From a virus: a DNA stretch of 64,000 nt. Positions 1 to 64,000 of this stretch are shown in pieces. The DNA lies in the IMG/VR virus record IMGVR_UViG_3300013233_000167, positions 1 through 64,000 of that record; one strand, written 5' to 3'. The position numbers and the translations under genes are program-made. Numbering within the stretch: position 1 is the stretch's first letter; each line of letters opens with the position of its first letter. A model generated the notes under the pieces. That model had not been told where the DNA came from. It was given only the letters and a program-made list of their open reading frames with translations, and did not search any database.

Positions 1-174
1 TATCTGCCCGGTGTCGGCGTCGCTCCACGGAAGGGCCTGTCCGAGAGGCTGGCTCGCAATCTCTTGGTCGAGCTGCGGCGGGATCAGGACGCCGTTCACC
101 TCAACGATCCTCGTTCCGAATCCAAACACCCCTCCCAAGGGGGCGGTTTTGACGATGCGTGAAGGGCAAGACAT
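1..174 (-). CDS. hypothetical protein, 5' part (runs off the window start)
   Basis: ATG at 174 with AAGGAG 6 nt upstream; frame stays open to position 1 (MSCPSRIVKTAPLGG...). Confidence 0.6.
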   Translation of the reverse strand, partial: MSCPSRIVKTAPLGGVFGFGTRIVEVNGVLIPPQLDQEIASQPLGQALPWSDADTGQI

Positions 175-267
175 GAACAACTCCTTGGACTCTAGGCGCG
201 CATACGATCACACAACTTCTCGATTAGCTTGATTAGCTTGATTCGACAGGAAGCAAACCTAATGCGT

Positions 268-972
268 CTAAGGTCGCTTGACCCAAACGGGGCTGATCGA
301 AATGCTCGCCACGTCGAAAAAATGCGTCATGGGCCAAGCATGACCATCCGGCCAGTGAGACACCTGCCAGTCGATGTCGAGAACCACGGCCACCTCAGTA
401 CCGGGTGCCGTACCGGGTATCCAACTGGGACTCAGATCGTCGTATTGGAACGGTCCGGGAGGACTCGAAGATCCAGGTCCCCAATAGACCGTCTGATCAC
501 CGGCCGCGTAGGCAGATTCCCAAGTATCGGTGTCCAAATACTGAGCAGGAGTCGCCGGTGCCGTCGGCCCCCAGTTGGTGATCGCCTGACTCGTCCAAGC
601 CCATCCAGCAAAGTAGATTCCCGGAGGCGATTGTCCCAGCGGAAGGTCAGCGGGCTCGAAGCGAAGCTTGATCTGAGCACCGTCCCAAACGGCGGGCGGC
701 GCGTAAGGAATTCCAGGATGCGACACGCTAGAACGATTCTGTCCACCCGAGACGACCTGACCGTCGAGGGTGTAACGCACGCGCAACACATAGGCGGACG
801 AATCATCTCCGTCCGGGAGCGGAGGGATCTTGAAAGTACCGAGCGCCTGATCCCCGTAGACGCGGCCCTGGAAAGCAAACGCGGGGCGCTGCGTCTGCGT
901 TGCGCCAGAGAACTGAGAAGTAAACAACACGGAGGCAACGAACGCCGCGATGGCTATGTAGCTAGGTTTCAT
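268..972 (-). CDS. putative secreted protein, Pro/Trp/Gly-rich
   Basis: Likely start MKPSYIAIAAFVASVLFTSQFSGA resembles a Sec signal peptide. Confidence 0.65.
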   Translation of the reverse strand: MKPSYIAIAAFVASVLFTSQFSGATQTQRPAFAFQGRVYGDQALGTFKIPPLPDGDDSSAYVLRVRYTLDGQVVSGGQNRSSVSHPGIPYAPPAVWDGAQIKLRFEPADLPLGQSPPGIYFAGWAWTSQAITNWGPTAPATPAQYLDTDTWESAYAAGDQTVYWGPGSSSPPGPFQYDDLSPSWIPGTAPGTEVAVVLDIDWQVSHWPDGHAWPMTHFFDVASISISPVWVKRP

Positions 973-1152
973 GTTTGGGTATTCGGGTAGGTGTTTTGGT
1001 TCATGGCCTATGAGCGAGACGCGCGCAGGCATTCAATCGTGCAGTAAGGGCCTGTGCTGTTCTGACCGTACCACTTCATGCCCACGACGCGCATCACAGC
1101 CCCACAGTGTTGGCACCAGCCTTGCGAGGGGGAGAATCCCGAGCTGTTTTCG

Positions 1153-1434
1153 TCAGGGTGTCTCACAGGGCCAGTCTACAAAGTGTGGGTATCGAGCGCA
1201 GCACGCCCCACAGAAAAGCTCCCAGCTCGCAGGCAACCGACCACGGCGCATGATCTCGTCCCACAGCGCCTCCGGCTTCCCGCGCCGCACGATGCGCACG
1301 GTGCTGCAACCCGCGCACGTCAGCCGCAGAGACTTGACGCGCCGAACACCGCGCGAGATCAGCCACGCGCCCTCATCTGATATCGGGTACACCGACGGGA
1401 CGATACAAGGCGAAGAGCGTGCGGACGAGCGCAC
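1153..1434 (-). CDS. small Cys-rich hypothetical protein (CxxC...CxxC)
   Basis: CAGC and CGAC pairs; start uncertain. Confidence 0.4.
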   Translation of the reverse strand: MRSSARSSPCIVPSVYPISDEGAWLISRGVRRVKSLRLTCAGCSTVRIVRRGKPEALWDEIMRRGRLPASWELFCGACCARYPHFVDWPCETP

Positions 1435-1576
1435 GATCAGCAGCCGTGAGACGCCGCTTGATAGCCGTGAGCTGAACGCGGTGATCGTGCTGGAGCGTAG
1501 CGTGTCGGATCAGCCACCACAGACGCCTCTGATCCGGGTCTCGACTGAGCGATCTGGAGAAGCTCAGCAGGTTCAT
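1373..1576 (-). CDS. hypothetical protein
   Basis: MNLLSFSR start overlaps the stop of the upstream ORF (ATGA). Confidence 0.45.
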   Translation of the reverse strand: MNLLSFSRSLSRDPDQRRLWWLIRHATLQHDHRVQLTAIKRRLTAADRALVRTLFALYRPVGVPDIR

Positions 1577-1863
1577 CCGCCGACCATCCCTGTGCGGTCC
1601 TCGATCCTCTGCGCCAGCCACTCGACCCCACGCTCCGCGAGTGCAGGGTCGGGACGCAAAGGGCGTCGATCTACGGCGGGCAATCGCTCGTCTCGTAGGG
1701 AGGGAGTGTGACCCCCCACGACAGCGAGTCTGGAAACTGGTGCTTTCAGGTCGTTTCGTGGACCCAGGTATCCGTGAGGGAGCCCCATCTCGATCTCCAT
1801 TAGACGCCACGGCATCACTCGGCCCAACGACCTATACAGCGTGCCCTCCATCGCTTCCACCAC
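1573..1863 (-). CDS. hypothetical protein
   Basis: Packed in the co-directional gene run. Confidence 0.45.
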   Translation of the reverse strand: MVEAMEGTLYRSLGRVMPWRLMEIEMGLPHGYLGPRNDLKAPVSRLAVVGGHTPSLRDERLPAVDRRPLRPDPALAERGVEWLAQRIEDRTGMVGG

Positions 1864-1870
1864 CTGAGCA

Positions 1871-2476
1871 TCACACCGCCTCCGTGGACTGCGTGTCGCG
1901 GACCGGGGTGTTGGAGATGCTGCCGTCCTTCCCTCCTCGCAAAGAGTGAGCGCAACCGTCGCTAAGGCCCACGAGCGCGTCGCGCCAGGCTTCAGCTTTC
2001 TCTACTGGAATCTGCGCGCTGTAGTGGCTGTTGATCGCGCCAATGCTCACCTTCCGGGACCGGCTGATCTTGCTCAGCGCATCGCCCAACGCCGCCTCTA
2101 GTTTCTCGATGCGCTTCTTGTCATCGCTAAACTTTCTGCGCACGCGAAGGGAATAGTCTACATATTCAGAAAATGGAGGCGGATCCGCAAGTTCATCATC
2201 CGATGCACCAATATTCCGCATGTGGTCCTTCCAAGGGATGCGCTCTGTTTCGAACACGTCGCCCAGCACAACCCCGAAGCAAATATTAGTCACCGACTCG
2301 TCCCAACCATCACCAGCGGCGAGTCGGAATTCCTCCAACTCTGTTGCGGCTGCATCCTCGGCCTCGGCGCATGTTTCGTGTAGGTCGAAGCCTGTCTCGG
2401 GCGAATATGAGAAATAGACATTGGCCATAGTTCCGATCAACGTCAGTTCCGCTTCTTCTACTGTGTCGTCAGGCAT
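1871..2476 (-). CDS. phage hypothetical protein
   Basis: Likely start MPDDTVEE; globular acidic composition (YFSYSPETGFDLHET). Confidence 0.65.
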   Translation of the reverse strand: MPDDTVEEAELTLIGTMANVYFSYSPETGFDLHETCAEAEDAAATELEEFRLAAGDGWDESVTNICFGVVLGDVFETERIPWKDHMRNIGASDDELADPPPFSEYVDYSLRVRRKFSDDKKRIEKLEAALGDALSKISRSRKVSIGAINSHYSAQIPVEKAEAWRDALVGLSDGCAHSLRGGKDGSISNTPVRDTQSTEAV

Positions 2477-2511
2477 CAGCCTTGCTCCTCGTATTTCTCG
2501 GATCCACGCCG

Positions 2512-2901
2512 TCACTGAACGCCGCTGATGACAATCGAGTTCGAGAGGTTGAATCCGTTGGTGGTCGCGTCCCGATACCACGCCTGCGCGGTGGAGCCTG
2601 CGGGCGGCAGGTCGAACGTCGCAGCACCCGTGCCGTCGTAGACATTGGGGGACGACCGCTGCGCCGCTCCCAACAGGACGCACAGCTCGCCGTCACCAAA
2701 CGGGATCGGGTCTCCGAACGCACCGTTTGAGTAGATGACGATGCAGGTAGTCATCGGTGGACCTCCGAAGCTCTGCAACGAATCCGGGGTCTCGGCCAAC
2801 GTGGCTCCCGGTCCCGCACTGTTGGGGCTCGTGTCGCATTCGGTAGCGAGAGCACAGGGGAGCGTCGCGGCGAATAGGCAAAACAGGATGAAGTTTCTCA
2901 T
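2512..2901 (-). CDS. secreted protein made of a stand-alone planctomycete-type C-terminal domain
   Basis: Signal peptide MRNFILFCLFAATLPCALA followed by CxTSPNSAGPGA...PFGDGELCV...QAWYRD...GFNLSN. Confidence 0.7.
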   Translation of the reverse strand: MRNFILFCLFAATLPCALATECDTSPNSAGPGATLAETPDSLQSFGGPPMTTCIVIYSNGAFGDPIPFGDGELCVLLGAAQRSSPNVYDGTGAATFDLPPAGSTAQAWYRDATTNGFNLSNSIVISGVQ

Positions 2902-2950
2902 TTCTGATTGGGGTTGAAGGGTTGTTGGAAAAGAAAGTGAATCGCAGTCG

Positions 2951-3442
2951 TCACGCGCTCGGGGAATCCTCGGGCGTCTGGTCATGCGGCGGCTCCTCGG
3001 TGGGCTCTGAGAACACATCAGCGAGCACGCGCCCCACAGGCGTCAGGGCCGTGATCTCGCGCCCGTACCACTGCTCGCGCGCCTTGAGGGCGCGGTCGTA
3101 CGTGGCGAGGCAGCCCGTCAGGTACTCAGCGAGGATGAAGTCCGGGGTGTCGGACCCGTTCTCGGCGCAGTGCCGGTTGATCGTCTTCTCGAACTCGGCC
3201 CGCATCTCGTGGCGCTCGGGCGCTGATCCGGCCAGCCAGTTCGAGACCTGCGTGAGCTTGCCATTCAGGTCGTCGAGGCGTTTCTCTGGGTCGATGTGGT
3301 CAAGCATCGAATCGACCTGTGCGTTCGCAGCAAGGTCGTCTTGGATCGCCGCCTCGTAGGCGGCTATGCTCTCGGGGCTCTCCTGCTCGCCGCTCCGTAC
3401 CATTGAGCGGTAGAGCGCCAATGCTTCTGTGATCTTGGTCAT
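2951..3442 (-). CDS. phage hypothetical protein
   Basis: Start MTKITEAL overlaps the upstream stop; contains ENGSDTPDFILAEYL. Confidence 0.7.
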   Translation of the reverse strand: MTKITEALALYRSMVRSGEQESPESIAAYEAAIQDDLAANAQVDSMLDHIDPEKRLDDLNGKLTQVSNWLAGSAPERHEMRAEFEKTINRHCAENGSDTPDFILAEYLTGCLATYDRALKAREQWYGREITALTPVGRVLADVFSEPTEEPPHDQTPEDSPSA

Positions 3443-3666
3443 CGGTTCGTCGGTAGGTTGAGCTGGCGGAGGTCCGTCTCGACGTGGGGATCCCACTCGT
3501 GCTTGACGGCTCGGGCCAGCAGTTCTCGGGTGAAGATGAGTTCCTGCATGATGGGATGCTCGGTGCAGACGCGGATGTGGGCTTCGAGGATCTCTCGGGG
3601 GATCGGCTTCGCGCCCACGTACTTCTCGCCACAGAACGCGCAGTTGAGCTTCTCGTGCTCAGTCAT
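3439..3666 (-). CDS. small Zn-finger-like protein
   Basis: CAFC...HIRVC..HP. Confidence 0.65.
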   Translation of the reverse strand: MTEHEKLNCAFCGEKYVGAKPIPREILEAHIRVCTEHPIMQELIFTRELLARAVKHEWDPHVETDLRQLNLPTNR

Positions 3667-4078
3667 CCCGCGCCTCCATGTCGAAGCCCTCGGTCGTCAC
3701 GTTGATCTTGATCCCAGGAATGCGCACGGTGTCGCCCGCGCTGACGTACAGGGTGTTGAAGGTGAAGTCGCCTCCCCCTCCGTGCAGGCTCGCACGGAGC
3801 GTGCACACGTTCCGCCCGGTGCCGAGGTCGCTGACCAGCACCTCCTTGATCCACCCCGTTCCGCACAGGTCGAACTCGATGACGCCGCGCTCACCGTCGC
3901 GCGGGTGTGATTCACCGCGACCAATCAGCACGTTCGCGTCCGAGAAGAGCTGGATCTCCAGGTGCGAGTCCTCAAAGCCGCGCTCGGCCGCCTCCCGCAC
4001 AACGATGGGCGGAGCTGCCGCGACGGCGACGGCCGCCGTGCAGAGCTTGAGGAAGTCACGGCGGAGCATTACCACCAA
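3659..4078 (-). CDS. hypothetical protein with twin-arginine (Tat)-like leader
   Basis: LRRDFLK followed by an Ala-rich hydrophobic stretch. Confidence 0.6.
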   Translation of the reverse strand: MVVMLRRDFLKLCTAAVAVAAAPPIVVREAAERGFEDSHLEIQLFSDANVLIGRGESHPRDGERGVIEFDLCGTGWIKEVLVSDLGTGRNVCTLRASLHGGGGDFTFNTLYVSAGDTVRIPGIKINVTTEGFDMEARDD

Positions 4079-4154
4079 TCTCCATTCGTTGCGCAGTCGT
4101 GCATCACGCAGAGCACGAGCACCGCCAAGCTGCCGTAGATGAGCACGCTGAGAA

Positions 4155-4592
4155 TCATCGCTTCGCCAACCACACGTTCATCGGGATGTTGTAGTGCAGC
4201 ACGCCTCCTGGCGAGAGCTGCGCCATGCGAAACTTGCCCTTGAAGCCGGACAGCTCACCGAAGAGCCGCTGCACCGTCTTGTCAATCACGGACGCGGCGA
4301 CATAAACGGCCGGTATCTGAGGCATCCGCTCCAAGATCTCCTTGTAGATCGGCAGCTCGGTATCGTCGTGCAGACTCGCCGAGACGTGCACGCCCTCGTG
4401 CCGGTCCGGGCCGTACAGGTCACGACTCACGATCATCCGAATCCCCACCGCGAAGTCGAAGACATGCCGCTGTTGCGCGCCCGGCCGTCCGTCGCCTTCC
4501 GTACCGTCATACGGTCCTGCGTCGATCGCCTCTTGGAAGCGGGCGCGCATCGTGTCGAACGACTCGTTGTTGAGGGGTACGGTCGGCATCAC
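4155..4592 (-). CDS. hypothetical protein
   Basis: Coupled ORF with typical composition. Confidence 0.65.
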   Translation of the reverse strand: MMPTVPLNNESFDTMRARFQEAIDAGPYDGTEGDGRPGAQQRHVFDFAVGIRMIVSRDLYGPDRHEGVHVSASLHDDTELPIYKEILERMPQIPAVYVAASVIDKTVQRLFGELSGFKGKFRMAQLSPGGVLHYNIPMNVWLAKR

Positions 4593-4789
4593 TTGGCTAC
4601 ATGGGCGCGTACTATGCAGTCCTTGGCTTCGAGGAGCTTACGCAGACCCACGGTCGTCTCGGCGTTGCTGGGGGCCGACGTGGCGATCTGATGCGCTAGG
4701 TCGTGGAACGGCTTCGACGTGGCTTGCAGGTGCTCGGGAAGATGCTCGTATGCGAAGAACTGGAGGAGTGCTTGGGTTGCGGGGTGCAT
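4589..4789 (-). CDS. small helical phage protein, candidate Acb2/Tad1-hairpin-like
   Basis: FFAYEHLPEHLQ..SKPF..LA...GLRKLLEAKDC.VRA is a widespread phage family; the link to sponge proteins is tentative. Confidence 0.6.
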   Translation of the reverse strand: MHPATQALLQFFAYEHLPEHLQATSKPFHDLAHQIATSAPSNAETTVGLRKLLEAKDCIVRAHVAK

Positions 4790-5220
4790 TACTTGGCCTT
4801 GGATTTCAGGGAGGACTTCTTCTTGCGGGCGATCTGGACGGACTCCGGTTGGAGCGCGTCGTCGTCGCTCACCTTGGTCATGCAGTCGGGCTCGTGCATC
4901 GCCTTGAGCGCCACGTCACCGTACTTGAGGTCGTGGCCCGCATACTGACCGAAGATCACCCGGTCGCCAACCTCGACGCTCAGCGGCACGCGCTCGCCCG
5001 ACAAGGGAGAGCGTGCACCGGGTCCGCGCGCGACCACGGTGCCGGACTGCGCCGTCATGTTCTGCGTCGTGGCCTCGGGCAACAGAATGCCGCCGCTCGT
5101 GACCTTCTCGGCCGTGTCGAGCGCCACGATCACCACGTCGTTGAGGGGCTCGAAGAGCCGCACGATCTTCTTGAGGTCGTCCGGCGAGATAGGGGTGATT
5201 TCAGTCAGTTGATTGGTCAT
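4789..5220 (-). CDS. groES: co-chaperonin GroES
   Basis: PLNDVVIV, mobile loop TSGGILLP, GTVVARGPG, VEVGDRVIFGQYAG. Confidence 0.95.
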   Translation of the reverse strand: MTNQLTEITPISPDDLKKIVRLFEPLNDVVIVALDTAEKVTSGGILLPEATTQNMTAQSGTVVARGPGARSPLSGERVPLSVEVGDRVIFGQYAGHDLKYGDVALKAMHEPDCMTKVSDDDALQPESVQIARKKKSSLKSKAK

Positions 5221-5227
5221 CAGAGAG

Positions 5228-5698
5228 TCATAGTTGCGGTGGGTACTTGGCGTTGCCGTCGTAGATAGGTCCGTGGAGGTCTTTAGACGCTCCCGGATTC
5301 GTGGTCGGGAACGGCATCCACGGATGGCCGAGCCACGCGATCAGTTCCTTGCCGACGCCCTCGGGGTCTTGGACGAAGGCTTCGTAGCTGACCAGCTTCA
5401 CCGGAGCGTCGAGCGCCACGACAGCGTTGAAGACGCCCTTGCGACACGCGGCCTCCGGCCATGCTCCCGGTTCGAGGTTGATCTTCTTCATGCTCAGCAC
5501 CCGCACCCTCGGGTTGCGGACCGGGATGATGAAGCGCGTGTTGCCGGTCTCGAACACCGGGGCAGGCTCGCTGCCGTGCCAGACCGTGCACTTCTCCCCC
5601 TGCCAGTTGGGGTCGCGGCGACGCTGACGAATGCAGCGCAGCACCATCGCCCGAATGACGTGGTTACCGGAGCGCGGGAGTCCACAGATCAGGATCAC
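5228..5698 (-). CDS. sulfotransferase-family protein (compact)
   Basis: 5'-PSB loop GLPRSGN, 3'-PB motif IPVRNP, VSYEAFVQDP...LIAWLG. Confidence 0.75.
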   Translation of the reverse strand: MILICGLPRSGNHVIRAMVLRCIRQRRRDPNWQGEKCTVWHGSEPAPVFETGNTRFIIPVRNPRVRVLSMKKINLEPGAWPEAACRKGVFNAVVALDAPVKLVSYEAFVQDPEGVGKELIAWLGHPWMPFPTTNPGASKDLHGPIYDGNAKYPPQL

Positions 5699-5726
5699 GA
5701 CGCGATCCTGGACGCTGGGTCCAGCC

Positions 5727-5752
5727 TAGAAAGAGGCCCTCGCGGGGCCTTA
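5727..5752 (-). terminator. putative intrinsic terminator
   Basis: Minus strand AGGCCC-CGCGA-GGGCCT followed by CTTTCT, in the gap after the 5776 ORF. Confidence 0.45.
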
Positions 5753-5775
5753 GATGGCGTTTGTCGCACGGGCTC

Positions 5776-6051
5776 CTAGGTGTGGGGGTTCAGAACCGTA
5801 GGGCCGTTACACTCGGGGAGCCCTCCCGAACTGACATCAGGATCTCGCTTCTCGTAGCTTATTTTCGGCAGGTCTCCACGCAACCGAGCAGCAGCCTGCT
5901 GAGCAGCCAGCTCATCGTCGCCGAAATCCCAGACAGCACGGTCGTCCACGCAGCTATCGGCTTCTCTCCCAACCACTTCGGCAGCGCGGATGTGCAGATC
6001 CTCGTCCTTGTGGATAAATGTAGTGATGTACGTCACGAATGATTTCCTCAC
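5776..6051 (-). CDS. hypothetical protein
   Basis: Coupled ORF. Confidence 0.55.
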   Translation of the reverse strand: MRKSFVTYITTFIHKDEDLHIRAAEVVGREADSCVDDRAVWDFGDDELAAQQAAARLRGDLPKISYEKRDPDVSSGGLPECNGPTVLNPHT

Positions 6052-6488
6052 GTTTCAGAGGAGGGCTTCTTCGGCCCTCTGTTTCGGATATAGCCCGCCA
6101 TTCCTTCGAGGAACTTGGGCACCTCGGCCGCGTCCATGCTCGACACGTAACTCGCCAGAGCCTTATCGTCTTGATCGACGCCGGGCTCACCGAAGCGGGT
6201 CACGAGAAGCACGAATCCACGCCGACTTGGTAGACGGCGATCAATCTCCATCGCCAATGTTTGCAGCACCGCCTCCTGCGCGATGTCAGCAGGGACCGGC
6301 GTGGTGTGCGCGTTCAACTTGCAGCCGCTCTCCTTCGTGGGAGTCTCTCCGATGCAGCTATCGAGACGCTTCCCGCAGTAGTGGCACTTATGCGCACGCT
6401 TGCAGTCGCGGCGGCGCACCGACTCCTCGAAGATCGCGTCGTCGTTGTACTCTTCGAGTTCAATGGGGAGGTCAATGGGGTAACTCAT
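6048..6488 (-). CDS. hypothetical protein, Cys-rich N-half
   Basis: Start MSYPIDLP overlaps the upstream stop; CHYC and further Cys residues. Confidence 0.6.
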   Translation of the reverse strand: MSYPIDLPIELEEYNDDAIFEESVRRRDCKRAHKCHYCGKRLDSCIGETPTKESGCKLNAHTTPVPADIAQEAVLQTLAMEIDRRLPSRRGFVLLVTRFGEPGVDQDDKALASYVSSMDAAEVPKFLEGMAGYIRNRGPKKPSSET

Positions 6489-7174
6489 GCGAGAGTCCTC
6501 ACGCGCACACGCTCGCGCTCGATGTACCAGACCGCCTTGGCGAGATCTCGGTCGTGCTCTTCTCCGGGCTTGAGCCCTGCGCGCCACACGTACTTCATAG
6601 CCGCCGCGATGTTCGCGGTCATGTGCTCATTCACGTCGGTGCACTCGATCCCCGCAGGGTGACTGCAATAATGTGCGGGGTGATTCACAGGGTCGGATAC
6701 TTTTGCAGAAGCTCCTTCGCCCACGCGACCAAATCGACCACCCGCGAACCTGTTCTCATCTTCAGCCTTCTCAAGCAAAGTGAACCGTACCGATGCGTCG
6801 GCCATCGGTTCCGCGCTGTACTGCAACTCACACGGCGTTTCGCGGATCTCAAACTCCGCGAGAACTTTGCCGTCCTGCACAAGACGCACCCAGGATGCGG
6901 GCTTGCCTTCAATCTCATCGACAACAACAGCCGTAGTCGCAGAATCATGCAGCGGCGCAGAGAGCGGATCCGGCTGCTTGTCCTCCTCACGACAACGCCT
7001 GAACGCAATGCCCGCGCGCGCAAGGGCTCCCTCTATATACCGCGCGCGAGCCTCCGGCAAACACGCCTTGCTGTGCCCGAGGGTTTCGGTGCGGTAGCAA
7101 CAGCCATAGCGGCTCTCTGCGCCTTCGTCCCCGCTCTTCTCCAGCGGGACACCTAGTTCATATATCTGGGTCAT
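6485..7174 (-). CDS. DUF3310-domain protein
   Basis: C-terminal DPVNHPAHY...IEC...KYVWRAGLK...DLAKAVWYIERE; GGAGG RBS. Confidence 0.85.
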   Translation of the reverse strand: MTQIYELGVPLEKSGDEGAESRYGCCYRTETLGHSKACLPEARARYIEGALARAGIAFRRCREEDKQPDPLSAPLHDSATTAVVVDEIEGKPASWVRLVQDGKVLAEFEIRETPCELQYSAEPMADASVRFTLLEKAEDENRFAGGRFGRVGEGASAKVSDPVNHPAHYCSHPAGIECTDVNEHMTANIAAAMKYVWRAGLKPGEEHDRDLAKAVWYIERERVRVRTLA

Positions 7175-7246
7175 GCTCGATACCTCCCCGAACGATGATC
7201 GGGATAACGGAGGAGCCGCACTCAGGGGGGCGGCACGGACTCCCCC

Positions 7247-7288
7247 TCACGACATCGCGGTTAGTCCATCACGACATCACGGTCAGTC
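7247..7288. repeat. tandem 20-bp direct repeat with 22-bp period (operator-like)
   Basis: tcacgacatcgcggttagtc / tcacgacatcacggtcagtc, 18/20 identical, intergenic. Confidence 0.65.
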
Positions 7289-7356
7289 TAACAGCTAAAC
7301 GTAGCCTCGACAACGCTAGATCGTCGCATTTCTCCCAAAGCGCCGAGAGGCGCGGT

Positions 7357-7773
7357 TCAGCGGTCCCCGGCGGCCTTCTTGGCGGCCTTCTTGGCGGGCT
7401 CGATCCCCTGACCACGCAGGACGCTCTCCAGGTCCATCTGAACGGCGCTGAACGCCTCATCGGCGTCCTCACCCGCATACGTGGTGGTCGGCTCCACAGG
7501 CTCCTCTGTGGACTCATCGACCCCTGCCAACTCCGCAGGGATGTCGTGGGTAGGGCCGCCGTGCTCGTGGAAGAACAGCACCACCATGTCCTGCATGGTC
7601 TTGCGGATCTCACGCAGCTCCTCATCCTGGCGAGTGTCCTCCTTCGCGTCGGATTCCAACGCGGAGACACGAGAGACGAGTTCGATATGACTGACTGCGA
7701 ACCAGCTCGCTATGCCGATCACCGCCGTCCCAAGGGACGTGAGCATAGCTTTGGTAGAGACGTTGACTTGCAT
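7357..7773 (-). CDS. membrane-anchored coiled-coil protein
   Basis: N-terminal TM segment (LTSLGTAVIGIASWFAV) followed by a coiled-coil. Confidence 0.7.
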   Translation of the reverse strand: MQVNVSTKAMLTSLGTAVIGIASWFAVSHIELVSRVSALESDAKEDTRQDEELREIRKTMQDMVVLFFHEHGGPTHDIPAELAGVDESTEEPVEPTTTYAGEDADEAFSAVQMDLESVLRGQGIEPAKKAAKKAAGDR

Positions 7774-7776
7774 GGC

Positions 7777-8337
7777 TCAGTCCTTGCCGAGTGTTTCAAT
7801 CGAGAGATCGCAGACGGGCGCGATATTGACAGCGTAGACCATGAGCCCGATCGGCGTCGGCTTGCCATTGTAGATCGGGATCTTCCACGCACGGAAAGCG
7901 CGATCCTCGCCACCCCAGCGCAACGTCGTCAAGTAACCGTACATGCCTTCGCCGGTGCGGATCACCACGGCGTCATCGGCGCGACACCGCGCTACTTGTT
8001 CAGCCGGGTAGAACTCGTCCGGCAAGTGCCCCACCATGTCGGACGGCGTGAGATCGAAACCCTTTGCCGCGTACTCGTTCACGCGAAGGTAATGGCTGTC
8101 CAACGACTTGAAGACGAGAAGCGCGGGGATGAAATGGAAGAGGCGCTCCAGCTCGTAGACGGCTTTGTCACGCGCTTCTTCGGCCGCTATGCGCGCGCTC
8201 TCCGCGCGTTCGAGGCGCTCGTCAAGCCCCCGAGCTTCGTAAAGGATCCGTTCGGATTCGTTACGCCCCGTGCGCAAACGGAGCACGGACGGACGTTCAC
8301 CGACATGCCTACGCACTACGCTCTCGATAAGACCCAT
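7777..8337 (-). CDS. stand-alone PAS-domain protein
   Basis: Coiled-coil then LFHFIPALLVFKSLDSHYLRVN...MVG...FYPAEQ...DDAVVIRTG...KIPIY...GLMVYAVNI, a PAS_4-like pattern; GGAGG RBS. Confidence 0.85.
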   Translation of the reverse strand: MGLIESVVRRHVGERPSVLRLRTGRNESERILYEARGLDERLERAESARIAAEEARDKAVYELERLFHFIPALLVFKSLDSHYLRVNEYAAKGFDLTPSDMVGHLPDEFYPAEQVARCRADDAVVIRTGEGMYGYLTTLRWGGEDRAFRAWKIPIYNGKPTPIGLMVYAVNIAPVCDLSIETLGKD

Positions 8338-8338
8338 A

Positions 8339-8614
8339 TCACCTCCCCCCTACGTTGCCGTTTGAAGACTCCACGCGCTCGATCTCGTGCGCTGCCGCTT
8401 TCACAACAGAGCTGACCACGTACGTCGAGATCGTTCCGCCGACAAGAACCAACACGCCTACGAGCAGGCCAACCTTCACGACCAACACGCCCATCTGCAC
8501 GCGGATCTCCATGATCGCGTCTTCGAGCGCGTCCTGGCGTCGATTCGACGACTCCATGTGCGCGATAATGAGCTTCCGGTAGTCCTGGAAGCTGCCGTCC
8601 TGTTCGTCGCTCAT
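8339..8614 (-). CDS. small membrane protein (holin-like)
   Basis: Coiled-coil followed by one long hydrophobic segment. Confidence 0.65.
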   Translation of the reverse strand: MSDEQDGSFQDYRKLIIAHMESSNRRQDALEDAIMEIRVQMGVLVVKVGLLVGVLVLVGGTISTYVVSSVVKAAAHEIERVESSNGNVGGR

Positions 8615-8769
8615 TTAGTCTGGTCACCTTGCTCGAAGCCGCAGTTATACGAGCGCGAGGCCCGTCACCGACGAGATGTAAGTCCCGTCTGTGACGGGTT
8701 GATGTCGCGGACCCACAAGGACCGCTCAGAGAACTCTCCGAAGCGCAAGCGCCTCGTCGAACGTGCAGA

Positions 8770-9198
8770 TCACGGGGTCGGGGGCGAAGGGGGGGCATCG
8801 CGCATCTCCGACTTCGCCATTCCTCGGGAGATCGTGTAGCTGAGCGCGATCGCCGTGACGGCGAACACGAGCGACATCTTCACGGACTCGGGCATCGGCA
8901 CGTCGCCGCCCTTGAGCATGTCGAGCAGCACGGGGGTCACTCCCAAGCCAGCAGCTCCCGCCGACAGCTTGAACTCAGTGGACTTCAATCCCGTCGAGGG
9001 AGTGCCGTCACCGTTTCGAGTTTCCGTCTTCGCCATGCCGCGTGAGACGTTGTAACCGACGACCATGAGAGTAACGCAAGCGATCAGCGTCATCACCATC
9101 TTCTCGGACATGCCGTCGCCACCTTTGAGCATCTCCATCATTACGGGTAACGCGCCAAGCACGCCAGCCGCTCCGGTAATCTTGAGTTCAGATTTCAT
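8770..9198 (-). CDS. holin-like membrane protein with internal duplication
   Basis: Two ~65-aa repeats (KS.E.K..GAAG...MLKGGD..M.E...Y..SRGMAK.E.R), each with two hydrophobic segments. Confidence 0.7.
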   Translation of the reverse strand: MKSELKITGAAGVLGALPVMMEMLKGGDGMSEKMVMTLIACVTLMVVGYNVSRGMAKTETRNGDGTPSTGLKSTEFKLSAGAAGLGVTPVLLDMLKGGDVPMPESVKMSLVFAVTAIALSYTISRGMAKSEMRDAPPSPPTP

Positions 9199-9291
9199 CG
9201 AATGACCTTCGTTCGGGTTGTGATGCAGTCTCGACCGATGGTCCGAGGAGAGCCCCGCCCAAAACAGTCGAGCGGGGCCGTGTGAAGCCGA

Positions 9292-9951
9292 TCAGACCAA
9301 CAGCAGTGCGTTGAGCAGGAAGCCAGCGGCCTTCTGCGTTACGGACGCCTGGAGGGAGTTGATGATCCCCGCTTCGGCGACACGCTGATCTGCGAACTCC
9401 GCGATCGTGTCGGCGTTGGCCTGCATGGCCGCCGCCATCGCCAACGGAGTCATGCCCCGGTACAGCTCCTTGAGCCTACCGCGCGACGATCCACTGAGCC
9501 GCGTCTTGACCGCGCCGATCGCGGTATCGACGGCCATGAACGCCAGCGGCGCTTTCCACGCCTCCAACCAGTCGTCGAGGTCTTCCGGCACCTCGCCGTT
9601 AGGGGGCAGCGTACCGGGCACCACGTCATCGACCGGCGGGTTCGCCAGCAGGTCCATGATGCGGTCGTAGCCCACGTCACCCAGGGAAGCCACCACTTCG
9701 GTAGCAGCCGGTGCTGCGGGGCTGGAATCAGTTTCAGTAGCGGCAGGCTCCTCGGTGCCGCCGGATCCCGCAGTCTCGGTTTCGGTAGCAGCCGGTGCTG
9801 CGCTAGGAGTAGTGGCACCGGCCACCGCCTCCGCCTGCGCATCGTTCCAACCGGCCGTCCAGTCCGCGTTGTCAGTGCCGCCCGAGAAGGGGTTCTCCGT
9901 CAGGGCAGTTCCGGCTGCGTGCGCAGCCTTGCCGTCATCGTATGCGCTCAT
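9292..9951 (-). CDS. hypothetical protein
   Basis: NPF...W.AGW N-terminal motif, Ala/Thr/Pro linker, helical C-terminus. Confidence 0.7.
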   Translation of the reverse strand: MSAYDDGKAAHAAGTALTENPFSGGTDNADWTAGWNDAQAEAVAGATTPSAAPAATETETAGSGGTEEPAATETDSSPAAPAATEVVASLGDVGYDRIMDLLANPPVDDVVPGTLPPNGEVPEDLDDWLEAWKAPLAFMAVDTAIGAVKTRLSGSSRGRLKELYRGMTPLAMAAAMQANADTIAEFADQRVAEAGIINSLQASVTQKAAGFLLNALLLV

Positions 9952-9957
9952 GTCCTG

Positions 9958-10263
9958 CTACTCCGTGGGTTGCGGAGCGGGCGTCGCCGTCTCCGGGTTG
10001 TAGAAGCGATCGAGCTGGTCCCACGCGGCCTTGTCCGCCGCGATCACCCCGAGGATGGCTGCGCGATTCACGCTGCCATCCGGGTTCGTCCAGTTCGGAT
10101 CGTTCTCGGTGATGGATTCGATCGCGCTCTCCAGCAAGAGAGCTTGCGACGTGGGTACGGCCTGCAACTCAGCAGGCGTCATCGCAGACGCCATCGTGCG
10201 ACAGCTCGTTAGGCCGAGCAGTAGAAAAGCACTAATGGCGCAAGAGTAAAGTACGTTCTTCAT
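9958..10263 (-). CDS. lipoprotein (possibly spanin-like)
   Basis: MKNVLYSCAISAFLLLGLTSC lipobox; AGGAG RBS. Confidence 0.75.
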   Translation of the reverse strand: MKNVLYSCAISAFLLLGLTSCRTMASAMTPAELQAVPTSQALLLESAIESITENDPNWTNPDGSVNRAAILGVIAADKAAWDQLDRFYNPETATPAPQPTE

Positions 10264-10288
10264 AGGTTCTCCTTGTGAAAGGTTTCGA

Positions 10289-11662
10289 TCACGCAGTCTG
10301 CTTGATCCCTCGATGGTAGGCCGAACAAGCACCATCCAACGAGAGACGAGCATTGTAGGCTCGATGTGTATTAGTTACGAACCATGTGGCATCACCTACC
10401 TCCGACTTCCACACAGCGGGTGTCTCCTCACCGTTAGGACCATGATGCCAAACCGCCTTGCGATCCATAACTTCACTGCGCTCATCGTCCGACAGCCGCA
10501 CCTTACCTCGTTTGAGCACATTCATCGCTGGCACGCGGACCTTCTCGTCCACGAACCTCACCGGACCGAGGCCCGGGGTCGCGTCTAAGTAACGGTGCAG
10601 GGCGCGAGGGTATTCGAGCAAGGGCTCGACCTCCACTTCCGTGACGGTCGCGCGCACCGTGGGGTTGTGTCCCCACGTACGCAGCGCGATTAGCTTTCGA
10701 GACGCGCATCCCGTCTCGTCGATCAACGGCGCGTTGTTACGGCGCGTCCGTTCGATGAACGTCACGACCTTCCGACAACGCTCCCACGTTTCGTCCGTCC
10801 ACTCTCGGAGTGGAGTCGCCTTCATGCTAAGCACGTATCGCGCGGCCTTCTTGCCTTCGAGCAACGGACCGCGCTTGGAACGTCGCGTCGTGGCGATCGC
10901 TTCGCGCAGTGCGGACGACCGCAGATGTGCTCGCAACTCACCGGCTCGCATGTTCACAAGCCGTTGGAACTTCTCGTATAGCTGCGCACGGTCACGACTC
11001 AGATCCGCCTCGGATCCGCTGCGGTTCCGCTGCGGTAAGTGCGCGGGACGCCAGTGCTCTTCAAGATCCGGTGCCTCCCAGATGTCGAACGTCTCGAACA
11101 ACTCAAACGCATCGTCGCCTTCCAAAAAATCGAGCCACGCTTCGTCGATCGACTCCTGAGCGCCACCACCAGCATCCGCTCCCTGCGGGTCCTCAGCGCC
11201 CGTCTGCGATCCGGGTCTCTCGTCATCGGCGGGCTCTTCGGGCGGAGGCTCTTCGCCTCCCGGGGCAGCCGGAACCGTAGGCTGGTCAGGGTCGTCCACA
11301 ATACCGGGAGAACGTACCTCGCCGGTCGGCGTCACGATCAGGGTCTTGACCTTGAACTGACGCTTGGTCTTCGACATCGCGGTCGGCGATTCGTCACCCA
11401 CCGAGATGCGCATGTCGTAGTACGCCTGGAGGTCGTCGCGGTAGAAGGGCGGATCGTCCATGCGATCGTCCGTCTCCGGCTCCTGCGGGGGCGGTCCCTC
11501 ACCGTCCGGCGGACCGTCCTCTCCGTCTCCGGGCTTCGGCTTCTCCTCGTCGTCTGCCTTGGGCTTCTCGTCCTTGCTCTTGTCGTCCTTAGGCTTCGGC
11601 TTCTCCTCGCCGTCCTTTTCGGGCGGCCCCGTCTCCTTCTTCTTGGAGGCGGGGCTTACGCC
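10289..11662 (-). CDS. -1 frame extension of the large acidic protein, with a DUF3140-like domain
   Basis: Open from the slippery site to 10289; LVNMRAGELR...KVVTFIER...LRTWGHNP resembles DUF3140. Confidence 0.8.
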   Translation of the reverse strand, partial: GVSPASKKKETGPPEKDGEEKPKPKDDKSKDEKPKADDEEKPKPGDGEDGPPDGEGPPPQEPETDDRMDDPPFYRDDLQAYYDMRISVGDESPTAMSKTKRQFKVKTLIVTPTGEVRSPGIVDDPDQPTVPAAPGGEEPPPEEPADDERPGSQTGAEDPQGADAGGGAQESIDEAWLDFLEGDDAFELFETFDIWEAPDLEEHWRPAHLPQRNRSGSEADLSRDRAQLYEKFQRLVNMRAGELRAHLRSSALREAIATTRRSKRGPLLEGKKAARYVLSMKATPLREWTDETWERCRKVVTFIERTRRNNAPLIDETGCASRKLIALRTWGHNPTVRATVTEVEVEPLLEYPRALHRYLDATPGLGPVRFVDEKVRVPAMNVLKRGKVRLSDDERSEVMDRKAVWHHGPNGEETPAVWKSEVGDATWFVTNTHRAYNARLSLDGACSAYHRGIKQTA

Positions 11663-11668
11663 TTTTTT
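11626..11668 (-). other. programmed -1 ribosomal frameshift signal
   Basis: In-frame A-AAA-AAG (11668-11662), 6-nt spacer GCGTAA, hairpin GCCCCG-C-CTCC-AAGAAGAA-GGAG-A-CGGGGC. Confidence 0.85.
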
Positions 11669-13749
11669 CCGTCGCCTTCTTCGTCAGCGGCCTCGTACGC
11701 ACGACGCGACGCCGCGCCAGGGTGATCGGATTCCGTGGTGAAGTACCGCTTGAAAATCTGGAGCGCCATCTGCTCGCCGCTCAAGCGCGAAAGGACCAAG
11801 AAAAACATGAGCGAAGCGTTGCTCGGGACTTCTTGAAGGTAGCTGTGGAGCTTCGGGTACACGCGCGCGAGGTTACGCAGGAAGATCTGGAACGCTCTCT
11901 TCGGCTGCCGCGACACCACGTCTTGTGCGTCCGGGATCGCGGAGGCGTCGTCGGCGTTGAGGCCGAAGAACTTGGGCAGCGCCTCTCTCGGGATCGACGC
12001 GATGGCCTTCCGAGTACGCTTGAACACCGCGTCCTGCGGACCCTTGAAGTCGGGCATCTCCCTCTTGAACATCCGCAGCGCCTTGCCCGAGACCTTGAAC
12101 GCGCCCTTGCGTGCGGGCTTCTCCTCTCTGTCGAATCCGAGCGTTGGCGTCTCCTTCTGCCGCTCGATCAGCTCACGCGACAACGAGCCGAAGACTCCCA
12201 TGCGGAGCTGGTGCCAATGCTCGCTGCCCTGCTCCACGTCGGGGTACTGCTCGTCCACCATCTCGCCCGCGCGCTCCAACAGGGCGTCGCGTTCGTCTCG
12301 TTCATCAAGCGCCTCCAAACGCTCGCTGTTGTTCTCCTCGATGAGCGTATCGCGCTCGTCCGTGTGCTCGGTCTCTCCCTCAATGAGCGTCGGGCGCGCG
12401 CACGGGACTCCACACTCAGCCGCGTAGTCACGCAGGTACGACTCGACCATGAGGTCGCGTTCGGCGGGAAGCTCCTCGTACATCTCGCCGAGTGCCGCGA
12501 TCCCTTCCAGAACTTCATCGTACGGATGGGGCACCACCCATGCGGCATCGCGCACCGACACGACCGTCTGGCCGTCCTCGTGCACCACGCCCCACGCGCC
12601 GTAGTCCGAGCTGACCGCTTGGGCCTCTTCGTCCACGGCGTCTTCCACTCCTTCCGACAGACCTTCCTGACGCGCCTCCCACGAGTCACACGTCATCTCC
12701 GGTCCGACACCGTATGCGTACAGCGTGCAGTAGTAGTCATCGCCATGCTTGGCGCGGTAGTAGCGACACATCGCGCACGCACCGTGCGCAGTCTCACCAT
12801 CACCGACGATGCGATAGTTGCGCGGGCGCTGCGGAGCTTTGTCGTACTCGACGTACGCCTCATCGAGCGACTCGACCTCGGGCATCCACGTCCGTTCGTC
12901 TTCCGATACCCAGGTTATGCCGTTCGGGTCTTTGACGCACGCGCCATCGTCAACGCTCACCAACGTCTCGAAGATGTCGTCACCTGCGACCACGCAAAGC
13001 GCCGCGCGGCTGAGTCCGCCTTGTTCGCACACCGCGTCGTACTCATCGCGCGAGTCCGGTAGCAGTGACTCCATGCTCTGCTTCACGCCCGGCAACTTCA
13101 CATCACCGCTATTCTCTCCGCTCGGCTTGTCGGTCTGCAATTCCGGATCCTTCTGCTCCTTCGCGGATCCGGTCGCCGTGCAGTCGAGGATCGTGAACTC
13201 GAACGTCTCTTCTCCGTTGTGCTCGCCCGCTTCGATCAGCTTCTCGAACGTCGTGAACCCCGCGATGCCCGCGCGCATCTTGCGCACCTCTTCGGAGTTG
13301 ATCTTTCCCTCGAAGATAGCGAGGTACTTGTTGCCCTTCTCCAACACCGTCTCGACGAACCGCTCGAAGAGATGTCCGCTCGACTTGATGATCCAACCTT
13401 CCATCTGCGTCGCGGCGACGCCGTTCTTAGAACGTGAGTATTCGGGACGCTTATTGATGAAGTGCGTGGCGAACGCGCGCACATCCTTACGATCAACCTC
13501 TTTCGCGTCGTCCGGGTTTCCGCTTCCATCGGTCGCGTGTGTGTGTTGTGCAGCGAACTCCAAGATCGCGCCGACGTATCCCGGGTGGTGCTTGTTCTCG
13601 TCCTCGGGGATCGCGTCGGGATCGAGCTGGAAGAGCTTCTCTTCGAGACCCTCGCGTCCACGGAGCGCCTTGGTGGCCTTGCGGAATGACTCGCCAATCT
13701 TACGAGCGGCGAACAGGGTGCGTTGATACGTTTTCTTGAGCGAAGACAT
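11656..13749 (-). CDS. large acidic multidomain protein, putative internal head/virion protein (697 aa; about 1153 aa with frameshift)
   Basis: Start MSSLKKTY with GAGGAG RBS; many L/I-x-E motifs; Cys cluster CAMC...C...CDSW. Confidence 0.75.
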   Translation of the reverse strand: MSSLKKTYQRTLFAARKIGESFRKATKALRGREGLEEKLFQLDPDAIPEDENKHHPGYVGAILEFAAQHTHATDGSGNPDDAKEVDRKDVRAFATHFINKRPEYSRSKNGVAATQMEGWIIKSSGHLFERFVETVLEKGNKYLAIFEGKINSEEVRKMRAGIAGFTTFEKLIEAGEHNGEETFEFTILDCTATGSAKEQKDPELQTDKPSGENSGDVKLPGVKQSMESLLPDSRDEYDAVCEQGGLSRAALCVVAGDDIFETLVSVDDGACVKDPNGITWVSEDERTWMPEVESLDEAYVEYDKAPQRPRNYRIVGDGETAHGACAMCRYYRAKHGDDYYCTLYAYGVGPEMTCDSWEARQEGLSEGVEDAVDEEAQAVSSDYGAWGVVHEDGQTVVSVRDAAWVVPHPYDEVLEGIAALGEMYEELPAERDLMVESYLRDYAAECGVPCARPTLIEGETEHTDERDTLIEENNSERLEALDERDERDALLERAGEMVDEQYPDVEQGSEHWHQLRMGVFGSLSRELIERQKETPTLGFDREEKPARKGAFKVSGKALRMFKREMPDFKGPQDAVFKRTRKAIASIPREALPKFFGLNADDASAIPDAQDVVSRQPKRAFQIFLRNLARVYPKLHSYLQEVPSNASLMFFLVLSRLSGEQMALQIFKRYFTTESDHPGAASRRAYEAADEEGDGKKA

Positions 13750-13868
13750 CGCGTCTCCTCGTCGCGGGGTTGCGGGCAGAGGCGAAGGGGGAATCCCAAC
13801 AGCCATAGAATGCCACGCGACGAGGTGCACGTCTACAGGGCAGGTCCGTCTGGACCCAGCGTCCAGGA

Positions 13869-14387
13869 TCAGCCCCCGAGGGGTCTCCCGGCGTGGTCGA
13901 TGAGCTGCTGAGCCGCGCCCGGACCGACGACAGCGAGGCGACTCTGTTGCGCTTGGCTCCACTGCGCGAACTCACGGCGGAAGCTCTCCTCCGCCTGCGC
14001 GGCACCGCGCTTGTTGAACTCCTCGAACTTCTCCCACGCCTCCGCGACCGTCTCCACGTAGATGTTGAATCGGTACTCGCGGCGAACCTGACCCATGCCT
14101 TGCGGCGGCGGGGGCGTGTTGGCAGTCAGCATCCCGAGCCCCTGGAACTTGCTCCACTTCTCCGGCGGAGAACCTTCCGTGATGTCGAACTCGATCATGC
14201 TGAGGCGGCCCAGCTCGCGGCCCGTCTCGGGGTGGCAGTCGTAGCGATGATGAACAGTCTCGCGCACGCAGAAGCGCAATGGCTGGTTCACCGCCACGTC
14301 AGCGGAACCGGCCTGAGAGGACACGCTGCCTTCGATCTGTTTGCTAGGGCCTTTGGGTGCTTCGTCGGTTTCTTGGTCGTCGGTCAT
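13869..14387 (-). CDS. hypothetical protein
   Basis: AGGAG RBS; coherent ORF. Confidence 0.7.
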   Translation of the reverse strand: MTDDQETDEAPKGPSKQIEGSVSSQAGSADVAVNQPLRFCVRETVHHRYDCHPETGRELGRLSMIEFDITEGSPPEKWSKFQGLGMLTANTPPPPQGMGQVRREYRFNIYVETVAEAWEKFEEFNKRGAAQAEESFRREFAQWSQAQQSRLAVVGPGAAQQLIDHAGRPLGG

Positions 14388-14400
14388 GTGGTTCTCCTAG

Positions 14401-14874
14401 TCATTTCTTCCAGTTGGTTTGGACCACGAGGCCCAGATGTTCTTGTTCCCACTCTAAGCGCTTCTCGATCGCAAGACGACGTGCACCCCGCACTCCATTC
14501 GCTGCCACCGAGTAGCTAGTATGCAAAACTCGACCATTCGCACGCAAGTAAACGTGGAAGTCGTCGTAGTCCACGGCCCGCCCATGACGGTTCACCGTCT
14601 TCCTACGGGTCACGCCCGATGGCAAGTTGCCCTTGGTGCGCTTCCGACCCACCGGCCACCGAAAACATTGCGCCGGTCCTAACTTCTCCCGCGTCTCTTC
14701 GACCCACTCCCTAGCGCACGCTTTTCCCTTACAAATACTACGGTTACTCGCATCGCCGAACCACTTCGAGTAACGCTTTCCGCTTCGCATCACACGCGCG
14801 TACCACCCATGCTGTGATCGCCAACGGCCATTTGACTGTCGGTACTCTTGGTCTATCCGCAAGACGCCGTTCAC
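14401..14874 (-). CDS. tandem AP2-like DNA-binding protein
   Basis: GV.R...GWYARV...K.F and SGVTR...S.S....G...ARRLAIEKR, two AP2-like beta-sheet/helix units. Confidence 0.65.
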   Translation of the reverse strand: MNGVLRIDQEYRQSNGRWRSQHGWYARVMRSGKRYSKWFGDASNRSICKGKACAREWVEETREKLGPAQCFRWPVGRKRTKGNLPSGVTRRKTVNRHGRAVDYDDFHVYLRANGRVLHTSYSVAANGVRGARRLAIEKRLEWEQEHLGLVVQTNWKK

Positions 14875-15278
14875 GATGCAATAACCGGATCGAACGCAGA
14901 CATGTGCGCAGCCGCGATGTCATACAAGCGCTCCACCACACGCTGAAAAATCAGCGCGCTGTTCCGGCCGCAGAAGTGAAGCTGATAATCGTCACCCTGC
15001 CCAACCGTAAGATCCATGCAGCCGTCCCACTTCAACGACCCATACATGAACACTTGCGCGTCGTCCAACCCGGTCGAGAAGGTCAACGGAGAGTCGGCCC
15101 CCTGTTGCGTGAACTGCACCGGACCCTTCCCGTTGACGGGACCTGCGACGATCTCCAATATCACGTAATTCATCCAGCGCGTGCCGATGCAGCAGAACAC
15201 GACGAACTCATCCTTCAAAGTCGCTTCATCCAACGGAGGAAACGCTCGCGGCATCTGGCTAGGCGTAAGATCTAACAT
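14871..15278 (-). CDS. hypothetical protein
   Basis: Start MLDLTPSQ overlaps the thyX stop. Confidence 0.65.
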   Translation of the reverse strand: MLDLTPSQMPRAFPPLDEATLKDEFVVFCCIGTRWMNYVILEIVAGPVNGKGPVQFTQQGADSPLTFSTGLDDAQVFMYGSLKWDGCMDLTVGQGDDYQLHFCGRNSALIFQRVVERLYDIAAAHMSAFDPVIAS

Positions 15279-16441
15279 CCCGCGACGACCTCCCCTATCC
15301 CATCGGTCGAGGGCACGAGATTGAATTCCGCGAAGTCCTCGACCCACTTCGTCGTCTTGAGGGCTCGAAGAACGTAGCCGTACAGCACGCGGATCTCAGC
15401 GTCGGCGTAAGGAGAGCAACGCATGGCGATCATGCGCTTCCACTGCGCCACGGACGCGGAAAAGATCAGCTCGGTGTGGAGCGCGTTGCCGAGGTAGCCG
15501 CGAGCTGCGCCGCGCGCTTGTTTGCGCGCGGTGTGCTTGTCGATGCCCTGCGCCTCGCAGGCCGCTTGCAGTTTGTATGCCGCGTCCCGATAGACCCAGC
15601 GCGCGTAACCCTCCGCCGCATGGGGTTCCTCCGAACCGTAGAAACCCACCTTACGCGGTCTCGGATCCTCTGAGCTGTCCGTACGCAAACGCTCAACGTC
15701 GTCGTTGTATCGCGTGGTCAACGGATGCTCCACCCACGGGCTGTCGCTCTCGTCCACATACCGAGTGCTGCGTTGACTGACAGCCGTGCGAAACTTGTGA
15801 CGCACTTGCTCGTGGCTCATGCCACGCGATCCTCCGAGCAACAGCGACACCCACGCCTGCTCCTGACTGACCGGGATTACATTCTCCCAGTACAGATTGG
15901 CCTGCGGTCCTACATCCAGATTCTCTGGCGCATCCACGATTTGCGGAGCGAGTATGTGGGCTTCTTTTCTAAGAATCCAAGGGAGCCACTTTTCGATGCG
16001 CGCATCGACTCCAATCTGCGGCGTCCAGTCATCCCACTCCACCACGGCACGCAAGTTACTCGTGATGTACACCTCGTCGATCTCAGGCAGATAATTCTCA
16101 ATCCACACACCCGGACGATTCGCAAGAGCCACCACGAAATCCGACGAGCGAAGAAAATCACCCTCGTCCACAACGTCGCAGTCATAGTTGAGATGTAGAC
16201 AGATAGTAAAATTCGCGTGCTCCCACACGGAGCCGTGACCGACCTCCGCGATGTGCTTGTGATACGCGGCCGAGCTACGCCCCTTGCCGAGCGAGTCATA
16301 ACAGACGCGCCCAGCAAGCTCGACGAGCCGCTCCAGCGTCGTGCCTTGAAGCTGGTCGTCCTTGGGGGTTCCCATGCGCGCGGGCGCGTGAGTCTCGTCG
16401 CCGTCGAAGACGACCTCTGCATAGATATTCTCGTCATACAT
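15272..16441 (-). CDS. thyX: FAD-dependent thymidylate synthase
   Basis: AGRVCY, GHGSVWEH, SRGMSHEQVRHK...SQRSTRYV, ARGYL, ADAEIR. Confidence 0.92.
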   Translation of the reverse strand: MYDENIYAEVVFDGDETHAPARMGTPKDDQLQGTTLERLVELAGRVCYDSLGKGRSSAAYHKHIAEVGHGSVWEHANFTICLHLNYDCDVVDEGDFLRSSDFVVALANRPGVWIENYLPEIDEVYITSNLRAVVEWDDWTPQIGVDARIEKWLPWILRKEAHILAPQIVDAPENLDVGPQANLYWENVIPVSQEQAWVSLLLGGSRGMSHEQVRHKFRTAVSQRSTRYVDESDSPWVEHPLTTRYNDDVERLRTDSSEDPRPRKVGFYGSEEPHAAEGYARWVYRDAAYKLQAACEAQGIDKHTARKQARGAARGYLGNALHTELIFSASVAQWKRMIAMRCSPYADAEIRVLYGYVLRALKTTKWVEDFAEFNLVPSTDGIGEVVAGC

Positions 16442-16486
16442 TAGAATGACCTCCTCGATGAGAAGGGAATGGGGAGCGGTCTAGTC

Positions 16487-17200
16487 TTATTCGACGCGGG
16501 GTCCGAACTCCAGGAAAGCATCGTGGACGCGGACGGCGAAGTCGCCTTGCGGATCGCTACCCAGCTCTTCGGCCAGGTATCCCACGACCTCTTCGTCCAC
16601 GATGCCGATCGCCATCTTCGGATCCATGCAGCGCGCCACGAACGGGCACGGTCCCGCAAAGTCCTCCACCTGAGAAGCGTGCTGCACGTACATGATGAAA
16701 ACGGTGTCGCCGTCCTCGTCCATGTCCGGGTTGATGCGCATCCCCACGAGCGTCAGCAACGCACTCGTCGGTCCCGCATCCTCCTCGGGCAGCGGCGTCG
16801 TGATCCACTGACGGAGCTGGTCCATCACGGTCGCGCGGTTGAACGCTGCGATCTGCATCTGCGTACCCTGCACCGCCTTGTGATAGGTGAGCATGAAGCC
16901 GCCTTGCTGAATCAGCTTGCCCTCCTTGACGCGCAGCACCTTCGAGATGTTGAAGATGCTGCCCTGAATGACCGTCGCCTCCGGCCACGCATAGTCAACT
17001 CCCCGCTTTATCTGGGGAGCACTTGACAGGTCGGACGGTTCGGGTTGTCCGAGGAACATGTGCACGGCCGTCGCCACCTCGCTGCTCTCGCGCGCGACGA
17101 GCGGCGTGCCAGGAGGGACGACGCACACAAATCCTCCTTCGATGCGCTGAACGTGCATCGAGCTGAACGGAGGTGTACTTGAGACGATTTCGATATTCAC
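16487..17200 (-). CDS. hypothetical protein
   Basis: Coupled ORF with AGGAG RBS. Confidence 0.7.
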   Translation of the reverse strand: MNIEIVSSTPPFSSMHVQRIEGGFVCVVPPGTPLVARESSEVATAVHMFLGQPEPSDLSSAPQIKRGVDYAWPEATVIQGSIFNISKVLRVKEGKLIQQGGFMLTYHKAVQGTQMQIAAFNRATVMDQLRQWITTPLPEEDAGPTSALLTLVGMRINPDMDEDGDTVFIMYVQHASQVEDFAGPCPFVARCMDPKMAIGIVDEEVVGYLAEELGSDPQGDFAVRVHDAFLEFGPRVE

Positions 17201-17592
17201 GTCCGAGTCTCCTTCGCGCGGTCGAGAGGTCCGATCGGTACGGGCTGTCCGGCAGCAGCAGCCGCCACGTCTTCGGGCGGAAGCGGGGCCTGCGACAGTA
17301 GGATCATATAGCGAAACGGATCAGGCTGCATCTTGCGAGCGTACAGACAGTAGGCCGCCAACGTGAGCCCCACGAGCCCGAGCGCCACGCCCTTGCCGGG
17401 CCGCTCCAAGAGACTGAGCGCCACACCGCCTCCGATGAGCGACAGGTACGCCCACATCGGACAGCGCCACGTCAGCCACGCGAGCGCGCGACCCCACAGC
17501 GGGAAGGTGTCGGCGGCGCGCACCGGCATCTCCTCGTCGGGGTCGAAGCCTGCGTCGTCGTACAGTTGACTGAATCTCGGGTCAGTCGCCAT
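17197..17592 (-). CDS. two-TM membrane protein
   Basis: Two hydrophobic segments. Confidence 0.7.
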   Translation of the reverse strand: MATDPRFSQLYDDAGFDPDEEMPVRAADTFPLWGRALAWLTWRCPMWAYLSLIGGGVALSLLERPGKGVALGLVGLTLAAYCLYARKMQPDPFRYMILLSQAPLPPEDVAAAAAGQPVPIGPLDRAKETRT

Positions 17593-17908
17593 CGGGGTCC
17601 TCTTGGATCAAGCGGATGCAGTGATGCACGCCGTCGAGTCGCTGAATCGTTCGGTCCAGCTCCTCTTGATGATCTTGCAGCCACAAGCATCCGCACTCGT
17701 GACAGTAGATCGAGATCGAGGCGCTACGACCACTCCCTGCTGTGAGCTTGAGCCTGCGGCCCTCTGGCAGCTCCTCACAGCCCGCGCACGGCTTCTTGTG
17801 CCGCGTCGTCACGTCCTCGACCTCGATCCTCAAAGGTCCGTGGAAGAGGCCGTAGTGCTTCGGCTGAATGCGCTTGTTGCGGGGCTTCACGACACGAAGA
17901 CTCCGCAC
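17582..17908 (-). CDS. Zn-finger hypothetical protein
   Basis: CAGC...CHEC. Confidence 0.6.
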   Translation of the reverse strand: MRSLRVVKPRNKRIQPKHYGLFHGPLRIEVEDVTTRHKKPCAGCEELPEGRRLKLTAGSGRSASISIYCHECGCLWLQDHQEELDRTIQRLDGVHHCIRLIQEDPDGD

Positions 17909-17972
17909 GGGGGGTTGATCCTCGTAAGGAGTCTGTGAATGGGGTGGGGACTCGTTCGCGCCATAGGGCCGA

Positions 17973-18506
17973 TCAGTTCGCCTCGCGGATCATCGCCTTG
18001 TACTTGTCGTCCTTCGGCGTCGTATTCTGCAACACGGCGTCGGCGAACTGGTCGGCATTGAACTTCTCCCCGCGCTCTTCGGCGAGCTTCCTCGCCTGCT
18101 CGATGGCCTCGTCCTTCCACGCAGGCGTGCGCTTGCCCTTCTGCAAGTCGTAGTCCACGCGCAGCGGTCCTTCCTCGAACGAACCCCGAGCACGCATCCT
18201 CAGCGCGTTGGCGGCGAAGATCTTCTCCATGTCGCCCATCGCGCCCTTGGCGAACGCGGCGAACCGCGCGACCTCCATGTGCGTCTGCAATACCTCGCCG
18301 TCCTCTGGCAGTCCCGACAGCTCCTCGCGGAACGTATCGACCGCCTCCATGAGCGTCTCGGCTGCCGCTTGGATCGCGGACGGGTCGAGCAAGCTCCTGT
18401 TGGATTCTACGCGGATCACTTCCGCCGCTGCGGCCTTCGTCTTAGTCGCGGTCTTGCGCTTCGCTATCTTCTTCCGCGTCGCCGTCTTTTTCTTCGCCTG
18501 TGCCAT
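17973..18506 (-). CDS. hypothetical protein with Lys-rich N-terminal tail
   Basis: MAQAKKKTATRKKIAKRKTATKTK then a helical domain. Confidence 0.7.
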   Translation of the reverse strand: MAQAKKKTATRKKIAKRKTATKTKAAAAEVIRVESNRSLLDPSAIQAAAETLMEAVDTFREELSGLPEDGEVLQTHMEVARFAAFAKGAMGDMEKIFAANALRMRARGSFEEGPLRVDYDLQKGKRTPAWKDEAIEQARKLAEERGEKFNADQFADAVLQNTTPKDDKYKAMIREAN

Positions 18507-18614
18507 GCCTAGTCTCCGTTGTCTCACCCACGAGGGTATCTGGGTCCGGTCGTCAATCCCACCGACAGAGTGCTGGTGGTTAGAAGTTGTATCGACTGTC
18601 GATCAGTCGTTTCT

Positions 18615-18812
18615 TTAGGGGTTTTCGCGCTTGTCCGTGGCTTCGCCTTCCGTGACCTTGCCGCCGGGGTCCTTGGGCGCGACTCCTCCCGAGGTGAGTC
18701 CCCCGAGAGAGCTGTCCTCGACGAGTGCGCCGGGCTTGTTGACCTTGCCTTCGGTCACGTCCGCCTTGGCGTTCACGTCGCCGCCGATCACGTTGCGTTT
18801 CTCGTCTGTCAC
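18615..18812 (-). CDS. small hypothetical protein (65 aa)
   Basis: GTG start with CAGGAG RBS; VTEG occurs twice. Confidence 0.6.
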   Translation of the reverse strand: MTDEKRNVIGGDVNAKADVTEGKVNKPGALVEDSSLGGLTSGGVAPKDPGGKVTEGEATDKRENP

Positions 18813-19155
18813 GTTGCTCTCCTGTTGTCGTCTGCGTGCGCGCGACTCCGGACCGTCTCCCGACCGCCAACCGGCGGGGCGCGAGTTGATGGGTAGTCGC
18901 TGGCTCATCGTAGTGGAAGGGGTAAGAGAACCCCCGATGCTTTTGGGCCTCCCGGCTCGCTCTATGCACTGAGTTCACCGACCGATTCCCACGCCCTTCG
19001 GAGGCTCTCCGTAAGGATACCCCATTTCGAGGAAAGATGAGGGGCCGAGTTGAAGAATCATCGACCCACGGACTACCACCGACCGCTGGGGGATTGGGGA
19101 GGGCCAGTACGGCCAGTAGAGGGGGGTATGTGTCGTCTCCGCGCCCGAGCGAATA

Positions 19156-20040
19156 CTACCGCCCTTTTCGCTTCGGGGCGTTGTTTCGGCGCTTGATCGA
19201 CAGCAATTTTTTCAGGTGTTGCTCGCGCGTCGGACCCTCTGCGAGCACACGCAGCGCCTCGTCCGACCCCACCACCCTGACGAGCAGTCGATGGCGGCAA
19301 TTCGTCAGACAGACCGTGAGGCCGCTGCGAGGCGTCGTCGGCAGATTCTTCTTGTGGTATGGATTATTGTCCACGAGGTACTGACACGACTCACACACGC
19401 GCTTGTCCTTCTTGCCCACCCATCTGAACACCGAGGTTGCAGGCAAACCCATGACGCGCGCGGAATCGTAGAAGCTCTCCAGCGCGTCGATGTACATTCC
19501 GGTCCGACGGTCGAGCGGCATCTTATAGTCCTGCTCCGTCACCGCCTTGACGAACTTGTTGAGGAAGCGCATCTCGTGCTTGATCGCGCTCTTGAGCCAC
19601 TTCTCATCTCCAGCCGAGAACTCAATGGGGTCGTGCGGGTTGCGCCCCCGTATTCCCGCTGACCTCACTCCCGCCACGAATACATCACGCCATGCACGCT
19701 TCATCACGCGCGACGAGTCTTGCTGAAAGTCCGTGTTCCAGGTCTCGCCGCGATCGTGCGCCATCACGAGCGGAAGCATCTCGGCGAACGCACGCTTCTT
19801 GATGCGCTTGAGCGCCCGCTTCCCAACCGTCACGCCCTTCTTGCGCGCGTTGGCGAACTCCTGCGGGCGGAGAAAGGAGTCCATCGTCTTGTCCTTGTCG
19901 AAAAAAACGAGATCGACCTCCTTGGCCGCGCCGACGTACTTGCCCTCATCGAGCGGCCACCCCGCTTCCTCCGCAATCGTGAACGACGGTAGAAAGATGA
20001 ACAGGTCGTCGTACTGAACGAGATCTCGAACGTCGGTCAT
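19156..20040 (-). CDS. head morphogenesis protein, MuF/SPP1 gp7-like
   Basis: C-terminal W...D.RVCESC...P.....CLTNCRHRL; lies next to the portal gene. Confidence 0.7.
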   Translation of the reverse strand: MTDVRDLVQYDDLFIFLPSFTIAEEAGWPLDEGKYVGAAKEVDLVFFDKDKTMDSFLRPQEFANARKKGVTVGKRALKRIKKRAFAEMLPLVMAHDRGETWNTDFQQDSSRVMKRAWRDVFVAGVRSAGIRGRNPHDPIEFSAGDEKWLKSAIKHEMRFLNKFVKAVTEQDYKMPLDRRTGMYIDALESFYDSARVMGLPATSVFRWVGKKDKRVCESCQYLVDNNPYHKKNLPTTPRSGLTVCLTNCRHRLLVRVVGSDEALRVLAEGPTREQHLKKLLSIKRRNNAPKRKGR

Positions 20041-20483
20041 TCCACGTCGCCGAGCTGGCGGGCGGCTGCCTCCCGGATCTGCCTCGTGGTCGTACGCACG
20101 AGTGACTTGCCGTTGGGGTTCGACTTGTTCCTCCGTGCCGTCTGCAAGCTCCGCTTCCCCTTCGTATTGCACGGGGCCATGATCTTCACTTGATGGCGGA
20201 AGCCACGCGACGGCACGAACACAGGGATGCTGTACGGGAAGCCATCGTTGTAGCGGTTGCACTTCTCCGCGCGCTGCTCCAGCCACGGTCCAATCTTCCC
20301 GAGACCTGGGATCAGGACCGGCTTCCCGACGCACACCTCGTCGGCGACGTTCTCGATCCAATACGTCAGGAACTTGAGTCCCTGTTCGCTAGAGATGCAC
20401 GCCGAGCCCGCCGCGTCGTCAATCGTGCGGACCAGCGTTTCACGTTCCTCGCCGCGTTTCAAGTAAGGTAAGCTAACTTTCAT
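20037..20483 (-). CDS. HU/IHF-like DNA-binding protein
   Basis: VADEVCVGKPVLIPGLGKI...PVFVPSRGFR matches the HU fold pattern. Confidence 0.65.
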   Translation of the reverse strand: MKVSLPYLKRGEERETLVRTIDDAAGSACISSEQGLKFLTYWIENVADEVCVGKPVLIPGLGKIGPWLEQRAEKCNRYNDGFPYSIPVFVPSRGFRHQVKIMAPCNTKGKRSLQTARRNKSNPNGKSLVRTTTRQIREAAARQLGDVE

Positions 20484-22564
20484 CTGCGTCCGGGCAGTTC
20501 TCCAGTGGTCCGAGCCTCGTAGGGTTTGCTGCTCTCAACAGCCGCTCCCGCGAGTGCAGCTCCCGCGCTCTTCTGCTCGGTCACCTTACCTGCCCGCTCC
20601 TTGTTGATTTTTTTTCGTTCGTCGAGGATCTTCTGCGCGCGGTTGCGCGCGTCGATGAACGCCTCGGCGATCTGTTCGTCCGTGGGCTCGTCCTGACCCT
20701 CATTGAGTTCAATCGTGATCGTGAGCGCCTCCTGTGAGGCATCGCGCAGGACCGTCACATCCTCCCACAGCGCCTTGATTTCAGGATCTTCATCGAAGTC
20801 GTCCTCGAAGAGCTGCGTCGCACTACCCACGACCTCAACCGGCAAGAGCGACGGGTCGATCTGCTGACGCGCACGTTCCGCTGCCTCGTCGGCCGCTAGG
20901 TCAGAGAAGTTGCGGACGTGCCCCTGCAAGCGCGGCGACGCCTCCAGGCATTGCTTCACCCACGACAGTTGCTCCTCTTCCGTGAGCAGCGTCTTGTACA
21001 GCTCTGCCGACTTGTGCTCATCGTCGAGCACCTGAGCCCGCTGCGTAGGCGTCATGGCCGCGAGACCCGCCTTGGTCTTGTCGTCCTTGGCCTCGATGGG
21101 CTTCTCTGAGGTCTGCTGCACGAGACGCAACACCATCTCCTCGGGGAGCTTGGCAAAGTTGATGAGGATATAGATGGCCCACATACGCGCATCGAGCTGC
21201 AAGTCGTTCTTGAGACCGCTCATCGTCTGCACGATCTCATAGCGCATACGCACCAACTCCAGACGCTCGAACTCGTCGAGGTAAGAAATGGGCGACATCT
21301 GAACGAGATACTCGTTGTCGCGCTTCGTCGGATCGTAGCGGTCCTTGTTCTCCGGCGACGCGAGCAACGTAAAGTGCACGTCGAGCAGTTGGCGCGCTCC
21401 GTACACAATCGCACGCTGGATGCGCTTGGCCGAGCGCGCGAAGCGAATGTCCTGTTGTTGGAGCGTCGCCTTCGCGTCGATCTCGCCCTCGAATCCGAAG
21501 TACGCCTTCGGAGCGGACGCGGCACCGAAGAAGGCGTCGCGGAAGTGTTCGAGGTCGTAGATGTCGCCGACGTTGCCGCCGCCTTGCAGGGTCTCGATGC
21601 GCGTGCTTGAGTCGGCGCGGATCGGGTAGAAGATGTCCTCCAGCGGAGTCAGCGGGTTCCACTGCTTCTTGTACGTCGCGCTCGCGGGGTCGATCAGCTC
21701 CGTCTTCTTGAGACGCTTGCGCCACTGGTTGACGTACCGCATGGCCTCGTGATCTTCGAGGCTCCCTACGTCCACGAGGATCACGTTGCGATCCGGGATG
21801 CGGCGCAAGCGGTACATGAGGAGCGAGTCCTCAATAAGCGTCATGGTCCGCCACTCACGAAAGAACTGCTCGCACAGCCCCGTGCCGTAGCCATCCTCCT
21901 CGTTCTTTCCGAGCAAGCGAAAATGAATGTAGTCCCACGGGAAGCTCGTGTCCGCGCCGTCCGGGTGAAGAGCCTTGCGGAACTTCGCACCCTGCTCCTT
22001 GAAGCCGACGAGGCGGCCGTACTTGTCCTCCACGCGGGTCATGTTGTGCTGACTCGCGTAGCGCCAGCCAAGCACGCCCTTCTCGGAAGCGTAGAGCAGT
22101 CGCTGGAACGAGTCGCCGTACTTACACATGCGGCGCGTGACGGCAAAGATCGTGTCCTCGATCTTGCAGTTCTGGAGGCAGGCGTTCCCGGCCTCGATCA
22201 TGTGCCGAGCCTTCGACTCGATCCAGACCCGCACTCCCCTGTCGTAGTCTGGCTGCGTGGACTCCTCGCTGTAGACGGACAGCACGGCGGCCACGAGACC
22301 GAAGGCGTCCATCTCGTCGAAGATGTCGTACCTGCGTCGGCGATCCGAAGCCAAGCTGGAAAGCCGGTCAAGCTCCCGGAACGACGCGAATTCGTCCCCG
22401 CGCTCGTCGAACCCGAAGTCGTAGCTGACCGGCCGTGTCTGTCGTCCGAAAAGTCCGTAGAGCTTCCAGAAAGCAGGGAGACGGTGGGGCTGGGTCGGGC
22501 GCTGAGTCCTCCGGGGGGTGCCCCCCGGCTGCGTCCTTACGTTTCTGGTTTCGTTCTCCGGCAC
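20480..22564 (-). CDS. portal protein, T4 gp20-like
   Basis: EDSLLMYRLRRIPDRNVILVDVG, EDIFYP, IETLQGG, DLEHFR, QDIRFAR. Confidence 0.93.
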   Translation of the reverse strand: MPENETRNVRTQPGGTPRRTQRPTQPHRLPAFWKLYGLFGRQTRPVSYDFGFDERGDEFASFRELDRLSSLASDRRRRYDIFDEMDAFGLVAAVLSVYSEESTQPDYDRGVRVWIESKARHMIEAGNACLQNCKIEDTIFAVTRRMCKYGDSFQRLLYASEKGVLGWRYASQHNMTRVEDKYGRLVGFKEQGAKFRKALHPDGADTSFPWDYIHFRLLGKNEEDGYGTGLCEQFFREWRTMTLIEDSLLMYRLRRIPDRNVILVDVGSLEDHEAMRYVNQWRKRLKKTELIDPASATYKKQWNPLTPLEDIFYPIRADSSTRIETLQGGGNVGDIYDLEHFRDAFFGAASAPKAYFGFEGEIDAKATLQQQDIRFARSAKRIQRAIVYGARQLLDVHFTLLASPENKDRYDPTKRDNEYLVQMSPISYLDEFERLELVRMRYEIVQTMSGLKNDLQLDARMWAIYILINFAKLPEEMVLRLVQQTSEKPIEAKDDKTKAGLAAMTPTQRAQVLDDEHKSAELYKTLLTEEEQLSWVKQCLEASPRLQGHVRNFSDLAADEAAERARQQIDPSLLPVEVVGSATQLFEDDFDEDPEIKALWEDVTVLRDASQEALTITIELNEGQDEPTDEQIAEAFIDARNRAQKILDERKKINKERAGKVTEQKSAGAALAGAAVESSKPYEARTTGELPGRR

Positions 22565-22596
22565 TATTCGTCCTCCGTTATGCGGTGGCGGGCAGT

Positions 22597-25500
22597 CTAC
22601 ACGTTGGACCGTAGGTCATCCCAGGTCTTCCTAGCCGCACCGATGGGCTCCCGATCCGTGTCGGGAGGCCGGGTGTCATTGGCGGCGCGCGCCGTCTGTC
22701 CGACCCGCGTGCGGGGCTCGAACTCCAGATCCGCCACCGACTCGTGCATGGCGCGCTCATCGTTCAGGCAGAGCCACACGACGCCCGCCACCGCGTCACT
22801 CACGTCCTTAGAATTGTGAACGAACACCCCTGCGGTGAGCGCGAAGTTCTCGGTTCCCGGGACCGAGAGGTCATACACGTCTCTCAGGGATCCTTGACGA
22901 ACCTCCACTACGCGATGGTTGCGCCGACGAAGCGCCGCCAACCGGCGTTCGACGAGACTCACGCTGCACTGAAACCTGGCAGCGGCCTCTCGTTGCGTGC
23001 AGCCCGTCTCAGCAATATGTGCGACGATATCTTCGGCCACCACGTCGCCTCGACGCCGAGCCGCGATCGCAAACGCGACGGTCCGTTTGCCAATCTCCGA
23101 CGCCACTCTTCGATGCTTGGCCGATTTGTTGTACTTCGTGATATTAGCGGTTCCGGTGCGCCGACCCAAAACCGTCGCACGCGCGTCCCTCGCCGAAGCA
23201 AACTCAGGGTCGAGATTCAGCTCCGTCATGTTCTTCCGCGAAAAGGCGCGGCCTTCGGGCGACCGCGCATAAGCAACGGCGCGCTCCCTACGCTTTGCCT
23301 CGAACACCGGATCCGCTCTCCGTGCGCACAGCTCCAGCGCGTGCATCCGCGAATGCTCTTCCGCAGGCATCAAGCACAGCGCACGAGGATCATTGTTCGG
23401 CTTCCCCTTCTCGTGGTGCATCACGCCATCTCCGAACTGATTGCCCGTATATCGACCCGGGTACTTCCACCTACCGACCATCCGATGCGTGAAGTGCCAC
23501 TTCTCCGAAGCAGGACACCAATACAATTCATACCCACGCATCCCATCACGATTCGACACCTTGCGATACAAAGGCATCAACGAATCTTCGGGTCGCAAGT
23601 CACCAGCTTCCCTATACGTTCCGTCCCGCAGCATCCAGCGGTGATCGGGTGTGCAGCACACTTCCTGTCCGTTGTCGAGAACCACGGTCACGGTCCGAGC
23701 ACGACGACACGTCAAACGCGGACGCACGGCACGACCCGCCGAGACCTTCCCTTTCGCCATCGTGTACACGTAGATATCCTCGTGCGCGTAATCGCGCGCG
23801 AGTTCCCGAAGCGTAACTTCGCATCCGTTCAACAACGACACCTTCGTATCACCGTCAAAACAGCCCTTTCCTCCCTGCGTGGACTTCTGCGGGTGGTCCA
23901 CCTTGTTCTTGCCCTTGAGATTGATAATGCGCTTCAAATCCAGCACTTCGTCGATGTAGGGCTTGTACTCGTACATTGAGATCCGGCGATCGAAGTGCGC
24001 GCTCCGAAGCGACAGGTAGGCGTCCTCCTTGCGGTCAACGGACTGGTGCCCCGCGTCTATGTGGTGCTTCTTGAGGATCTGAATCGAGTCGCTCGACTGA
24101 AACTGGTCGTACGTGACCTTGGCGATCGAGAAGATGCGGTTGAGAAACAAGATGAATGCCCGCACCTTCGAGAGATCGACCTCGCCTCCGTTGGGAGCCC
24201 TGACCCGCAGCATGAGGTCGATGATGATAAATGGGTTCGAGACGGTCGAGACCAACCCCTCGGCGTCGATCCTCTCCACCTTCACCGATCCGGCGACGTG
24301 CCCCATAGCGATCCCGAGCGCGTCGTCCGTGAGCCCGATATCAACATGAATGAAACGCGGGCACTTCGGATTCAGGCGCGGGACGTGCTTCGACCCCACC
24401 ACGCGCACGACGCGCTTGGCGATGAAGCTCTCTTCGATCAGCGAGTCGTCGTCGATGTCGCAGATGATCTCGGTACGCGAGAACGGATGCCGCATATTCT
24501 CCGACACAGCCTCGTGTACTGACGCTCGGTCTCGAATCAGCGGCGAGACGTTGAACGTGGCGACGCCCGCCATGTCGCGCAGAGCTTGGTCCAGGTCTTC
24601 GTCGAACGACTTCCGCAGCTCCAACGGCACGTCGATGACTCGTGCGCCCTTACGAGGCTCCTCGCCGGGTTCCAGAATCCGCGACGAGGATCGACGATCA
24701 CCAACCTCGACGTTGAAGCCCGGAAACGTATAGCGGCTCTTCGGCTTACATTCCCACAGCGCGTAGTCCGAGACGAACGTATGCTGCGCGTGGTCACCGC
24801 CCATCACCGTCCGCAAGTGCTCTTCCAGGAACGAAGTCTGCGCGTTGCGCGAGCTGATGAGAAACAGCATCCCGGGAAGCACCCCGCCGGGTCGGCCAAA
24901 GCGCGACTGGAGGCGTGTGTACGTCGCGTTGTAGAGATCGTACGCCTGCCCGATCGTCTTGCCCGTCTCCTTGTCCTCCTTCTCCATCATAAAGTTCGCC
25001 TCGTCCATGAGGAAGGCGAACAGGTCGAGACCGAGAGCGTGTCCCGCGCGAGAACCAGCCATGACCTGAATCTTCTTGCGAGCAACCGGCTCGAAGTCGA
25101 TCGGCGCATCTTTCCTCGGATCGCGCGGACAGTGTTCGGAGAAGTAATCGCTGTTGTCGATGTAGCCACGCAGTTTGTAGAAGCCAGCGCCCGTCGCTTG
25201 CGTGAGCGTCTTCGAGTAGACACCGAACACGATCTTCTCGTCGGGCAGCAACCCGTAGTACCTAGAAGCGTCGCGCAAGCACGACAGCACGCAGAGCTTG
25301 TAGCCCATCGCCACGTCCGACACCGTGGTCTTGCCAGTTCCGATTGCACCTGTGAGCACCCACTCGAAGACGGGCGATCCAGGACGGAAGACCTCGTACA
25401 GATCTTCCTTCCAACGTGGGTGCAGGAACGACGCGGCACGGCCGAAGTAGTAATCGTCCTCGATGAACTCCTCGATCGTTGGTGGCTGTCGCAGGTAGTC

Positions 25501-25746
25501 CACCTCCCACAACAGGCTGTGCAACGACGTGTCCGCCTGACCGTCCACAATCGCTTCCGCGAGCCACTCCACTACGAGCGCGCGTTCAGGTTTGGACAGC
25601 CCGTTGAACAGATCGCGGTCTCCGTACAACGTCTCCTCGGCAACGCGGTTGAAAAGCTGTACGTGCTCGTCGCGCAGCACGCGGGTCGCTTGAATAGAGC
25701 CCTTTCCTGCGCGGATGACCTTCGGCTTGGGTCTACGATGCACCAC
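22597..25746 (-). CDS. terL: terminase large subunit with intein
   Basis: Walker A GAIGTGKT, Walker B FLMDEAN, ISS, nuclease HVDIG and DQFQS, KVDHP...SKDVSDA; lies upstream of the portal. Confidence 0.93.
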   Translation of the reverse strand: MVHRRPKPKVIRAGKGSIQATRVLRDEHVQLFNRVAEETLYGDRDLFNGLSKPERALVVEWLAEAIVDGQADTSLHSLLWEVDYLRQPPTIEEFIEDDYYFGRAASFLHPRWKEDLYEVFRPGSPVFEWVLTGAIGTGKTTVSDVAMGYKLCVLSCLRDASRYYGLLPDEKIVFGVYSKTLTQATGAGFYKLRGYIDNSDYFSEHCPRDPRKDAPIDFEPVARKKIQVMAGSRAGHALGLDLFAFLMDEANFMMEKEDKETGKTIGQAYDLYNATYTRLQSRFGRPGGVLPGMLFLISSRNAQTSFLEEHLRTVMGGDHAQHTFVSDYALWECKPKSRYTFPGFNVEVGDRRSSSRILEPGEEPRKGARVIDVPLELRKSFDEDLDQALRDMAGVATFNVSPLIRDRASVHEAVSENMRHPFSRTEIICDIDDDSLIEESFIAKRVVRVVGSKHVPRLNPKCPRFIHVDIGLTDDALGIAMGHVAGSVKVERIDAEGLVSTVSNPFIIIDLMLRVRAPNGGEVDLSKVRAFILFLNRIFSIAKVTYDQFQSSDSIQILKKHHIDAGHQSVDRKEDAYLSLRSAHFDRRISMYEYKPYIDEVLDLKRIINLKGKNKVDHPQKSTQGGKGCFDGDTKVSLLNGCEVTLRELARDYAHEDIYVYTMAKGKVSAGRAVRPRLTCRRARTVTVVLDNGQEVCCTPDHRWMLRDGTYREAGDLRPEDSLMPLYRKVSNRDGMRGYELYWCPASEKWHFTHRMVGRWKYPGRYTGNQFGDGVMHHEKGKPNNDPRALCLMPAEEHSRMHALELCARRADPVFEAKRRERAVAYARSPEGRAFSRKNMTELNLDPEFASARDARATVLGRRTGTANITKYNKSAKHRRVASEIGKRTVAFAIAARRRGDVVAEDIVAHIAETGCTQREAAARFQCSVSLVERRLAALRRRNHRVVEVRQGSLRDVYDLSVPGTENFALTAGVFVHNSKDVSDAVAGVVWLCLNDERAMHESVADLEFEPRTRVGQTARAANDTRPPDTDREPIGAARKTWDDLRSNV
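22813..23862 (-). mobile_element. intein (350 aa) with HNH endonuclease in TerL
   Basis: GKG|CFDGDTKV...CTPDHRW...VYDLSV...VFVHN|S; internal HRMV...VMHH...NNDP.AL....EHSRMH. Confidence 0.95.
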
Positions 25747-26539
25747 GGTCCGACCTCTTTCGGGCAGGCTTGCGGCTCACACCCTTCTTCTTGGTCTTCT
25801 TCTTGGTCTTCTTCTTGGTCTTCTTCTTGGTCTTCTTCTTGGTCTTCTTCTTGGTCTTCTTCTTGGTCTTCTTCTTGGTCTTCTTCTTGGTCTTCCGCTT
25901 CGCCTTCTTCTTGAACCCTCCGCCGTTCGCCAACGTCTCGCGGAACTGTGCGCGGAACTCCTCGCGCGCAGCAGGCAAGCGGGGGGCGAGCTTGGAGATC
26001 GCGGTGCGGATACGCTCACGCGCCAAGATCTGCTCGGCCTCCGTCTGTCCGAGTTCCTCGTAGTCCACAGAACGCGCGGATTCCTCATCCCGAAAGAGCG
26101 TTTCGAGCTGGTTATCCATGCCTCGATGAGACGCAATCCGAAAGTCGTTTAGGCCCACGCCGGACATCACCGTCTTGGCAGCATCTACTTGCACCTTCGT
26201 CGGTTCCGGCTGCTTCACCATGAAGTTGCCGCGACTGTCGCGCTGTGCGTTGCCCGCCTTGTCGCGGTGGTATTCCGGTCCTGCGAGCGCGAGCGTCAAC
26301 ACCGCAGTCGCGGGGTCAATGAGCCGGTGAAGACTTCGGCGGATGAAGAACTTAGCGCGTACCTTGAGCGCATCGTGATGATCGAACTCATCCTTGAGCA
26401 GACGCAGCTCGACTTGAATGTCTTCGCGCTCGAAGAACGTACCGACAGCCTCCAGGGGGATTCCGGCCTCCAACAACGCCGCCGGACCCTCGAAGAAGGC
26501 TAGGTTGACGAGCGAGAGTTCATCTTCCGTCAGCGCCAC
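25733..26539 (-). CDS. hypothetical protein upstream of TerL (candidate small terminase) with (TKKK)9 tail
   Basis: Position immediately 5' of terL; helical; basic tail. Confidence 0.6.
   Translation of the reverse strand: MALTEDELSLVNLAFFEGPAALLEAGIPLEAVGTFFEREDIQVELRLLKDEFDHHDALKVRAKFFIRRSLHRLIDPATAVLTLALAGPEYHRDKAGNAQRDSRGNFMVKQPEPTKVQVDAAKTVMSGVGLNDFRIASHRGMDNQLETLFRDEESARSVDYEELGQTEAEQILARERIRTAISKLAPRLPAAREEFRAQFRETLANGGGFKKKAKRKTKKKTKKKTKKKTKKKTKKKTKKKTKKKTKKKTKKKGVSRKPARKRSDRGAS
25784..25891. repeat. perfect 12-bp tandem repeat x9 (CTTCTTCTTGGT)
   Basis: Read directly; encodes TKKK x9. Confidence 0.95.
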
Positions 26540-26542
26540 GAC

Positions 26543-27028
26543 TTAGCTTTGCCCGGGACCCTTGAACTCGTTGCCGTCGCTCGTGGCGGCGTTGCCGTCG
26601 GGGAACAGCGGTTGCTGACCCGGAAGGTCTTCCTTGACGGGCGCTCCGTCGGCATCCGTAGTCAGAGGAGCCCGCGCAGCATCGCGCTCCGCCACGGCTG
26701 CCACGAGTCGCATATTGAGATTCTCACACGACGCCTCCAGATCGTTGATCCGCTGGAGCATATCAGCCTTCTCTTGTGCGTGCTCACCGATTGCCTCGCG
26801 GCGACCTTCTTCCTTGGCGTGCTCCAACATCGCGGGAACGGTGTCGCCCTCGGGAGCGGCTTCCTGCGGGGCCTCGTCGTGCGTCTGCATAAGACGCTCG
26901 ACCAGTAACGCGACGTTGGCGCAGACCTTCGGATCCACCTCCATCGTCGGGAACTCGTTGCCGATGGCTTGGCGCGCAAGCACCCCCATGTTCGCGGCGT
27001 CTTGGATGAGCTGAGTGTCGTTTGGCAT
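26543..27028 (-). CDS. coiled-coil hypothetical protein
   Basis: AGGAG RBS; heptad region. Confidence 0.7.
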   Translation of the reverse strand: MPNDTQLIQDAANMGVLARQAIGNEFPTMEVDPKVCANVALLVERLMQTHDEAPQEAAPEGDTVPAMLEHAKEEGRREAIGEHAQEKADMLQRINDLEASCENLNMRLVAAVAERDAARAPLTTDADGAPVKEDLPGQQPLFPDGNAATSDGNEFKGPGQS

Positions 27029-27038
27029 AGCATTGCTC

Positions 27039-27425
27039 CTAGTAGTCTTTCTCCCACAGATTATGAGAGGTTTGAAAACGGACAGCGAAGTCTGTACGCG
27101 CCGGGTGCATCTCGCCCGTCGTTGGGCTGCGATACTCCCGAGGGTTCCGCTCGTAAGTGGTGAGGGTGCCGACGTTGCAGAAGACGACCGAGCCCCCCGG
27201 TGATCCGAGGGCGAGGCGCATCCGAGCGAGCAAAAAGTCCCAGATCGCCTCCGTCTCCGCGTACGTCAGTCCGAACTCCTCCGCGATTGCCCGCGTGATG
27301 GGCGTCTTGGAGATTTTCGCAGCATCGTCTGCACTAGGTCGTCGAGCAAGAGCATTCCTAACACCTCGCCGCTTGGGCGAGTCATCGTCAGGATTGGTCC
27401 CTTTTGTGGTTTTGGTTGAAGCCAT
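27039..27425 (-). CDS. HU/IHF-like DNA-binding protein (start uncertain)
   Basis: SKTPITRAIAEEFGLT...VVFCNVGTL...R.PREYRSPTTGE...VRFQTS. Confidence 0.8.
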   Translation of the reverse strand: MASTKTTKGTNPDDDSPKRRGVRNALARRPSADDAAKISKTPITRAIAEEFGLTYAETEAIWDFLLARMRLALGSPGGSVVFCNVGTLTTYERNPREYRSPTTGEMHPARTDFAVRFQTSHNLWEKDY

Positions 27426-28933
27426 TCGAGAGTCTTGGCGCGTATCAGCACGTACGTTTTCCGTCGGTTGCGTGAGAAAATCAAGAGTGGGTGGGCATTT
27501 TCCCAGGTCTCGGCCTGCGCGACGCACTGATCCCACCACGCCCACAGCGGGTACTTCGGCTGCTCGAACATGCGCTCCATCTCGCGACAGCCCTTGTCGC
27601 CCTCGATCTTCTTGCAGTTGTGGACAACGATCCCGCCCTCGATCACGTAGGTCTCGTCCTCTTCCACACTCAGATTCCAAACCTCTCTCCTCCCTTCCGT
27701 CAGAGACCACGGACTACGCAGGCGCGTGAAAATTCGACTGCGGCGCAGATCATACACAGGCTCAGTGCGCTCGTCAGACAAACACGACGCAGCTCGATGG
27801 TCAGCGAACCCTCCGTTACCCCACACCGCTGAACGGAAGCGATCCAAACTGCTACGTGCGACCTGTACCGAATACAACGGACGCGGCCTCTTCCGCTCAC
27901 CACTCGCAATCAGCGACACACCAACCCTAGAGAATACGCCAAGCCGTAGCAACGCAAACTGTACTTCCAACGCTAAGCGACGGCTCACAGTCTCACTGCG
28001 CGCAAACCCCGGCCCACGGCAACCATTGCCCTCGAAGTATCCGCGAAGCAACGCTGCGACCAAAGACTTCGACCGCCACACATGTAGGCCCAGCCGCTTC
28101 TGTGCACTCCCCGAACCCATCCACGATTTGAAACAGTGAGCCAGCGCCGTCGAGGAGACGCTCACTGTCACTGCTTTCGTCTCCTCGTATGCGTAAACGA
28201 CCGACGCCTCTCCGAACACCTGCTCCAGCATCCTCCTAACGAACTCGATGTACTCCGTCTCCGCCTCGTGAAACGTCCACGTCACACTACCCACCTCGGC
28301 CCGGCCCTCCGCCGCATACAGACCCAACAGGCGCATGAGGTCTTCGTCAACACGAACGCGCGAAACTGCAACGGGCCGGGCCTTCGGCCCGCGACTCTTC
28401 GCAGGATACGTCGGCACACGTAGCCACTTTGCCTGACTGTCGGCTCTATTCGATAGCAAGCTCATGTGCGATAGCGAACGCGCTTCCCTCGCAGGCCGCC
28501 ACCCACCATCGAAGTCTTCCACAGGATGCGAAGCGGTGACAACGATCGGCTCCGTCATCGCCTCACACAGCAGCTCACCCGACGTAGAAGTCTTCTTGCT
28601 GAAAACATCGGTAACTTTCCTAAACCGCCCGCGATGTGTCAGAACACGATCCCCCACCGACAACGACTCGATAGGTCGGAACCCCTCACGAGTCATTACC
28701 AACGTACCGCGACCGAAACACTCGACCGCGAACGGCCAATCGCCCGAGTGGCGCGGATTCACGTCGAGGTCACCCTTCCGGTCCCACCCCTCCATCGGTG
28801 CAACGATGGTGCTCTTCGGACGCATCGGCAGCGTCGTGTAATGCGCGTCGAGCGGCGTAGCGAACCACCAATGCGAGAGCACTCGGCAGCACTCCAGCAT
28901 GAACCTCTGACCTTTGCCGCGCCCCTCAGCCAC
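27266..28933 (-). CDS. PD-(D/E)xK Holliday junction resolvase-like nuclease with intein
   Basis: KGQRF, GDL, spliced VE-CK motif, WWDQC, PLLIFSRNR. Confidence 0.85.
   Translation of the reverse strand: MAEGRGKGQRFMLECCRVLSHWWFATPLDAHYTTLPMRPKSTIVAPMEGWDRKGDLDVNPRHSGDWPFAVECFGRGTLVMTREGFRPIESLSVGDRVLTHRGRFRKVTDVFSKKTSTSGELLCEAMTEPIVVTASHPVEDFDGGWRPAREARSLSHMSLLSNRADSQAKWLRVPTYPAKSRGPKARPVAVSRVRVDEDLMRLLGLYAAEGRAEVGSVTWTFHEAETEYIEFVRRMLEQVFGEASVVYAYEETKAVTVSVSSTALAHCFKSWMGSGSAQKRLGLHVWRSKSLVAALLRGYFEGNGCRGPGFARSETVSRRLALEVQFALLRLGVFSRVGVSLIASGERKRPRPLYSVQVARSSLDRFRSAVWGNGGFADHRAASCLSDERTEPVYDLRRSRIFTRLRSPWSLTEGRREVWNLSVEEDETYVIEGGIVVHNCKKIEGDKGCREMERMFEQPKYPLWAWWDQCVAQAETWENAHPLLIFSRNRRKTYVLIRAKTLEWLQPKPQKGPILTMTRPSGEVLGMLLLDDLVQTMLRKSPRRPSRGQSRRSSD
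27617..28720 (-). mobile_element. intein (368 aa) with LAGLIDADG endonuclease in the resolvase
   Basis: VE|CFGRGTLV...TASHP...LLGLYAAEG...LLRGYFEGNG...VWNLSV...VVHN|CK. Confidence 0.95.
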
Positions 28934-29045
28934 CGGAAGCCTCCGTCTTGAGGCCCATCGGCACGATCGCGCGCGGGTCCAACGTCAGCTTGGAGAGCGC
29001 CAGCATGATCGCCTGGCGGTCGGCCGCTTCAATCTCGTGCTTCAT
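28926..29045 (-). CDS. small hypothetical protein (39 aa, not in the ORF track)
   Basis: MKHEIEAADRQAIMLALSKLTLDPRAIVPMGLKTEASGG; overlaps both neighbours, GGAGG RBS. Confidence 0.55.
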   Translation of the reverse strand: MKHEIEAADRQAIMLALSKLTLDPRAIVPMGLKTEASGG

Positions 29046-29278
29046 TCCGCCTCCGTCACTTCGAGCCAAGCCCCGTCAGGGTCGTTGTTGGACGAGATCC
29101 GAAACGAGCGACCGTCGCGGAGCGTCACAGTCAACGCCTCCGACTTGCGCCCCGACATGAACGTCGCCTTCCCAATCTCAGGCGCGACGACCAAATTCAA
29201 CGCCTGCACCAATTTCAACGCCCGTGCGCGCTGACCGTCGCTCGGGGTGTCACCTACAAACTCCACGGTCACGCTCAT
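29042..29278 (-). CDS. hypothetical protein
   Basis: GGAGG RBS; coupled ORF. Confidence 0.65.
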   Translation of the reverse strand: MSVTVEFVGDTPSDGQRARALKLVQALNLVVAPEIGKATFMSGRKSEALTVTLRDGRSFRISSNNDPDGAWLEVTEAE

Positions 29279-31197
29279 AATTCCTCCAACGTAGCGACGC
29301 CCTTCTCATGGTGCACGACTAGCAGACGATCCGTCGCTGCCTTGAGAACGTCCGAATGAGTCACGAGCGTCACAGGACAGGTAGCGGAGATCTCGTGCAG
29401 TAGCTCCACCACCGACTCCTCCCCCGCCTCGTCGAGCCCGTCAAACAGCTCGTCGGCGAAGAGCTGATCGAAGCTCTTAGCGAACCGACGGCCCACGATC
29501 TCACGGAACGCAAGCAGAATAGCGAGGTCGAGACGCTTTCGCTGACCCTTCGACGCGCCCGCATAAGTGATGGTGCATCCCGGGATTACGGCCACGACGC
29601 TCAGCTCCTCGCGCTCGCCTCCGCCCTTGAGCTGCCGAGTAGCTGACAGCCTCACCGACGCCCCCGAGCCCAAGAGCCGCTGCGCGAAGCGCGTGGCGAC
29701 CCGATTGATCTCCGGGATCTCGTTCTCGATCAGGAAGCTCCTGAGCCCACCGGGGCCGAAGCCCTCGACCCAGAACTCCAGCCAGTCAGCGGTTAGCTGC
29801 ATATCCGCGTCCTCCAGGACGCTCACCTCCAGAGCTTCCCGGAGCCCCAGGATGCGGTCCTGGACGGCCTCACGTCGCCCCTGTGCGCGTTCGTGCTCTC
29901 GCAGGGCTGCCGCGACCGCCTTGGCCCGGCCCTCCACGACGCGCAGCCACGCCCGCAGGTCGGCCTCCCACTCCCGCAGCTCTCCCTTGGCTGCCGCAAG
30001 CTCGGGCAGACTCGGCGGAGCAGGCTCGCGGAGAGCCGTCAGCGAGTCTCTCAGGGCCGCCTCCTCGCTCCTGAGCGCCTCCACGTCGTCCCGGGCAGAA
30101 TCACGCAGTACGAGAGCCGCACGCTCTGACCGCAGCTTGAGCGCCTTGGGGACCGCCTGCTCGCAGGTGGGACACTTGCCGCTGAGCTTCCCCCACCGCT
30201 TGATCGCCTCTTGAGCCGCGCTCGCGTCCGCACTACGCGCTCCCCGCTCCTCAGCCTTGGACCGGCGCTTCCCCTCCAAGCTCCGGCGCTCCATCCGGTA
30301 GGCGTCCTGCGCCTCCTGATGCGCGTCTCTCACGCCCTGCGCCGCCTCTTCCTCGGCCGCCACGCCCTCTTGAGCCACCTCGACCGAGCCCTCGATCCTC
30401 TCCTGCTGGATGGCCGACAACTGATGCAGCATCCTGGATCTCTTCCACCGGAACTCCGTGTCGTCCTCGTCCTCATCCACGAGCCCCGCCAGAGCCGTTT
30501 CCTGTTCTTCGATCCGGCTCATCAGGGTGGCGCGCTTCCGATCCCCGACCGCCAGCTCTTCCGACAGGTCCCGCAGTCGGCTACGCGCGCGCACCTGCGC
30601 AGCCGCGTACATCTCCATCCCGAGCAGCTTGTCCAAGATGGCCTTGCGCTCCGTGTCGGTCGCGGAGAAGAAACTCTTCACGTCCTCGCGCGCCCCAAAC
30701 GCGATCGACGAGATGAACGCTCGGTAGTCCATGCCGAGGATGTCCTTGATCGCGGCGTTCGTCATAGAGTCCCGCCCGCGCGTCACGTCCTCGCCGTCCA
30801 CAATGAGCCGCGCCTTGTTGCCCTCGATCGGGTGGCCCCGATACCGCTCGATCCGCACCGGCACCGTGCCGCCCACGATGTTGACAACGCCGTAGCTTCC
30901 GTCCGTAGGTCTGGCGGGCCTTCCCTTCGTGTCGGTAATCAACTCGACCTCGCCGCTGCCCTTGGGTCGAAACAGCAGCCGGATCAGATCGTCCTTGCCG
31001 TAGCGGTCGCGCAACGGTCGATCGAAACACACCCACGACAGGCCGTCCAAGATGTACGACTTGCCCGCGCCGTTTGACGCGCAGCCCGGGTGGTCGTGCA
31101 TCACACCTTCGATGCCCGTAAGTCCAGGCTTCGATAAGTCGAACTCGACGTGCTCGAACGGGCCGAGATTGTGAAGGATCGTGGGGCCGAACTTCAT
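29275..31197 (-). CDS. SbcC/Rad50/gp46-like recombination ATPase
   Basis: NGAGKS, coiled-coil with CPTC zinc hook, SKGQ signature, LFADELFDGLD, VTH. Confidence 0.92.
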   Translation of the reverse strand: MKFGPTILHNLGPFEHVEFDLSKPGLTGIEGVMHDHPGCASNGAGKSYILDGLSWVCFDRPLRDRYGKDDLIRLLFRPKGSGEVELITDTKGRPARPTDGSYGVVNIVGGTVPVRIERYRGHPIEGNKARLIVDGEDVTRGRDSMTNAAIKDILGMDYRAFISSIAFGAREDVKSFFSATDTERKAILDKLLGMEMYAAAQVRARSRLRDLSEELAVGDRKRATLMSRIEEQETALAGLVDEDEDDTEFRWKRSRMLHQLSAIQQERIEGSVEVAQEGVAAEEEAAQGVRDAHQEAQDAYRMERRSLEGKRRSKAEERGARSADASAAQEAIKRWGKLSGKCPTCEQAVPKALKLRSERAALVLRDSARDDVEALRSEEAALRDSLTALREPAPPSLPELAAAKGELREWEADLRAWLRVVEGRAKAVAAALREHERAQGRREAVQDRILGLREALEVSVLEDADMQLTADWLEFWVEGFGPGGLRSFLIENEIPEINRVATRFAQRLLGSGASVRLSATRQLKGGGEREELSVVAVIPGCTITYAGASKGQRKRLDLAILLAFREIVGRRFAKSFDQLFADELFDGLDEAGEESVVELLHEISATCPVTLVTHSDVLKAATDRLLVVHHEKGVATLEEL

Positions 31198-31874
31198 GGC
31201 GTCCAGAGAACTTCCGTCGTTTTCCTATGCGTCGCGCCCACTACCGTCGTCACCGGCTGGAACGGCAGCCAAGAAGCTCCGGCGCTCTCACATACCATCA
31301 CTTGACCCTCACGAGCGCGGCACCAACACGCCAATCGTCGGTAGTCTGCTATTCGATGTGGATACTGCTTTCCTTGATCGACATACGGAGGGTCGATAAA
31401 CCATGTTGCCGTCACGTTCGGTGCCTGCGCGTAGTCTCCGTGAATCACCTTCCAGTGTCGGATGTACTCCACCTGCTGCGCCAAGCGATCACGAGCGGGC
31501 TCTCCCCATGTTCCGAACCTTCGATTGGACGCGCGACCCCCCATCGTGCGCTTCGGCACCGAACTGCCTTGATTGATCCAGAACCCAATCAACCACTTGG
31601 CCTCGTCGCACACGTTCAGATCATGCACGTCGTCGCCGATTTCCAACAAGGGCAGTGCCGCGATCTCGTCCGCAGGCGTCCGAATGAGATATGACCAGAT
31701 TCCCGCCACGTATGGGCTCGAATCTACCAAGACCACCTTCCGCTCAAAGTGACGGATTGCGTACCCGGCGGCCCCTGCAAAGGGCTCGACGATCATGTCA
31801 TACTCCGGATTTGGGTAATGCGTCGCGCGCATGAACTTTGCACCGAAGTATAGAATGAACACGCGCAGTTTCAC
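31194..31874 (-). CDS. DNA adenine methyltransferase (Dam-like)
   Basis: YFGAK, EPFAGAAGY, IDPPY. Confidence 0.88.
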   Translation of the reverse strand: MKLRVFILYFGAKFMRATHYPNPEYDMIVEPFAGAAGYAIRHFERKVVLVDSSPYVAGIWSYLIRTPADEIAALPLLEIGDDVHDLNVCDEAKWLIGFWINQGSSVPKRTMGGRASNRRFGTWGEPARDRLAQQVEYIRHWKVIHGDYAQAPNVTATWFIDPPYVDQGKQYPHRIADYRRLACWCRAREGQVMVCESAGASWLPFQPVTTVVGATHRKTTEVLWTP

Positions 31875-32146
31875 CACGAGTGACCCTCCAGCTCGGCGCG
31901 TTCGAGACCAAGCTCCCCGGAGTCGGTGAGGCACGCCTTGTGGTACGTGACGCCCTTCTGACCGATAAGCTCCGAGAAGACCGACCCCTGCTCGCTGTCG
32001 AACGGATAACACAGCTTCAACGCACCCTCTTCGTCCTCGATCCAAAACGCAGGTGGATATCCTTTAGGGCGCGTGACTTTGACGACGAACTCTTCCCTCG
32101 TGTAGACCTCATCAACCAATCTCGCCTTCGGCACCTTCACCATCAC
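31871..32146 (-). CDS. hypothetical protein
   Basis: Coupled ORF. Confidence 0.65.
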   Translation of the reverse strand: MMVKVPKARLVDEVYTREEFVVKVTRPKGYPPAFWIEDEEGALKLCYPFDSEQGSVFSELIGQKGVTYHKACLTDSGELGLERAELEGHSW

Positions 32147-32385
32147 GAAACCTCCCCAACAAGAGCGTTCGTATAACCTACTGCGTCACCATTGATACAA
32201 ACGATATACGTATTCCAACCGATCCTCCAATCGAACTTGTACGGCTTGACCTCCACAGTTGCATGCGCAGCCTCCGGCCAACTCTCCACGAGATGCGCGC
32301 GCAACGCCTCGAAGTCGGACAACTCAACGACCTCCTTCATCGACGCTACTAAACCACCCCGATGCGGCCGATATTTGAACATCAC
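32143..32385 (-). CDS. hypothetical protein
   Basis: Coupled ORF (YRPHRGGL..SM.E). Confidence 0.65.
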   Translation of the reverse strand: MMFKYRPHRGGLVASMKEVVELSDFEALRAHLVESWPEAAHATVEVKPYKFDWRIGWNTYIVCINGDAVGYTNALVGEVS

Positions 32386-33380
32386 AAAACCTCCTGTAGC
32401 AGTTCGAGCCCGAGCGTCACCAGCTCTTCCGACCCCTCGGCCTCCGTGTGCGCAACATAGCGACGCAGCAACTCCTCACTCGTCTCCGCCGTCGAGACCT
32501 CCAGACGCGGCGGTTCCTCATCGTCGAACGTGATGGCCTCGCACTCCACCCACGCGGTCTTCTGCTTCGCATGAGCGGTGAGCGTCTCTGCGAGTCCCGG
32601 ATCGCTGCACACGCGCACGAAGTCGCCCGCTTGAATGGCCTCGATGTCGGACATGTCCTCGACCTTGTGGAATCGCGGCGACATCTCGTTCTCGATGAAC
32701 TCGATCTCGTTCGTCTCCGTGTCGAGAATCCAAAATCCGCGCACACCATCGGCGTCGCCGAAGTGATGCTGCATCGGCGCACCCGCGTACTGAATATTAG
32801 GGCTGAACTCCATCTGCTCGTGAATGTCGCCGAGGAAGATCCGGTCCCACCGCTGCGGTCGTAGATCCTTCTTCGCTTTGCCCACATCGGCCGGTACTGC
32901 GCCCTCGATCATCGTGTGGCTGAACAGATAACGCGCCTCCTTGGTACGTGATACCTCACCGATCGCCTTCCGGTAGGCGTCCGGGTCGTCGATCCACGGC
33001 ACGTACGCGAACGGTCCATCGGTGCCGGGCTCGTCCCACACCTGCACGTTGCCAAGGAGCGCCTGGAGGGAATTGATCGACGCCTCGCGTCCGTAGATGT
33101 CGTGGTTGCCCGCGAGCGCCGCCACCCAATTTAGCTGTTCGGCCGCGTACGCGAACGCGCGGCACGTCCGGTCGAGTACCGGAACCGGGATGGACCGGCG
33201 CGGGTCGAAGATGTCGCCGAGCGCCAACAGCCCTTCGCACTCCCGCTCTACAGCGGTGTCGATGATCCACAGGAAACACCGCACCTGATCAGAGAGCCTG
33301 GACGTGATGCCCTCTTCGGTCATGTGCGAGAGCTTCGACTGCTCGGCGAACTGCTGGTCGCCCGTGATCGCTACCTTCAT
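32382..33380 (-). CDS. SbcD/Mre11/gp47-like nuclease
   Basis: GDQQ, GDIFD, GNHD, SH, GDIH, YAGAP; close to the SbcC-like gene. Confidence 0.9.
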   Translation of the reverse strand: MKVAITGDQQFAEQSKLSHMTEEGITSRLSDQVRCFLWIIDTAVERECEGLLALGDIFDPRRSIPVPVLDRTCRAFAYAAEQLNWVAALAGNHDIYGREASINSLQALLGNVQVWDEPGTDGPFAYVPWIDDPDAYRKAIGEVSRTKEARYLFSHTMIEGAVPADVGKAKKDLRPQRWDRIFLGDIHEQMEFSPNIQYAGAPMQHHFGDADGVRGFWILDTETNEIEFIENEMSPRFHKVEDMSDIEAIQAGDFVRVCSDPGLAETLTAHAKQKTAWVECEAITFDDEEPPRLEVSTAETSEELLRRYVAHTEAEGSEELVTLGLELLQEVL

Positions 33381-33808
33381 GCTTCTTCGTTTACGGTTCC
33401 CACGACCGGCAGCTTGCTCAGTCGATCGAAGTCCTTGTCTTCGCGTCGTACCCACTTGCCCGTGATCGGCTGGGCAGCCTTCATGCCGGACGCTGAGATC
33501 AGCACCCACTCGGGCGTGTGGACAATCCGCTTCATCGCCTTGTGGTCGTTCGCCGACATCGTGGGCCAATCCGAGAAGTCGAACTGCTTGACCTCCTGGT
33601 ACGCGACGCTCGTGTCCCAGCCGCGAATCACACCGGGGCGTCCGTACTTGAAGATCAGCTTCTTGAACTCTTCACCGAGTTCCACGCGTGCACCCGCGAG
33701 CGATGTGAGGTCCATCGTGCAGACGTTGCCGTCGATGCGCGTGTGGTTGTGATGCCGAACGGTCTGCCACCCGGAGAAGATGTCTGCGTCACTTAGAGAT
33801 CCAAGCAT
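33377..33808 (-). CDS. hypothetical protein
   Basis: Coupled ORF. Confidence 0.6.
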   Translation of the reverse strand: MLGSLSDADIFSGWQTVRHHNHTRIDGNVCTMDLTSLAGARVELGEEFKKLIFKYGRPGVIRGWDTSVAYQEVKQFDFSDWPTMSANDHKAMKRIVHTPEWVLISASGMKAAQPITGKWVRREDKDFDRLSKLPVVGTVNEEA

Positions 33809-34776
33809 ACCTCGTACCTCCTTCCGTCGCATTCGCCTTCCGTGGGTCCAACCCACGTCGCGGGCACGATGACGCGCTTTCCATCCGGGTACTTCTCGCG
33901 GTCGAACTTGTACTTCTCCGATCGCAGAATACGAAAATGACGGCGGCGCGAATGCGGCACAGGCGACTTGTGGCTCGACTCCGGCATCCCGAGCTTCTCA
34001 CGTATCTCGTGCGGCTGTAACAGCACGTACTGGTCGCGCTCGTGGCTGCGCAGGAACTCCGGCCCCTTGGCCTTCTTCTTCCTCGGACGCTCGGCGCTAC
34101 GCTTCACGACGAATCTATTCGGCGTGTTGAAATACGCGACCTCTTCGAGCGCGGTCTTCGCATTGATGGCGGCGCTGTGCGACATGCGCGGCCAATCACC
34201 CGACTTGACGCATAGCTGTCTCCACTGCGACGGCGACAAGTACATCTGCTTCTTGTCCGCAACGAACGCGAGCCCGAGTTCGGACTCGTAGCAGATTGAC
34301 GGAGCGCCCGTCTCTTCATTCGTGCCCATCCACGCCCGCTTGATGCGCGACACCGTGACCATGCTCGCCGTCCGAGGGAGACTGTCCGCGTTCTTCTTCG
34401 CCAGCTCCGCAACCTCCGCCCCGTCGTATCCATACTCCTCGGACGACGTGCCCATGAGGAAGCTCTCGATGAAGACGCGCTCGCAGTTGAGCCCTGTCTG
34501 TCCCGGCTCCGCGTCGATGATAAGCAAGACAGATGCGGTGTCCTCCACGGCCACTATGGGGAACGGCAAGAAGAAGTTGTTCATCACGAACTCCACGCCG
34601 CCCACCATCCCGTAGTCATCCATGCCGCCCTTCGCCTTCGCGTCCTCGGCCGCCGTGGTCTCATGCCACCGCTGCGGGAAGTCGAAGAGCGCCGCTTTCT
34701 TGAGGTAGCCGCGCAGTTCCGCGCTCGGGAACTGACGCTCCACCACGGAGCACAGACGATCGAAAAACCTACCCAC
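33793..34776 (-). CDS. phage hypothetical protein
   Basis: C-terminal SPVPHSRRRHFR...WVG motif. Confidence 0.7.
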   Translation of the reverse strand: MGRFFDRLCSVVERQFPSAELRGYLKKAALFDFPQRWHETTAAEDAKAKGGMDDYGMVGGVEFVMNNFFLPFPIVAVEDTASVLLIIDAEPGQTGLNCERVFIESFLMGTSSEEYGYDGAEVAELAKKNADSLPRTASMVTVSRIKRAWMGTNEETGAPSICYESELGLAFVADKKQMYLSPSQWRQLCVKSGDWPRMSHSAAINAKTALEEVAYFNTPNRFVVKRSAERPRKKKAKGPEFLRSHERDQYVLLQPHEIREKLGMPESSHKSPVPHSRRRHFRILRSEKYKFDREKYPDGKRVIVPATWVGPTEGECDGRRYEVCLDL

Positions 34777-35245
34777 GGGTCGTCTCCGGGAGCAGGAGTC
34801 TCGGCGTCTTGTTGCCCTCGATCGCTTGGACGATCTTCGGGATGAGATTCTCGGCGACGGTCGATCCGTCCGGCAGAACGAGGTGCGCAAGGAATGCTTC
34901 CTCGAACGTCTCGATCTCACACTCGATCGCTTCCATCTTCGCCTTGACGACGAGGTTGAGCGCGCGCCACCGCTGACGCTGTTCTTGCTCCCACGCCTTG
35001 AGTGACTGCGCGGTAGAGCGCATACGGCCGGTCTCCGTCAGCATGAACTTGTCGTCCGACTGATCCGGGACATCGACGAAGAAGCGAACGTGGCGACCAT
35101 CGAACTCGAACGCGACCATCGCCTTGCCCTGGCCCTTGTGCCATCCAGTCTGGAAGCCGTCCGCTCCGTAGCGCGTCAGCGTCCGTTCGATCTCCGCCTT
35201 CGACCTCTCGACGGAGACGCTGGTATCCTGTGCGTAGCGACCCAT
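34769..35245 (-). CDS. conserved phage hypothetical protein
   Basis: YAQDTSVSVERSKAEIE...RWRAL.LVVKAK.E...FEEAFL.H.VLPDG.TV. Confidence 0.8.
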   Translation of the reverse strand: MGRYAQDTSVSVERSKAEIERTLTRYGADGFQTGWHKGQGKAMVAFEFDGRHVRFFVDVPDQSDDKFMLTETGRMRSTAQSLKAWEQEQRQRWRALNLVVKAKMEAIECEIETFEEAFLAHLVLPDGSTVAENLIPKIVQAIEGNKTPRLLLPETTRG

Positions 35246-35255
35246 AAGCGAAATA

Positions 35256-36260
35256 CTACCGTGACGCCGGGACTTTTCCCCTCTTCGGACGGGCATTTTT
35301 TGACGCACGAGAGAACGGGCGTGTGTACTTCGTGTGCGATCCGATTTGCAAACCAAGCCCTGCGGCCTTTAGAACGCGGCAAAACGCCTTCCAATCGACC
35401 GCCGGGGGCTCCTCGTCCACCCGGGAAATCAAGGAGTCGGTGGGGCCGAACGAAGTCCGCAGGTCTATCCCCTGGATGACGCGCTCGATGCGTTTCCGGT
35501 CTCGAATCAGATGCGCCTCAGCCTTCGACCGACGGGTCCGCGTCCCCAGGAACGCACACAGAGACGCGAGCTGATCGTGAGGCTCGCGGCAGATACGGAT
35601 GTCCCAATGAACGCGCTCGAACAGCTTGGGAAGCGTCTTCTTCCCCATGCCGTGCACGCCCTTGATCTTGTCGGACGGGTCGCCGAGCAACGCCTTGTAC
35701 AGCAGGAACGTGTCGGTCGAGACGCCCGTGCGCGCATAGAAATTGCCCGCGTCGATCATCTCCTTATTCGTAAGATCCCAGACACGAGCGCCCCATCCAA
35801 TCGTCTGCCACATGTCCTTATCGGACGTGACGATGATCGGGCGCTCGCCTCGGTCGATGTAGATGCGCGCCAACGCACCCAGCACGTCGTCAGCCTCTCG
35901 CTGTCTATAGCATAGGCACATCACGCCGAGCGTCTGGAGGGCTGCCTTGACTGTGCGAATCTGCTCGAACGCCTCGATCTTCTGATCTTCCGTCTCGAAC
36001 GGGTACGCCACCTCGTCCGTCTCCGGCTTCTCTTTGTAGCCGGGGATCAGTCGGTAGCGTCGCGGCGGCGGCGAGTGGTCAAAACACGCGACGATCCGTC
36101 CGGCCTGCACGGCACGCTCGCCCAACAGACTGCTCAGCAGATTGAGCGATCCGTGAACACCTCCCGTGAAGGGCAGGTCGTTCGCAACCTCATCAACTGC
36201 CGCCGCCATGATGCAGCGCACGATGATCGAGTTGCTGTCCAAAAGAAGAGGGTCCGACAT
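35256..36260 (-). CDS. 5'-3' exonuclease / flap endonuclease (T4 RNase H-like)
   Basis: LLDSN, EADDV, SDKDMWQ, GDPSDKIKGVHGMGKKT. Confidence 0.92.
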   Translation of the reverse strand: MSDPLLLDSNSIIVRCIMAAAVDEVANDLPFTGGVHGSLNLLSSLLGERAVQAGRIVACFDHSPPPRRYRLIPGYKEKPETDEVAYPFETEDQKIEAFEQIRTVKAALQTLGVMCLCYRQREADDVLGALARIYIDRGERPIIVTSDKDMWQTIGWGARVWDLTNKEMIDAGNFYARTGVSTDTFLLYKALLGDPSDKIKGVHGMGKKTLPKLFERVHWDIRICREPHDQLASLCAFLGTRTRRSKAEAHLIRDRKRIERVIQGIDLRTSFGPTDSLISRVDEEPPAVDWKAFCRVLKAAGLGLQIGSHTKYTRPFSRASKNARPKRGKVPASR

Positions 36261-36348
36261 AACAAGCCTCGATCTCTGGACCCAGCGTCCAGGCGTAGAT
36301 GCCGGGGGGCCGAAACCCCCCAACTCACGCTACGACCGAGAGGCGTCC

Positions 36349-37593
36349 CTACTCTTCGGTGCTGCGTGCTTCGTGGCGCGCAGCTTCGTTGGCGACGATA
36401 GTGTTGAAGATCTCGTTGATCTTCTTGTCACGTACCGGATCCTCCATCTCCTCCTCGTGGATCGAGGGGAGCAGCAGCTCCTCAAGGTCTCCACGGCACC
36501 ACAGTAGAGCGCCAAGCGCACCACGAACTTCATGGTAGTCGATGCTTCCGATCTCGTCACCCTCGGCACTATTGAGCGAATAAGCGAGCGATCCGATCTG
36601 GAGCTTCTTCTCTGTCGGAGGACGCCACGCAACCGCAGCGCGCTCCGCAGGCTTGCCGCCCTTCGTCTTGGTCGCGTCCTTGCCGGTCGTATCCTTCGTG
36701 ACCGCTTCACGCTCCAAACGCTTACGCTCGCGGCGGATATCAGCGGCCGACGTGTGCGGACCGACCTCGTTCTCCATCGCCTTCTGGATCTTCGGCGGGA
36801 GGCGATGCAACTCCAACGCGGCCTTAGCGGAGAACTCGCCCGTAGCGACCTTCTCCTGAATCGTCGTGCTCGTGTCCTGGAGGTCGATCGAGCGCTGCAC
36901 CTTCTTCGGGTGCAGACCCATCTCCTTCGCCACGCGCTCCGGCGTCCAGCCCTTCTTCTGGAGACGCACCACCTGACGCCCGATGTCGATGATGTTTAGG
37001 TTCGAGCGTCCGTCCGGCGAATTCTCCGCGACCGCAACCGCGATCGCCTTGTCGTCGTCACCTTCGAGGTCTGAACGGATGATGATCGGGACATGAGCCC
37101 ACGCGCGCGTGCCCACCGCCTTCGCGGCCTTGAGACGACGCTCACCAGCGACCAGCTCGAAGTTCTTACCGTCACCAGCGGGGCGCACAACCAGCGGCTC
37201 GATGATGCCGTCGGAACGGATGCTGCGCGTCAGCTCCGTAACGTCACCGACGCCCGCACTCCTCACGTTCTGTAAGAGCTTCACCAGCTTGATGCGCGAG
37301 CCCTCGACGAACCCAGATGCAGCGCGCTTGCTCGGCTTGCGTCCGTCGGCGGTGATGACGTTGACGCCGTTGATCTGATAGCCGTCGGTCGGCATCCCCT
37401 TCGGCATAGACGCGGGCGCTGCCTTGCGCGCCGTCTTCTTCTTGGCGACCTTCTTGCGCGCAGTCTTCTTCTTGGCGACCTTCTTGCGCGCAGTCTTCTT
37501 CTTGGCGACCTTCTTGCGCGCAGTCTTCTTCTTGGTGGCGGCTTTGCGGACGGACGCCTTCTTGGCGACCTTCTTCTTCGCAGTCGTAGTCAT
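36349..37593 (-). CDS. ParB-like protein with histone-H1-like N-terminal tail
   Basis: LTRSIRSDGIIEPLVVR, VAGERRLKA, AENS, HTH; N-terminal (KKKTARKKVA)n. Confidence 0.9.
   Translation of the reverse strand: MTTTAKKKVAKKASVRKAATKKKTARKKVAKKKTARKKVAKKKTARKKVAKKKTARKAAPASMPKGMPTDGYQINGVNVITADGRKPSKRAASGFVEGSRIKLVKLLQNVRSAGVGDVTELTRSIRSDGIIEPLVVRPAGDGKNFELVAGERRLKAAKAVGTRAWAHVPIIIRSDLEGDDDKAIAVAVAENSPDGRSNLNIIDIGRQVVRLQKKGWTPERVAKEMGLHPKKVQRSIDLQDTSTTIQEKVATGEFSAKAALELHRLPPKIQKAMENEVGPHTSAADIRRERKRLEREAVTKDTTGKDATKTKGGKPAERAAVAWRPPTEKKLQIGSLAYSLNSAEGDEIGSIDYHEVRGALGALLWCRGDLEELLLPSIHEEEMEDPVRDKKINEIFNTIVANEAARHEARSTEE
37423..37533. repeat. 30-bp tandem repeat, about 3.5 copies (KKKTARKKVA)
   Basis: Read directly in the DNA. 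Confidence 0.85.
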
Positions 37594-37678
37594 AGTTGGT
37601 TCTCCTCAGCGTTGTCCGAGGGCAGAGTTAGGAATTCGGTCTTAGCGGTAGGTAGGATCGGGCGAAGGGCCTCGGGTG

Positions 37679-39736
37679 TCAACTGTCGTCCTCATCCTCC
37701 AGGTCCGCCGACACGCCTTTCTTGTCGAGCAGGTACTTCTCCACACCCCCGGCCAACGACACCGCCTTGAGGGCAGCGTTCGCGCCGGAGCAGAAGCCCG
37801 GGTCACCCATGCGGTCGAACCAGTCGCCCCGCTTGAAGGCCCCGTCGGACCACGGGACGAGGATTCTCCCCGGTCCCTTGGCCTTCTTGATGATCCCGGC
37901 TTCGGTCAGCAGGTGTTGAGCGGTCAGCTCCACGCTCGGCCCGTGCGTGAAGTCCAGCACCCACTCCGTCCGCCGGTGAGGCGGCGCGAGTCGGCACTTG
38001 TCCGTGATGGTGGAGATCTTGTAGCCGGTGGGCGCGATGCCCTTCGCACGCTTCGCGGGCAGCCTGCCGATCACCCGATTCGCCACCCGCTGAGACGCCG
38101 CGAACTTCACGGCCCGGCCTCCAGTCGTGTCGGTCTGCGGGCCACCCCAGCTAGAGAAGCCTCCGATCTTCGAGCGGTTCTGGTTGATCCACATGACGTG
38201 GGCGCGGACCTTGGCGATCTCCCGAAACATCTTGCGGCAGCCCTTCGACATGATTCGCGCGTGGAGGCCAACGAACGAGTCTGTCATCTTCCCCTCCAAC
38301 TCGTCCTTCGGCACAGCCGCCGCGATCGAGTCCCACACGATAAGCGTCGGTGCGCCGGGGTCGCGGGTCTTGAGGTCGTTTAGGATCGCCCACGTCGCCT
38401 CCCAGCCCTCTTCCGCGTGCGCGGGCGCGAGGTAGATGAGACGCTCCGGGTCGATGCCGACGTTAGCCATCTTCGCAGCGTCGAGCGCGACCTCGTAGTC
38501 GAGAAGCACCGGGATACCGCCCGTCCGCTGACACTGACGAATCGCCATGTGCGCAAGCGCCGACTTGCCGCAGTTGTGGATCACAAGACCCTCAGCGATG
38601 TAGTTGCGGTACGGGTCCTCCATCTTGATGTCGTAGGTAGGCTTGATACCGACCGGAGTGATCGACACCACGCGGTCCTCCACGACCACGTACCTAAGAT
38701 TGCTGTCAGTCTCTAACGCATGTTCGCGGTTGTGCGCATCACCATCCACGACGACGAGGTTGTCTCTGTCGTCGTTCGACCAGTCCTCGTCGATATGGTG
38801 GACGTGCTGATCGGGGCGTAGGAACTTCATGTCGAAGAAGTCATCCGCGTCGAGACGGGCCTTGTACTCGTCGAGCGTCAGGCCGTTCATCTCGGCCTCG
38901 ATGATGGCGCGAGACATCGACGGCTGTGCAGCCCTCGCTCTCGCGTGGTTCGGATGAAATCTGACCGACAAATGCTTTCGGAAGTTTGATCTGGAAGCGG
39001 GGTCGTCGGACTGCCAATGCGTCTGGTTGTGCAAGTACAGCACGTCACCAACCGACACCTCCTCCAACGAACGGTAGCGACCCCCTACGTACATCTTGTG
39101 ATCGAGCGTCGCTGTTAGCTGCGCACCTGACTCGGTAACGACTTCCAAGCACTCGCGCTCTCCGGTCTTCACCACGTCAATGATCCGCGATTGCACGATG
39201 CGATGATCGTCGTTCATCGCAGGCGCGTGGAACGTCGCACCTTCGGGTGCAAAGCGATTCTTGCCCTTGCCCGGCACCGCGATTCGATGGAAGCGTTCGT
39301 ACAGACGCTCGATCGTTCCGCCCTTGCAGTTGATGAGTTTCCCGTCCGCTTGACGCACCTGATAGCCGATGAACGTCTCGGCCCAAGAGCATCCTTCGTC
39401 TCCGTACACCTCACTCGCACGCCCAACTGCCCAGCCGCCACCAAGCACGCGGTCAAGATCTGGGAAGCCTGACGGGATCCACTCCTTCACTTCGGAGAGC
39501 GAGTCTGCTTGTCCCAACACCGTCACCACGCTGTCGGTCTTCGTGCCGAGACGCTTCTTGATGGCCTTGACCATCGAGTCGGTATCGGACGGCTTCGCCT
39601 TGCGCGAGGTCTTCTTCTTCTTACTCGCGGCTGCGCCGGACTTTGCGGGCGACCTTCTTGCGTCCTTTTTTCTTGACGGTCTTTTTGCGGCCGTCTTTGC
39701 GGCGTGGGAAGTCTTCGCTTTGTCCTTGAGGCCCAT
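37679..39736 (-). CDS. recA: RecA/UvsX recombinase with intein
   Basis: SGFPDLDRVLGGG, spliced P-loop GDEG-CGKS, LDYE, VWDSIAA, INQ.R, TGGRAVKF. Confidence 0.93.
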   Translation of the reverse strand: MGLKDKAKTSHAAKTAAKRPSRKKDARRSPAKSGAAASKKKKTSRKAKPSDTDSMVKAIKKRLGTKTDSVVTVLGQADSLSEVKEWIPSGFPDLDRVLGGGWAVGRASEVYGDEGCSWAETFIGYQVRQADGKLINCKGGTIERLYERFHRIAVPGKGKNRFAPEGATFHAPAMNDDHRIVQSRIIDVVKTGERECLEVVTESGAQLTATLDHKMYVGGRYRSLEEVSVGDVLYLHNQTHWQSDDPASRSNFRKHLSVRFHPNHARARAAQPSMSRAIIEAEMNGLTLDEYKARLDADDFFDMKFLRPDQHVHHIDEDWSNDDRDNLVVVDGDAHNREHALETDSNLRYVVVEDRVVSITPVGIKPTYDIKMEDPYRNYIAEGLVIHNCGKSALAHMAIRQCQRTGGIPVLLDYEVALDAAKMANVGIDPERLIYLAPAHAEEGWEATWAILNDLKTRDPGAPTLIVWDSIAAAVPKDELEGKMTDSFVGLHARIMSKGCRKMFREIAKVRAHVMWINQNRSKIGGFSSWGGPQTDTTGGRAVKFAASQRVANRVIGRLPAKRAKGIAPTGYKISTITDKCRLAPPHRRTEWVLDFTHGPSVELTAQHLLTEAGIIKKAKGPGRILVPWSDGAFKRGDWFDRMGDPGFCSGANAALKAVSLAGGVEKYLLDKKGVSADLEDEDDS
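38573..39391 (-). mobile_element. intein (273 aa) with HNH motif in the RecA P-loop
   Basis: EG|CSWAET...TLDHK...HVHHIDEDWSNDDRDNL....HNREH...TYDIKM...VIHN|CGKS. Confidence 0.93.
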
Positions 39737-40001
39737 GCTCTATCACCTTCTCGCAGTGCTTGATGAGTCGCGTCGTGCTCACGTCGAGCAATGGTTGCAA
39801 CTCAGCTCGGTCTTGAATCTCACAGAGAACAGCGCGGCGCAGCTCAACGTACAGAATGCGGTCGATCTCGTCGCGCTCCACTTCCGGCTCGTCCCCAAGC
39901 GTGCGCGTCAGCGATACCGACGGCTTGAAGGAGTCGTACTGCGAGATCCAGATCACCGCGCCTCGGCGCACCGTGATCGTGTCGCCTGCTCGTAGTGCCA
40001 T
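39621..40001 (-). CDS. hypothetical protein with basic tail overlapping the recA start
   Basis: Coherent N-terminal domain; 116-nt overlap with recA. Confidence 0.65.
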   Translation of the reverse strand: MALRAGDTITVRRGAVIWISQYDSFKPSVSLTRTLGDEPEVERDEIDRILYVELRRAVLCEIQDRAELQPLLDVSTTRLIKHCEKVIEHGPQGQSEDFPRRKDGRKKTVKKKGRKKVARKVRRSRE

Positions 40002-40083
40002 GCCGTTCTTGAAGGGTAGTGGGTGACCCCGCTCTACCGATGGTTCAGCAGTTCGAGGTCACCCGGGGAGGGGAGGGTCAGTC

Positions 40084-41442
40084 TCACTTACCTCGACGAG
40101 TCGTCTTCTTTGACGCCTTATTCTTCGTAGCGGCCTTCTTCTTGGTCGCGGCCTTCGACTTGGCCGGAGACTTTTTCTTGGTCGCGGCCTTCGACTTGGC
40201 CGGAGACTTCTTGCGGATCTGAGTCGCGGCCTTCGGGCGACGCGGCATCGACTTCTTAGCGGCGGCCTTCTTCTTGGAAGCCTTCTTATTGGAAGCCTTC
40301 TTATTGGAAGCCTTCTTCTTGCCGCGACGCACAGCCGGTTCGGCCTCTTCGGGTTCATCTTCCTCTTCCGGCTCCGGCTCCTCTTCTTCCTCGACGATCT
40401 CCACGTCGTCCACGTCCATCATCCACGGATCGTCGGGATCGTCATCTTCGCCGAGGATCACCAATAGGTACTCGCCTTCGTTGTCCGGGTCTTCGCCCCA
40501 GGACTGAACAACGCCTTGCGCCTCTTCCTCTTCGCCGTCCTCATCCTCGACCGTGAAGCTCACGACGGTCGAACCGAACTCGATCCCCTCGGGCGGGTCT
40601 TCGAGCATGTCCTCTTCGCCTTCGTCGGCCTCTTCTTCTTCGGCCTCTTCTTCTTCGTCCTCTTCTTCTTCGTCCTCTTCTTCTTCGTCCTCTTCTTCTT
40701 CGGCGTCGGCGTCGTCAGTCTCGCCGCCTTCCGCGAGGGCTTCGAGGTCAGCCATGAACTCCTCGGGGATCTCCTCGTTGGTGAGCCCCTCGTACGCGGC
40801 GATATAGTCCTCCAGGTCGAACGGGAAGAAATGGGTCGCCTGATCGAACGTGTGCGACAGCTCGACTAGACGCTCGTACAAGTCCTCGTCATCGACGATG
40901 GGCTCGGGATCCATCTTGTCCGGCTTCCATTCAGTATTGACGCCCTTGCCCTCTTTCTTGAGCAGGATATCGCGGCCGGAGTCAGCGTCCGTGATATCTT
41001 CGCCGTAGTCGTCATCGACGATCAGATCGACGATGTACTGATACACCTTGTAGGGCAGGCGGAAAATGCGCAAGTTCGGATTCGAGGCCGTACCCTCGTC
41101 ACCGCGCACGATGCAAGGAGTCCAATACTCCGACGAGCGGTTGCAGTATTCCTTCGCTTGATCCTTCTCCGACTTCTCACCCGTCTGATAGATCTCGTCG
41201 AGGCGATCCCAAAGCGGGTCTTTGACACCGAACGTGCACGGAGCAGTGACGCTCTTCTTCATCTCCTTGATGTAGAACGACTTGAATTCCTTCGCCGGGT
41301 CTTCTCCGTGGCAAGGCAAGAGACGTAGCCGTCCCTTCGTCCAGTCTTTTTTGTCGATCACCACACCCTTACGGGTCAGTGCTTTTTTTCGGCCTAGCAT
41401 CTTCTCGCGGAATGCCGCGCTGCTCTTCTTCGCTTTCACCAT
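40084..41442 (-). CDS. single-stranded DNA-binding protein (gp32-like) with acidic and basic tails
   Basis: RLRLLP, YW.PCIVRG, DITDADSGRDILLKKEGKG..TEW; sits between UvsY-like and recA genes. Confidence 0.75.
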   Translation of the reverse strand: MVKAKKSSAAFREKMLGRKKALTRKGVVIDKKDWTKGRLRLLPCHGEDPAKEFKSFYIKEMKKSVTAPCTFGVKDPLWDRLDEIYQTGEKSEKDQAKEYCNRSSEYWTPCIVRGDEGTASNPNLRIFRLPYKVYQYIVDLIVDDDYGEDITDADSGRDILLKKEGKGVNTEWKPDKMDPEPIVDDEDLYERLVELSHTFDQATHFFPFDLEDYIAAYEGLTNEEIPEEFMADLEALAEGGETDDADAEEEEDEEEEDEEEEDEEEEAEEEEADEGEEDMLEDPPEGIEFGSTVVSFTVEDEDGEEEEAQGVVQSWGEDPDNEGEYLLVILGEDDDPDDPWMMDVDDVEIVEEEEEPEPEEEDEPEEAEPAVRRGKKKASNKKASNKKASKKKAAAKKSMPRRPKAATQIRKKSPAKSKAATKKKSPAKSKAATKKKAATKNKASKKTTRRGK

Positions 41443-41514
41443 GTCTCGTTGTCCTCGCTTCGTGTTGTAGAATCGCGCTGTGCCCTGTCGAACGCCGAGG
41501 CGCTACTTGTCGGG

Positions 41515-42015
41515 CTAGGTTGATTCGCTTTTTCCGATGAGCGTCCGAACCATTGAGACCCGGTGGTTGACCGCATCCCGCACAGCTCGAACCGCACCAT
41601 ATTCCTTCTTCCTAGCACGAAGCGCAATCCTAAAGGACCTAATTTTTGAGTCCTGATTCAGCCTCGCCCGGATCATCGCTTCGGTGGGCTCCACACACTC
41701 GTCGTGCTCGTACCAGTGCCGATACACGAGGTACTGCCGCCCCTCCTCCCGGTCATAACGCTCCTCGGCCTTTCGCAGCCGTTCGAGCGCACGCTCTGTC
41801 TGGTAGCCCCAAAACGCACACTGCGCCGGGGCCTTCCGTCCCGCCTCCCACAGATCCTCGGGATCGGTCGGGATGCCCAGCACCTCCTGCATGTCAAAGG
41901 TGACGGTCTCGCCGTTCTCCAGCCGCACCTGGAGGGACTCCACGTCGCTCAGCGTGTCGGCCGCGTTGCGCAGCACCACCGCTTTCGTGCGCTGACTCTT
42001 CCTACGTGCAGGCAT
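41515..42015 (-). CDS. UvsY-like recombination mediator
   Basis: Long helical protein with PTEAMIRARL..D; located beside SSB. Confidence 0.55.
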   Translation of the reverse strand: MPARRKSQRTKAVVLRNAADTLSDVESLQVRLENGETVTFDMQEVLGIPTDPEDLWEAGRKAPAQCAFWGYQTERALERLRKAEERYDREEGRQYLVYRHWYEHDECVEPTEAMIRARLNQDSKIRSFRIALRARKKEYGAVRAVRDAVNHRVSMVRTLIGKSEST

Positions 42016-42418
42016 CGGCGTCCGTGAGGGCGAGCAGTTCATCCGCCGTGTACTGCGCGTACTGCGCCAACCAGCCGTTCGTGAACACCGTCTCGATGTC
42101 GTCGTCGGCAGGCAGCCTCTCGATCAACGAGGGGATACGTTCGGGGTGTTCCGAGTGTCGGAACACGAGCGCGAGCCAATCACACACAGGCGCGCGCGAA
42201 CTCGAAGTCAGTCGGTCCGCGAACCCTTCCAACACGCCCACGTCGAGACCTTGGTACAGAAAGACGCTGCTCGTGATCGTCGTACGAAGCGCCATGACCT
42301 CCGCGAACTTCCCGCACGTCATGTTGTCGCGCAGCAACAGGTACACGAACGCAACGAGTCGTCGGCGGTCTGCGACGGTGCCAGACGCTTGCGCGAGCGC
42401 AGCCCTGCGTTCCGGCAT
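42002..42418 (-). CDS. hypothetical protein
   Basis: LVAFVYLLLRD...FTNGWLAQYA. Confidence 0.65.
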   Translation of the reverse strand: MPERRAALAQASGTVADRRRLVAFVYLLLRDNMTCGKFAEVMALRTTITSSVFLYQGLDVGVLEGFADRLTSSSRAPVCDWLALVFRHSEHPERIPSLIERLPADDDIETVFTNGWLAQYAQYTADELLALTDADACT

Positions 42419-42441
42419 CCGCGACACAACGCCCTCTCGAC

Positions 42442-45378
42442 CTATGCGTCCAGCTTGGCTTCCATCTTCTTCCACAGCTCCTCCTCGTCGAAGTCGTCGG
42501 GATCGAACCCAACGAGAGTCTTCCAGTTCACGCCGATCTCGCAATCGGAGACGATCGGCACCTTGAGCCACGACCAGTCGAGGCCGGGCAGAACTTCCGC
42601 TGACAGCTCGACGACGTGCTCCATGACGTACTTGGCGAGCGCCATCACCTCGTACGCCTCATCGACATATAGGTCGAATATGATGGAATCGTGCACGGTC
42701 AGGATCATCTTCGAGAGGTAGCCCTTCTCCTGCATCTCGTTCCAGATCAGCACGAGCGACATGAGCGTCATCTCGGACGCGCCGTTCTGCACCGGGAAGT
42801 TGACGGACTGTCGGAGCGCACGCGAGACGATCTGATCGTCCTCGCTGAACACCTCGGGGATGCGGCGGCGTCGGCCCGTGAAGCTCTCCAGATAGCCGGA
42901 CGCGCACACTTCGGCCTCCAGGGCCTCGATGCCCGCCTTGAGCTTCGGACGCACCTCGAAGTACCGCTCGACCAACGCCTCGCACTCGTCCAGGCTAAGG
43001 AAATCGCCTTCCTTGCGCAGCGCGGCCTGGAGGGCCGGGGGTCCTCCTCCGTACAGGATTCCGAAGTTGATCCGCTTGGCCTGCGTGCGGCGTCGTTTCT
43101 GCTCGTGTGAGTCGAGAGCCTCGTACTGCTCCTTCGTCATGCTGAACAGGTCGAGCGCCGTGTTGAGGTGCATATCCTCTCCACGGATGTACGTGTCGAT
43201 CATCGCCGTCTCGTTGAAGAGACTCGCGGCGACGCGCAGCTCGACCTGCGAATAATCAGCCTGACCGATCAGCCCCTCGTCACCGAAGCGCGACACGTAC
43301 GCTGACTTGATGAGCGCGCCGCCCTTGTTCGGGATGTTCTGTAGGTTGGGATCGTCCGACGACAGGCGGCCCGTCACCGTTCCGTGGATGTTGAAGTTGC
43401 CGTGGATGCGTCCGAACGGATCGAGGTTGTACTTGAGCGGCTTGACGAACGTGCCGAACAGCGTCTCGGCCTCACGGTATTGAAGGATGAGAGGGCACAG
43501 CTCGTTGCCGTTGCGCTCAAGCTCGTGCAGCACCTCCGCATCCGTGGAGAACAGGTTCCACTCTTCCGCCTTTACGGACGCGCGCACTGACGACTGAAAG
43601 CGCGGCTTCGATCCTTTGCGCTTCGCGCGCCACTTCGCCACGGCGTTGTTGTAGCGGAGCGCCACGCGCTCGCGTCCGCCTTTCGTCAGGTGGATGGGCG
43701 TCTCTCCCATGATCCCGAACAGCACTTGCTGTAGCTGTGGTCCCGAGCCCGGGTTGAATACACCCGCGTCGCCGATCTTGTTCGGGTCGCTCGCGTAGTC
43801 CTTGACCTCCGGGAACTCCGCGACCTCCTGCCGCTTCACCGCCATCTCCGTCGTGTACTTCTCGTCGAGCAGCTCCACAACGTCGGGGTCGATCTGCGCG
43901 CCCTCGAACTCCATGTCGGCCAACGCAGCCGACAGCGCAGGCAGGAACGTCTCGGCAAGCATCTGTAGCTGCGGGTTCGACGTGTAGTCGGGATGCTCAA
44001 GGAGCGCATCGTCCACGCGAAGCGTCACGTCGGCGTCCATCGCCGCATACGGGAACAGGATGTCGCCCGGGATGTTGGCGAAGCTGCCTCCGCGTTTCGG
44101 GTTGGCCTCGGGGTGAGTGGCCCGGTACTGCCCCATCGGCTCGTCGTAGCCGCCCATGCCCGTGAAGCCGTACGCGAGCTGCTTCAAGCCGTGCGTACCC
44201 TTGCGCTCATCGAGGACGAGGTGCGTGAGCATCGTGTCTCGGTAGTTGACGAGCGCATAGCCGGTCGCCTCCAGCATGTGCTTGTGATCGAACTTGCCGT
44301 TCTGGAGCACCTTCTCAATCTCGGGGTCTTCGAGCAGCCCTCCGATCAGCTCGAACAACTCCTCGCGCTCGTGCTCCATCGGTCCGCCGATGCGCCACGG
44401 ACTGTCCTGGTGATCGAGCGGAATCACGTATGCCTCGCCGACGCGGTTGGTGAGCGAGAAGCACAGGAGCGCCGGGAACTCAGTTTGGAACCAGTAGAGC
44501 GAGCCCGTCTCGGTATCTACCGCGACCTTGGTGCCGTCCTCGCGGTAGAAGTCGATCAGCTCGCGCACGCCGTCAAGCGTGTCGAGCACGAAGTATTCAC
44601 CCTCGCCCGGCAGCGACTCGTAGTCACCGAGAGCCACGTCGCGCACCATCTCGAACGCCTCGATGAAGCGCGGCATCTCGTGGTCCATCCGACACACGTA
44701 CGCAGGGTGAATGCACGCCACTACCTTGATGTCCTCGAACCCCTCGATCGAGCAGTCGAGTACACGGCCGTTGAACGTCGTGATGCCTGTCTGTCCCGTC
44801 AGGTACTCAAGCGCCACGCCGCCGAGCGCGACCAACACCTTTGGCTTGCGCGCCTTGATCTCTCGATAGAGATGCGGAAGGCAGCTCTGCGCAATCGTCT
44901 TGCCCGGCTTCTTGTTGCGAGGCGGGCGACAGCGCGCGATGTTCGTGAAGCCAAACTGACTCTTGCTCAGCAGAGCATCGCCCTTGTCGTCAACCGTAGT
45001 GTCGCACAGCGCCTCGATGGCTCCTCGCAGCAACGTGCCCGACTGACCCACGAACGGCGTCGCGGTCTTGTCCTCGTTCGCGCCCGGAGCTTCGCCGACG
45101 CATAGGACATCCACTGGCGACCAACCGTCTTCCTGCACGCAGCGGTTGCGTACTGCGTGGCCCTCGGGCTCTTTGGCAAGGATCTTCTCCGCGTCGCGGT
45201 TGTAATCGCCGCCGCACGGAAAGTCCGGGCTCCACGGGAACAGCGGACACCACCGACACCCAGACTTCGGCTCATCGCCCGGCAAGACCAACGGTCGTGT
45301 CGCCGATATGACCTTCGTGCGAGCCTTCGTCTTGAGACCTACACGCCGGACTTTTCGCTTCCGGCGAGTGGTCGTCAC
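42442..45378 (-). CDS. polA: family A DNA polymerase with N-terminal family-4 uracil-DNA glycosylase domain
   Basis: UDG: CRWC, GEAPGANED, PFVG, CRPP, HPAY; exonuclease: DTET, NGKFD, YAAMD; polymerase: TGRLSS, DYSQVELR, AKRINFGILYG, VHDS. Confidence 0.95.
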   Translation of the reverse strand: MTTTRRKRKVRRVGLKTKARTKVISATRPLVLPGDEPKSGCRWCPLFPWSPDFPCGGDYNRDAEKILAKEPEGHAVRNRCVQEDGWSPVDVLCVGEAPGANEDKTATPFVGQSGTLLRGAIEALCDTTVDDKGDALLSKSQFGFTNIARCRPPRNKKPGKTIAQSCLPHLYREIKARKPKVLVALGGVALEYLTGQTGITTFNGRVLDCSIEGFEDIKVVACIHPAYVCRMDHEMPRFIEAFEMVRDVALGDYESLPGEGEYFVLDTLDGVRELIDFYREDGTKVAVDTETGSLYWFQTEFPALLCFSLTNRVGEAYVIPLDHQDSPWRIGGPMEHEREELFELIGGLLEDPEIEKVLQNGKFDHKHMLEATGYALVNYRDTMLTHLVLDERKGTHGLKQLAYGFTGMGGYDEPMGQYRATHPEANPKRGGSFANIPGDILFPYAAMDADVTLRVDDALLEHPDYTSNPQLQMLAETFLPALSAALADMEFEGAQIDPDVVELLDEKYTTEMAVKRQEVAEFPEVKDYASDPNKIGDAGVFNPGSGPQLQQVLFGIMGETPIHLTKGGRERVALRYNNAVAKWRAKRKGSKPRFQSSVRASVKAEEWNLFSTDAEVLHELERNGNELCPLILQYREAETLFGTFVKPLKYNLDPFGRIHGNFNIHGTVTGRLSSDDPNLQNIPNKGGALIKSAYVSRFGDEGLIGQADYSQVELRVAASLFNETAMIDTYIRGEDMHLNTALDLFSMTKEQYEALDSHEQKRRRTQAKRINFGILYGGGPPALQAALRKEGDFLSLDECEALVERYFEVRPKLKAGIEALEAEVCASGYLESFTGRRRRIPEVFSEDDQIVSRALRQSVNFPVQNGASEMTLMSLVLIWNEMQEKGYLSKMILTVHDSIIFDLYVDEAYEVMALAKYVMEHVVELSAEVLPGLDWSWLKVPIVSDCEIGVNWKTLVGFDPDDFDEEELWKKMEAKLDA

Positions 45379-45593
45379 TTCGGAAACCTCGGTCGCGGCA
45401 GCAAGTGAACCGCCGCGCGTTCAGCATGACGCTCGTAGCACAAGAGTCTCAGCCCACAGTCTCGACACGCAGCGCACCGTTCCGGTCTGGAGAAGCACTG
45501 CGGGGCGATGACGGGCGTGTCGAGCATCACTTTCAACGTCGTCCCTCCAACGTCTGCGGTGTCCTCATCGAACGGTCGCTGGCGCTTGGACAT
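45375..45593 (-). CDS. small Cys-rich protein
   Basis: PQCF...CAAC..C....C; GGAGGAG RBS. Confidence 0.55.
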   Translation of the reverse strand: MSKRQRPFDEDTADVGGTTLKVMLDTPVIAPQCFSRPERCAACRDCGLRLLCYERHAERAAVHLLPRPRFPK

Positions 45594-45901
45594 TTCTGAT
45601 ACTCCTCCTCTCCCGTAGCCGCGCGCTTGACGATGAACGCCCCCGTCGCCATGACCTTCGACTTCAAGCGCACAAGGCTCCACGCAGAGTCGGCACGCGA
45701 GATCACGGCCGTCTCCGTCACGGTGAGCGCCGTCGCACCCTGCTCGTCCCGACTGAGCATCCGCACCGCGAACACGCAGCCTTGGTCGAGCTTGAAGACC
45801 TGGAAGCGTCTTGGTCTCGGATTCGGCTCTTCCGTCGTGGCCGGTGGTAGGTGGTCGAGGAGATCACCAGCTTCAATCAGGTCCCATTCGTCGTCTCGCA
45901 T
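45533..45901 (-). CDS. hypothetical protein
   Basis: Co-directional ORF. Confidence 0.5.
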   Translation of the reverse strand: MRDDEWDLIEAGDLLDHLPPATTEEPNPRPRRFQVFKLDQGCVFAVRMLSRDEQGATALTVTETAVISRADSAWSLVRLKSKVMATGAFIVKRAATGEEEYQKCPSASDRSMRTPQTLEGRR

Positions 45902-45981
45902 TGGATCGTGGATGTTAGCGGTCTATAGGTGTTTTTGCCAGCAGCGCGGGGAGAAACCCCAATACCCACTAGATGTGGTGG

Positions 45982-47001
45982 TCAGTCGTGCGTGAGGCGC
46001 GCTCGGATGCGGTCACTCAGCGTCGGGGCAGCCTTGCGGGTGTGCATGAGCGCAGGCAGTTCGTCCCTGCGGGAGCACGGATCGCCGTGGTCGAAGTACA
46101 GCACCGTGATCTTCGGCACCCGGTCGCGCAGCAGCGCCGCGATCTCATCGACCTTCGCGCCTGTACCCGGGTCGAGGTTGATGACCAGTTCTTCGAGCCC
46201 GTGCTCTACCAGCCGCTCGATGAGCGCCGCCTGCGCATGACTCATCTCCTTGCCCATGAGCGCGAGCGCGTGCTTGTGCGCCGCGCAGTCCGTCGGACCC
46301 TCGACGAGAGCCACGACCTTCGCGCCCTTCACGCCGTCGTAGTTGAGCAGGCAGTGCTCGCGGCTGTAGTAACCTTCGCGCTTCGGCGGGTTCTTGCTCT
46401 TGACGCTGTGCTTGCCGCAGTAGCGCGTCGTCCAGTACACACGCAGCCCGTCCACCATGACGGGGAAGAGCAGGTAGCCCGAGTAGTCAAGGTCGCTGTA
46501 CTGCGCACCGCTCGGGCAGTAGTGCACGTCCATGCGCTCCGCGTCGTCCATGTCGAATCCGCGCTTCTCCCAATAGGAGAGCGCACGCTTCCACGGATAC
46601 TTCGTGACATCGACCTTCGACAGCGCGCGCGTACCGCGAGGCAGTCGGTGACGACGCAGATGCGAGGTAGCTTCGTCGCGGCGCTTCGTCAGCAACCCCT
46701 TCACGGTCTTCTTCACCGACTCGATTACGAGCGGCGGCTCTTTGCGAAGAATGACGCGCTCCATCGGCTTGATGAAGCCGCCGTTGATGTAGCGAAAGAG
46801 CTGCTCCAGGTTGCGGAACTTGAAGTCGCATCGGAAGCAACGGCCCTTCTGCCGCACGAGGTTGACGGCGAACTTCCTCTTGTCGCTGTCGGTGCCGATG
46901 CGGTCGATGCACGCCGGGCAGTGAAACGTGTACTCGGGGCCATTGCCGGAGTGTCGTCCGAGTCGCAGGTCGAGATACGAGAGGATCGTGTATCGCTTCA
47001 T
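45982..47001 (-). CDS. DNA primase
   Basis: Zn finger CPAC...CFRC; TOPRIM VEGPTD and NLDP; adjacent to the helicase. Confidence 0.9.
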   Translation of the reverse strand: MKRYTILSYLDLRLGRHSGNGPEYTFHCPACIDRIGTDSDKRKFAVNLVRQKGRCFRCDFKFRNLEQLFRYINGGFIKPMERVILRKEPPLVIESVKKTVKGLLTKRRDEATSHLRRHRLPRGTRALSKVDVTKYPWKRALSYWEKRGFDMDDAERMDVHYCPSGAQYSDLDYSGYLLFPVMVDGLRVYWTTRYCGKHSVKSKNPPKREGYYSREHCLLNYDGVKGAKVVALVEGPTDCAAHKHALALMGKEMSHAQAALIERLVEHGLEELVINLDPGTGAKVDEIAALLRDRVPKITVLYFDHGDPCSRRDELPALMHTRKAAPTLSDRIRARLTHD

Positions 47002-47144
47002 CCCTCTTGTGATATCCCAGCATCCACCAACTCCAACGCTAACTTCCGCGATATTGAAATCGAAAATGTGTCACCACCGACAGTCACAAACAGTTTCCAA
47101 CAACCAAACGTACGCGCAGTACCTACCGACAATCTACATTCCAT
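46998..47144 (-). CDS. small low-GC protein (48 aa, not in the ORF track)
   Basis: MECRLSVGTARTFGCWKLFVTVGGDTFSISISRKLALELVDAGISQEG fills the helicase-primase gap; ATGA overlap. Confidence 0.5.
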   Translation of the reverse strand: MECRLSVGTARTFGCWKLFVTVGGDTFSISISRKLALELVDAGISQEG

Positions 47145-47147
47145 AAG

Positions 47148-48665
47148 TTACTCCTCGTCTAGCAAAACCTTGTTAGTAATACGGTCAGATCTCCGACGCG
47201 CAACCTTCTTGCCAGCCTTCTTCTTCTTGAACCGCTTGCGCGCGCCCTTGCGCGTGATCCCCGCCTTGTCCTTGAGCCTCTTCGCGGTCTTCTTCCGCAC
47301 CGACGCAGCATCGACGGGCTTCGCGTAGTCGGCGCGCTTGTCGTCGATGCCGTCGAGCACCATCTTGGTTCCGGCCACGTCGTAGAGGCCAAGCGAACGC
47401 AGGCGGCACTGGTCGCGTTGGATCGCGCACTCAACGGTGCGGCCGTCCTCCTGGTTCCGCAGCGCAGCTCCGAACAACCGGCACTTGCGCTCGATGCGTT
47501 CGTCGTTCGACTGGCAGAACGCAATCGCAGCATCTACGATCGCCGCCTTCTCGAACGCCTCCGCGAAATCCTCGATGGTGATGATGTCCTTCTCCAACGC
47601 ACCACGGCTCGCCTGCGAACCAGTCCACAGCGCAGCGTTGTACTCACCGGCGAGCTGGCGGAGGTCTTCGTAGATGCCCGCTTGCTCGTGCCGCATCTCT
47701 CCGAGCCGTCGCTCGGGCTTCATAATGTCCGCGTAGTCCACGAGGATCAGGTCCGGGTGGAAGCCGCGTGCCGCGAGCAACGACAGGTGACTACGAATCT
47801 TCGACACCGATGCGCCGCGAGTCGGATAGTCCTTGACGAACAGTTGCCCGCGCACCGCGCGCCTCATGCGCTGTTCGAGACCGACGACGTAGCGTTCCAT
47901 GTCGGTCTTCTTGAACGCCACGCGGTCGCCCATGAGGCGGTCGTCGTAGCGGGCCGACACCTTGTCCTGACTCATCTCCAAGCTGTAGTGCGCGACCTTG
48001 TAGCGATGAACGGAGGTCAGCGCGCCGAACCCGAAGTTGATGAGCGTCGTGGACTTGCCGCGCTTGGGTGGCGCGAGCACCACGCCCATCTCGCCACGTC
48101 CGAGTCCTCCGTCCAGCATCGCGTCGAGATGCGGGATTCCGGTGCGGACCAGATCGGCCTCTTGAAGTTCCGGGTCACGGTAGCGCGCGAGGCGAGACGC
48201 CAACTCACCTCGGTAGTCCACGCCGATGTCGAGCAAGTCTTCCCCGACGAGCGCCGCCTCGTCGAACAGCGCTCGCAGGTCCCGGTCTCCCCGGTCAAGT
48301 TTGTCCGCTGCCTTGAGGGTCGCGTTGACGAGCGCCTGTTGCTTGCCGAACTCAATCAGCTTGAGCAGCACAGCCTGTGCATCGCTAACGTCCTCCTTGT
48401 AGAGCCGATCGAGCGTGCGCCGAACGCTCGGGAAGTCGTCCTCCGAGACCTGATCCTTGACCTCCTCGATCAACGTCGGCTGCTGGGGGAGCTTCGCGTG
48501 CTCATCGACGTGAACGAACAGCACCTCCGCGATCGTGCGCAGAGCGTCCGAGCTGTAGAACGTGTGGTCAAGCGCACTGCGATAGCGCAGCACCCCGCCG
48601 GGGATGCGCGTCAGGACCGCGAGCGAGTGTCTCTGGAAGGCATCTCCGAATTCGTAGCTACCCAT
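47148..48665 (-). CDS. replicative helicase (DnaB/gp41-like)
   Basis: TGIPHLD, APPKRGKS, SLEMS, VDYAD, QASR. Confidence 0.93.
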   Translation of the reverse strand: MGSYEFGDAFQRHSLAVLTRIPGGVLRYRSALDHTFYSSDALRTIAEVLFVHVDEHAKLPQQPTLIEEVKDQVSEDDFPSVRRTLDRLYKEDVSDAQAVLLKLIEFGKQQALVNATLKAADKLDRGDRDLRALFDEAALVGEDLLDIGVDYRGELASRLARYRDPELQEADLVRTGIPHLDAMLDGGLGRGEMGVVLAPPKRGKSTTLINFGFGALTSVHRYKVAHYSLEMSQDKVSARYDDRLMGDRVAFKKTDMERYVVGLEQRMRRAVRGQLFVKDYPTRGASVSKIRSHLSLLAARGFHPDLILVDYADIMKPERRLGEMRHEQAGIYEDLRQLAGEYNAALWTGSQASRGALEKDIITIEDFAEAFEKAAIVDAAIAFCQSNDERIERKCRLFGAALRNQEDGRTVECAIQRDQCRLRSLGLYDVAGTKMVLDGIDDKRADYAKPVDAASVRKKTAKRLKDKAGITRKGARKRFKKKKAGKKVARRRSDRITNKVLLDEE

Positions 48666-49587
48666 GCCAACGCACCCCCTCGACCCCTCTCAAGTCGCTG
48701 GACGCTGGGTCCAGGATCGACAGCGGGAAGAGTCTGGCGAGCAGTTGCGCGAGGCTATCCCAGGTGAACGGGCGGGCTCCGATGCGAAACGCTAGGTCAT
48801 GTTCGTACGACTCCGCGACCGCACACGCGGCCTTCATGCGCACGAGGTTCTTTTCGGTGCGCAATCGCAGCGACCCAAACTGTGCACTCAGCTCAGCGAA
48901 GAGTTTCGCGCGTCTCCCCTGTCCCTGCGCTTCGACGGCCAGCCACTCCATGCACGGCTTCGCCTCCGCGATCGCCTCCTGCCAGTCGGCCGCACCGTCG
49001 GCCACGTACGCGCGCACGTACGCGAGTCCAACCTCGAACTCAGCGAGGTAGAGATTCTGCCGCAAGTCCGCGAGCAACGTGCCGCTCGTCTGTCCGGTGT
49101 GTCGCTGTTGACGGAAGCGCCGCGACTGTTTGCCCTGGTAGGCGTAGTAGCGACGCAGTGCGTTTTCACCTTGCAGGTGAAGCGGTTGGAAGCCGATCTC
49201 TCGATTCTTCTCGACCCACGGTTTCATCGCCCACATGTTACCGGCGATGTAGGTCGCAACGTCAATGTCGTGTGCGAGCAAGTAAGACTCGACGGCGACG
49301 AACGAGTCGGAGTTGCGAGCTGATCGAGTGCGACGCGAACGTGTTCCAAGGATCTCTCGGTGCAGTCGGTCGTAGATCTCTTGGATCGTTTCGTCGCGGG
49401 GCGCGGCGATGGTCTCTTCGAGTTCCGCGATCTGCTCAGGCAGAGACCGGCGCGTACCCCAACGCACTGCAACGGGCTCGCATTGAACCCGGACTTCGCA
49501 CCGCTTGCACCCGAGGTCTTTGGAATCGTACTCCACGCCGAAACAGCGAGGCACTCCGTCGGGCGACGGTACGGGGGTTTTCTTCAC
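48658..49587 (-). CDS. hypothetical protein with N-terminal Cys motif (possible helicase loader)
   Basis: PRCFG...CKRC....C; lies between the two helicases. Confidence 0.6.
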   Translation of the reverse strand: MKKTPVPSPDGVPRCFGVEYDSKDLGCKRCEVRVQCEPVAVRWGTRRSLPEQIAELEETIAAPRDETIQEIYDRLHREILGTRSRRTRSARNSDSFVAVESYLLAHDIDVATYIAGNMWAMKPWVEKNREIGFQPLHLQGENALRRYYAYQGKQSRRFRQQRHTGQTSGTLLADLRQNLYLAEFEVGLAYVRAYVADGAADWQEAIAEAKPCMEWLAVEAQGQGRRAKLFAELSAQFGSLRLRTEKNLVRMKAACAVAESYEHDLAFRIGARPFTWDSLAQLLARLFPLSILDPASSDLRGVEGVRWHG

Positions 49588-49680
49588 ACGCGCTCATCGT
49601 TGTGGAGGTCAATTCGATCATCACGCCCCGAGGTGTATCTACAGCCGGGGGGGCGCGTCAAGAGCATGTGAAGTTTTTCT

Positions 49681-51276
49681 TCACGCAACTTCTTCGTCCC
49701 ACCGCTCGAACGGCAAGTCCAACGGCGCGTCCTTGTGCGCAGGCCAGTCCGTCCAGACCAGCACCTCGTAGCCCTCACCCTCCCAAGCATCAGCGCGCTT
49801 GGCCGCGTGCTCGCGCAGCGTGTCGTCGCACGTAGGCACGAAGTCAATCACCCACACGTCCTTGGTGTCGGCGCGCATTCCACGACCGATGCGCTGGCGG
49901 GAGTTCGTGTTGGCCGCCACACCTTCAGCGAGCACGATACCGTTGATGCCCGGGATGTCTTCACCCTCGTCCCAGATTCCAGTTGCGAGCACGAGCTTCA
50001 CGGTGCCGTTGCTCAGCGACTCCTTGGCGTGCGCACGGTCTGAGTTGTCACTCGCACCCCACACGCCGATGAACTCCGTGCCAGACTCTTCAAGCAGTGC
50101 GGCCAAGATGTCGAAGTGCTCTTTGTATCGACACATGAGCAGCGTCTTACGTCCGTGGTAAATCATCCACTGCGCCGCGCGCACCACGGCTGCGTTGTGC
50201 TGCTCGTTCTGCATGATGCCGAGCCTGTACGCGATGCGATACTTGTTCGGCTCTGGTGCTTTCTTCGACGTGCGCTTGAGCTTGCGCTTCTTATCGTCGC
50301 GCTCACGCATCTGCTCGGCTTCGTGCTCCACCTCGTCTTCGATATCTGGACCACTCACCGCGTCGCTCATCACCATGATAATCTTCGGCTTCGCGGCCAG
50401 CCCTGCTTCGATGAGTCCATCGGCCGCAACGTCAAACAAGATCGGACCCGTCGCACCGATCAACTTCATGTCTTCGATCTCGATGTCCTTCAACGGCGTG
50501 CCGCTGAATCCGTAACGACGTTGCGCGCCGGAGTTCATGGCGATGTCGTACCACATCGTTGAGGACGAGTGATGCGACTCGTCGAGGAACATCACCTCGT
50601 ACGTCTTGACGAGTTCGCGCAACCACGGATCAGCGGGAACCATGCCGCGCTTCTTCGTGCGCGTTGACTTCCAACGCTGCAACGTCTGTCCAGTAGCGAC
50701 GACGATGTTGCCTTCGATGCGTTTGCCATCGCCCGCCATCCCGACGGTGATCCAATCGTCGAAGTATTCACACGCACGCTCGTACATCTGGTTCAGCAGA
50801 CCCTTCTTCGGCACGAGGATGAGTGAACGCCACTGCTTCGTCTCCCACAAAAAACTCGCGGCCGTAAAGATCATCTCCGACTTGCCCGATCCAGTTGGAG
50901 ATTTTATGACGCCACGCTTATGCGCGAGCATCGCGTGCACGGCGTCCCATTGATGATCCCACAACCCGATGCCGGGTAACCAGCCGCGTTCGAGCGACGA
51001 GAGGTCAAATGACTTCTTGTCGTCGAATCCGCTGACAAAGACTTCGCGGTCGAGATCGTGCAGGTGGTCCACGACGCGCTGCGTGAGTCCGGCTGGGAAG
51101 CGGTTGGTGCCTCGCTCGAACAGCCGCACCATGCCGTCCCAACGCTTCTCCCGGTACGCCTTTGAGTACCACGGCTTCGGGTGCTTGAAGGCGAGACACG
51201 ACTCCAGCGTGTTCTCCGGCGCGTTGTGGAGTTCAGCCCACGCGCCTCTGACGTAGATGGCTGCTCTGCGCTTCAT
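49681..51276 (-). CDS. SF2 helicase, UvsW-like
   Basis: WDGMVRLF, PTGSGKS, DESHH, SGT, QRIGRGMR. Confidence 0.92.
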   Translation of the reverse strand: MKRRAAIYVRGAWAELHNAPENTLESCLAFKHPKPWYSKAYREKRWDGMVRLFERGTNRFPAGLTQRVVDHLHDLDREVFVSGFDDKKSFDLSSLERGWLPGIGLWDHQWDAVHAMLAHKRGVIKSPTGSGKSEMIFTAASFLWETKQWRSLILVPKKGLLNQMYERACEYFDDWITVGMAGDGKRIEGNIVVATGQTLQRWKSTRTKKRGMVPADPWLRELVKTYEVMFLDESHHSSSTMWYDIAMNSGAQRRYGFSGTPLKDIEIEDMKLIGATGPILFDVAADGLIEAGLAAKPKIIMVMSDAVSGPDIEDEVEHEAEQMRERDDKKRKLKRTSKKAPEPNKYRIAYRLGIMQNEQHNAAVVRAAQWMIYHGRKTLLMCRYKEHFDILAALLEESGTEFIGVWGASDNSDRAHAKESLSNGTVKLVLATGIWDEGEDIPGINGIVLAEGVAANTNSRQRIGRGMRADTKDVWVIDFVPTCDDTLREHAAKRADAWEGEGYEVLVWTDWPAHKDAPLDLPFERWDEEVA

Positions 51277-51429
51277 AGTCTCCCGTTCGACCGCTGGCCG
51301 AGGTGCCGGATGAGGAACCGCCCTCGACCCCCAAGGGCTCGTGAGTCCCGGAGGCCAAGGGCAGCGGGTCCCGCTCGGGTGTGATGACCTGCGAACCTTG
51401 GCGCGCGTAGATCCCCAAGCGAGGTGACC

Positions 51430-51456
51430 ATCTTAGCACACCGGATCCCCGGTCAA
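51430..51456 (-). promoter_or_regulatory. candidate sigma70-type promoter for the replication operon
   Basis: TTGACC-N15-TAAGAT with extended -10 (TGc); the spacer is short. Confidence 0.4.
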
Positions 51457-51743
51457 CCCCTGCCGACTCGGGAAAACAAGCCTGCCGTTCTCGAACCGAG
51501 CGCACAACCCGGGGCGTGGGGGGTTTGGGGGGTTGGCCTCTCTGGACGCTGGGTCCACGAAGCGGCGAAGCCGTCTTCGGCGAGGAGGCTTCCCTCCAGG
51601 GAAGCCGAACTCCGGAGATTTCGGACCGTCTCGGCCGGGATATTTCATAAGCGTACCTCAATCTATAGCATCGTCCATTCGTCCTTTGGTCCAGAGGACG
51701 ACAGTAGGTAACGATAAGAAGGGGCCGCTTAGACGAAGGGCGC

Positions 51744-51788
51744 GCTATGCTCCCTATGCTCGCTATGCTCGCTATGCTCGCTATGCTC
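51744..51788. repeat. 9-bp tandem repeat x5 (GCTATGCTC)
   Basis: Read directly; one copy has a single mismatch; lies in a 625-bp gap. Confidence 0.9.
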
Positions 51789-51901
51789 GGAACGCGCGCG
51801 CGTGCCAAGTCATCTGAGTCCCGTCAACCCCAAGATGTAGTGGGGTTGGTTCACGCGAGCCACAAGAGCGCCGAATGCCCAAGACGCTGCTTCGAGGACG
51901 T

Positions 51902-52570
51902 TCATGTTGCAGTATTCGCCCTCATCCGCGCGGCCTCAAAGCAACGCCCCACGTCCGCGAATGATAGCAGTTGACCATGCACGTCCCACCCAACATCGAG
52001 TGCATTCGGCCGTTCCTTATGCTTCCCATGCGAGTGTCCGTGCAGTAGCAGCGTTCCGCTCGACTGACCCGGCCACTCCTCGTTAGAGACTTCCGGGAAA
52101 TGACGCATGAAGACTTGCTTGCCGTCGATGCGCAGATCCAGCCCGACGTATTCGTTCATCGTCTGAGGTACAAAGCTGACATGATCGGGGAGCTTACCCT
52201 GACGCGCAAGCTTGCGGAGAACCGTATCGTCATGGTTGCCTCCTATCAGGATAACCTGAAAACCTGACAGTCTACGCAGGGTTTCGATAGCCTTCGTGAC
52301 GCCGACATGAAAAAGTAGATCTCCGATAGAGTACACGATGTCTCGTCGGCCCACAGTGTCGCACCACTGCTCCAACAGTGCGGAGTTCATCTGATCGACA
52401 GTCTCCCAACAGTCAGCTCGTGACGAACCGTGGTCGGGATGCAGAATGCCCTCATGGCAAAAGTGATGATCCGCCGTGAACCACACGTTGTCGGGTTGGA
52501 AGTCAAGAGCAAGCACGGTGTTCGTCGGGGTAAGGCTCGCGCCGCCATCGAATCGGATTCCGAACCCCAT
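51902..52570 (-). CDS. calcineurin-like metallophosphoesterase
   Basis: ADHHFCH, GDL, GNHD, HFP, HGHSH, DVGWD. Confidence 0.9.
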   Translation of the reverse strand: MGFGIRFDGGASLTPTNTVLALDFQPDNVWFTADHHFCHEGILHPDHGSSRADCWETVDQMNSALLEQWCDTVGRRDIVYSIGDLLFHVGVTKAIETLRRLSGFQVILIGGNHDDTVLRKLARQGKLPDHVSFVPQTMNEYVGLDLRIDGKQVFMRHFPEVSNEEWPGQSSGTLLLHGHSHGKHKERPNALDVGWDVHGQLLSFADVGRCFEAARMRANTAT

Positions 52571-52632
52571 CCCAAGGGTAAGCGGTCCCTGGTTATGACG
52601 ACGACGCGAGTACGGTACGAGTACGGTCGATT

Positions 52633-54957
52633 CTACTTATCTTCGGTGCGAAGAAAATAATCACGGAGCGCCTGCTTTCGTGCGTCCTCAGTACGCAGGC
52701 GCGCGTACGCGAGGAGCCGGTTGAACCGGGCGAAGTCACGGTCGCGCTTCTCCGCGATCCGATCCACCGGCATCTCTGCGGCCAGATCAGCGCGCCACTT
52801 GATGATTTTTACCGAGAGCCCCGCGACTGCCTTCCCGATGTTCAGTACGGCCTTACGATTGCCCTGGAGCGACTCAAGCGCGCGCGTCACGTAGTAGGTG
52901 GTGAGTCCCGACTGCTCCTTGAGTGCCGTCTTGTTGATCCACACTTCGAGCACGTTGGTCTTCTCGGTCGCATACGCGGGCTCGACGCAGCTCTCCGAGA
53001 ACGTGCGCCAGACGTGCACTATCTGCGGCTTCGCTTTACCGGGCTCCTCGATGGCTTGGCGGAGCGCCTCACGATCGACGGTGATCGGCACGCCTTCCTT
53101 GATGGAGCGGCGTTCGAGCAGACCCGCCGAGTGTAGTCGGTTCAGGATGACGCCCACTTGATCGGGGCTCAGTGCCGAGACCTTCTTGGCCGTGATCTCC
53201 TGCGAGAGTGCGTTGCGGTTCGTACGCATCGACTGACCGGGTTGCAGCATGGCGTGCAAGTGCTCCCACACGAGTTGGTAATGCTGCCACGGAGGGTTCT
53301 CGTTCTCGATCAGACGCATCTGCCACTCAGCCGAGCCTTGGTCGCCAAGCAGAATCGTCTCCGACACCTGACCGTCACGACCCGCGCGACCGATCTGCTG
53401 CGTGTAGTCCTCCAACGACCCAGGGAAGCCAAACAGCACGACGGTACGGATGTCTGGCACGTCGATGCCCATGCCGAACGCCGTGGTGGCGCACACGATG
53501 CGCGCACGCCCATTCTCGTCCGCGAAGTCGTCCTGAACTTCAATGCGCCTCTTGTCCGGCAGGCCCGCGTGGTACGCGACCGCGATGCCGTCGCCGTGGA
53601 TGTCCTCGCAGATCTCCGCCAGTTTGTGCGATCCGTTGCGCGACGAGCAGTAGACGAGGTGACGACCACCGCGCACGTCCATGTCGCGCGCTAGGCGGCG
53701 GAAAGTGCTCCACGAGTTGTTGTAGCCGCCGTCAATACCGCCGTCCTCGATCAAGTAGCGGAGGTTGTGACGAATCGGATCATCGACGAGGATCGTGACC
53801 TCTTCGCGGTCGAGCCCTAGCGACTGCACGATGTCTTCGACAACGATAGGAGTCGCGGTAGCCGTCATGGCGAGCACCTGGGGCCGCTCCTTTCCGTCGC
53901 TCAGCGAACGGATCAGTCGGTGGATGTGCATGTAGTCGGGACGGAACTGGTGCCCCCACTGTGAGCAGTTCGCTACGAGGATGCCTTCCGCGAAGTAGTT
54001 GTGATCGCCTTCGACCGTGAGCGAATACACGCGCGGACCGTCTTCGCCACCTCCGCCGCGTCTTCTAGGATCGCTTGCGATGAGAGTCTCAACACCAACC
54101 ACCCGAGACGCTTCAACTTGCGATCGCGCTTCCGGTCGAGTCGCGCCAGTGTCTCGGCTCGTTGAGCATCCGCGTAGCAAGTCTTGTCGCAGTAGCGCGC
54201 CTTCTCCCGAGCCCTTCTTGACGAGAGCTTCTTTCGGCAGTGCTCGCAACGCTTCATCACCGACCTCAACGTCTTTCGCTTCAACATAGCCTCGATGCTC
54301 CAACCAGATCTTATGGTCGCCCGTCACGTCCAAGACTCTCCCGTCAGCGAACCGCAAGCGAAAGAGTCCTCGACCTCCGACGCGAACAACTGCGTCGTTC
54401 AAAACACAACGTTTGACTTGCCTGCCGTCGCGGTCGCAAGCCACTACGAGGTCACCAACGTGCAACGTCTCGATCGCAACCTCGCCGTTCGGTGTACGCA
54501 CGCGAGTACCTGCCGGATGGCAACAATGCGCTTCATCGACTGCCACGATCGAAACGTCGGCTCGTTGGATGGTCGTAAGAAAGCTCCGCGCACCGATGCG
54601 CTCTGGTGAGATGTAAAGCAGCTTCGTCGAGCCGTTCACGAATCCCTCGACCGCATCCCACTGCTCGTCGTCGTCCATGATGGAGTTGATGCACGCGGCC
54701 GGGATGCCGCGCGACACCGCGTCGTCCACCTGATCCTTCATAAGCGCGATCAGCGGCGATACCACGATCGTCCCGCCTTCCTCCAGGAGTGCGGGAAGTT
54801 GGTACAGCAGAGACTTGCCGGTGCCGGTCGGCAGTACAGCGAGCACGTCGTCTCCTTCGCCGATACACGTCATCGCAGCGCGTTGGCTCTTGCGGAAGGA
54901 TTGGTAGCCCCACCGCGCGCGCAGCACTTCTCGCGCTTCGTCGAGTGTAAACATCAC
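52633..54957 (-). CDS. recQ: RecQ helicase with intein
   Basis: WGYQSFR, LPTGTGKSLLYQLPA, SPLIALMKDQV, DEAHC/CSQWGHQFRP, TATA, YHAGL, AFGMGID, QQIGRAGRDG. Confidence 0.95.
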   Translation of the reverse strand: MMFTLDEAREVLRARWGYQSFRKSQRAAMTCIGEGDDVLAVLPTGTGKSLLYQLPALLEEGGTIVVSPLIALMKDQVDDAVSRGIPAACINSIMDDDEQWDAVEGFVNGSTKLLYISPERIGARSFLTTIQRADVSIVAVDEAHCCHPAGTRVRTPNGEVAIETLHVGDLVVACDRDGRQVKRCVLNDAVVRVGGRGLFRLRFADGRVLDVTGDHKIWLEHRGYVEAKDVEVGDEALRALPKEALVKKGSGEGALLRQDLLRGCSTSRDTGATRPEARSQVEASRVVGVETLIASDPRRRGGGGEDGPRVYSLTVEGDHNYFAEGILVANCSQWGHQFRPDYMHIHRLIRSLSDGKERPQVLAMTATATPIVVEDIVQSLGLDREEVTILVDDPIRHNLRYLIEDGGIDGGYNNSWSTFRRLARDMDVRGGRHLVYCSSRNGSHKLAEICEDIHGDGIAVAYHAGLPDKRRIEVQDDFADENGRARIVCATTAFGMGIDVPDIRTVVLFGFPGSLEDYTQQIGRAGRDGQVSETILLGDQGSAEWQMRLIENENPPWQHYQLVWEHLHAMLQPGQSMRTNRNALSQEITAKKVSALSPDQVGVILNRLHSAGLLERRSIKEGVPITVDREALRQAIEEPGKAKPQIVHVWRTFSESCVEPAYATEKTNVLEVWINKTALKEQSGLTTYYVTRALESLQGNRKAVLNIGKAVAGLSVKIIKWRADLAAEMPVDRIAEKRDRDFARFNRLLAYARLRTEDARKQALRDYFLRTEDK
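53968..54522 (-). mobile_element. mini-intein (185 aa) just after the RecQ DEAH motif
   Basis: DEAHC|CHPAGTRV...VTGDHKI...VYSLTVEGDHNYFAEGILVAN|CSQWGH. Confidence 0.93.
53973..54257 (-). CDS. out-of-frame ORF nested in the RecQ intein: Zn finger plus truncated Vsr/DUF559-like endonuclease
   Basis: MKRCEHC...YCDKTC then DRKRDRKLKRLGWLVLRL...I; GAGG 6 nt before ATG. Confidence 0.7.
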   Translation of the reverse strand: MKRCEHCRKKLSSRRAREKARYCDKTCYADAQRAETLARLDRKRDRKLKRLGWLVLRLSSQAILEDAAEVAKTVRACIRSRSKAITTTSRKASS

Positions 54958-55325
54958 GCCCCCGTCTCTTTCGGAATCTCTTCTTCGACTCCATCACGAA
55001 CGCACACAATCTTCACGCCGCCCATCTGTACGTTGCGAAGGAGTTTGGCACCCTCTGCAAGCGTCAACGGATCAGCGTCGTAATCGAGGCTCGTGTACGG
55101 CGTGCTCGCGGTCATCACACCCAAGCAGTCGAGCCACGCCCACGCCTCGTCCACGTCCTCGCAAGGCTGCGCCTTCTGCGCTGACTTGACTAGCGGAATG
55201 ACCACCTGCGCTGCGCCGTCTTCCCGAGAACTAAACACACCTTCCGCCAGCGTCGGCAAACCCGCCAAGTAGAACCAAAGGCCGTTGAAATTCAGCTTCA
55301 CATAGTAATTGTTGGTTTTCATCAT
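54954..55325 (-). CDS. hypothetical protein
   Basis: Coupled ORF. Confidence 0.6.
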   Translation of the reverse strand: MMKTNNYYVKLNFNGLWFYLAGLPTLAEGVFSSREDGAAQVVIPLVKSAQKAQPCEDVDEAWAWLDCLGVMTASTPYTSLDYDADPLTLAEGAKLLRNVQMGGVKIVCVRDGVEEEIPKETGA

Positions 55326-56005
55326 TTTTCATACCTCTTCGCTACGTTGTCGCGCCCCATCTGGCGGAGGCGTTCATAATCCTTCGTGAGTTTCAATGTA
55401 TGTGCCTTCGAGACCACACTCTTGACCGACCGCCTAACCTGTTGCGCGATCTCATAGTTCGACGCCAACGGATACATCTCGATCAACACGGACACCGAGC
55501 GCAGATCCCAACGCGGCATTTCGGTGTGCGCATCGCCGCGCTTACGAAGGAACGCCTTGTCCTTCGCTAGATACAGCCGCTTTGCGGTATCGACGATGAA
55601 CTCAAGCGTTCTCCCAAAAATAGCAGTCATGTCAGCATCCGTTCGCGCACCGTACACTCTCTTGAATTCTACAAGCTCTGCGTTCGACAACGGCGTCGAT
55701 GTCTTCGTTCGGTTGCGTAGCCTACCGATAGCGGCCGTCACATCTTTCTGGGTACGTCGCAGGATCACCGCGATCTGCTCCGTGGTCGCCACGCCGAGAA
55801 AGCTCTGGAGCTGCACCCTCTCCTGTTTTGACCAGCGCCCTTTGACGCGCGCACCTTGAAATAAAAACTGCACCCGTTTTTCAAGCGCGGGTCTCGTTCG
55901 CTGCATCTGACGCGCCAGTTGCGCTAACGGAAGTCGTGCGTACTTGCGCCGAATCATCTGGTCTTCCACGACAGAAAACCTACCCCTCTTTTTAGACATG
56001 CTCAT
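55322..56005 (-). CDS. tandem Myb/SANT-like HTH repeat protein
   Basis: Four repeats of the type (F/W)S..E...L...Y.......IA....R....V. Confidence 0.7.
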   Translation of the reverse strand: MSMSKKRGRFSVVEDQMIRRKYARLPLAQLARQMQRTRPALEKRVQFLFQGARVKGRWSKQERVQLQSFLGVATTEQIAVILRRTQKDVTAAIGRLRNRTKTSTPLSNAELVEFKRVYGARTDADMTAIFGRTLEFIVDTAKRLYLAKDKAFLRKRGDAHTEMPRWDLRSVSVLIEMYPLASNYEIAQQVRRSVKSVVSKAHTLKLTKDYERLRQMGRDNVAKRYEK

Positions 56006-56096
56006 AGCAAACAGCCGGTAGAAAAACACTCGAATCGGCCCATCAGCCAACCGATTCGAGTACGTATGGGTCAACGGCGAAGCGTCAGGGCTCGCG

Positions 56097-56483
56097 TCAC
56101 AGTTGGTCAATGACCGCGTTGTTATGATGCTTCTTCTTGTGCCACTTCTTGCCGATCGTGATCCAATCCCCGTTGGGATTTTGCCACTGGACGACCGACT
56201 TGCTGCCCAAGTCCACGATTCGATAACCCTCGTTCCCGACAGTTGTTACCGGACAGTCGGCACATCCTCCCGAGAAGTCTGGCGTGCCTTGCGTCGTTAC
56301 TCCGCTATTCGTGCCCTCGGTAAACGTCACTTTCAGGTTTCCGGTCGTCTGCGCCTCCAACGTCACGGTAACGGTGTGCGTTCCCGTGGCATTACTCCAC
56401 GTAGAGTTGTTCATCACGCCTGCCGCAAGGGCGGCCAAAGAAAGCGCAACGAAGGCTGCTAATCTAAGGATCCAATTTTTCAT
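56097..56483 (-). CDS. putative secreted protein
   Basis: Signal peptide MKNWILRLAAFVALSLAALAA; Thr/Gly-rich beta composition. Confidence 0.7.
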   Translation of the reverse strand: MKNWILRLAAFVALSLAALAAGVMNNSTWSNATGTHTVTVTLEAQTTGNLKVTFTEGTNSGVTTQGTPDFSGGCADCPVTTVGNEGYRIVDLGSKSVVQWQNPNGDWITIGKKWHKKKHHNNAVIDQL

Positions 56484-57244
56484 TCTCGCAAGTCCTCTAG
56501 GGTTTGATCCACGAACGCCGTGTCGCCAGCCGCCTGCTTGGTCAGCTCTCGAAAGATCGACCACTTAGCAAGCATGTCGTCTTGCTTAGGCAACTGCTCT
56601 CCGGAGTCGTAAATCGCGGTGAGGACGCTCGTGGAATAGGCGTCGATCGCCAACCACGCCGCGCCCGGATCAGTGAGTGTCGAGATAAAGCTCACGACGG
56701 GCTGTAACTCTGTCTCCAACGCGACCGACGCTTCGCCAGCATACCAACGATCGTATTCACGTCGTTGGTAGCCGACGATGAAGACACGCAGAGCCAACTG
56801 TTCTCGATTTCGCGTCCACGCCTCTTGAAAGCCAGAGGTCTCCCACGCCCGACGCAACTGTTCGTCCGTGAACGCTGCATAAACGGGGACGTTCAAAATT
56901 TGCGTCGCCATATTATCGAACGTAGGCCGATACAGATCGCTATCTCGCGCCTCCTCATCTAACAGCACGAATGGAGATCCTTTGACGGGTATCCACGTCT
57001 CTGACGACTCTTCAACGGACTCTTGCTCTTGCTTGACGGGTATCTCGACCGTCATAGAGGTGCGCTCCGTAGCGGGCAGAACCTCCGAAGTGACCACCGC
57101 TACCCTATCTACGGGATCTCCCTCCACGGGGTTCTGTGACTCCTGTGACCATCGGAGCAGTGAGCACACGGTAACGAATCCGAGGACAAATACCAAAAGA
57201 CCTGCGACTACAGAAAATGCCTTCATAGTTTGCACCACGCTCAC
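56480..57244 (-). CDS. membrane-anchored hypothetical protein
   Basis: N-terminal TM segment. Confidence 0.65.
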   Translation of the reverse strand: MSVVQTMKAFSVVAGLLVFVLGFVTVCSLLRWSQESQNPVEGDPVDRVAVVTSEVLPATERTSMTVEIPVKQEQESVEESSETWIPVKGSPFVLLDEEARDSDLYRPTFDNMATQILNVPVYAAFTDEQLRRAWETSGFQEAWTRNREQLALRVFIVGYQRREYDRWYAGEASVALETELQPVVSFISTLTDPGAAWLAIDAYSTSVLTAIYDSGEQLPKQDDMLAKWSIFRELTKQAAGDTAFVDQTLEDLRE

Positions 57245-57541
57245 AGAGCTTCGATGACGAGAAAAGGTTCCTCTACGAAGAGGAGCCGGACACGCTCAAC
57301 TGTACCACCAGGCTCAGAGCCAGCAACCCATTTTGCAATTTCCATGTTTTGAGTCCCTCGACAACGCCCGCCAGGACACTTTTCCAAGAAAAAAGCGGCC
57401 TCCGGAGAACACTCCCCAAAGGCCGCTCGTCACCTGCATCACCTTTCAGATGACGCCTTCCGAACGCATTTCCCAAGTTCAAGTGCGGTCGCTTCATCCC
57501 GCACCAACCGCGTTCGGTCGGTCAATGTTCAGGGTCTAGTG

Positions 57542-58099
57542 TTAGAACCACGATGGGAGATCAGCCGTCTCCAATTCATGTTGGATAACGCGCGCCTCGG
57601 CTTGGACAGCATCCATGTAGCTGCCGTCTACGAGTGTCTGGAGGATGTCGTTCGCAACCTGCCGGGCCGCTTCCCGCCCGTCAACCACCACACAACCCTC
57701 AGGAGGACTCTCACGACGCGCCTTGCCCAAACCCGACACCACGTCGTCGAGTGCCTTCGCCAAAGTTGGCGCTTCGTTCCTGATCGTCTGAGCAGACACC
57801 GCGAACTTGTTTTCGTCACGGCTAGGATGGTTCGACAGCGTGCGTACGGTATTCCAGCCGTGGCCGTCGAACACCAGTACCTCCACAAAATACGGCTGTG
57901 GAAGTGCTTCCACGTACTCCGCTGGAGAGAGCTGGTCACTAAGTATCCGAGCTTGGAAAGTTCCTCGATGGAGCCCGATGCGCACGTCCACGAAGTAACT
58001 CGCGTCGTACGTGTAGTCTTCTGTGTTCTTCATACTCATAATTTCGACCAGCCGACTCCGGCGACTTGAGAGCCCTCGTGTATTTTTCAAGATGCTCAT
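57542..58099 (-). CDS. hypothetical protein
   Basis: Coupled ORF. Confidence 0.6.
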   Translation of the reverse strand: MSILKNTRGLSSRRSRLVEIMSMKNTEDYTYDASYFVDVRIGLHRGTFQARILSDQLSPAEYVEALPQPYFVEVLVFDGHGWNTVRTLSNHPSRDENKFAVSAQTIRNEAPTLAKALDDVVSGLGKARRESPPEGCVVVDGREAARQVANDILQTLVDGSYMDAVQAEARVIQHELETADLPSWF

Positions 58100-58371
58100 A
58101 GCTCCACCTCCCCTCTGAGGTCCCAACACTCGTCACAGATCGGATCGCCCTGCGGCGAGGCCGCGACGCTCACCAGAGCCTCGTATTCTCCGCGCGATAG
58201 GAGGCCCCGCGCCAGTAGCTCATCAACGGCCGTCACCGCGTCAGGGTCCTCGGTGTAATAGCCCCACGCCTCGCACTCGTCGCACTTGCAGAGATAGCGC
58301 GACGACTCGCCCGTCGGCAGGTGCGTTGAGCCGCACCCGTCGCGGCCAACAATCCAGTTGCGCAGGCTCAC
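58096..58371 (-). CDS. Cys-rich hypothetical protein
   Basis: CDEC...CDEC; GTG start overlaps the upstream stop. Confidence 0.6.
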   Translation of the reverse strand: MSLRNWIVGRDGCGSTHLPTGESSRYLCKCDECEAWGYYTEDPDAVTAVDELLARGLLSRGEYEALVSVAASPQGDPICDECWDLRGEVEL

Positions 58372-58655
58372 AGTTCCACCCCCGCAGCACTCTCCCAGGC
58401 CGACCACAGTTCGTCGATCAGGACGTTACGCGCGTCCCCATCGGACACCGCGATTGCGTGGATTCTAACTTCGAGTACAGAGGTTGCTGTATCAACGTCG
58501 AGCGTCCCTCTCGCCGGAAATCCGTTGCAGTCCAGCAGCAACACTCTGTCACCGCTCATTGACAGACCGACAAACCCGTAGGCCGCCCACCAGCGAGGCT
58601 CGCAGCCGCCCTCGGAATTGAAGCTAGGGAACTCGATTCTATTGCGCAGGCTCAT
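58368..58655 (-). CDS. hypothetical protein
   Basis: Coupled ORF. Confidence 0.6.
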   Translation of the reverse strand: MSLRNRIEFPSFNSEGGCEPRWWAAYGFVGLSMSGDRVLLLDCNGFPARGTLDVDTATSVLEVRIHAIAVSDGDARNVLIDELWSAWESAAGVEL

Positions 58656-60175
58656 GCGGACTTATCCAGAATGACCATGACGGTCTCGACGTTGGTGCCG
58701 GACTCCGTGAACGAGCCCGAGGTGATCGGTCGGATCTCCGCGCCAGCCCCTTCGAGGAACTGCGCAAACACTCCGTAGCGTCCTTTGTCACGGTAGGTAA
58801 TGGCCTTCGACATCACGGAGACCAGACGGCCGCCGGGCTTGAGGAACGTAAAGGCGTGCAGGACGTGTTCGACCTCTTGGCCGTTGCTGAACGGCGGGTT
58901 CATCACCACGGCGTCGAAGCCCTCGTCGTCGGGCGACACGTCGAAGAAGTCGCCGTAGCGAACGACCATGCGGCCCTCGTCGTACTTGTTGACGCGATCG
59001 GCGAGGTAGCCGAGCAGCTCGACGGACTGCGGGTCGTTCTCGATCGCCGTCACGCGGCTGCTGTTCGCACGAATCGCGGCGCGGACGATCGAGCCCCCAC
59101 CGGCCGACGGCTCCAGGACGCGATAGCCACGATCGAGCCCCGCAGCCTCAACCAGCTCGACCGCCAGATCCTCGGGCGTGTAGAACGCCTGTCGTGCGGC
59201 CTTATCAGTCTTCACCAGTGCGGTCGAGGTCTTGGGCCTCTCCGCTTGCGCGGCTCCCCACTGTGAGCGACGTGTTCCATGCGGCTCCGCGATCGCGCCC
59301 GGGTAGCGATGCGCCATGATGCGATTCATATCGTCGCGGTGCGCGGCGTTCAAGATCTTGATATGCGCCGTCCCCTTACGGTAGCAGATGATCGACATGA
59401 GCGGGTCGCCGCCGTCCGGGTTCGGCACGTCGTACCACTTGCCGTACTTCAACTCGCCGATGGTCCGCAGACCCGGTGACTCATGCGTCGGCGGAGCTTG
59501 TCCGCTCAAGATGCACAGCACACGTTCGAGGTCGTGGATATGTTCGTGGTGTCCGAGCCGCGTCCCGTCGCCCTGCATCGAGCGCGCCCACGGGTAGAAA
59601 GCGTTGGTCGTGATGATCTTCTTGCCAATGCGGCCGGGCTCGTTCGTCTTGTGGTCCCAGCTCAGCGCCTTGTAGACGGCCTCGACGCACCGCTCGAAGT
59701 ATTCGAGCTGGTTGTCATGCACGCCCTGGAAGACCGACTCGATGTTCTCGGCCGTCAGGTCCGGCAGCTCCTCTACCGAGCCTTTGGTCATGCCTTTGGT
59801 CATGCGCTCGTTACGACGGTAGGACTGCGATTGGCCGAGCTGCTCGAAGAGCTTGCGGCGCGTCTCGTGGTCCATGATCGTGTCGATGTTGGTAAGCTGA
59901 AAGAGCTGCACCCACACGAAGCGGTCGATCTCACGGTTGATGGCATCGACGTTGCGCTCGTCGTCGATCGCAAGGTACTCGCTCCCTGGGAACTGGACGG
60001 ACACGCCCGGCAGCGACACGTCGAAGCGGCTGAGCTGCGCCTTCGCCTTGCGCAGTTGCTCCGCCGTCTCCCGATAGATCCGCTGCGCGTTGTCACGCGC
60101 GGCCAGCAGGGCCTCGATGCTGATCGAGGGAATGAGTGCGTTGGTCTCGGCGTGCGGGATTTCGTTGGCGCTCAT
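58652..60175 (-). CDS. DUF4942-domain plus N6-adenine DNA methyltransferase
   Basis: LSWDHKTN...IGKKII...DLERV...KGTAHI; FYTP, LEPSAGGG, MNPPF, F.ESGT.V. Confidence 0.85.
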   Translation of the reverse strand: MSANEIPHAETNALIPSISIEALLAARDNAQRIYRETAEQLRKAKAQLSRFDVSLPGVSVQFPGSEYLAIDDERNVDAINREIDRFVWVQLFQLTNIDTIMDHETRRKLFEQLGQSQSYRRNERMTKGMTKGSVEELPDLTAENIESVFQGVHDNQLEYFERCVEAVYKALSWDHKTNEPGRIGKKIITTNAFYPWARSMQGDGTRLGHHEHIHDLERVLCILSGQAPPTHESPGLRTIGELKYGKWYDVPNPDGGDPLMSIICYRKGTAHIKILNAAHRDDMNRIMAHRYPGAIAEPHGTRRSQWGAAQAERPKTSTALVKTDKAARQAFYTPEDLAVELVEAAGLDRGYRVLEPSAGGGSIVRAAIRANSSRVTAIENDPQSVELLGYLADRVNKYDEGRMVVRYGDFFDVSPDDEGFDAVVMNPPFSNGQEVEHVLHAFTFLKPGGRLVSVMSKAITYRDKGRYGVFAQFLEGAGAEIRPITSGSFTESGTNVETVMVILDKSA

Positions 60176-60561
60176 CTTAGACTCCTGGGTTCGGACACCC
60201 ACAAACGAAGATCCACACTCCGCGTCAATTCCCTCCAGAACTCCGGAGGTTCTCCTACGAGCATCTTCACGTCTCGCCCTTTTTTGGAGTGACCAAAGAA
60301 TGCGATCGCGTTGTATAGCGTCAGATGGTCAATAGGATGCCCATCCCTATCCGTCGGATCGCATAGAATTTCAATTTGCTCCCACGTCACTCCGAGAGCT
60401 TGCTGTGCAACAGCAACGGCATGTGTGTCACAGCTCGATGAGTTCAACCGGAAACGAATTCGGTTTCCAATGCTGCGGCAGATCGCTGAGAATGCTTTTT
60501 GAAACGCATCCATTTGTGATTGATTCTTCATATTATCTCTCATCGACCGAAAACGAGACAC
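60172..60561 (-). CDS. hypothetical protein (lower GC)
   Basis: Co-directional ORF; start uncertain. Confidence 0.45.
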   Translation of the reverse strand: MSRFRSMRDNMKNQSQMDAFQKAFSAICRSIGNRIRFRLNSSSCDTHAVAVAQQALGVTWEQIEILCDPTDRDGHPIDHLTLYNAIAFFGHSKKGRDVKMLVGEPPEFWRELTRSVDLRLWVSEPRSLR

Positions 60562-60681
60562 ATCTGAACCCTATCGCAAAAAAACCGACGGGGAGAAAAT
60601 CAAGCGTCTAGCATCCCCTTGCTGTGATCGCATTGGCAGAGCGCCGTGCAGTCGAGCGGATAGTTGACCGCGCCCGGGATC

Positions 60682-61038
60682 TCAATCCAGCCGTGACGCC
60701 TGACACTTATCGCAGAGCATCGAGGGCAGATTGACGGGCTCGCTCCCGCAGGCGCACTTCTCCCAGATCTGTCCCCGGCTCACCAGAGCAGGTTGTTGCG
60801 GCTCGGGCCGTTTGGACTGCTCTGATTGCTCGGTCACCAAGGACTTCCGGCGCTCGCGGTGGAGGGCCATTTCTGCGCGGATCTCGTCGCTATACTGGGT
60901 ACCCCAGAAATCGCCGAATTGCACCGAATAGTCGGTCAGCAATTCCGTGTCGGTCATCGGATCGAACCCCGCTGCTGAGCAGCGGCCTTCATAGGCGGAT
61001 CGTGAGAGTGACGCCTGAAACCTGGCGTTGTTTTGCAT
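60682..61038 (-). CDS. hypothetical protein with C-terminal Cys motif
   Basis: WEKC.CG.EP......C..C. Confidence 0.65.
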   Translation of the reverse strand: MQNNARFQASLSRSAYEGRCSAAGFDPMTDTELLTDYSVQFGDFWGTQYSDEIRAEMALHRERRKSLVTEQSEQSKRPEPQQPALVSRGQIWEKCACGSEPVNLPSMLCDKCQASRLD

Positions 61039-61328
61039 GGTTCTCGATTGGTTGAATGGGACTCAGACCCGCGACACAGGTATTATCGACGCCAGAGCGT
61101 TCACGACTGAGCAAATCCCCGAAATTCGAAGACCTCCAGAAAGGGCTCAGCGCATCCCGCCGCTACCTATCTGGGCATTCGGCCCAAAGCGGCTCACCGC
61201 GCCCTTGGCTGCGTCCAAAAGGATCCCGCACCTAAAACGTATCCTAAGAATCGTGTCGGGGCGGAAAAAAGGGCCTCAGCCGTCGCCGGGCGCGATTCCT
61301 CGGAACGAGCTGATTGTAAGATTGACGA

Positions 61329-61925
61329 TCACAAGACTAATTCTCCCATCACGAGCATATAGTTGTCGATCGGGATCCTCGCGCGCAGTCCGCAGTCCAC
61401 GAGCGCAAGGTAAACAGGACGCGCGTGCGGCCCGAGTCGTTGCAGCGGCAGGTTGGCGAGCCAATACGCCATCGGAGCAGTGATGCCCGGCGCACCCTCG
61501 AAGATCTCCTGCATGACGAAGCGATGCGCGTTCGCATCGAACTTCCAAACCGCGAGCGTCGTTCGTTCTTCGTTCGGATCGTAATCAGGACAAGGCCCTA
61601 ACATCGCCTCGCGGAACTGGTTGCCGCCCGCGTCGTAGTAGTCGTTCGGCCCCTCGTAGACGTAGGGCTCGACGCCCTCGAACACCCAACGGGTCGGATC
61701 CACGATGGAGCCGTCGTCGAGTTCGAGCCAGCCGTGTCGCTGGAAAGGTGCTCCGCTCTTGAAGCCCTCGACCGGACAGCCATCGCTCACCGGCCCGAGC
61801 CAGTGACCGTAGCGCAGCTCACCGCCGAAGACCTCCTGCACTGCACCTGCGATGCCGTAGCAGGCTCCGGGCCACTGCTCGATCGGGATGCCGATCCTCT
61901 CGGCCAGTGTGTGTACGTTCTTCAT
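61329..61925 (-). CDS. phage hypothetical protein
   Basis: GACY.IA...HGWLELDDG.IVDPT.W (Cys/His/Asp, transglutaminase-like arrangement). Confidence 0.7.
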   Translation of the reverse strand: MKNVHTLAERIGIPIEQWPGACYGIAGAVQEVFGGELRYGHWLGPVSDGCPVEGFKSGAPFQRHGWLELDDGSIVDPTRWVFEGVEPYVYEGPNDYYDAGGNQFREAMLGPCPDYDPNEERTTLAVWKFDANAHRFVMQEIFEGAPGITAPMAYWLANLPLQRLGPHARPVYLALVDCGLRARIPIDNYMLVMGELVL

Positions 61926-62158
61926 GCGTCGTCTCGATCCTCAGTCATCTCAGGCGGTGCGCCACCGAGCAATCCAGGCGCACGGTTGCCAGTCCTGCCA
62001 CGCTGTCCCGAACCGAACCCTCTCGGCGCGCTCGACTCGAACGGTACCTCTTCTCGTATTCGCTTGCGTAGACAGCTCTTGCAGAACCTACCGTCGTTCG
62101 TGACCGCCTTGTTCTTGATGCAGTCCGCACAGAGACCATCTTCGCGCGCCTCGATCAT
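61922..62158 (-). CDS. small Zn-finger protein
   Basis: CADC...CKSC. Confidence 0.55.
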   Translation of the reverse strand: MIEAREDGLCADCIKNKAVTNDGRFCKSCLRKRIREEVPFESSAPRGFGSGQRGRTGNRAPGLLGGAPPEMTEDRDDA

Positions 62159-62367
62159 CCTCTCCGGGCCTCCTTCGACCTTGGCGTCTGCGGAAGATTG
62201 AGGAGCTTGTTGAGCACGCGCTCCGCCTCCCACCCGAGCTTCTGCGACGCCTCGTTGACAGCTCGTGCAGTCCCGTGCAGTCCCGCCTCGTGCAGTCGTC
62301 GCTGCATACTCACCAACTCAGCCGTCTCCGCCCGAACCGTCTCCCGTACCCGTCGTTCAGTCTCCAT
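62155..62367 (-). CDS. hypothetical protein
   Basis: Coupled ORF. Confidence 0.6.
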   Translation of the reverse strand: METERRVRETVRAETAELVSMQRRLHEAGLHGTARAVNEASQKLGWEAERVLNKLLNLPQTPRSKEARRG

Positions 62368-62863
62368 CGAGAATCTCCGGTGCGTCGAAGTCGGGGTGTT
62401 GGATGTCGGCGTCTTCCGTGAACGTGCTCGGCAACGGAGGTCCGCCGGTCAGGAACGGTGCGTTGACCGCGAAGCGGAAGATCCAGTGTGCGATGCCCGC
62501 GCGCGTCAGGCCCTTCGGCCGGACCTTGCGGTACACCTGCGCGGTGCGCTCTTGGTGCTCGGCGTGCAGACCTTCCGCGACCTTCAACTCGCGCACCACG
62601 AGCAGCACGGAGCCGTAGCACTCCTTCGTCTGCGCGTCCTCGGGTGCCTGCGCGCCCGCGTCGGACGGCGGGTTGTCGGGATCGGTCGGGTGGCACGTCA
62701 TGCCGGGAGCCTCGCCGGTACGGAGCCCTGCCCATAGCCGACGCAGGTTGCGCTTCGTGTACCAGCCACCGCTCGTGCGTTTTCCCTGGTTGGACTTGCG
62801 CCACGGGCAGGCGTCGCACGCGCGACTCTGATCGGCGACGATCGACTTGCGCTTCGTACTCAC
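62357..62863 (-). CDS. Cys-motif phage protein (DUF6283-like)
   Basis: CDACPWR...CH...C.G. Confidence 0.6.
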   Translation of the reverse strand: MSTKRKSIVADQSRACDACPWRKSNQGKRTSGGWYTKRNLRRLWAGLRTGEAPGMTCHPTDPDNPPSDAGAQAPEDAQTKECYGSVLLVVRELKVAEGLHAEHQERTAQVYRKVRPKGLTRAGIAHWIFRFAVNAPFLTGGPPLPSTFTEDADIQHPDFDAPEILDGD

Positions 62864-63291
62864 AGGACCGTCGAGGGGTTGCGTTCGTCGGCGTCTCTCA
62901 CGACCTGGATCACGGCGCTGACGAGCAGTTCGAGCTTCTTCTCCCACACGTCGTCGAGCCCGTAGTTGCGCGCGCTGCCCTCGGACCTCGACCAGTTGAT
63001 CGGCTTGTCGAGCATGTCCCTCGTCCCCGGCCATCCGAGTTCGTCGAGCTTCGCGGCCTGCGCGTCGATCTCGTCCTTCCAGTCGCGGATCGTGTAGAGC
63101 GCGAGCTGAAAGCGTGGGAGTCCGTAGTTGCAGCCGCCGTTGTTGAACCAGTCGTAGTAGACGCGGCCCATCGCGCTCAGCAGCTCGCCGTGCACCGTTG
63201 GTGCGCGACCCTCCTCGGGTACGAGCTTCGTGCTCAGCTCTTCGTACAGCGCCGTGTAGCGCCCGTTGTTGTTCCAGTAGGTATTCTTCAT
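62860..63291 (-). CDS. phage hypothetical protein
   Basis: YWNNNG.Y...LVP.EG...T..GELL....R.YYD.FNNG. Confidence 0.75.
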   Translation of the reverse strand: MKNTYWNNNGRYTALYEELSTKLVPEEGRAPTVHGELLSAMGRVYYDWFNNGGCNYGLPRFQLALYTIRDWKDEIDAQAAKLDELGWPGTRDMLDKPINWSRSEGSARNYGLDDVWEKKLELLVSAVIQVVRDADERNPSTVL

Positions 63292-63638
63292 GGCTTCTCC
63301 ACTACGAGCGTCTGCCCGAGCTTGATGTCGTTGATCCTCAACATCGGCAGGTCCATCGCCTCCCGTATCGTCTCCATGTGTTCGTCGATGCGCGCGAGCG
63401 TCAGCCGCCCGCCCTTGAAGATGTCGTGCCACGGCAAGGACGAGCCCGCCTTCGGGTTCAGCACTTGCAGGTGCGCCGGGTAGTAGACACGGGTTCCGCG
63501 ACCCTTCCGTCCGGTGTGACCCTCGCGCCAGACCAGCGACGTGCTTCCGTGCACGATCAAGACGCGCCCGTCTGCACCGTAGTCAACTCCGTGCCCTCCG
63601 CGCCGAGCGACGTGCTCCTCTTCGTACTTGAAGTCCAT
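63288..63638 (-). CDS. hypothetical protein
   Basis: GGAGG RBS; coupled ORF. Confidence 0.65.
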   Translation of the reverse strand: MDFKYEEEHVARRGGHGVDYGADGRVLIVHGSTSLVWREGHTGRKGRGTRVYYPAHLQVLNPKAGSSLPWHDIFKGGRLTLARIDEHMETIREAMDLPMLRINDIKLGQTLVVEKP

Positions 63639-64000
63639 CACAGCACCTCCGTTGGATCGAGCGCGATGCGCTTGCACTTGCGGCACAGTTTGGCGTCAGG
63701 TGAGATCTCCGGGTCGGGTGCGCCGCACGCCGACGTTGACTGGATCTCGGCCTTGCACAACGGCTGCGCGAAGCCCTCGCAGCTCCCGTAGTGGTACACC
63801 TGCCCGCCCCCGCGCAGGTGCACGAACTCACCGGGCGGAGCGGAGTAGACGGTCACGCGCGCATCGAGCACGTCGCGGGCCACGCCCTCGACCGGACGGT
63901 CGAACAGGTCCGCAAGGAGCAGCACGGAGATCAACCCCGAGACCACGCTCAGGTCCGTGCTCGCGTCTTCGTCGTTGAGCGCGATCCACTCGATTCCTTT
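63638..64000 (-). CDS. hypothetical protein, 3' part (starts beyond the window)
   Basis: Frame open from 64000 (KGIEWIALNDE...LLADLF); Cys-rich end. Confidence 0.6.
   Translation of the reverse strand, partial: KGIEWIALNDEDASTDLSVVSGLISVLLLADLFDRPVEGVARDVLDARVTVYSAPPGEFVHLRGGGQVYHYGSCEGFAQPLCKAEIQSTSACGAPDPEISPDAKLCRKCKRIALDPTEVL

Follow-up and report, generated by a model that had tools for sequence, protein, structure and literature searches.

Some small phage proteins carry export signals and act at the surface of the host cell: Llp of T5 and Cor of phi80 and N15 are exported lipoproteins that block the receptor FhuA. Phage genes that borrow a protein-sorting domain from the host also appear, by analogy, to be of a kind already known. 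The nearest published parallel to the gene described here is found in the 'Cryophage', in whose variable genes cargo is followed by T9SS type A sorting domains (Bellas et al. 2020, Nat Commun 11:4403, PMC7468147); its authors proposed that host secretion is hijacked, perhaps for superinfection exclusion (PMC7468147). The T9SS type A C-terminal domain (CTD; PF18962 / TIGR04183) is a small Ig-like sandwich that forms the very C-terminal end of many secreted proteins, otherwise unrelated, in one lineage. We found no cultured phage of Planctomycetota in the literature.

The gene that we describe shares features with each of these systems. It occupies positions 2512..2901 on the minus strand (stop codon included) of the window, which is the 64-kb stretch of a 74,460-b IMG/VR virus record that was analysed, and its translation and family matches identify the product as a single-domain protein of 129 amino acids, P0001. 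We are highly confident that this protein consists of a signal peptide and a lone, uncatalogued Ig-like beta-sandwich domain of about 110-130 amino acids, which in each genome of one lineage of Planctomycetota forms the very C-terminus of between 75 and more than 150 secreted enzymes, and that it belongs with the copies of two other phages to a shortened, cargo-free subfamily. What is new is that a phage encodes a cargo-free copy, that such copies recur in three phage lineages and that they belong to a distinct, shortened subfamily. Like the Cryophage genes, this one yields a phage product bearing what appears to be the C-terminal sorting domain of a host lineage, whereas the Cryophage proteins have real cargo (endoglucanase, GH39, PA14), the Por_Secre_tail domain and a known Bacteroidota machinery. 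Like Llp and Cor, P0001 is small and has an export signal, but on inspection it has no lipobox L-[AS]-[GA]-C (T-L-P precedes Cys16), and Llp and Cor are lipoproteins with a specific receptor. The domain is present as a single copy in the whole virus record.

The record, which CheckV estimates to be about 53% complete, has a GC content of 61%, and the window encodes a portal, a terminase, a family-A DNA polymerase, DnaB, SbcC, a UvsX-like recombinase and SSB. This gene set, taken with the completeness estimate, indicates a large tailed phage with a genome of roughly 140 kb. No tRNA gene was found in the phage sequence. The available half or so of the genome contains no integrase, so lysogenic conversion is unsupported.

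The translation of the gene opens with M-R-N and continues through a hydrophobic stretch of 16 residues and A-L-A to T-E-C. Residues 1-19 (2845..2901, minus strand) read as a predicted Sec-type signal peptide with a signal peptidase I site after A-L-A19, and in all close relatives the signal peptide likewise stops right ahead of the first conserved cysteine. No further domain separates the signal peptide from that cysteine, and P0001 therefore has no passenger. The mature part, residues 20-129 (2515..2844, minus strand), amounts to about 110 amino acids and forms, according to the AF2 model and the conserved columns, one beta-sandwich domain. The first-pass annotation had described a motif series placed directly behind a signal peptide, without a passenger, and every element of it can be seen in the 129-residue translation of 2512-2901: C-D-TSPNS-A-G-P-GA, PFGDGELCV, QAWYRD and GFNLSN. 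The domain stops two or three residues ahead of the stop codon, and the C-terminal end of the protein, ...NLSNSIVISGVQ, falls within a beta-strand of the predicted fold. There is no terminal hydrophobic helix, which sets the protein apart from the short C-terminal sorting signals of the PEP-CTERM, LPXTG and GlyGly-CTERM types, where a short motif precedes such a helix and a basic tail.

The public call of the locus, P0002, is an 80-amino-acid protein that starts at Met50 and is identical to residues 50-129. A Shine-Dalgarno sequence, GGAGG (2762-2766), stands 7 nt upstream of the internal ATG of Met50 (2752-2754; the whole element spans 2752..2766 on the minus strand), and there is none ahead of the ATG at 2899-2901. 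We take the 129-residue reading to be the real form because family homology spans residues 20-49; a start at Met50 removes the signal peptide together with the earliest conserved motifs, so that automatic annotation hides the export signal of the protein as well as its place in the family.

As judged by sequence comparison, the domain is a real family and the similarity of P0001 to its members is well beyond chance. In a phmmer pass with P0001 over 1.84 billion representative proteins, E values of 5e-12 to a 139-amino-acid protein and of 2e-6 and 3e-6 to the C-termini of proteins of 325 and 554 amino acids were obtained. The matches at E <= 1e-3 numbered 14, namely the phage's own 80-residue call, one repetitive protein that we judged spurious and twelve real relatives. 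Seven of the twelve are short (128-165 amino acids, signal peptide plus domain), four are longer with the domain at the very end, and one has it at the N-terminus. BLASTP aligned P0001 with residues 405-537 of the 543 in P0004 (1e-16) and with residues 662-792 of the 795 in P0005 (1e-12), and a family HMM, in which P0001 was itself included, matched it at E 2.4e-23 over model positions 2-126 of 128. In a 94-sequence alignment two columns are invariant and nine nearly so; P0001 has the consensus residue at every one of them, and the retention of all these residues argues for selection. At least 97% of 195 domain sequences have a cysteine in the columns of Cys22 and Cys74, and the two residues probably form a disulfide. 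The family is absent from the catalogues that we searched: P0001 had no match in Pfam or NCBIfam at E up to 10, nothing real among the PHROGs and only chance matches by sequence in the PDB. The 94 family members gave no Pfam match at E <= 0.1 apart from one chance match to a lectin, and the C-terminal parts of two long relatives lay outside every Pfam and NCBIfam model.

In bacteria the domain hardly occurs outside Planctomycetota. When 185,579 species, each represented by one genome, were scanned for the pattern, 66 loci were confirmed, nearly all of them in planctomycete MAGs and the remainder labelled 'bacterium' only; one locus of the 66 bears the label Enterobacterales, which we take to reflect a mislabelled or mis-binned MAG. 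The genomes with matches are all MAGs, and the loci have GC contents of 60-73.5%. Every neighbour of the domain in a protein-language-model atlas was likewise from Planctomycetota, and the attribution of the domain to Planctomycetota in the first-pass annotation is thereby borne out.

That annotation had also placed the motif series at the end of many secreted proteins. When all ORFs of the matched loci were searched with the HMM, the stop codon was found no more than five residues away in 92 of the 96 bacterial copies, which upholds the description; as a general statement about position in host proteins it does not extend to the other four, three of which are N-terminal and one internal. Copies number from 75 to more than 150 in each of five genomes, in counts that were capped, and first-look candidates reach 508; the cargo is varied: glucose/sorbosone dehydrogenase (GSDH), reprolysin with LamG, subtilase, metallophosphoesterase and InhA-like MAM proteins, to which the atlas adds matrixins, esterases, NHL and YHYH proteins, all from Planctomycetota. 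With its extreme C-terminal position, its copy number and this range of cargo, the family appears to behave like a localisation tag. P0001 and the planctomycete tag proteins share a sequence family, a cysteine pair and the PFG-G-LC, Q-WYRD and NLS motifs, and both are signal-peptide proteins whose domain stops two or three residues ahead of the stop codon; P0001 differs in being phage-encoded, in having no passenger, in being shortened (about 116 against 132 amino acids) and in its want of the extra cysteines. In the N-terminal minority the tag domain directly follows the signal peptide (L022:3863-5287, L038 and L054, all three from one MAG, and P0022). It is succeeded at L022:3863-5287 by an FGE-sulfatase domain (E 2.5e-50), of the superfamily of T9SS GldK/PorK, and in P0022 by an M23 peptidase. 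Instead of being cargo, these proteins might serve the tag system as partners or adaptors.

The domain is unevenly distributed within the phylum. An even sample of Planctomycetota showed the domain expansion in 4 of 121 genomes, and within the class of one domain-rich genome (G001) strong matches occurred in 46 of 101 genomes and in none of the other 55; all four positives of the former sample recur in the latter. The ratio of 4/121 to 46/101 suggests that this class holds about 7% of the species of the phylum, and the domain would then mark about half of one minor class. A share of about 7% rules out Planctomycetia and Phycisphaerae, which account for 46% and 32% of a 1,425-genome survey (PMC11131199). 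The OM190 group of SILVA corresponds to the GTDB classes UBA1135, UBA8108 and GCA-002687715 (bioRxiv 10.1101/817700). The domain-rich class is compatible with a small uncultured class, the OM190-equivalent UBA1135 and UBA8108 being candidates, and the OM190-type label given in the first-pass annotation may or may not apply.

The idea that the cargo-free form is an invention of phages had to be given up, for bacteria encode signal-peptide-plus-domain proteins too. One such protein, of 154 amino acids, is the product of a chromosomal bacterial gene (L072:8241-8705, plus strand) with an ECF-sigma-like gene on one side and further ORFs on the other, and the ORFs inspected around it included no phage-like one; about thirty further short proteins of this architecture are scattered among host-type copies in the tree. 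The ECF-sigma-like neighbour (L072:4872-8015, minus strand) encodes 1,047 amino acids, with an N-terminus that resembles an ECF sigma factor joined to a long extracytoplasmic portion. Genuine signal-peptide-plus-domain proteins of 128-175 amino acids are common in metagenomes, and these, together with the 154-residue chromosomal example, would suit an explanation in which P0001 is a host-like housekeeping copy: an envelope filler, cap or adaptor with which the phage keeps or tunes the layer of tagged proteins. We consider this explanation unlikely; the phage copy stands apart from the bacterial short forms and groups with other phage copies in the shortened subfamily.

The phage members of that subfamily come from three sources. 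Two other large phages, unrelated to this one, encode stand-alone signal-peptide-plus-domain proteins: a copy of 152 amino acids on viral contigs of 107-152 kb with about 50% GC (L002 and L005), and a copy of 142 amino acids on a viral contig of 106 kb and a 38.5-kb fragment with about 42% GC (L003 and L004). The domain gene of L002 lies 1.2-3.6 kb upstream of genes for a phosphatase, a PRPP synthetase, a split NadV and an RNA ligase (L002:7594-11907). On the same 152-kb contig the domain gene is adjoined by two ORFs with hexapeptide- or pentapeptide-like repeats (L002:4634-5311 and 5353-5958). A FastTree analysis of 195 sequences united the three phage copies with six short metagenomic proteins (P0003, P0011-P0014 and P0019) in a clade of nine with a support of 0.83, a group that was named after this first tree and that involves long branches. 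An IQ-TREE mixture model applied to 76 sequences recovered the same nine together with one long-branch row (SH-aLRT 95), and monophyly of the nine was not rejected by the AU test (p 0.98). The domain in this subfamily has a median length of 116 amino acids against 132, does without the extra cysteines of many host copies and often reads LC-x-x-P where host copies have LC-x-G-G. Searches of the viral contigs with P0014 and P0012 produced nothing usable, and a search of metagenomes with the subfamily alignment added one 2.2-kb contig (L080). A signal-peptide-plus-domain ORF of 190 amino acids on that contig (L080:1619-2191; 42% GC) is of the short subfamily type and has an insertion near its C-terminus. 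The contig, on which the gene is flanked by AT-rich membrane-protein genes, may be chimeric or derived from a low-GC carrier.

Among the 101 genomes of the domain-rich class, the best matches to P0001 are the ends of long proteins with 42-51% identity, so the phage copy is not a recent capture. This distance bears on the proposal that the gene is a functionless hitch-hiker, a 3' fragment of a host gene that was gained by illegitimate recombination and is not yet lost. The start codon without a Shine-Dalgarno sequence fits such an origin, as does the failure to find a related phage locus through the adjacent upstream gene (2951-3496), which has no relative in the viral contigs. We nonetheless regard it as improbable: a fragment from the 3' end of a gene would not bring along a signal peptide set exactly ahead of the first conserved cysteine, the conserved residues are all intact, the identity to the nearest bacterial copy points to an old acquisition and two further phage lineages show the same architecture. 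Phages have thus taken up the bare domain at least three times, or else have received it through one spreading subfamily. As the domain tags a very large share of the secreted proteins of these bacteria, the recurrence of bare copies in phages argues for some activity of the domain by itself, perhaps binding or docking, beyond that of a cleaved address label. A bolder extension holds that the subfamily is entirely viral and that phages use its cargo-free proteins to occupy an undiscovered anchoring or sorting system in an uncultured class of Planctomycetota. We think it doubtful that this is so; if true, it would define a new kind of phage factor for surface remodelling or exclusion and would supply a ready-made probe for the partner of the system.

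Because the domain is essentially confined to Planctomycetota, a planctomycete host is the best reading for this phage, and we consider it probable; a host within the sampled domain-rich class has about an even chance of being correct. The whole basis of the host inference is the domain gene and the GC content, which is 61% in the phage and 60-73% in the domain-rich bacteria. The planctomycete host proposed in the first-pass annotation therefore stands in so far as it draws on these two features, but neither DNA matches nor the identity of P0001, nor the phage GroES and sulfotransferase-like genes, contributed any signal. When the DNA of window positions 1-20000 was compared with the 101 class genomes, the two candidates scored per genome were low-complexity matches only, and no spacer-like or prophage match was seen. 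The phage GroES showed 32-44% identity among the matches listed for 121 Planctomycetota, which were about equally distant and gave no host signal, and the sulfotransferase-like protein had no homologue in the class genomes. The GC contents of the other two phages (41-52%) are far below the 60-73% range, which means that the subfamily may not track the domain-rich lineage; it may travel among phages with hosts outside the sampled class. For this uncultured phage of about 140 kb, the domain nevertheless offers a host lead, to one minor and apparently uncultured class of Planctomycetota.

The reading that we favour, with a probability of roughly 35-40%, is that the bare exported domain occupies a docking site in the envelope of the infected planctomycete and so alters the cell surface. 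P0001 would be exported by Sec in the infected cell, with removal of its signal peptide, and the bare domain would then dock on the envelope partner that takes the tagged exoproteins of the host. By coating or occupying this surface site, the bound domain could change what the cell displays. Receptor masking or superinfection exclusion would be the likeliest gain to the phage, with displacement of exoenzymes as a side effect; alternatively, progeny might be kept from adsorbing to cells that are already infected. The gene would be an accessory 'moron' with a role outside the virion and outside replication. A docking module is preferred to a cleaved secretion signal because bacteria and phages both keep cargo-free versions and because a few copies are N-terminal. 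The cargo-free version, with its 110 well-folding residues, would be a convenient bait for pulling down the partner of the sorting or anchoring system.

The position, copy number and varied cargo of the domain also resemble those of a sorting signal, and an abundant phage protein of this kind might clog the sorting machine and stop the display of exoenzymes, as the first-pass annotation had envisaged. The structures that tie as best match to P0001 include the T9SS CTDs of PorZ and RgpB (Z 7.0 and 6.1). The tag domain and the T9SS type A CTD are alike in position and in their distribution over unrelated secreted proteins of one lineage, and may be alike in fold, but the tag domain is longer (110-135 against about 70-90 amino acids), has a conserved cysteine pair and shows no detected sequence relationship to the CTD. 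Five domain-rich genomes (G001-G005) yielded no candidate for SprA (TIGR04189) and no match to Por_Secre_tail (TIGR04183), in searches in which the controls were equally silent (for SprA, all 14 control genomes). The non-C-terminal location of 4 of the 96 copies sits poorly with a pathway decoy, and bacteria, which encode many cargo-free forms themselves, would on this account be jamming their own machine. We hold such a decoy to be distinctly unlikely and favour it less than docking and masking.

Structure prediction gives no indication of what the domain might bind. The AlphaFold2 model of P0001, made from a 94-sequence alignment, has a pLDDT of 90.2 and is an eight-strand beta-sandwich, which in this model appears to be a generic Ig-like fold and is uninformative on binding. 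In Foldseek searches of the PDB and BFVD, no structure matched the model at E <= 1e-3. Exhaustive structural alignment gave an Ig-like plateau at Z 6-7.2 on which hundreds of unrelated chains are tied, with none at Z 8, and the two T9SS CTDs lie within it (PorZ, 5m11: Z 7.0, rmsd 2.4, 78 residues aligned; RgpB, 5ag9: Z 6.1, rmsd 2.2, 65 residues aligned). The modelled fold is thus consistent with a T9SS-CTD-like module and does not single one out.

Ig-like domains are frequent on the structural proteins of phages, in capsids and tails, with Hoc as an example. The Ig-like fold of the P0001 model might accordingly suggest a protein that decorates the particle, as Hoc does, and helps it to stick to the host surface. 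We find this very improbable. The predicted N-terminal signal peptide is cleavable, no structural family of Pfam or PHROG was matched, and P0001 is the product of a small stand-alone gene, with the closest candidate for a structural gene (10289-13962) some 7.4 kb away.

Among the weak structural matches is BFVD A0A6J5L910 (E 0.17), a 240-amino-acid protein from an uncultured member of the Caudovirales that is annotated as 'Secretion system C-terminal sorting domain'. It may be a further sign that phages carry sorting domains of their hosts.

The genes that surround 2512-2901 also include some that appear to be directed to the envelope. On one side lies an ORF for a small predicted exported protein of 234-254 amino acids with an N-terminal hydrophobic signal (268-1032, minus strand), for which a search of the atlas with the 234-residue form gave no usable match. 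On the other side a predicted exported protein of 139 amino acids (3659-4078, minus strand) has a leader, RRDFLK, that resembles a twin-arginine signal. Accessory genes directed to the envelope seem to be clustered at this end of the phage genome. Somewhat further along, at 4789-5220 on the minus strand, is the gene for the phage GroES (Cpn10, E 6e-20), which has distant relatives in the viral contigs and bears extensions at both its N- and C-termini.

Follow-up and report, generated by a model that had tools for sequence, protein, structure and literature searches.

Several described systems make two proteins from one gene by shifting the ribosome into the -1 frame. In E. coli dnaX the frameshift sets the tau/gamma ratio, giving isoforms with a common N-terminus, and in IS3 the zero-frame stop adjoins the slip site. 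dnaX is a validated case, and A_AAA_AAG is among the three most efficient E. coli -1 motifs when a stimulator is present (PMC4066793). In the IS3 family (IS911, IS3) a heptamer of the A_AAA_AAG type lies near the end of the upstream ORF and is followed by an RNA structure; the shifted product is a longer fusion (orfAB) and the unshifted product a shorter N-terminal protein (PMC4066793). Among phage genes, the tail chaperone pair gpG/gpGT and the T7 pair 10A/10B yield short and C-terminally extended forms via a -1 shift near the end of the first ORF, and fused single-gene versions occur in some phages (PMC10885494).

We analysed a window of 64,000 nucleotides, the whole stretch taken from an IMG/VR virus record, which derives from an uncultured T4-like phage and carries a large multi-domain gene at 10289-13749 (Table 1). 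It is very likely (probability about 0.85), on comparative evidence, that this gene uses programmed -1 ribosomal frameshifting to make a 697-aa and a 1153-aa form; the mechanism is canonical. As in dnaX, the heptamer is A_AAA_AAG and a stem-loop lies about 6 nt downstream, but the shifted dnaX product is the shorter one, because a -1-frame stop follows immediately, whereas here the shift adds 457 aa. The arrangement of a short N-terminal protein and a longer fusion is that of the IS3 family; however, its proteins are not related to those of the window gene, which belongs to a phage and encodes no transposase domain, and in place of a short overlap a disordered linker of 67 codons leads to the -1 ORF. 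Unlike gpG/gpGT and T7 10A/10B, the window gene belongs to another family, measures about 3.4 kb, lies beside thyX and is not a capsid gene, nor does it sit between tail tube and tape measure as gpG/gpGT does. The sequence-only reading was right in taking it for neither a tail chaperone nor a major capsid/tail gene.

Table 1. Features of the frameshifted gene, with positions in the window and coding strand.
Feature	Position	Strand	Description
ORF A	11656..13749	-	zero frame, 697 aa from ATG; short product
Conserved N-terminal domain	12895..13749	-	ORF A residues 1-285
Cys4 module, HiPIP-like	12670..12798	-	C325, C328, C341, C354, all four invariant
Slippery heptamer A_AAA_AAG	11662..11668	-	X_XXY_YYZ register of the zero frame
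Spacer GCGTAA	11656..11661	-	6 nt; sense codon GCG and zero-frame stop TAA
Candidate stimulatory hairpin	11626..11655	-	11-bp stem GCCCCGCCUCC/GGAGACGGGGC, 8-nt loop
K/D/E/P-rich linker	11462..11662	-	-1 frame, 67 codons, no start codon
ORF B	10289..11461	-	-1 frame, 390 codons from ATG; C-terminal part of the long product
DDPPFYRDD...TPTGEVR domain	11297..11461	-	most conserved part of the family
Helical region, weak DUF3140 match	10727..10972	-	E 1.3e-6, 29.1 bits (cut-off 25)
C-terminal module (VWKS...VTNTHRAY...)	10292..10546	-	about 85 aa, promiscuous domain

ORF A ends GAC GGA AAA AAG GCG TAA, and the elements described in the sequence-only reading (the end of ORF A, the in-frame A-AAA-AAG, a near -1 stop and an open linker into ORF B) were all re-found in the sequence, as was the GC-rich hairpin 6 nt past the heptamer (11655-11626), whose stem has 11 bp where 10 bp had been given; the arithmetic behind the two predicted product sizes is correct. 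We placed the start of ORF A at its ATG and not at GTG 13962, because the homologues all begin MSS... (MSS.../M... in the n = 10 ORF-A homologues). In the -1 frame a stop lies 7 codons before the slip codon, and the frame is then open for 457 codons (GVSPASKKKETGPPEK...), closing at TAA 10289; the first ATG, GTG or TTG that it contains after the slip site is ATG 11461, which has GGAG 12 nt 5' of it. The GC-rich stem of the hairpin holds one C.A mismatch and folds with -25.9 kcal/mol (z = -3.1, with 0/200 shuffles folding as well). The hairpin is not a terminator, since it has no U-tract, and on the coding strand no promoter-like or terminator-like site was found between ORF A and ORF B. The contig has few A/T runs of at least A6 (15 in 74 kb, both strands).

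A canonical bacterial -1 cassette combines an in-register X_XXY_YYZ heptamer, a structure 5-9 nt past it, a -1 ORF that overlaps the slip site and needs no initiation of its own, and either a signal conserved beyond coding constraint or fused homologues, or both. In-register heptamers were found in the window and in the related loci L002, L009 and L010, as well as in L154 (A_AAC_CCT); the structure in the window begins at 6 nt, the -1 ORF extends over the slip site without relying on initiation at a start codon, and conservation of the signal and fused homologues are described below. dnaX and IS911 also have an upstream SD-like stimulator, whereas the window has no clear one: SD-like strings (AAGG, GGAGG, GAGG and AAGGAG) lie 6-11 nt upstream in the window, L002, L009 and L154, and they are inseparable from codon content because the coding sequence there is Glu-rich. 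As a point against frameshifting, A_AAA_AAG may be less shifty in hosts with tRNA-Lys(CUU).

Conservation in related phages, proposed earlier as a check, was examined, and heptamer, stop and hairpin are kept in L002 (53-64% amino acid identity to the window) and in L009/L010 (about 68%). A_AAA_AAG is identical in all three, and heptamer, one codon, TAA and stem follow as in the window, the spacer having the form NNG-TAA in these relatives with DNA. Over the stretch that starts with the heptamer and closes with the 5' stem arm, a count that excludes the hairpin loop and 3' arm, 22/24 nt are identical, whereas identity in the flanking coding DNA is 55-76%. Ten pairs of the hairpin are invariant in 4 sequences, so that the AAAAAAG clade offers no covariation, and the C.A mismatch of the window is an A-U pair in L002; the fold energies in this group (3 sequences) are -25.9, -32.9 and -24.3 kcal/mol (z = -3.1, -4.4 and -2.8). 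At the protein level, 10/10 ORF-A homologues end [G/A]KKx-stop on otherwise variable tails, K695 and K696 being invariant columns in the variable tail of ORF A. Two ORF-B calls, P0060 and P0065, have VSPGS as their first residues and so start from the slip site, with an implied TGA stop in the position of the window's TAA; across loci the -1-frame stop lies 7-9 codons upstream. The linkers of four loci measure 201, 183, 165 and 147 nt, each a multiple of 3 with the -1 frame open; the window and L002 have no start codon ahead of the ATG at the start of the domain. An open -1 linker is by itself weak evidence, because the purine-rich linker leaves the zero frame after the TAA stop-poor as well.

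This conservation also bears on an assembly or sequencing indel, or a decaying pseudogene, in which case the real sequence would have A7 and a single ORF. Homopolymers are error-prone and the distant relatives are single ORFs, but A6 recurs in independent assemblies (IMG/VR 3300037478, Ga0307379 and Ga0307380), and Logan contigs from three metagenome studies, which are relatives' DNA contigs at a low share, cross A6 with no indel among the differences shown. A6 is thus not an assembly error, since relatives' contigs from independent metagenomes are free of the indel; moreover, about 10 clusters have the same state at the protein level. The positions of stop and hairpin are conserved too. Altogether we regard an artefact or pseudogene as extremely improbable.

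The A and B domains are collinear within one ORF in about 27 distant homologues of 800-1400 aa, and the single-ORF loci L021, L022 and L156 carry them in the same order. Fusion in homologues is recognised as a sign of frameshifting (PMC10885494). The linkers of the fused homologues resemble that of the window, and at the position of the ORF B start these homologues have M, T or S, so that this Met is not a dedicated start. A further set of split relatives (P0134-P0139), which do not form one clade on the tree, ends [A/P/V]-N-P-x-stop; L154, from which the DNA of this group was taken, reads CCA AAC CCT CGG TAG, with A_AAC_CCT in register and a hairpin that differs from that of the window (-29.9 kcal/mol, z = -2.65). 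No efficiency value for A_AAC_CCU as a slippery site was found in PMC4066793. In L154 the Met of DRMDDPPFY is replaced by Ile, and no ATG follows until within the conserved domain; the domain thus lacks a start codon of its own, and its first residues precede any start codon. On the tree the split or fused state has changed at least 4 times.

These relatives weigh on whether the locus consists of two ordinary adjacent genes, with ORF B translated from ATG 11461 and the heptamer and hairpin incidental, or the hairpin serving mRNA stability. Gene callers do annotate two genes, and ATG 11461, preceded by GGAG, is kept in several relatives. However, Ile takes the place of that Met in L154, M, T or S take it in the fused homologues, the start-codon-free linker varies in length by multiples of 3 only, conservation of heptamer, stop and hairpin far exceeds that of their flanks, and the distant homologues are single ORFs; we judge two independent genes highly improbable. 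ATG 11461 could nevertheless give some added independent initiation of ORF B in this phage.

The shift might alternatively arise during transcription, if the polymerase added an A to A6: an A7 mRNA encodes the same 1153-aa fusion, with the identical junction ...GKKGVSP, and the site is homopolymeric. In every relative, however, the run is exactly A6 followed by G, and the proteins end KK and never KKK. Known cases of polymerase slippage have runs of about 8-9 or more, and A6 is short for efficient slippage of this kind. Furthermore, the hairpin is conserved at the canonical 6-nt ribosomal spacing, and the L154 type uses A_AAC_CCT, a heptamer free of long homopolymers and likewise followed by a hairpin at this spacing. 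Polymerase slippage is therefore quite improbable here. The claim of a -1 frameshift with 697- and 1153-aa products, made initially from the window sequence, was strongly supported by the conserved heptamer, stop and hairpin and by linker indels in multiples of 3, and it gained further support from the fused single-ORF homologues and the split relatives with another heptamer.

From the signal anatomy, its conservation and the collinearity with fused homologues, we infer that ribosomal slippage occurs, and it may set a fixed ratio of two products, as the sequence-only reading proposed. Most ribosomes would read ORF A to its TAA and release the 697-aa protein, comprising the N-terminal domain, the Cys4 module and a helical region. 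Some would pause at the 11-bp GC hairpin and slip back by one base on A_AAA_AAG, the two lysine tRNAs re-pairing on AAA_AAA, and would then read the -1 frame through the flexible linker into ORF B. The predicted long form would gain the PPFYRDD domain, the DUF3140-like helical domain and the promiscuous C-terminal module, and would have the same domain order as the distant single-ORF relatives.

Pfam, PHROGs and NCBIfam gave no functional assignment for ORF A or ORF B, and AF2 models of the two (pLDDT 72 and 70) gave no convincing PDB fold match by Foldseek or VIA-wide; rows for an H-NOX fold were weak (probability 0.5-0.6, rmsd ~15 A) and were rejected as unreliable. The N-terminal domain, modelled with a pLDDT of ~80-90, also heads many giant proteins of 1300-3246 aa. 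The Cys4 module is a possible Fe-S domain: Pfam HIPIP (PF01355) matched 4/32 family members (best E 3.2e-5, 24.6 bits, cut-off 22) and did not match the protein of the window itself, and the A1 profile reached PDB 1hlq with an E of 0.3 only. The DDPPFYRDD...TPTGEVR domain shares 50-65% identity with the fused homologues. DUF3140 matched 5/32 family members, and the literature search found no mention of it. The C-terminal module is absent from Pfam, NCBIfam and PHROGs, and an ESM Atlas search gave no usable match. In viral contigs it stands alone (93-170 aa) or at the C-terminus of larger proteins, its partners including nucleotidyltransferase, Zeta-toxin/AAA, ART-PolyVal, ParB and RyR domains among others; many other phage enzymes also bear this mobile module. 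Access to the stand-alone modules by frameshifting was ruled out, as ordinary starts are present.

The sequence-only reading had called the product a putative head protein, a label that was not established: Pfam, PHROG, NCBIfam and fold searches gave no head-protein match, and the gene lies outside the portal/terminase block (20480-25746, about 7 kb off), adjoined by thyX and small ORFs. Synteny with thyX was found also in L021. The only head-related hint in homology searches was a BFVD Foldseek match to the HSTV-2 'prohead protease' over 114 columns (E 6e-3). T4 gp21 cleaves at the motif [L/I]xE. The long product contains 28 such motifs where 12.2 +/- 3.1 are expected, and among 24 ORFs the enrichment is confined to ORF A (z = 3.8) and ORF B (z = 3.7), the other 22 ranging from -1.4 to 2.0; ten sites are conserved, and a complete relative (G001) encodes a Peptidase_S77 (gp21) homologue (E 1.3e-16). 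These motifs suggest, as a tentative best guess with the odds somewhat against it, a capsid-internal protein processed by the T4-type prohead protease of the phage. The beads-on-a-string multi-domain build recalls the T4 internal head proteins, Alt and the polyvalent proteins (Iyer et al. 2017, PMC5512222), although only the C-terminal module is shared with ART-PolyVal, Zeta-toxin, ParB and nucleotidyltransferase proteins; in sequence or fold, no resemblance was found to T4 IPI-III, Alt, MuF or a named polyvalent-protein domain, and no named LPD/MuF-type, enzymatic or anti-defence domains were found in the window protein. More broadly, and rather unlikely, the family may represent a new class of polyproteins that T4-like phages direct to the capsid as cargo, cut by a gp21-type protease at [L/I]xE and delivered with the DNA, in which linker frameshifts would tune the copies of the C-terminal domains. 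If so, the N-terminal domain would head cargo proteins of up to ~3200 aa, the linker of one clade would have frameshift sites at two positions, some possibly of independent origin, and these sites would set how many copies bear the C-terminal domains, including the mobile 85-aa module.

The locus adds a well-supported case of recoding in a phage gene that is neither a tail chaperone nor a capsid gene, the usual contexts. Its gene family occurs in three states: a single ORF, an A_AAA_AAG frameshift and an A_AAC_CCN frameshift. Because these states have changed repeatedly, the family offers a natural setting in which to study the origin of frameshift sites at a domain linker and the isoform ratio that they set. 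In annotation, ORF A and ORF B should be joined. The entirely uncharacterised family includes the promiscuous C-terminal module and the possible Fe-S domain. Among cultured-phage records in GenBank, neither the gene nor its C-terminal module had a match in DNA or protein, an ORF-B profile scan of GTDB genomes returned no relative, and a 19-nt signal pattern gave nothing but unrelated matches in genome contigs and, in viral contigs, nothing but the known relative besides the unrelated L019. The family itself comprises about 1000 representative-cluster matches. An origin of the window from a halophilic archaeal virus was ruled out by a median pI of 6.7 and by bacterial-type replication genes (RecA, PolA and DnaB).

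ORF A, a 697-aa frame on the minus strand (11656-13749), has GAC GGA AAA AAG GCG TAA as its last codons, so that a slippery heptamer lies in register ahead of a hairpin with a fold energy of -25.9 kcal/mol (z = -3.1), a stability equalled by none of 200 shuffles. A stop interrupts the -1 frame 7 codons upstream of the slip codon; the frame then stays open for 457 codons, through a linker with no ATG, GTG or TTG up to ATG 11461 and into ORF B (10289-11461), giving a predicted long product of 1153 aa. The sequence-only reading had proposed such a signal, and its heptamer register, spacer, hairpin and 457 open -1 codons were all re-found here. We consider the gene at 10289-13749 to carry, with a probability of about 0.85 judged from sequence and homologues, a canonical, well-conserved -1 programmed ribosomal frameshift (PRF).

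Coordinates of the frameshift signal, the protein modules and other genes in the window.
Feature	Position	Strand	Remark
Slippery heptamer A_AAA_AAG	11668-11662	-	X_XXY_YYZ register
Hairpin GCCCCGCCUCC-AAGAAGAA-GGAGACGGGGC	11655-11626	-	3' of 6-nt spacer GCGTAA
Conserved N-terminal domain	ORF A residues 1-285		also heads giant proteins up to 3246 aa
Cys4 module CxxC...C...C	12670-12798	-	invariant; recurrent but weak HiPIP (PF01355) matches in relatives
C-terminal mobile module VWKS..VTNTHRAY..	10292-10546	-	about 85 aa; loci L003-L006, L023-L033
T4-type portal	20480-22564		
Terminase-like gene	22597-25746	-	intein/Hint-containing
PD-(D/E)xK nuclease	27266-28933	-	intein/Hint-containing
recA-like gene	37679-39736	-	intein/Hint-containing
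DEAD helicase	52633-54957	-	intein/Hint-containing

Conservation in related phages, which the earlier reading had named as a check, was compared at the DNA level in three independent relatives, a 156-kb IMG/VR contig (L002, amino acid identity 53-64%) and two JGI metagenome contigs (L009 and L010, about 68%). Heptamer, stop and stem are kept in all three, as [GGA/GCA] AAA AAG NNG TAA with the same stem after it, in which L002 has an A-U pair in place of the window's C.A mismatch. Between the start of the heptamer and the end of the 5' stem arm, 22 of 24 nt are identical, with the coding flanks at 55-76%. At the protein level, [G/A]-K-K-x-stop ends 10 of 10 ORF-A homologues (46-100% identity), and the acidic tail is variable except for the invariant columns K695 and K696. 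Furthermore, two ORF-B gene calls (P0060, P0065) start with VSPGS, at a GTG overlapping a TGA stop exactly at the slip position. In three metagenome studies, relatives have Logan contigs that span 11609-11700; every indel among those listed falls at 11695-11712, outside the A6 run, which for practical purposes rules out an assembly error.

Searching for longer proteins yielded about 27 homologues (800-1400 aa) that carry the ORF-A N-terminal region and the ORF-B domains in collinear order on a single polypeptide, joined by linkers similar to the transframe linker; L021, L022 and L156 each have one uninterrupted frame of about 975-1025 codons. The predicted frameshift product thus recreates the ancestral architecture of the family, a logic on which PRF predictors also rely (PMC10885494). 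Next after the fused gene of L022 (7731-11558) come an AAA (MoxR-like) ATPase and a DUF2201_N metallopeptidase-domain protein.

A profile run against 1.84 billion representatives matched 1036, among them short ORF-A-like proteins (P0134-P0136, P0138, P0139) ending in [A/P/V]-N-P-x-stop. The DNA of P0138 (L154) reads TCA CCA AAC CCT CGG TAG, an in-register A_AAC_CCT heptamer, followed by a 5-6-nt spacer holding the stop and a GC hairpin unlike that of the window (-29.9 kcal/mol, z = -2.65). Because this site lacks a long homopolymer, ribosomal slippage is the better common mechanism, and transcriptional slippage is improbable. The -1 frame of L154 continues ...PEPEPPTDRIDDPPFYRDDLQAFYDMQIV, with Ile replacing the Met, so the conserved domain could not be made there by independent initiation; the start of the gene caller's ORF B (P0070) falls inside this domain. 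Fused homologues have M, T or S where the window has Met 11461, which marks this position as a domain residue and not a dedicated start. An arrangement of two ordinary genes, with ORF B made only by separate initiation at ATG 11461, is accordingly most improbable.

Translation of the linker by frameshifting is further addressed by four linkers of 201, 183, 165 and 147 nt, every length a multiple of 3, with an open -1 frame encoding K/D/E/P-rich sequence. By itself the open frame counts for little, since stop codons are scarce in the zero frame of this purine-rich linker as well; what is informative is the pattern of indels and the absent start codon. No promoter-like or terminator-like site was found between ORF A and ORF B on the coding strand.

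In a tree of the N-terminal domain, all split forms share one starred clade with four fused ones. The AAAAAAG group makes up a single branch (SH-aLRT 82), the NP-x split forms are interleaved with fused ones, and at least four split/fused changes are required. Since KKPNPF occurs in the linkers of fused P0021 and P0030, the GKK and PNP slip sites appear to lie within a single ancestral linker motif. What makes the case interesting is chiefly this natural series (fused, A_AAA_AAG, A_AAC_CCN), together with the protein's biology.

The gene belongs to a new, entirely uncharacterised phage gene family. No Pfam domains were found in the giant proteins sharing its N-terminal domain. The Cys4 module of this phage protein may represent an Fe-S domain, and ORF A additionally has helical regions. 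ORF B comprises a highly conserved PPFYRDD domain, a weak DUF3140-like helical region and the C-terminal module, which is absent from Pfam, PHROGs and NCBIfam. On large viral contigs this module occurs alone (93-170 aa) or at the very C-terminal end of enzymes of many kinds, its partners including nucleotidyltransferase, Zeta-toxin/AAA, ART-PolyVal, ParB and RyR proteins. No fold matched the AF2 models (pLDDT 70-72) convincingly.

The label "head protein" found no homology support; the gene adjoins thyX, a synteny retained in L021. The long product holds 28 [L/I]xE motifs against 12.2 +/- 3.1 expected, an enrichment of about 2.3-fold seen among 24 contig ORFs only in ORF A (z = 3.8) and ORF B (z = 3.7), the other 22 ranging from -1.4 to 2.0. 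The excess recurs in some relatives (among them P0142, P0152 and P0015), giants included (z up to 6.4), and not in all; ten sites are conserved, some within predicted disordered segments. T4 gp21 cuts after [L/I]xE, and the genes of a complete relative include one for a prohead protease of the gp21 family (G001:52930-53388, L157; E 1.3e-16). Taken together, these observations make a capsid-internal, processed protein plausible, though less likely than not.

The source record (74,460 bp, 53% complete by CheckV, the window covering its first 64 kb) has a GC content of 61% and carries most genes on the minus strand. It also encodes ThyX, a family-A DNA polymerase, DnaB, SbcCD-like proteins and a ParB, besides the intein-containing terminase and RecA. 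The source virus is read as a large bacteriophage; a haloarchaeal virus was set aside, as a median pI of 6.7 does not make for an acidic proteome.

Moreover, a pattern scan found an unrelated giant gene (L019:3323-8913, IMGVR_UViG_3300045988_117362) with A_AAA_AAG CGG TGA GCCCCG..CGGGGC, its zero frame running open through 936 codons upstream and its -1 frame through 928 downstream, the latter beginning AVSPAPQPGPGP...; the gene has no homology to the present family and is a second candidate -1 frameshift. Four intein/Hint-containing genes within one window are an unusually high intein load, and near the N-terminus of the intein-containing RecA a hand count places an in-register A_AAA_AAG (X_XXY_YYZ) at 39665-39671 on the minus strand.

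Follow-up and report, generated by a model that had tools for sequence, protein, structure and literature searches.

A RecQ-like helicase gene in the stretch of viral DNA analyzed here (the window, the 64,000 nucleotides at positions 1 to 64,000 of IMG/VR record IMGVR_UViG_3300013233_000167) carries a mini-intein that very probably belongs, in decayed form, to a class of helicase inteins widespread among phages, in which the endonuclease is a separate gene nested in the +1 frame and which has here suffered an internal deletion. The gene typical of this class encodes a DUF559/Vsr-like PD-(D/E)xK nuclease together with between one and three zinc ribbons of the FCS type, and lies on the same strand as the helicase and wholly within the intein. 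In intact members, ribosomes translating the helicase frame would make a precursor whose intein consists of two normal lobes and a long unconstrained linker and presumably then splices out; other ribosomes would initiate at an ATG just past block B and produce the nuclease, which is expected to cut intein-free helicase alleles and thereby drive homing. In the phage studied here, an internal deletion that kept the frame would have cost about 136-160 codons, those of the catalytic core and of the later zinc ribbons among them, and left an open frame of 94-104 aa without a nuclease active site inside a 185-aa mini-intein on which the RecQ-like helicase would still depend.

The helicase gene and its mini-intein

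The RecQ-like helicase gene (52633..54957, minus strand) is a single uninterrupted frame encoding a 774-aa precursor, intein included, with Pfam DEAD and Helicase_C domains. Salmonella RecQ is 36-40% identical to it on either side of the intein, and the insertion site corresponds to helicase motif II, which reads DEAHC[intein]CSQWGH in the window and DEAHC-ISQWGH in Salmonella RecQ, where the insert is absent. The intein itself (CHPAG...ILVAN, 185 aa from Cys1 to Asn185; 53968..54522, minus strand) is matched by Pfam Hint_2 and Intein_splicing, by TIGR01443 (31.6 bits for a cut-off of 15.6, E 1.4e-7) and by TIGR01445, the latter at 21.5 bits, slightly under its cut-off of 24.5. Both splicing nucleophiles are present, Cys1 of the intein at 54520-54522 and Cys+1 of the C-extein at 53965-53967; block B reads TGDH (residues 67-70), and the C-terminus, ...HNYFAEGILVAN, retains the terminal Asn. 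The penultimate residue is Ala instead of the usual His, as it also is in P0005, the closest RecQ relative, and many related inteins have Ser at this position.

The AlphaFold model of the intein adopts a Hint fold (pTM 0.75), for which Foldseek returned the Mtu RecA, DnaB and gp41-1 mini-inteins with E-values of 5e-9 to 1e-6. The N-terminal splicing lobe (residues 1-96, with blocks A and B, including TGDH; 54235..54522, minus strand) is modeled at pLDDT 79-96 and is conserved with P0005 and related inteins. The C-terminal lobe (residues 138-185; 53968..54111, minus strand), comprising the SRVVGVETLIA strand and blocks F/G, VYSLTVEGDHNYFAEGILVAN, reaches pLDDT 83-90 except in one loop; it contains the TIGR01443 match and aligns with RVESIEILE...VYDLEIEDNHNYFANNILVSN of related inteins. 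Between them lies a linker (residues 97-137; 54112..54234, minus strand) with pLDDT below 50 at residues 101-134, the codon-position GC of which fits the +1 frame, as expected if it is an off-frame shadow of the nested gene. As modeled, the intein is thus a well-formed mini-intein with a predicted disordered stretch at residues 101-134.

A truncated endonuclease frame nested in the intein

The nested +1-frame ORF, interpreted as a relic of a zinc-ribbon/DUF559 homing endonuclease, spans 53973..54287 on the minus strand (104 aa from ATG 54287, 94 aa from ATG 54257), and its TAG stop (53975-53973) falls in the intein Val-Ala codons that precede the terminal Asn. The preliminary description had presented the locus as a dual-coded intein, and all its statements on the sequence of the intein, the +1 ORF, the TAG and the GAGG/ATG pair hold. 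The start it proposed, ATG 54257, does have a Shine-Dalgarno-like GAGG (54264..54267, minus strand) 6 nt upstream, but it is not the sole candidate, and ATG 54287, within the intein GYV codons, matches the start of many relatives. The GAGG weighs little, as 14% of the window's ATG triplets have an SD-like 4-mer upstream, and the length of the ORF is not significant alone, given that 26 of 308 +1-frame open runs, measured over proxy genes of this 61% GC contig, reach at least 104 codons. Synonymous resampling yields a probability of 0.01-0.03 that the nested frame is open by chance.

It is sequence similarity, and not ORF length or the SD motif, that places the nested ORF beyond chance. A phmmer search against 1.8 billion proteins links it to P0013, the closest full-length nuclease (266 aa), at E 4.3e-13, and the MTES_1575 profile matches it at E 1.9e-4. 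The DUF559/Vsr profile search proposed in the preliminary description places the ORF above the curated Pfam cut-off (21.1 versus 20.6 bits), in a match limited to profile positions 64-106 of 109. Two segments can be distinguished: a first FCS-type zinc ribbon, CEHC...x15...CDKTC (54177..54248, minus strand), which is 64% identical to P0013 residues 17-52, and a surviving C-terminal DUF559-like segment, D..RD..L...GW.VLR plus a helix (54030..54158, minus strand), which is 44% identical to P0013 residues 198-261. Judged by these matches, the nested ORF is truly homologous to zinc-ribbon plus DUF559/Vsr-like endonucleases. A weak match to another region of the same genome (42143-42301, E 0.0026) was also recorded, in an alternative frame adjoining a DNA polymerase gene.

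Alignment with full-length relatives reveals that the first zinc ribbon of the window ORF directly abuts its last ~55 residues. The approximate deletion junction, as placed by alignment with P0013, lies between ...ETLARL and DRKRDRKL... (54135..54140, minus strand), and ~158 P0013 residues, comprising the second and third ribbons, GGNG and the E.DG..H core, have no counterpart in the window. The catalytic core (D ... E.DG..H ... D), which each of the 17 full-length sequences in the alignment possesses, is gone, in agreement with the earlier proposal of an internally deleted remnant, and the sequence identifies the window ORF as a fragment of a DUF559/Vsr-like family member and not as a functional one. 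Lacking the catalytic core and the later ribbons (~160 codons), the window copy is therefore considered a dead relic. P0005, the exteins of which are 70% identical to those of the window, bears at the same site a 321-aa intein that is 136 aa longer. A full P0013-like protein could be encoded in its +1 frame, with no forced stops and a best-case score of 800 versus 444-508 for shuffles, in a codon-compatibility threading from protein that yields upper bounds only; on the same protein-level bound, identity within the window lineage is 60% in the intein frame and up to 82% in the nested frame. From this compatibility we infer that the window copy probably had a full-length ancestor.

It is unlikely, although several observations would agree with it, that the shortened ORF is still expressed and does some work in its own right, such as regulating or protecting the target site in the form of a small zinc-ribbon DNA-binding protein. 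The frame has stayed open over 104 codons, which chance would seldom allow, a GAGG precedes ATG 54257, and all four ribbon cysteines are intact in the window and, according to the threading, could be so in P0005 as well. Moreover, an independent deletion in loci L037/L038 has the same anatomy and kept the same parts. Against this, the frequencies of long +1 open runs and of SD-like motifs in this GC-rich contig make the first two features commonplace. The GW.VLR motif (54087-54104) and the intein strand VVGVET are written by the same bases, so that selection on the intein alone could have preserved the signature, and the intein N lobe ends right beside the retained ribbon. Finally, no family of short forms was found among the 1.8 billion proteins, the five matches each being at least 252 aa long. 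On the preferred reading of the window copy as a dead relic, its DUF559 signature would have survived at least in part through the bases it shares with the first strand of the C-terminal lobe.

Full-length relatives and selection on the two frames

The search for full-length out-of-frame nucleases in related inteins, which had been suggested as a check, was successful: a complete 260-355-aa endonuclease gene occupies the +1 frame of an uninterrupted helicase intein, with a stop-free host frame, in 32 of 33 related viral loci. The two-frame layout is likewise present in 17 of 80 loci from bacterial or archaeal genomes and in three cultured phages in which only the helicase is annotated. Cultured phages of this class include Pseudomonas phage MR14 (gp44), Vibrio phage 159E43-1b and Vibrio phage 1.194.O (gp69). 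Viral contigs queried with the window intein or with P0005 gave block-G matches only, or none, and a single metagenome scan returned distant RecQ genes only. Locus L040, whose translation was not clean, was left out.

The probability that the host frame would be open given the nuclease protein ranges from 1e-7 to 1e-25 in the 11 loci evaluated. Over the overlap in 12 related loci, dN/dS is 0.27 in the nuclease frame and 1.2 in the host/intein frame, compared with 0.21 in the extein and 0.25 in the N lobe; the ratio is not interpreted in the short dual-coded IntC stretch, where both frames are constrained and the estimate is confounded. These values, for a frame-by-frame comparison that the preliminary description had also proposed, show purifying selection on the endonuclease frame of the related loci and not on their intein frame. 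The term overprinted, applied earlier to the endonuclease, has the direction reversed: selection acts on the endonuclease reading, of which the intein linker is the shadow.

The nuclease domain of these relatives was compared with known families by profile and fold. P0013 matches DUF559 at 2e-16 and full-length relatives score 46-60 bits; the family profile matches FCS/MYM zinc fingers and YacG in the PDB, and the nuclease domain matches 3hrl (5e-14) and the I-Bth0305I structure 3r3p (2.6e-3). The fold of P0013 compares with 3hrl and 3r3p at TM 0.69-0.76, though with Foldseek E-values of only 0.01-0.03. A '..TTTS..' tail in the GC-rich nuclease ORFs, considered as a family motif, proved to be nothing more than intein block G (HNYF) read out of frame; in AT-rich relatives the ORF ends before reaching it.

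It is very improbable that the nuclease was formerly an ordinary in-frame intein domain, displaced by compensating frameshifts or assembly errors. One indel would produce a same-strand shift of one base, and the window contig is known from a single assembly, but the +1 layout with an open host frame is common to dozens of divergent loci of 26-67% GC, finished genomes of cultured phages included, and the positions within the splicing blocks at which the nuclease gene starts and stops are conserved. The loci yielded no in-frame version; three long DUF559-containing ORFs examined as candidate in-frame intein-nuclease fusions (L097, L099 and L106) turned out to be DUF559 fusions of the ordinary sort, with no intein. 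The earlier proposal of an endonuclease encoded as a +1-frame gene, and not as an in-frame intein domain, is thus borne out by the intact relatives, which keep both frames open.

Equally little weight can be given to programmed +1 ribosomal frameshifting, through which the nuclease would be made as an N-extein-IntN-nuclease fusion without independent initiation. The nuclease frame is indeed +1 relative to the host and begins inside translated sequence, and a promoter/terminator scan found none within the window's helicase gene. However, the relatives examined have an in-frame ATG shortly past block B, at varying codons and in many cases with AGGA/GGAG-like bases upstream; no conserved slippery or shift-prone site was noticed on inspection; and the related free-standing Vsr-like genes of fractured loci own their starts (PMC2677866). 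On this comparative evidence we infer that the nuclease is probably translated separately. The notion that the frame is open by accident and its motif matches are spurious can be practically discarded for, ordinary as its ORF length and SD motif are at this GC content, it would have to account for a match of E 4.3e-13 to P0013 across two separate segments, for a Pfam score over the curated cut-off and for an ORF sitting exactly where the relatives have a full gene.

Significance and relationship to known inteins

Out-of-frame intein endonucleases have been described since 1998, and the novelty of the arrangement is smaller than the preliminary description took it to be: the kind of layout is already known from work of that year and from 2025-2026 preprints, and the same-strand zinc-ribbon/Vsr-like version in helicase inteins is a variant of it. 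A stronger claim can be advanced only tentatively, namely that same-strand +1 zinc-ribbon/Vsr-like genes in uninterrupted helicase inteins form a large class undescribed in the literature searched and a direct evolutionary link between contiguous inteins and fractured genes, the co-encoding of GW.VLRF and the first IntC strand fixing the docking point of the gene. Were this so, one stop codon in the linker would turn such an intein into a fractured gene, and losing the nuclease core into a mini-intein, as in the window. The class shows that a free-standing endonuclease gene can invade an intein without splitting it. The window and L037/L038 illustrate what the decay of such an element in the homing cycle leaves behind, the nuclease parts that remain being those that cannot be deleted because they are dual-coded with the splicing lobes. 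In annotation, such inteins go down simply as helicases, or as inteins of the 'mini' or 'decaying' sort, and the nuclease gene inside escapes notice; cultured Pseudomonas and Vibrio phages with finished genomes are no exception. In practical terms, 230-280 residues of unconstrained linker would be tolerated if splicing takes place as supposed, and the nested nucleases constitute a pool of candidate site-specific enzymes with helicase motif II as their putative target.

Out-of-frame or antisense intein endonucleases were described by Gorbalenya in 1998, as cited by later work, and non-canonical inteins have been treated by Gosselin, Arsenault & Gogarten (bioRxiv 10.1101/2025.01.02.630785) and by Phillips, DeSimone & Gogarten (bioRxiv 10.64898/2026.09.14.751524), who note that they are easily mis-annotated as mini-inteins or decaying inteins. 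Like the class described here, these have an endonuclease ORF inside the intein in another frame, an open host frame, selection on the endonuclease frame and an unstructured intein linker. The published types (antisense LAGLIDADG, antisense VSR-like, same-strand endonuclease-VII-like in frame 3 and same-strand LAGLIDADG as a +2 ORF in dnaX) differ from the zinc-ribbon plus DUF559/Vsr-like genes found here on the same strand and in the +1 frame of helicase inteins. VSR-like HENs are otherwise known only with split inteins (10.1101/2025.01.02.630785), and a same-strand Vsr-like out-of-frame intein endonuclease was not found in the literature searched.

Other systems share only part of this anatomy. 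The catalytic domain of the full-length relatives resembles, in profile and probably in fold, I-Bth0305I of the EDxHD family (PDB 3R3P) and the DUF559 protein NGO0050 (PDB 3HRL), but I-Bth0305I is the product of a group I intron rather than of a gene nested in an intein (Taylor et al. 2011, PMC3239194), and the window copy lacks the catalytic core. The ShiLan element of a phage methylase gene (PMC11855218) is likewise reported to be an insert stop-free in the host frame with a hidden out-of-frame nuclease, but of another family (HNH) and in another host gene, and it was reportedly not identifiable as an intein. Mini-inteins arising by endonuclease loss in the homing cycle, such as the Mtu RecA and Ssp DnaB splicing domains, resemble the window intein in Hint fold, mini size and short unstructured linker; the linker of the window, however, is the out-of-frame remainder of a nested gene and not the stump of an in-frame domain.

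The fractured genes in which split inteins flank a free-standing Vsr-like endonuclease gene (Dassa et al. 2009, PMC2677866) have in common with the class described here the nuclease type, the same-strand orientation, their location in phage DNA-metabolism genes and the overlap of the nuclease 3' end with the coding sequence of the C-terminal intein part (6-69 bp in those loci), and the model of the window intein resembles the gp41-1 and NrdJ-1 inteins from such loci. In fractured genes, the host frame ends after IntN, a non-coding gap of 27-51 bases follows, and IntC has its own start and splices in trans (PMC2677866), whereas the host frame runs through the whole nested gene in the window, as it does in 32 of the 33 viral relatives.

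The intein and its nested reading frame

The source viral contig (IMG/VR; 74.5 kb, 61% GC), of which the window is part, encodes a RecQ-like helicase of 774 aa (52633-54957, minus strand; Pfam DEAD and Helicase_C) that harbors a 185-aa intein (53968-54522, same gene and strand) matching Hint_2, Intein_splicing, TIGR01443 and TIGR01445. Alignment of the window protein (DEAHC[185 aa]CSQWGH) with Salmonella RecQ (DEAHC-ISQWGH) places the insertion in motif II. The intein starts with Cys, presents TGDH as its block B and ends in ...HNYFAEGILVAN, followed by Cys. An AlphaFold model based on an alignment of related inteins (pTM 0.75) is confident for both splicing lobes, with residues 101-134 below pLDDT 50, and is grouped by Foldseek with the solved mini-inteins Mtu RecA, DnaB, gp41-1 and NrdJ-1 (E 5e-9 to 1e-6). 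The preliminary view of an otherwise normal intein whose center resembles off-frame sequence is hence borne out by profiles and structure prediction alike. The Hint fold is predicted to be intact, the mini-intein is probably functional, and the helicase precursor would be expected to splice it out. A promoter scan found no promoter-like site inside the RecQ-like gene.

The +1 frame of the intein is open on the minus strand to a TAG at 53973-53975, either from ATG 54257, yielding the 94-aa ORF reported initially, or from a second candidate start, ATG 54287 (104 aa). The length of this ORF is by itself little evidence because the window DNA is GC-rich: 26 of 308 open +1 runs in proxy genes reach at least 104 codons, and exact synonymous resampling puts the chance of an open nested frame at 0.03 and 0.01. 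The GAGG proposed as ribosome-binding site for ATG 54257 is indeed present upstream, but it argues weakly for initiation there, since similar Shine-Dalgarno-like 4-mers precede 14% of all ATGs in the window. Codon-position GC in the intein center looks like that of normal coding sequence when read in the +1 frame, but not when read in the intein frame. The anticipated DUF559/Vsr similarity is present over residues 33-86 (Pfam DUF559, 21.1 bits against a curated cut-off of 20.6; MTES_1575, E 1.9e-4), and when 1.8 billion proteins were searched exhaustively by phmmer with the nested ORF, only five matches were returned, headed by P0013 (E 4.3e-13), a 266-aa protein with three CxxC...CxxC ribbons and a complete DUF559 domain (E 2e-16). 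It is this homology that sets the nested ORF decisively apart from a chance open frame. The ribbon part of the ORF also has a weak match, probably by chance, to an ORF that lies in an alternative frame adjacent to the gene for DNA polymerase (42143-42301, plus strand; E 0.0026, 34% identity).

Internal deletion of the endonuclease

Two parts of the nested ORF align to P0013, one covering ribbon 1 at 64% identity and the other the final 64 residues at 44%, and pairwise alignment finds no counterpart in it for the intervening P0013 stretch. The family alignment shows that the second ribbon, the GGNG motif, a conserved Asp and the E.DG..H core are absent, in agreement with the initial view of an internally deleted remnant without a catalytic core. 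In P0005, the closest RecQ relative (70% identity between exteins), this site is occupied by an intein of 321 aa, the center of which is as meaningless in the host (helicase/intein) frame as that of the window intein. Every codon-compatible +1 reading of this center was threaded at the protein level against P0013, a procedure that gives upper bounds; the score was 800, against 444-508 for ten shuffles and 360-376 for extein controls, and no forced stops were encountered. In the parts shared by the window and P0005, the intein frames are 60% identical and the nested frames possibly up to 82% (an upper bound), with all four cysteines kept in the best case. The long P0005 intein is thus compatible with a P0013-like protein, and the window copy therefore probably descends from a full-length element. 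It appears to have arisen by an in-frame deletion of some 136-160 codons that removed the active site and left the nested ORF as a relic, which we infer to be no longer functional. The copy in the window is thus a remnant with an internal deletion and probably dead, as is ordinary late in the homing cycle, and it informs what a dual-coded element can afford to lose.

An independent AT-rich (low-GC) nuclease-deleted lineage is seen in two further loci, L037 (3848-4096) and L038 (same coordinates). Compared with L018 (3965-4765), they lack 184 codons; what they retain corresponds to the window relic, namely ribbon 1 and ...LGWKVLRFWN..., with ribbon 1 joined directly to ..LNSLGWKVLRFWN..; the nuclease frame spans 83 aa from its ATG versus 267 aa in L018, and the host frame remains open (789 versus 973 aa). 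Both this lineage and the window fit a pattern in which only parts adjoining or co-encoded with the splicing lobes escape deletion.

Layout and selection in related loci

A search of viral contigs with P0013 identified 33 loci (26-55% GC), and 32 of them have a full-length out-of-frame nuclease of the kind that was initially proposed to be sought in related inteins: an ORF of 260-355 aa is fully contained in a single open frame of 600-1369 aa and shifted from it by one base. The long frame encodes a SNF2, ResIII or DEAD helicase with an intein at DE|C, and its sequence where the nuclease gene stops is that of intein blocks F/G, VYDLEIEDNHNYFANNILVSN|C. L035 (3500-4400) is the sole viral locus with a host frame broken near the C lobe; its blocks F/G look degenerate, and it may be a decayed or split copy. 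Three SNF2 helicase genes (L011, 1837-5802; L007, 1645-5658; L020, 1678-5784) contain two inteins each: an ordinary in-frame LAGLIDADG domain is found in the upstream intein and a +1-frame DUF559 gene in the downstream intein. Of 80 bacterial or archaeal loci, 17 share this layout, including Azospirillum canadense, Desmonostoc and MAGs of Akkermansia, Bacteroides, Planctomycetota and Woesearchaeota, the other 63 being mostly ordinary free-standing DUF559 genes. Among cultured phages, Pseudomonas phage MR14 (gp44, L045), Vibrio phage 159E43-1b (L046) and Vibrio phage 1.194.O (gp69, L047) have finished genomes in which the nested nuclease ORF is complete (227-263 aa of open frame). In all three it lies in frame +1 of an annotated CDS; the labels of these CDSs name a helicase or a 'coil containing protein' but no nuclease. 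The layout is therefore a class and not an accident.

The nuclease ATG of many loci lies in the intein GYV codons (GGA TAT GTT), directly after block B, and ATG 54287 of the window (GGC TAT GTT) occupies the matching position. In L011 and its relatives, the same bases write GWKVLRFWN, the most conserved nuclease motif, and RVESIEILE, the first strand of the intein C lobe; the window counterparts are GWLVLRL and VVGVETL (approximately 54084-54104). AT-rich nuclease genes end at block F, and GC-rich ones (the window, P0013, P0015, P0016 and L023) continue to block G. This run-on generates a '..TTTS..' tail, which was discarded as a nuclease feature because it only mirrors HNYF in the other frame. 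By profile, the nuclease domain is similar to the DUF559 structure 3HRL (E 5e-14) and to the homing endonuclease I-Bth0305I (3R3P; E 2.6e-3); by fold it matches both at TM 0.69-0.76. The ribbons are similar to FCS/MYM fingers and YacG.

For each nuclease protein under local codon usage, a stop-free host frame has a probability of 1e-7 to 1e-25, and the converse chance of an open nuclease frame is 1e-2 to 6e-8. The frame-by-frame dN/dS comparison suggested at the outset (Nei-Gojobori, 12 related loci outside the window's own lineage) yields 0.27 for the nuclease frame of the overlap versus 1.2 for its host frame, with 0.21 for the extein and 0.25 for the N-terminal intein lobe. The most variable overlap site is host codon position 1, which corresponds to nuclease codon position 3. 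Selection in these relatives is thus frame-specific. In intact members, the nuclease would be made by internal initiation and would drive homing into intein-free helicase alleles.

Relationship to known out-of-frame endonucleases

The first reading of the window element, an out-of-frame endonuclease gene, now a remnant, in a mini-intein, is supported, and its significance comes mainly from the class to which it belongs. Inteins that carry an endonuclease out of frame or antisense have been described before (Gorbalenya 1998, cited by the two preprints that follow). A 2025 actinophage survey (bioRxiv 10.1101/2025.01.02.630785) describes antisense LAGLIDADG, antisense VSR-like and same-strand endonuclease-VII-like cases, VSR-like homing endonucleases being otherwise reported, according to that survey, only with split inteins. 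A +2-frame LAGLIDADG in dnaX (2026 preprint, bioRxiv 10.64898/2026.09.14.751524) shows a selection pattern like that of the DUF559 relatives analyzed here. In full-text literature searches, no paper turned up that describes a Vsr-like or DUF559 gene on the same strand inside an uninterrupted intein, and this class therefore appears to be new within the known out-of-frame inteins. In the 'fractured genes' of Dassa et al. 2009 (PMC2677866), a free-standing Vsr-like gene lies between split-intein halves and overlaps IntC, the C-terminal half, by 6-69 bp, and it is plausible that the nested class represents a link between the contiguous and fractured forms.
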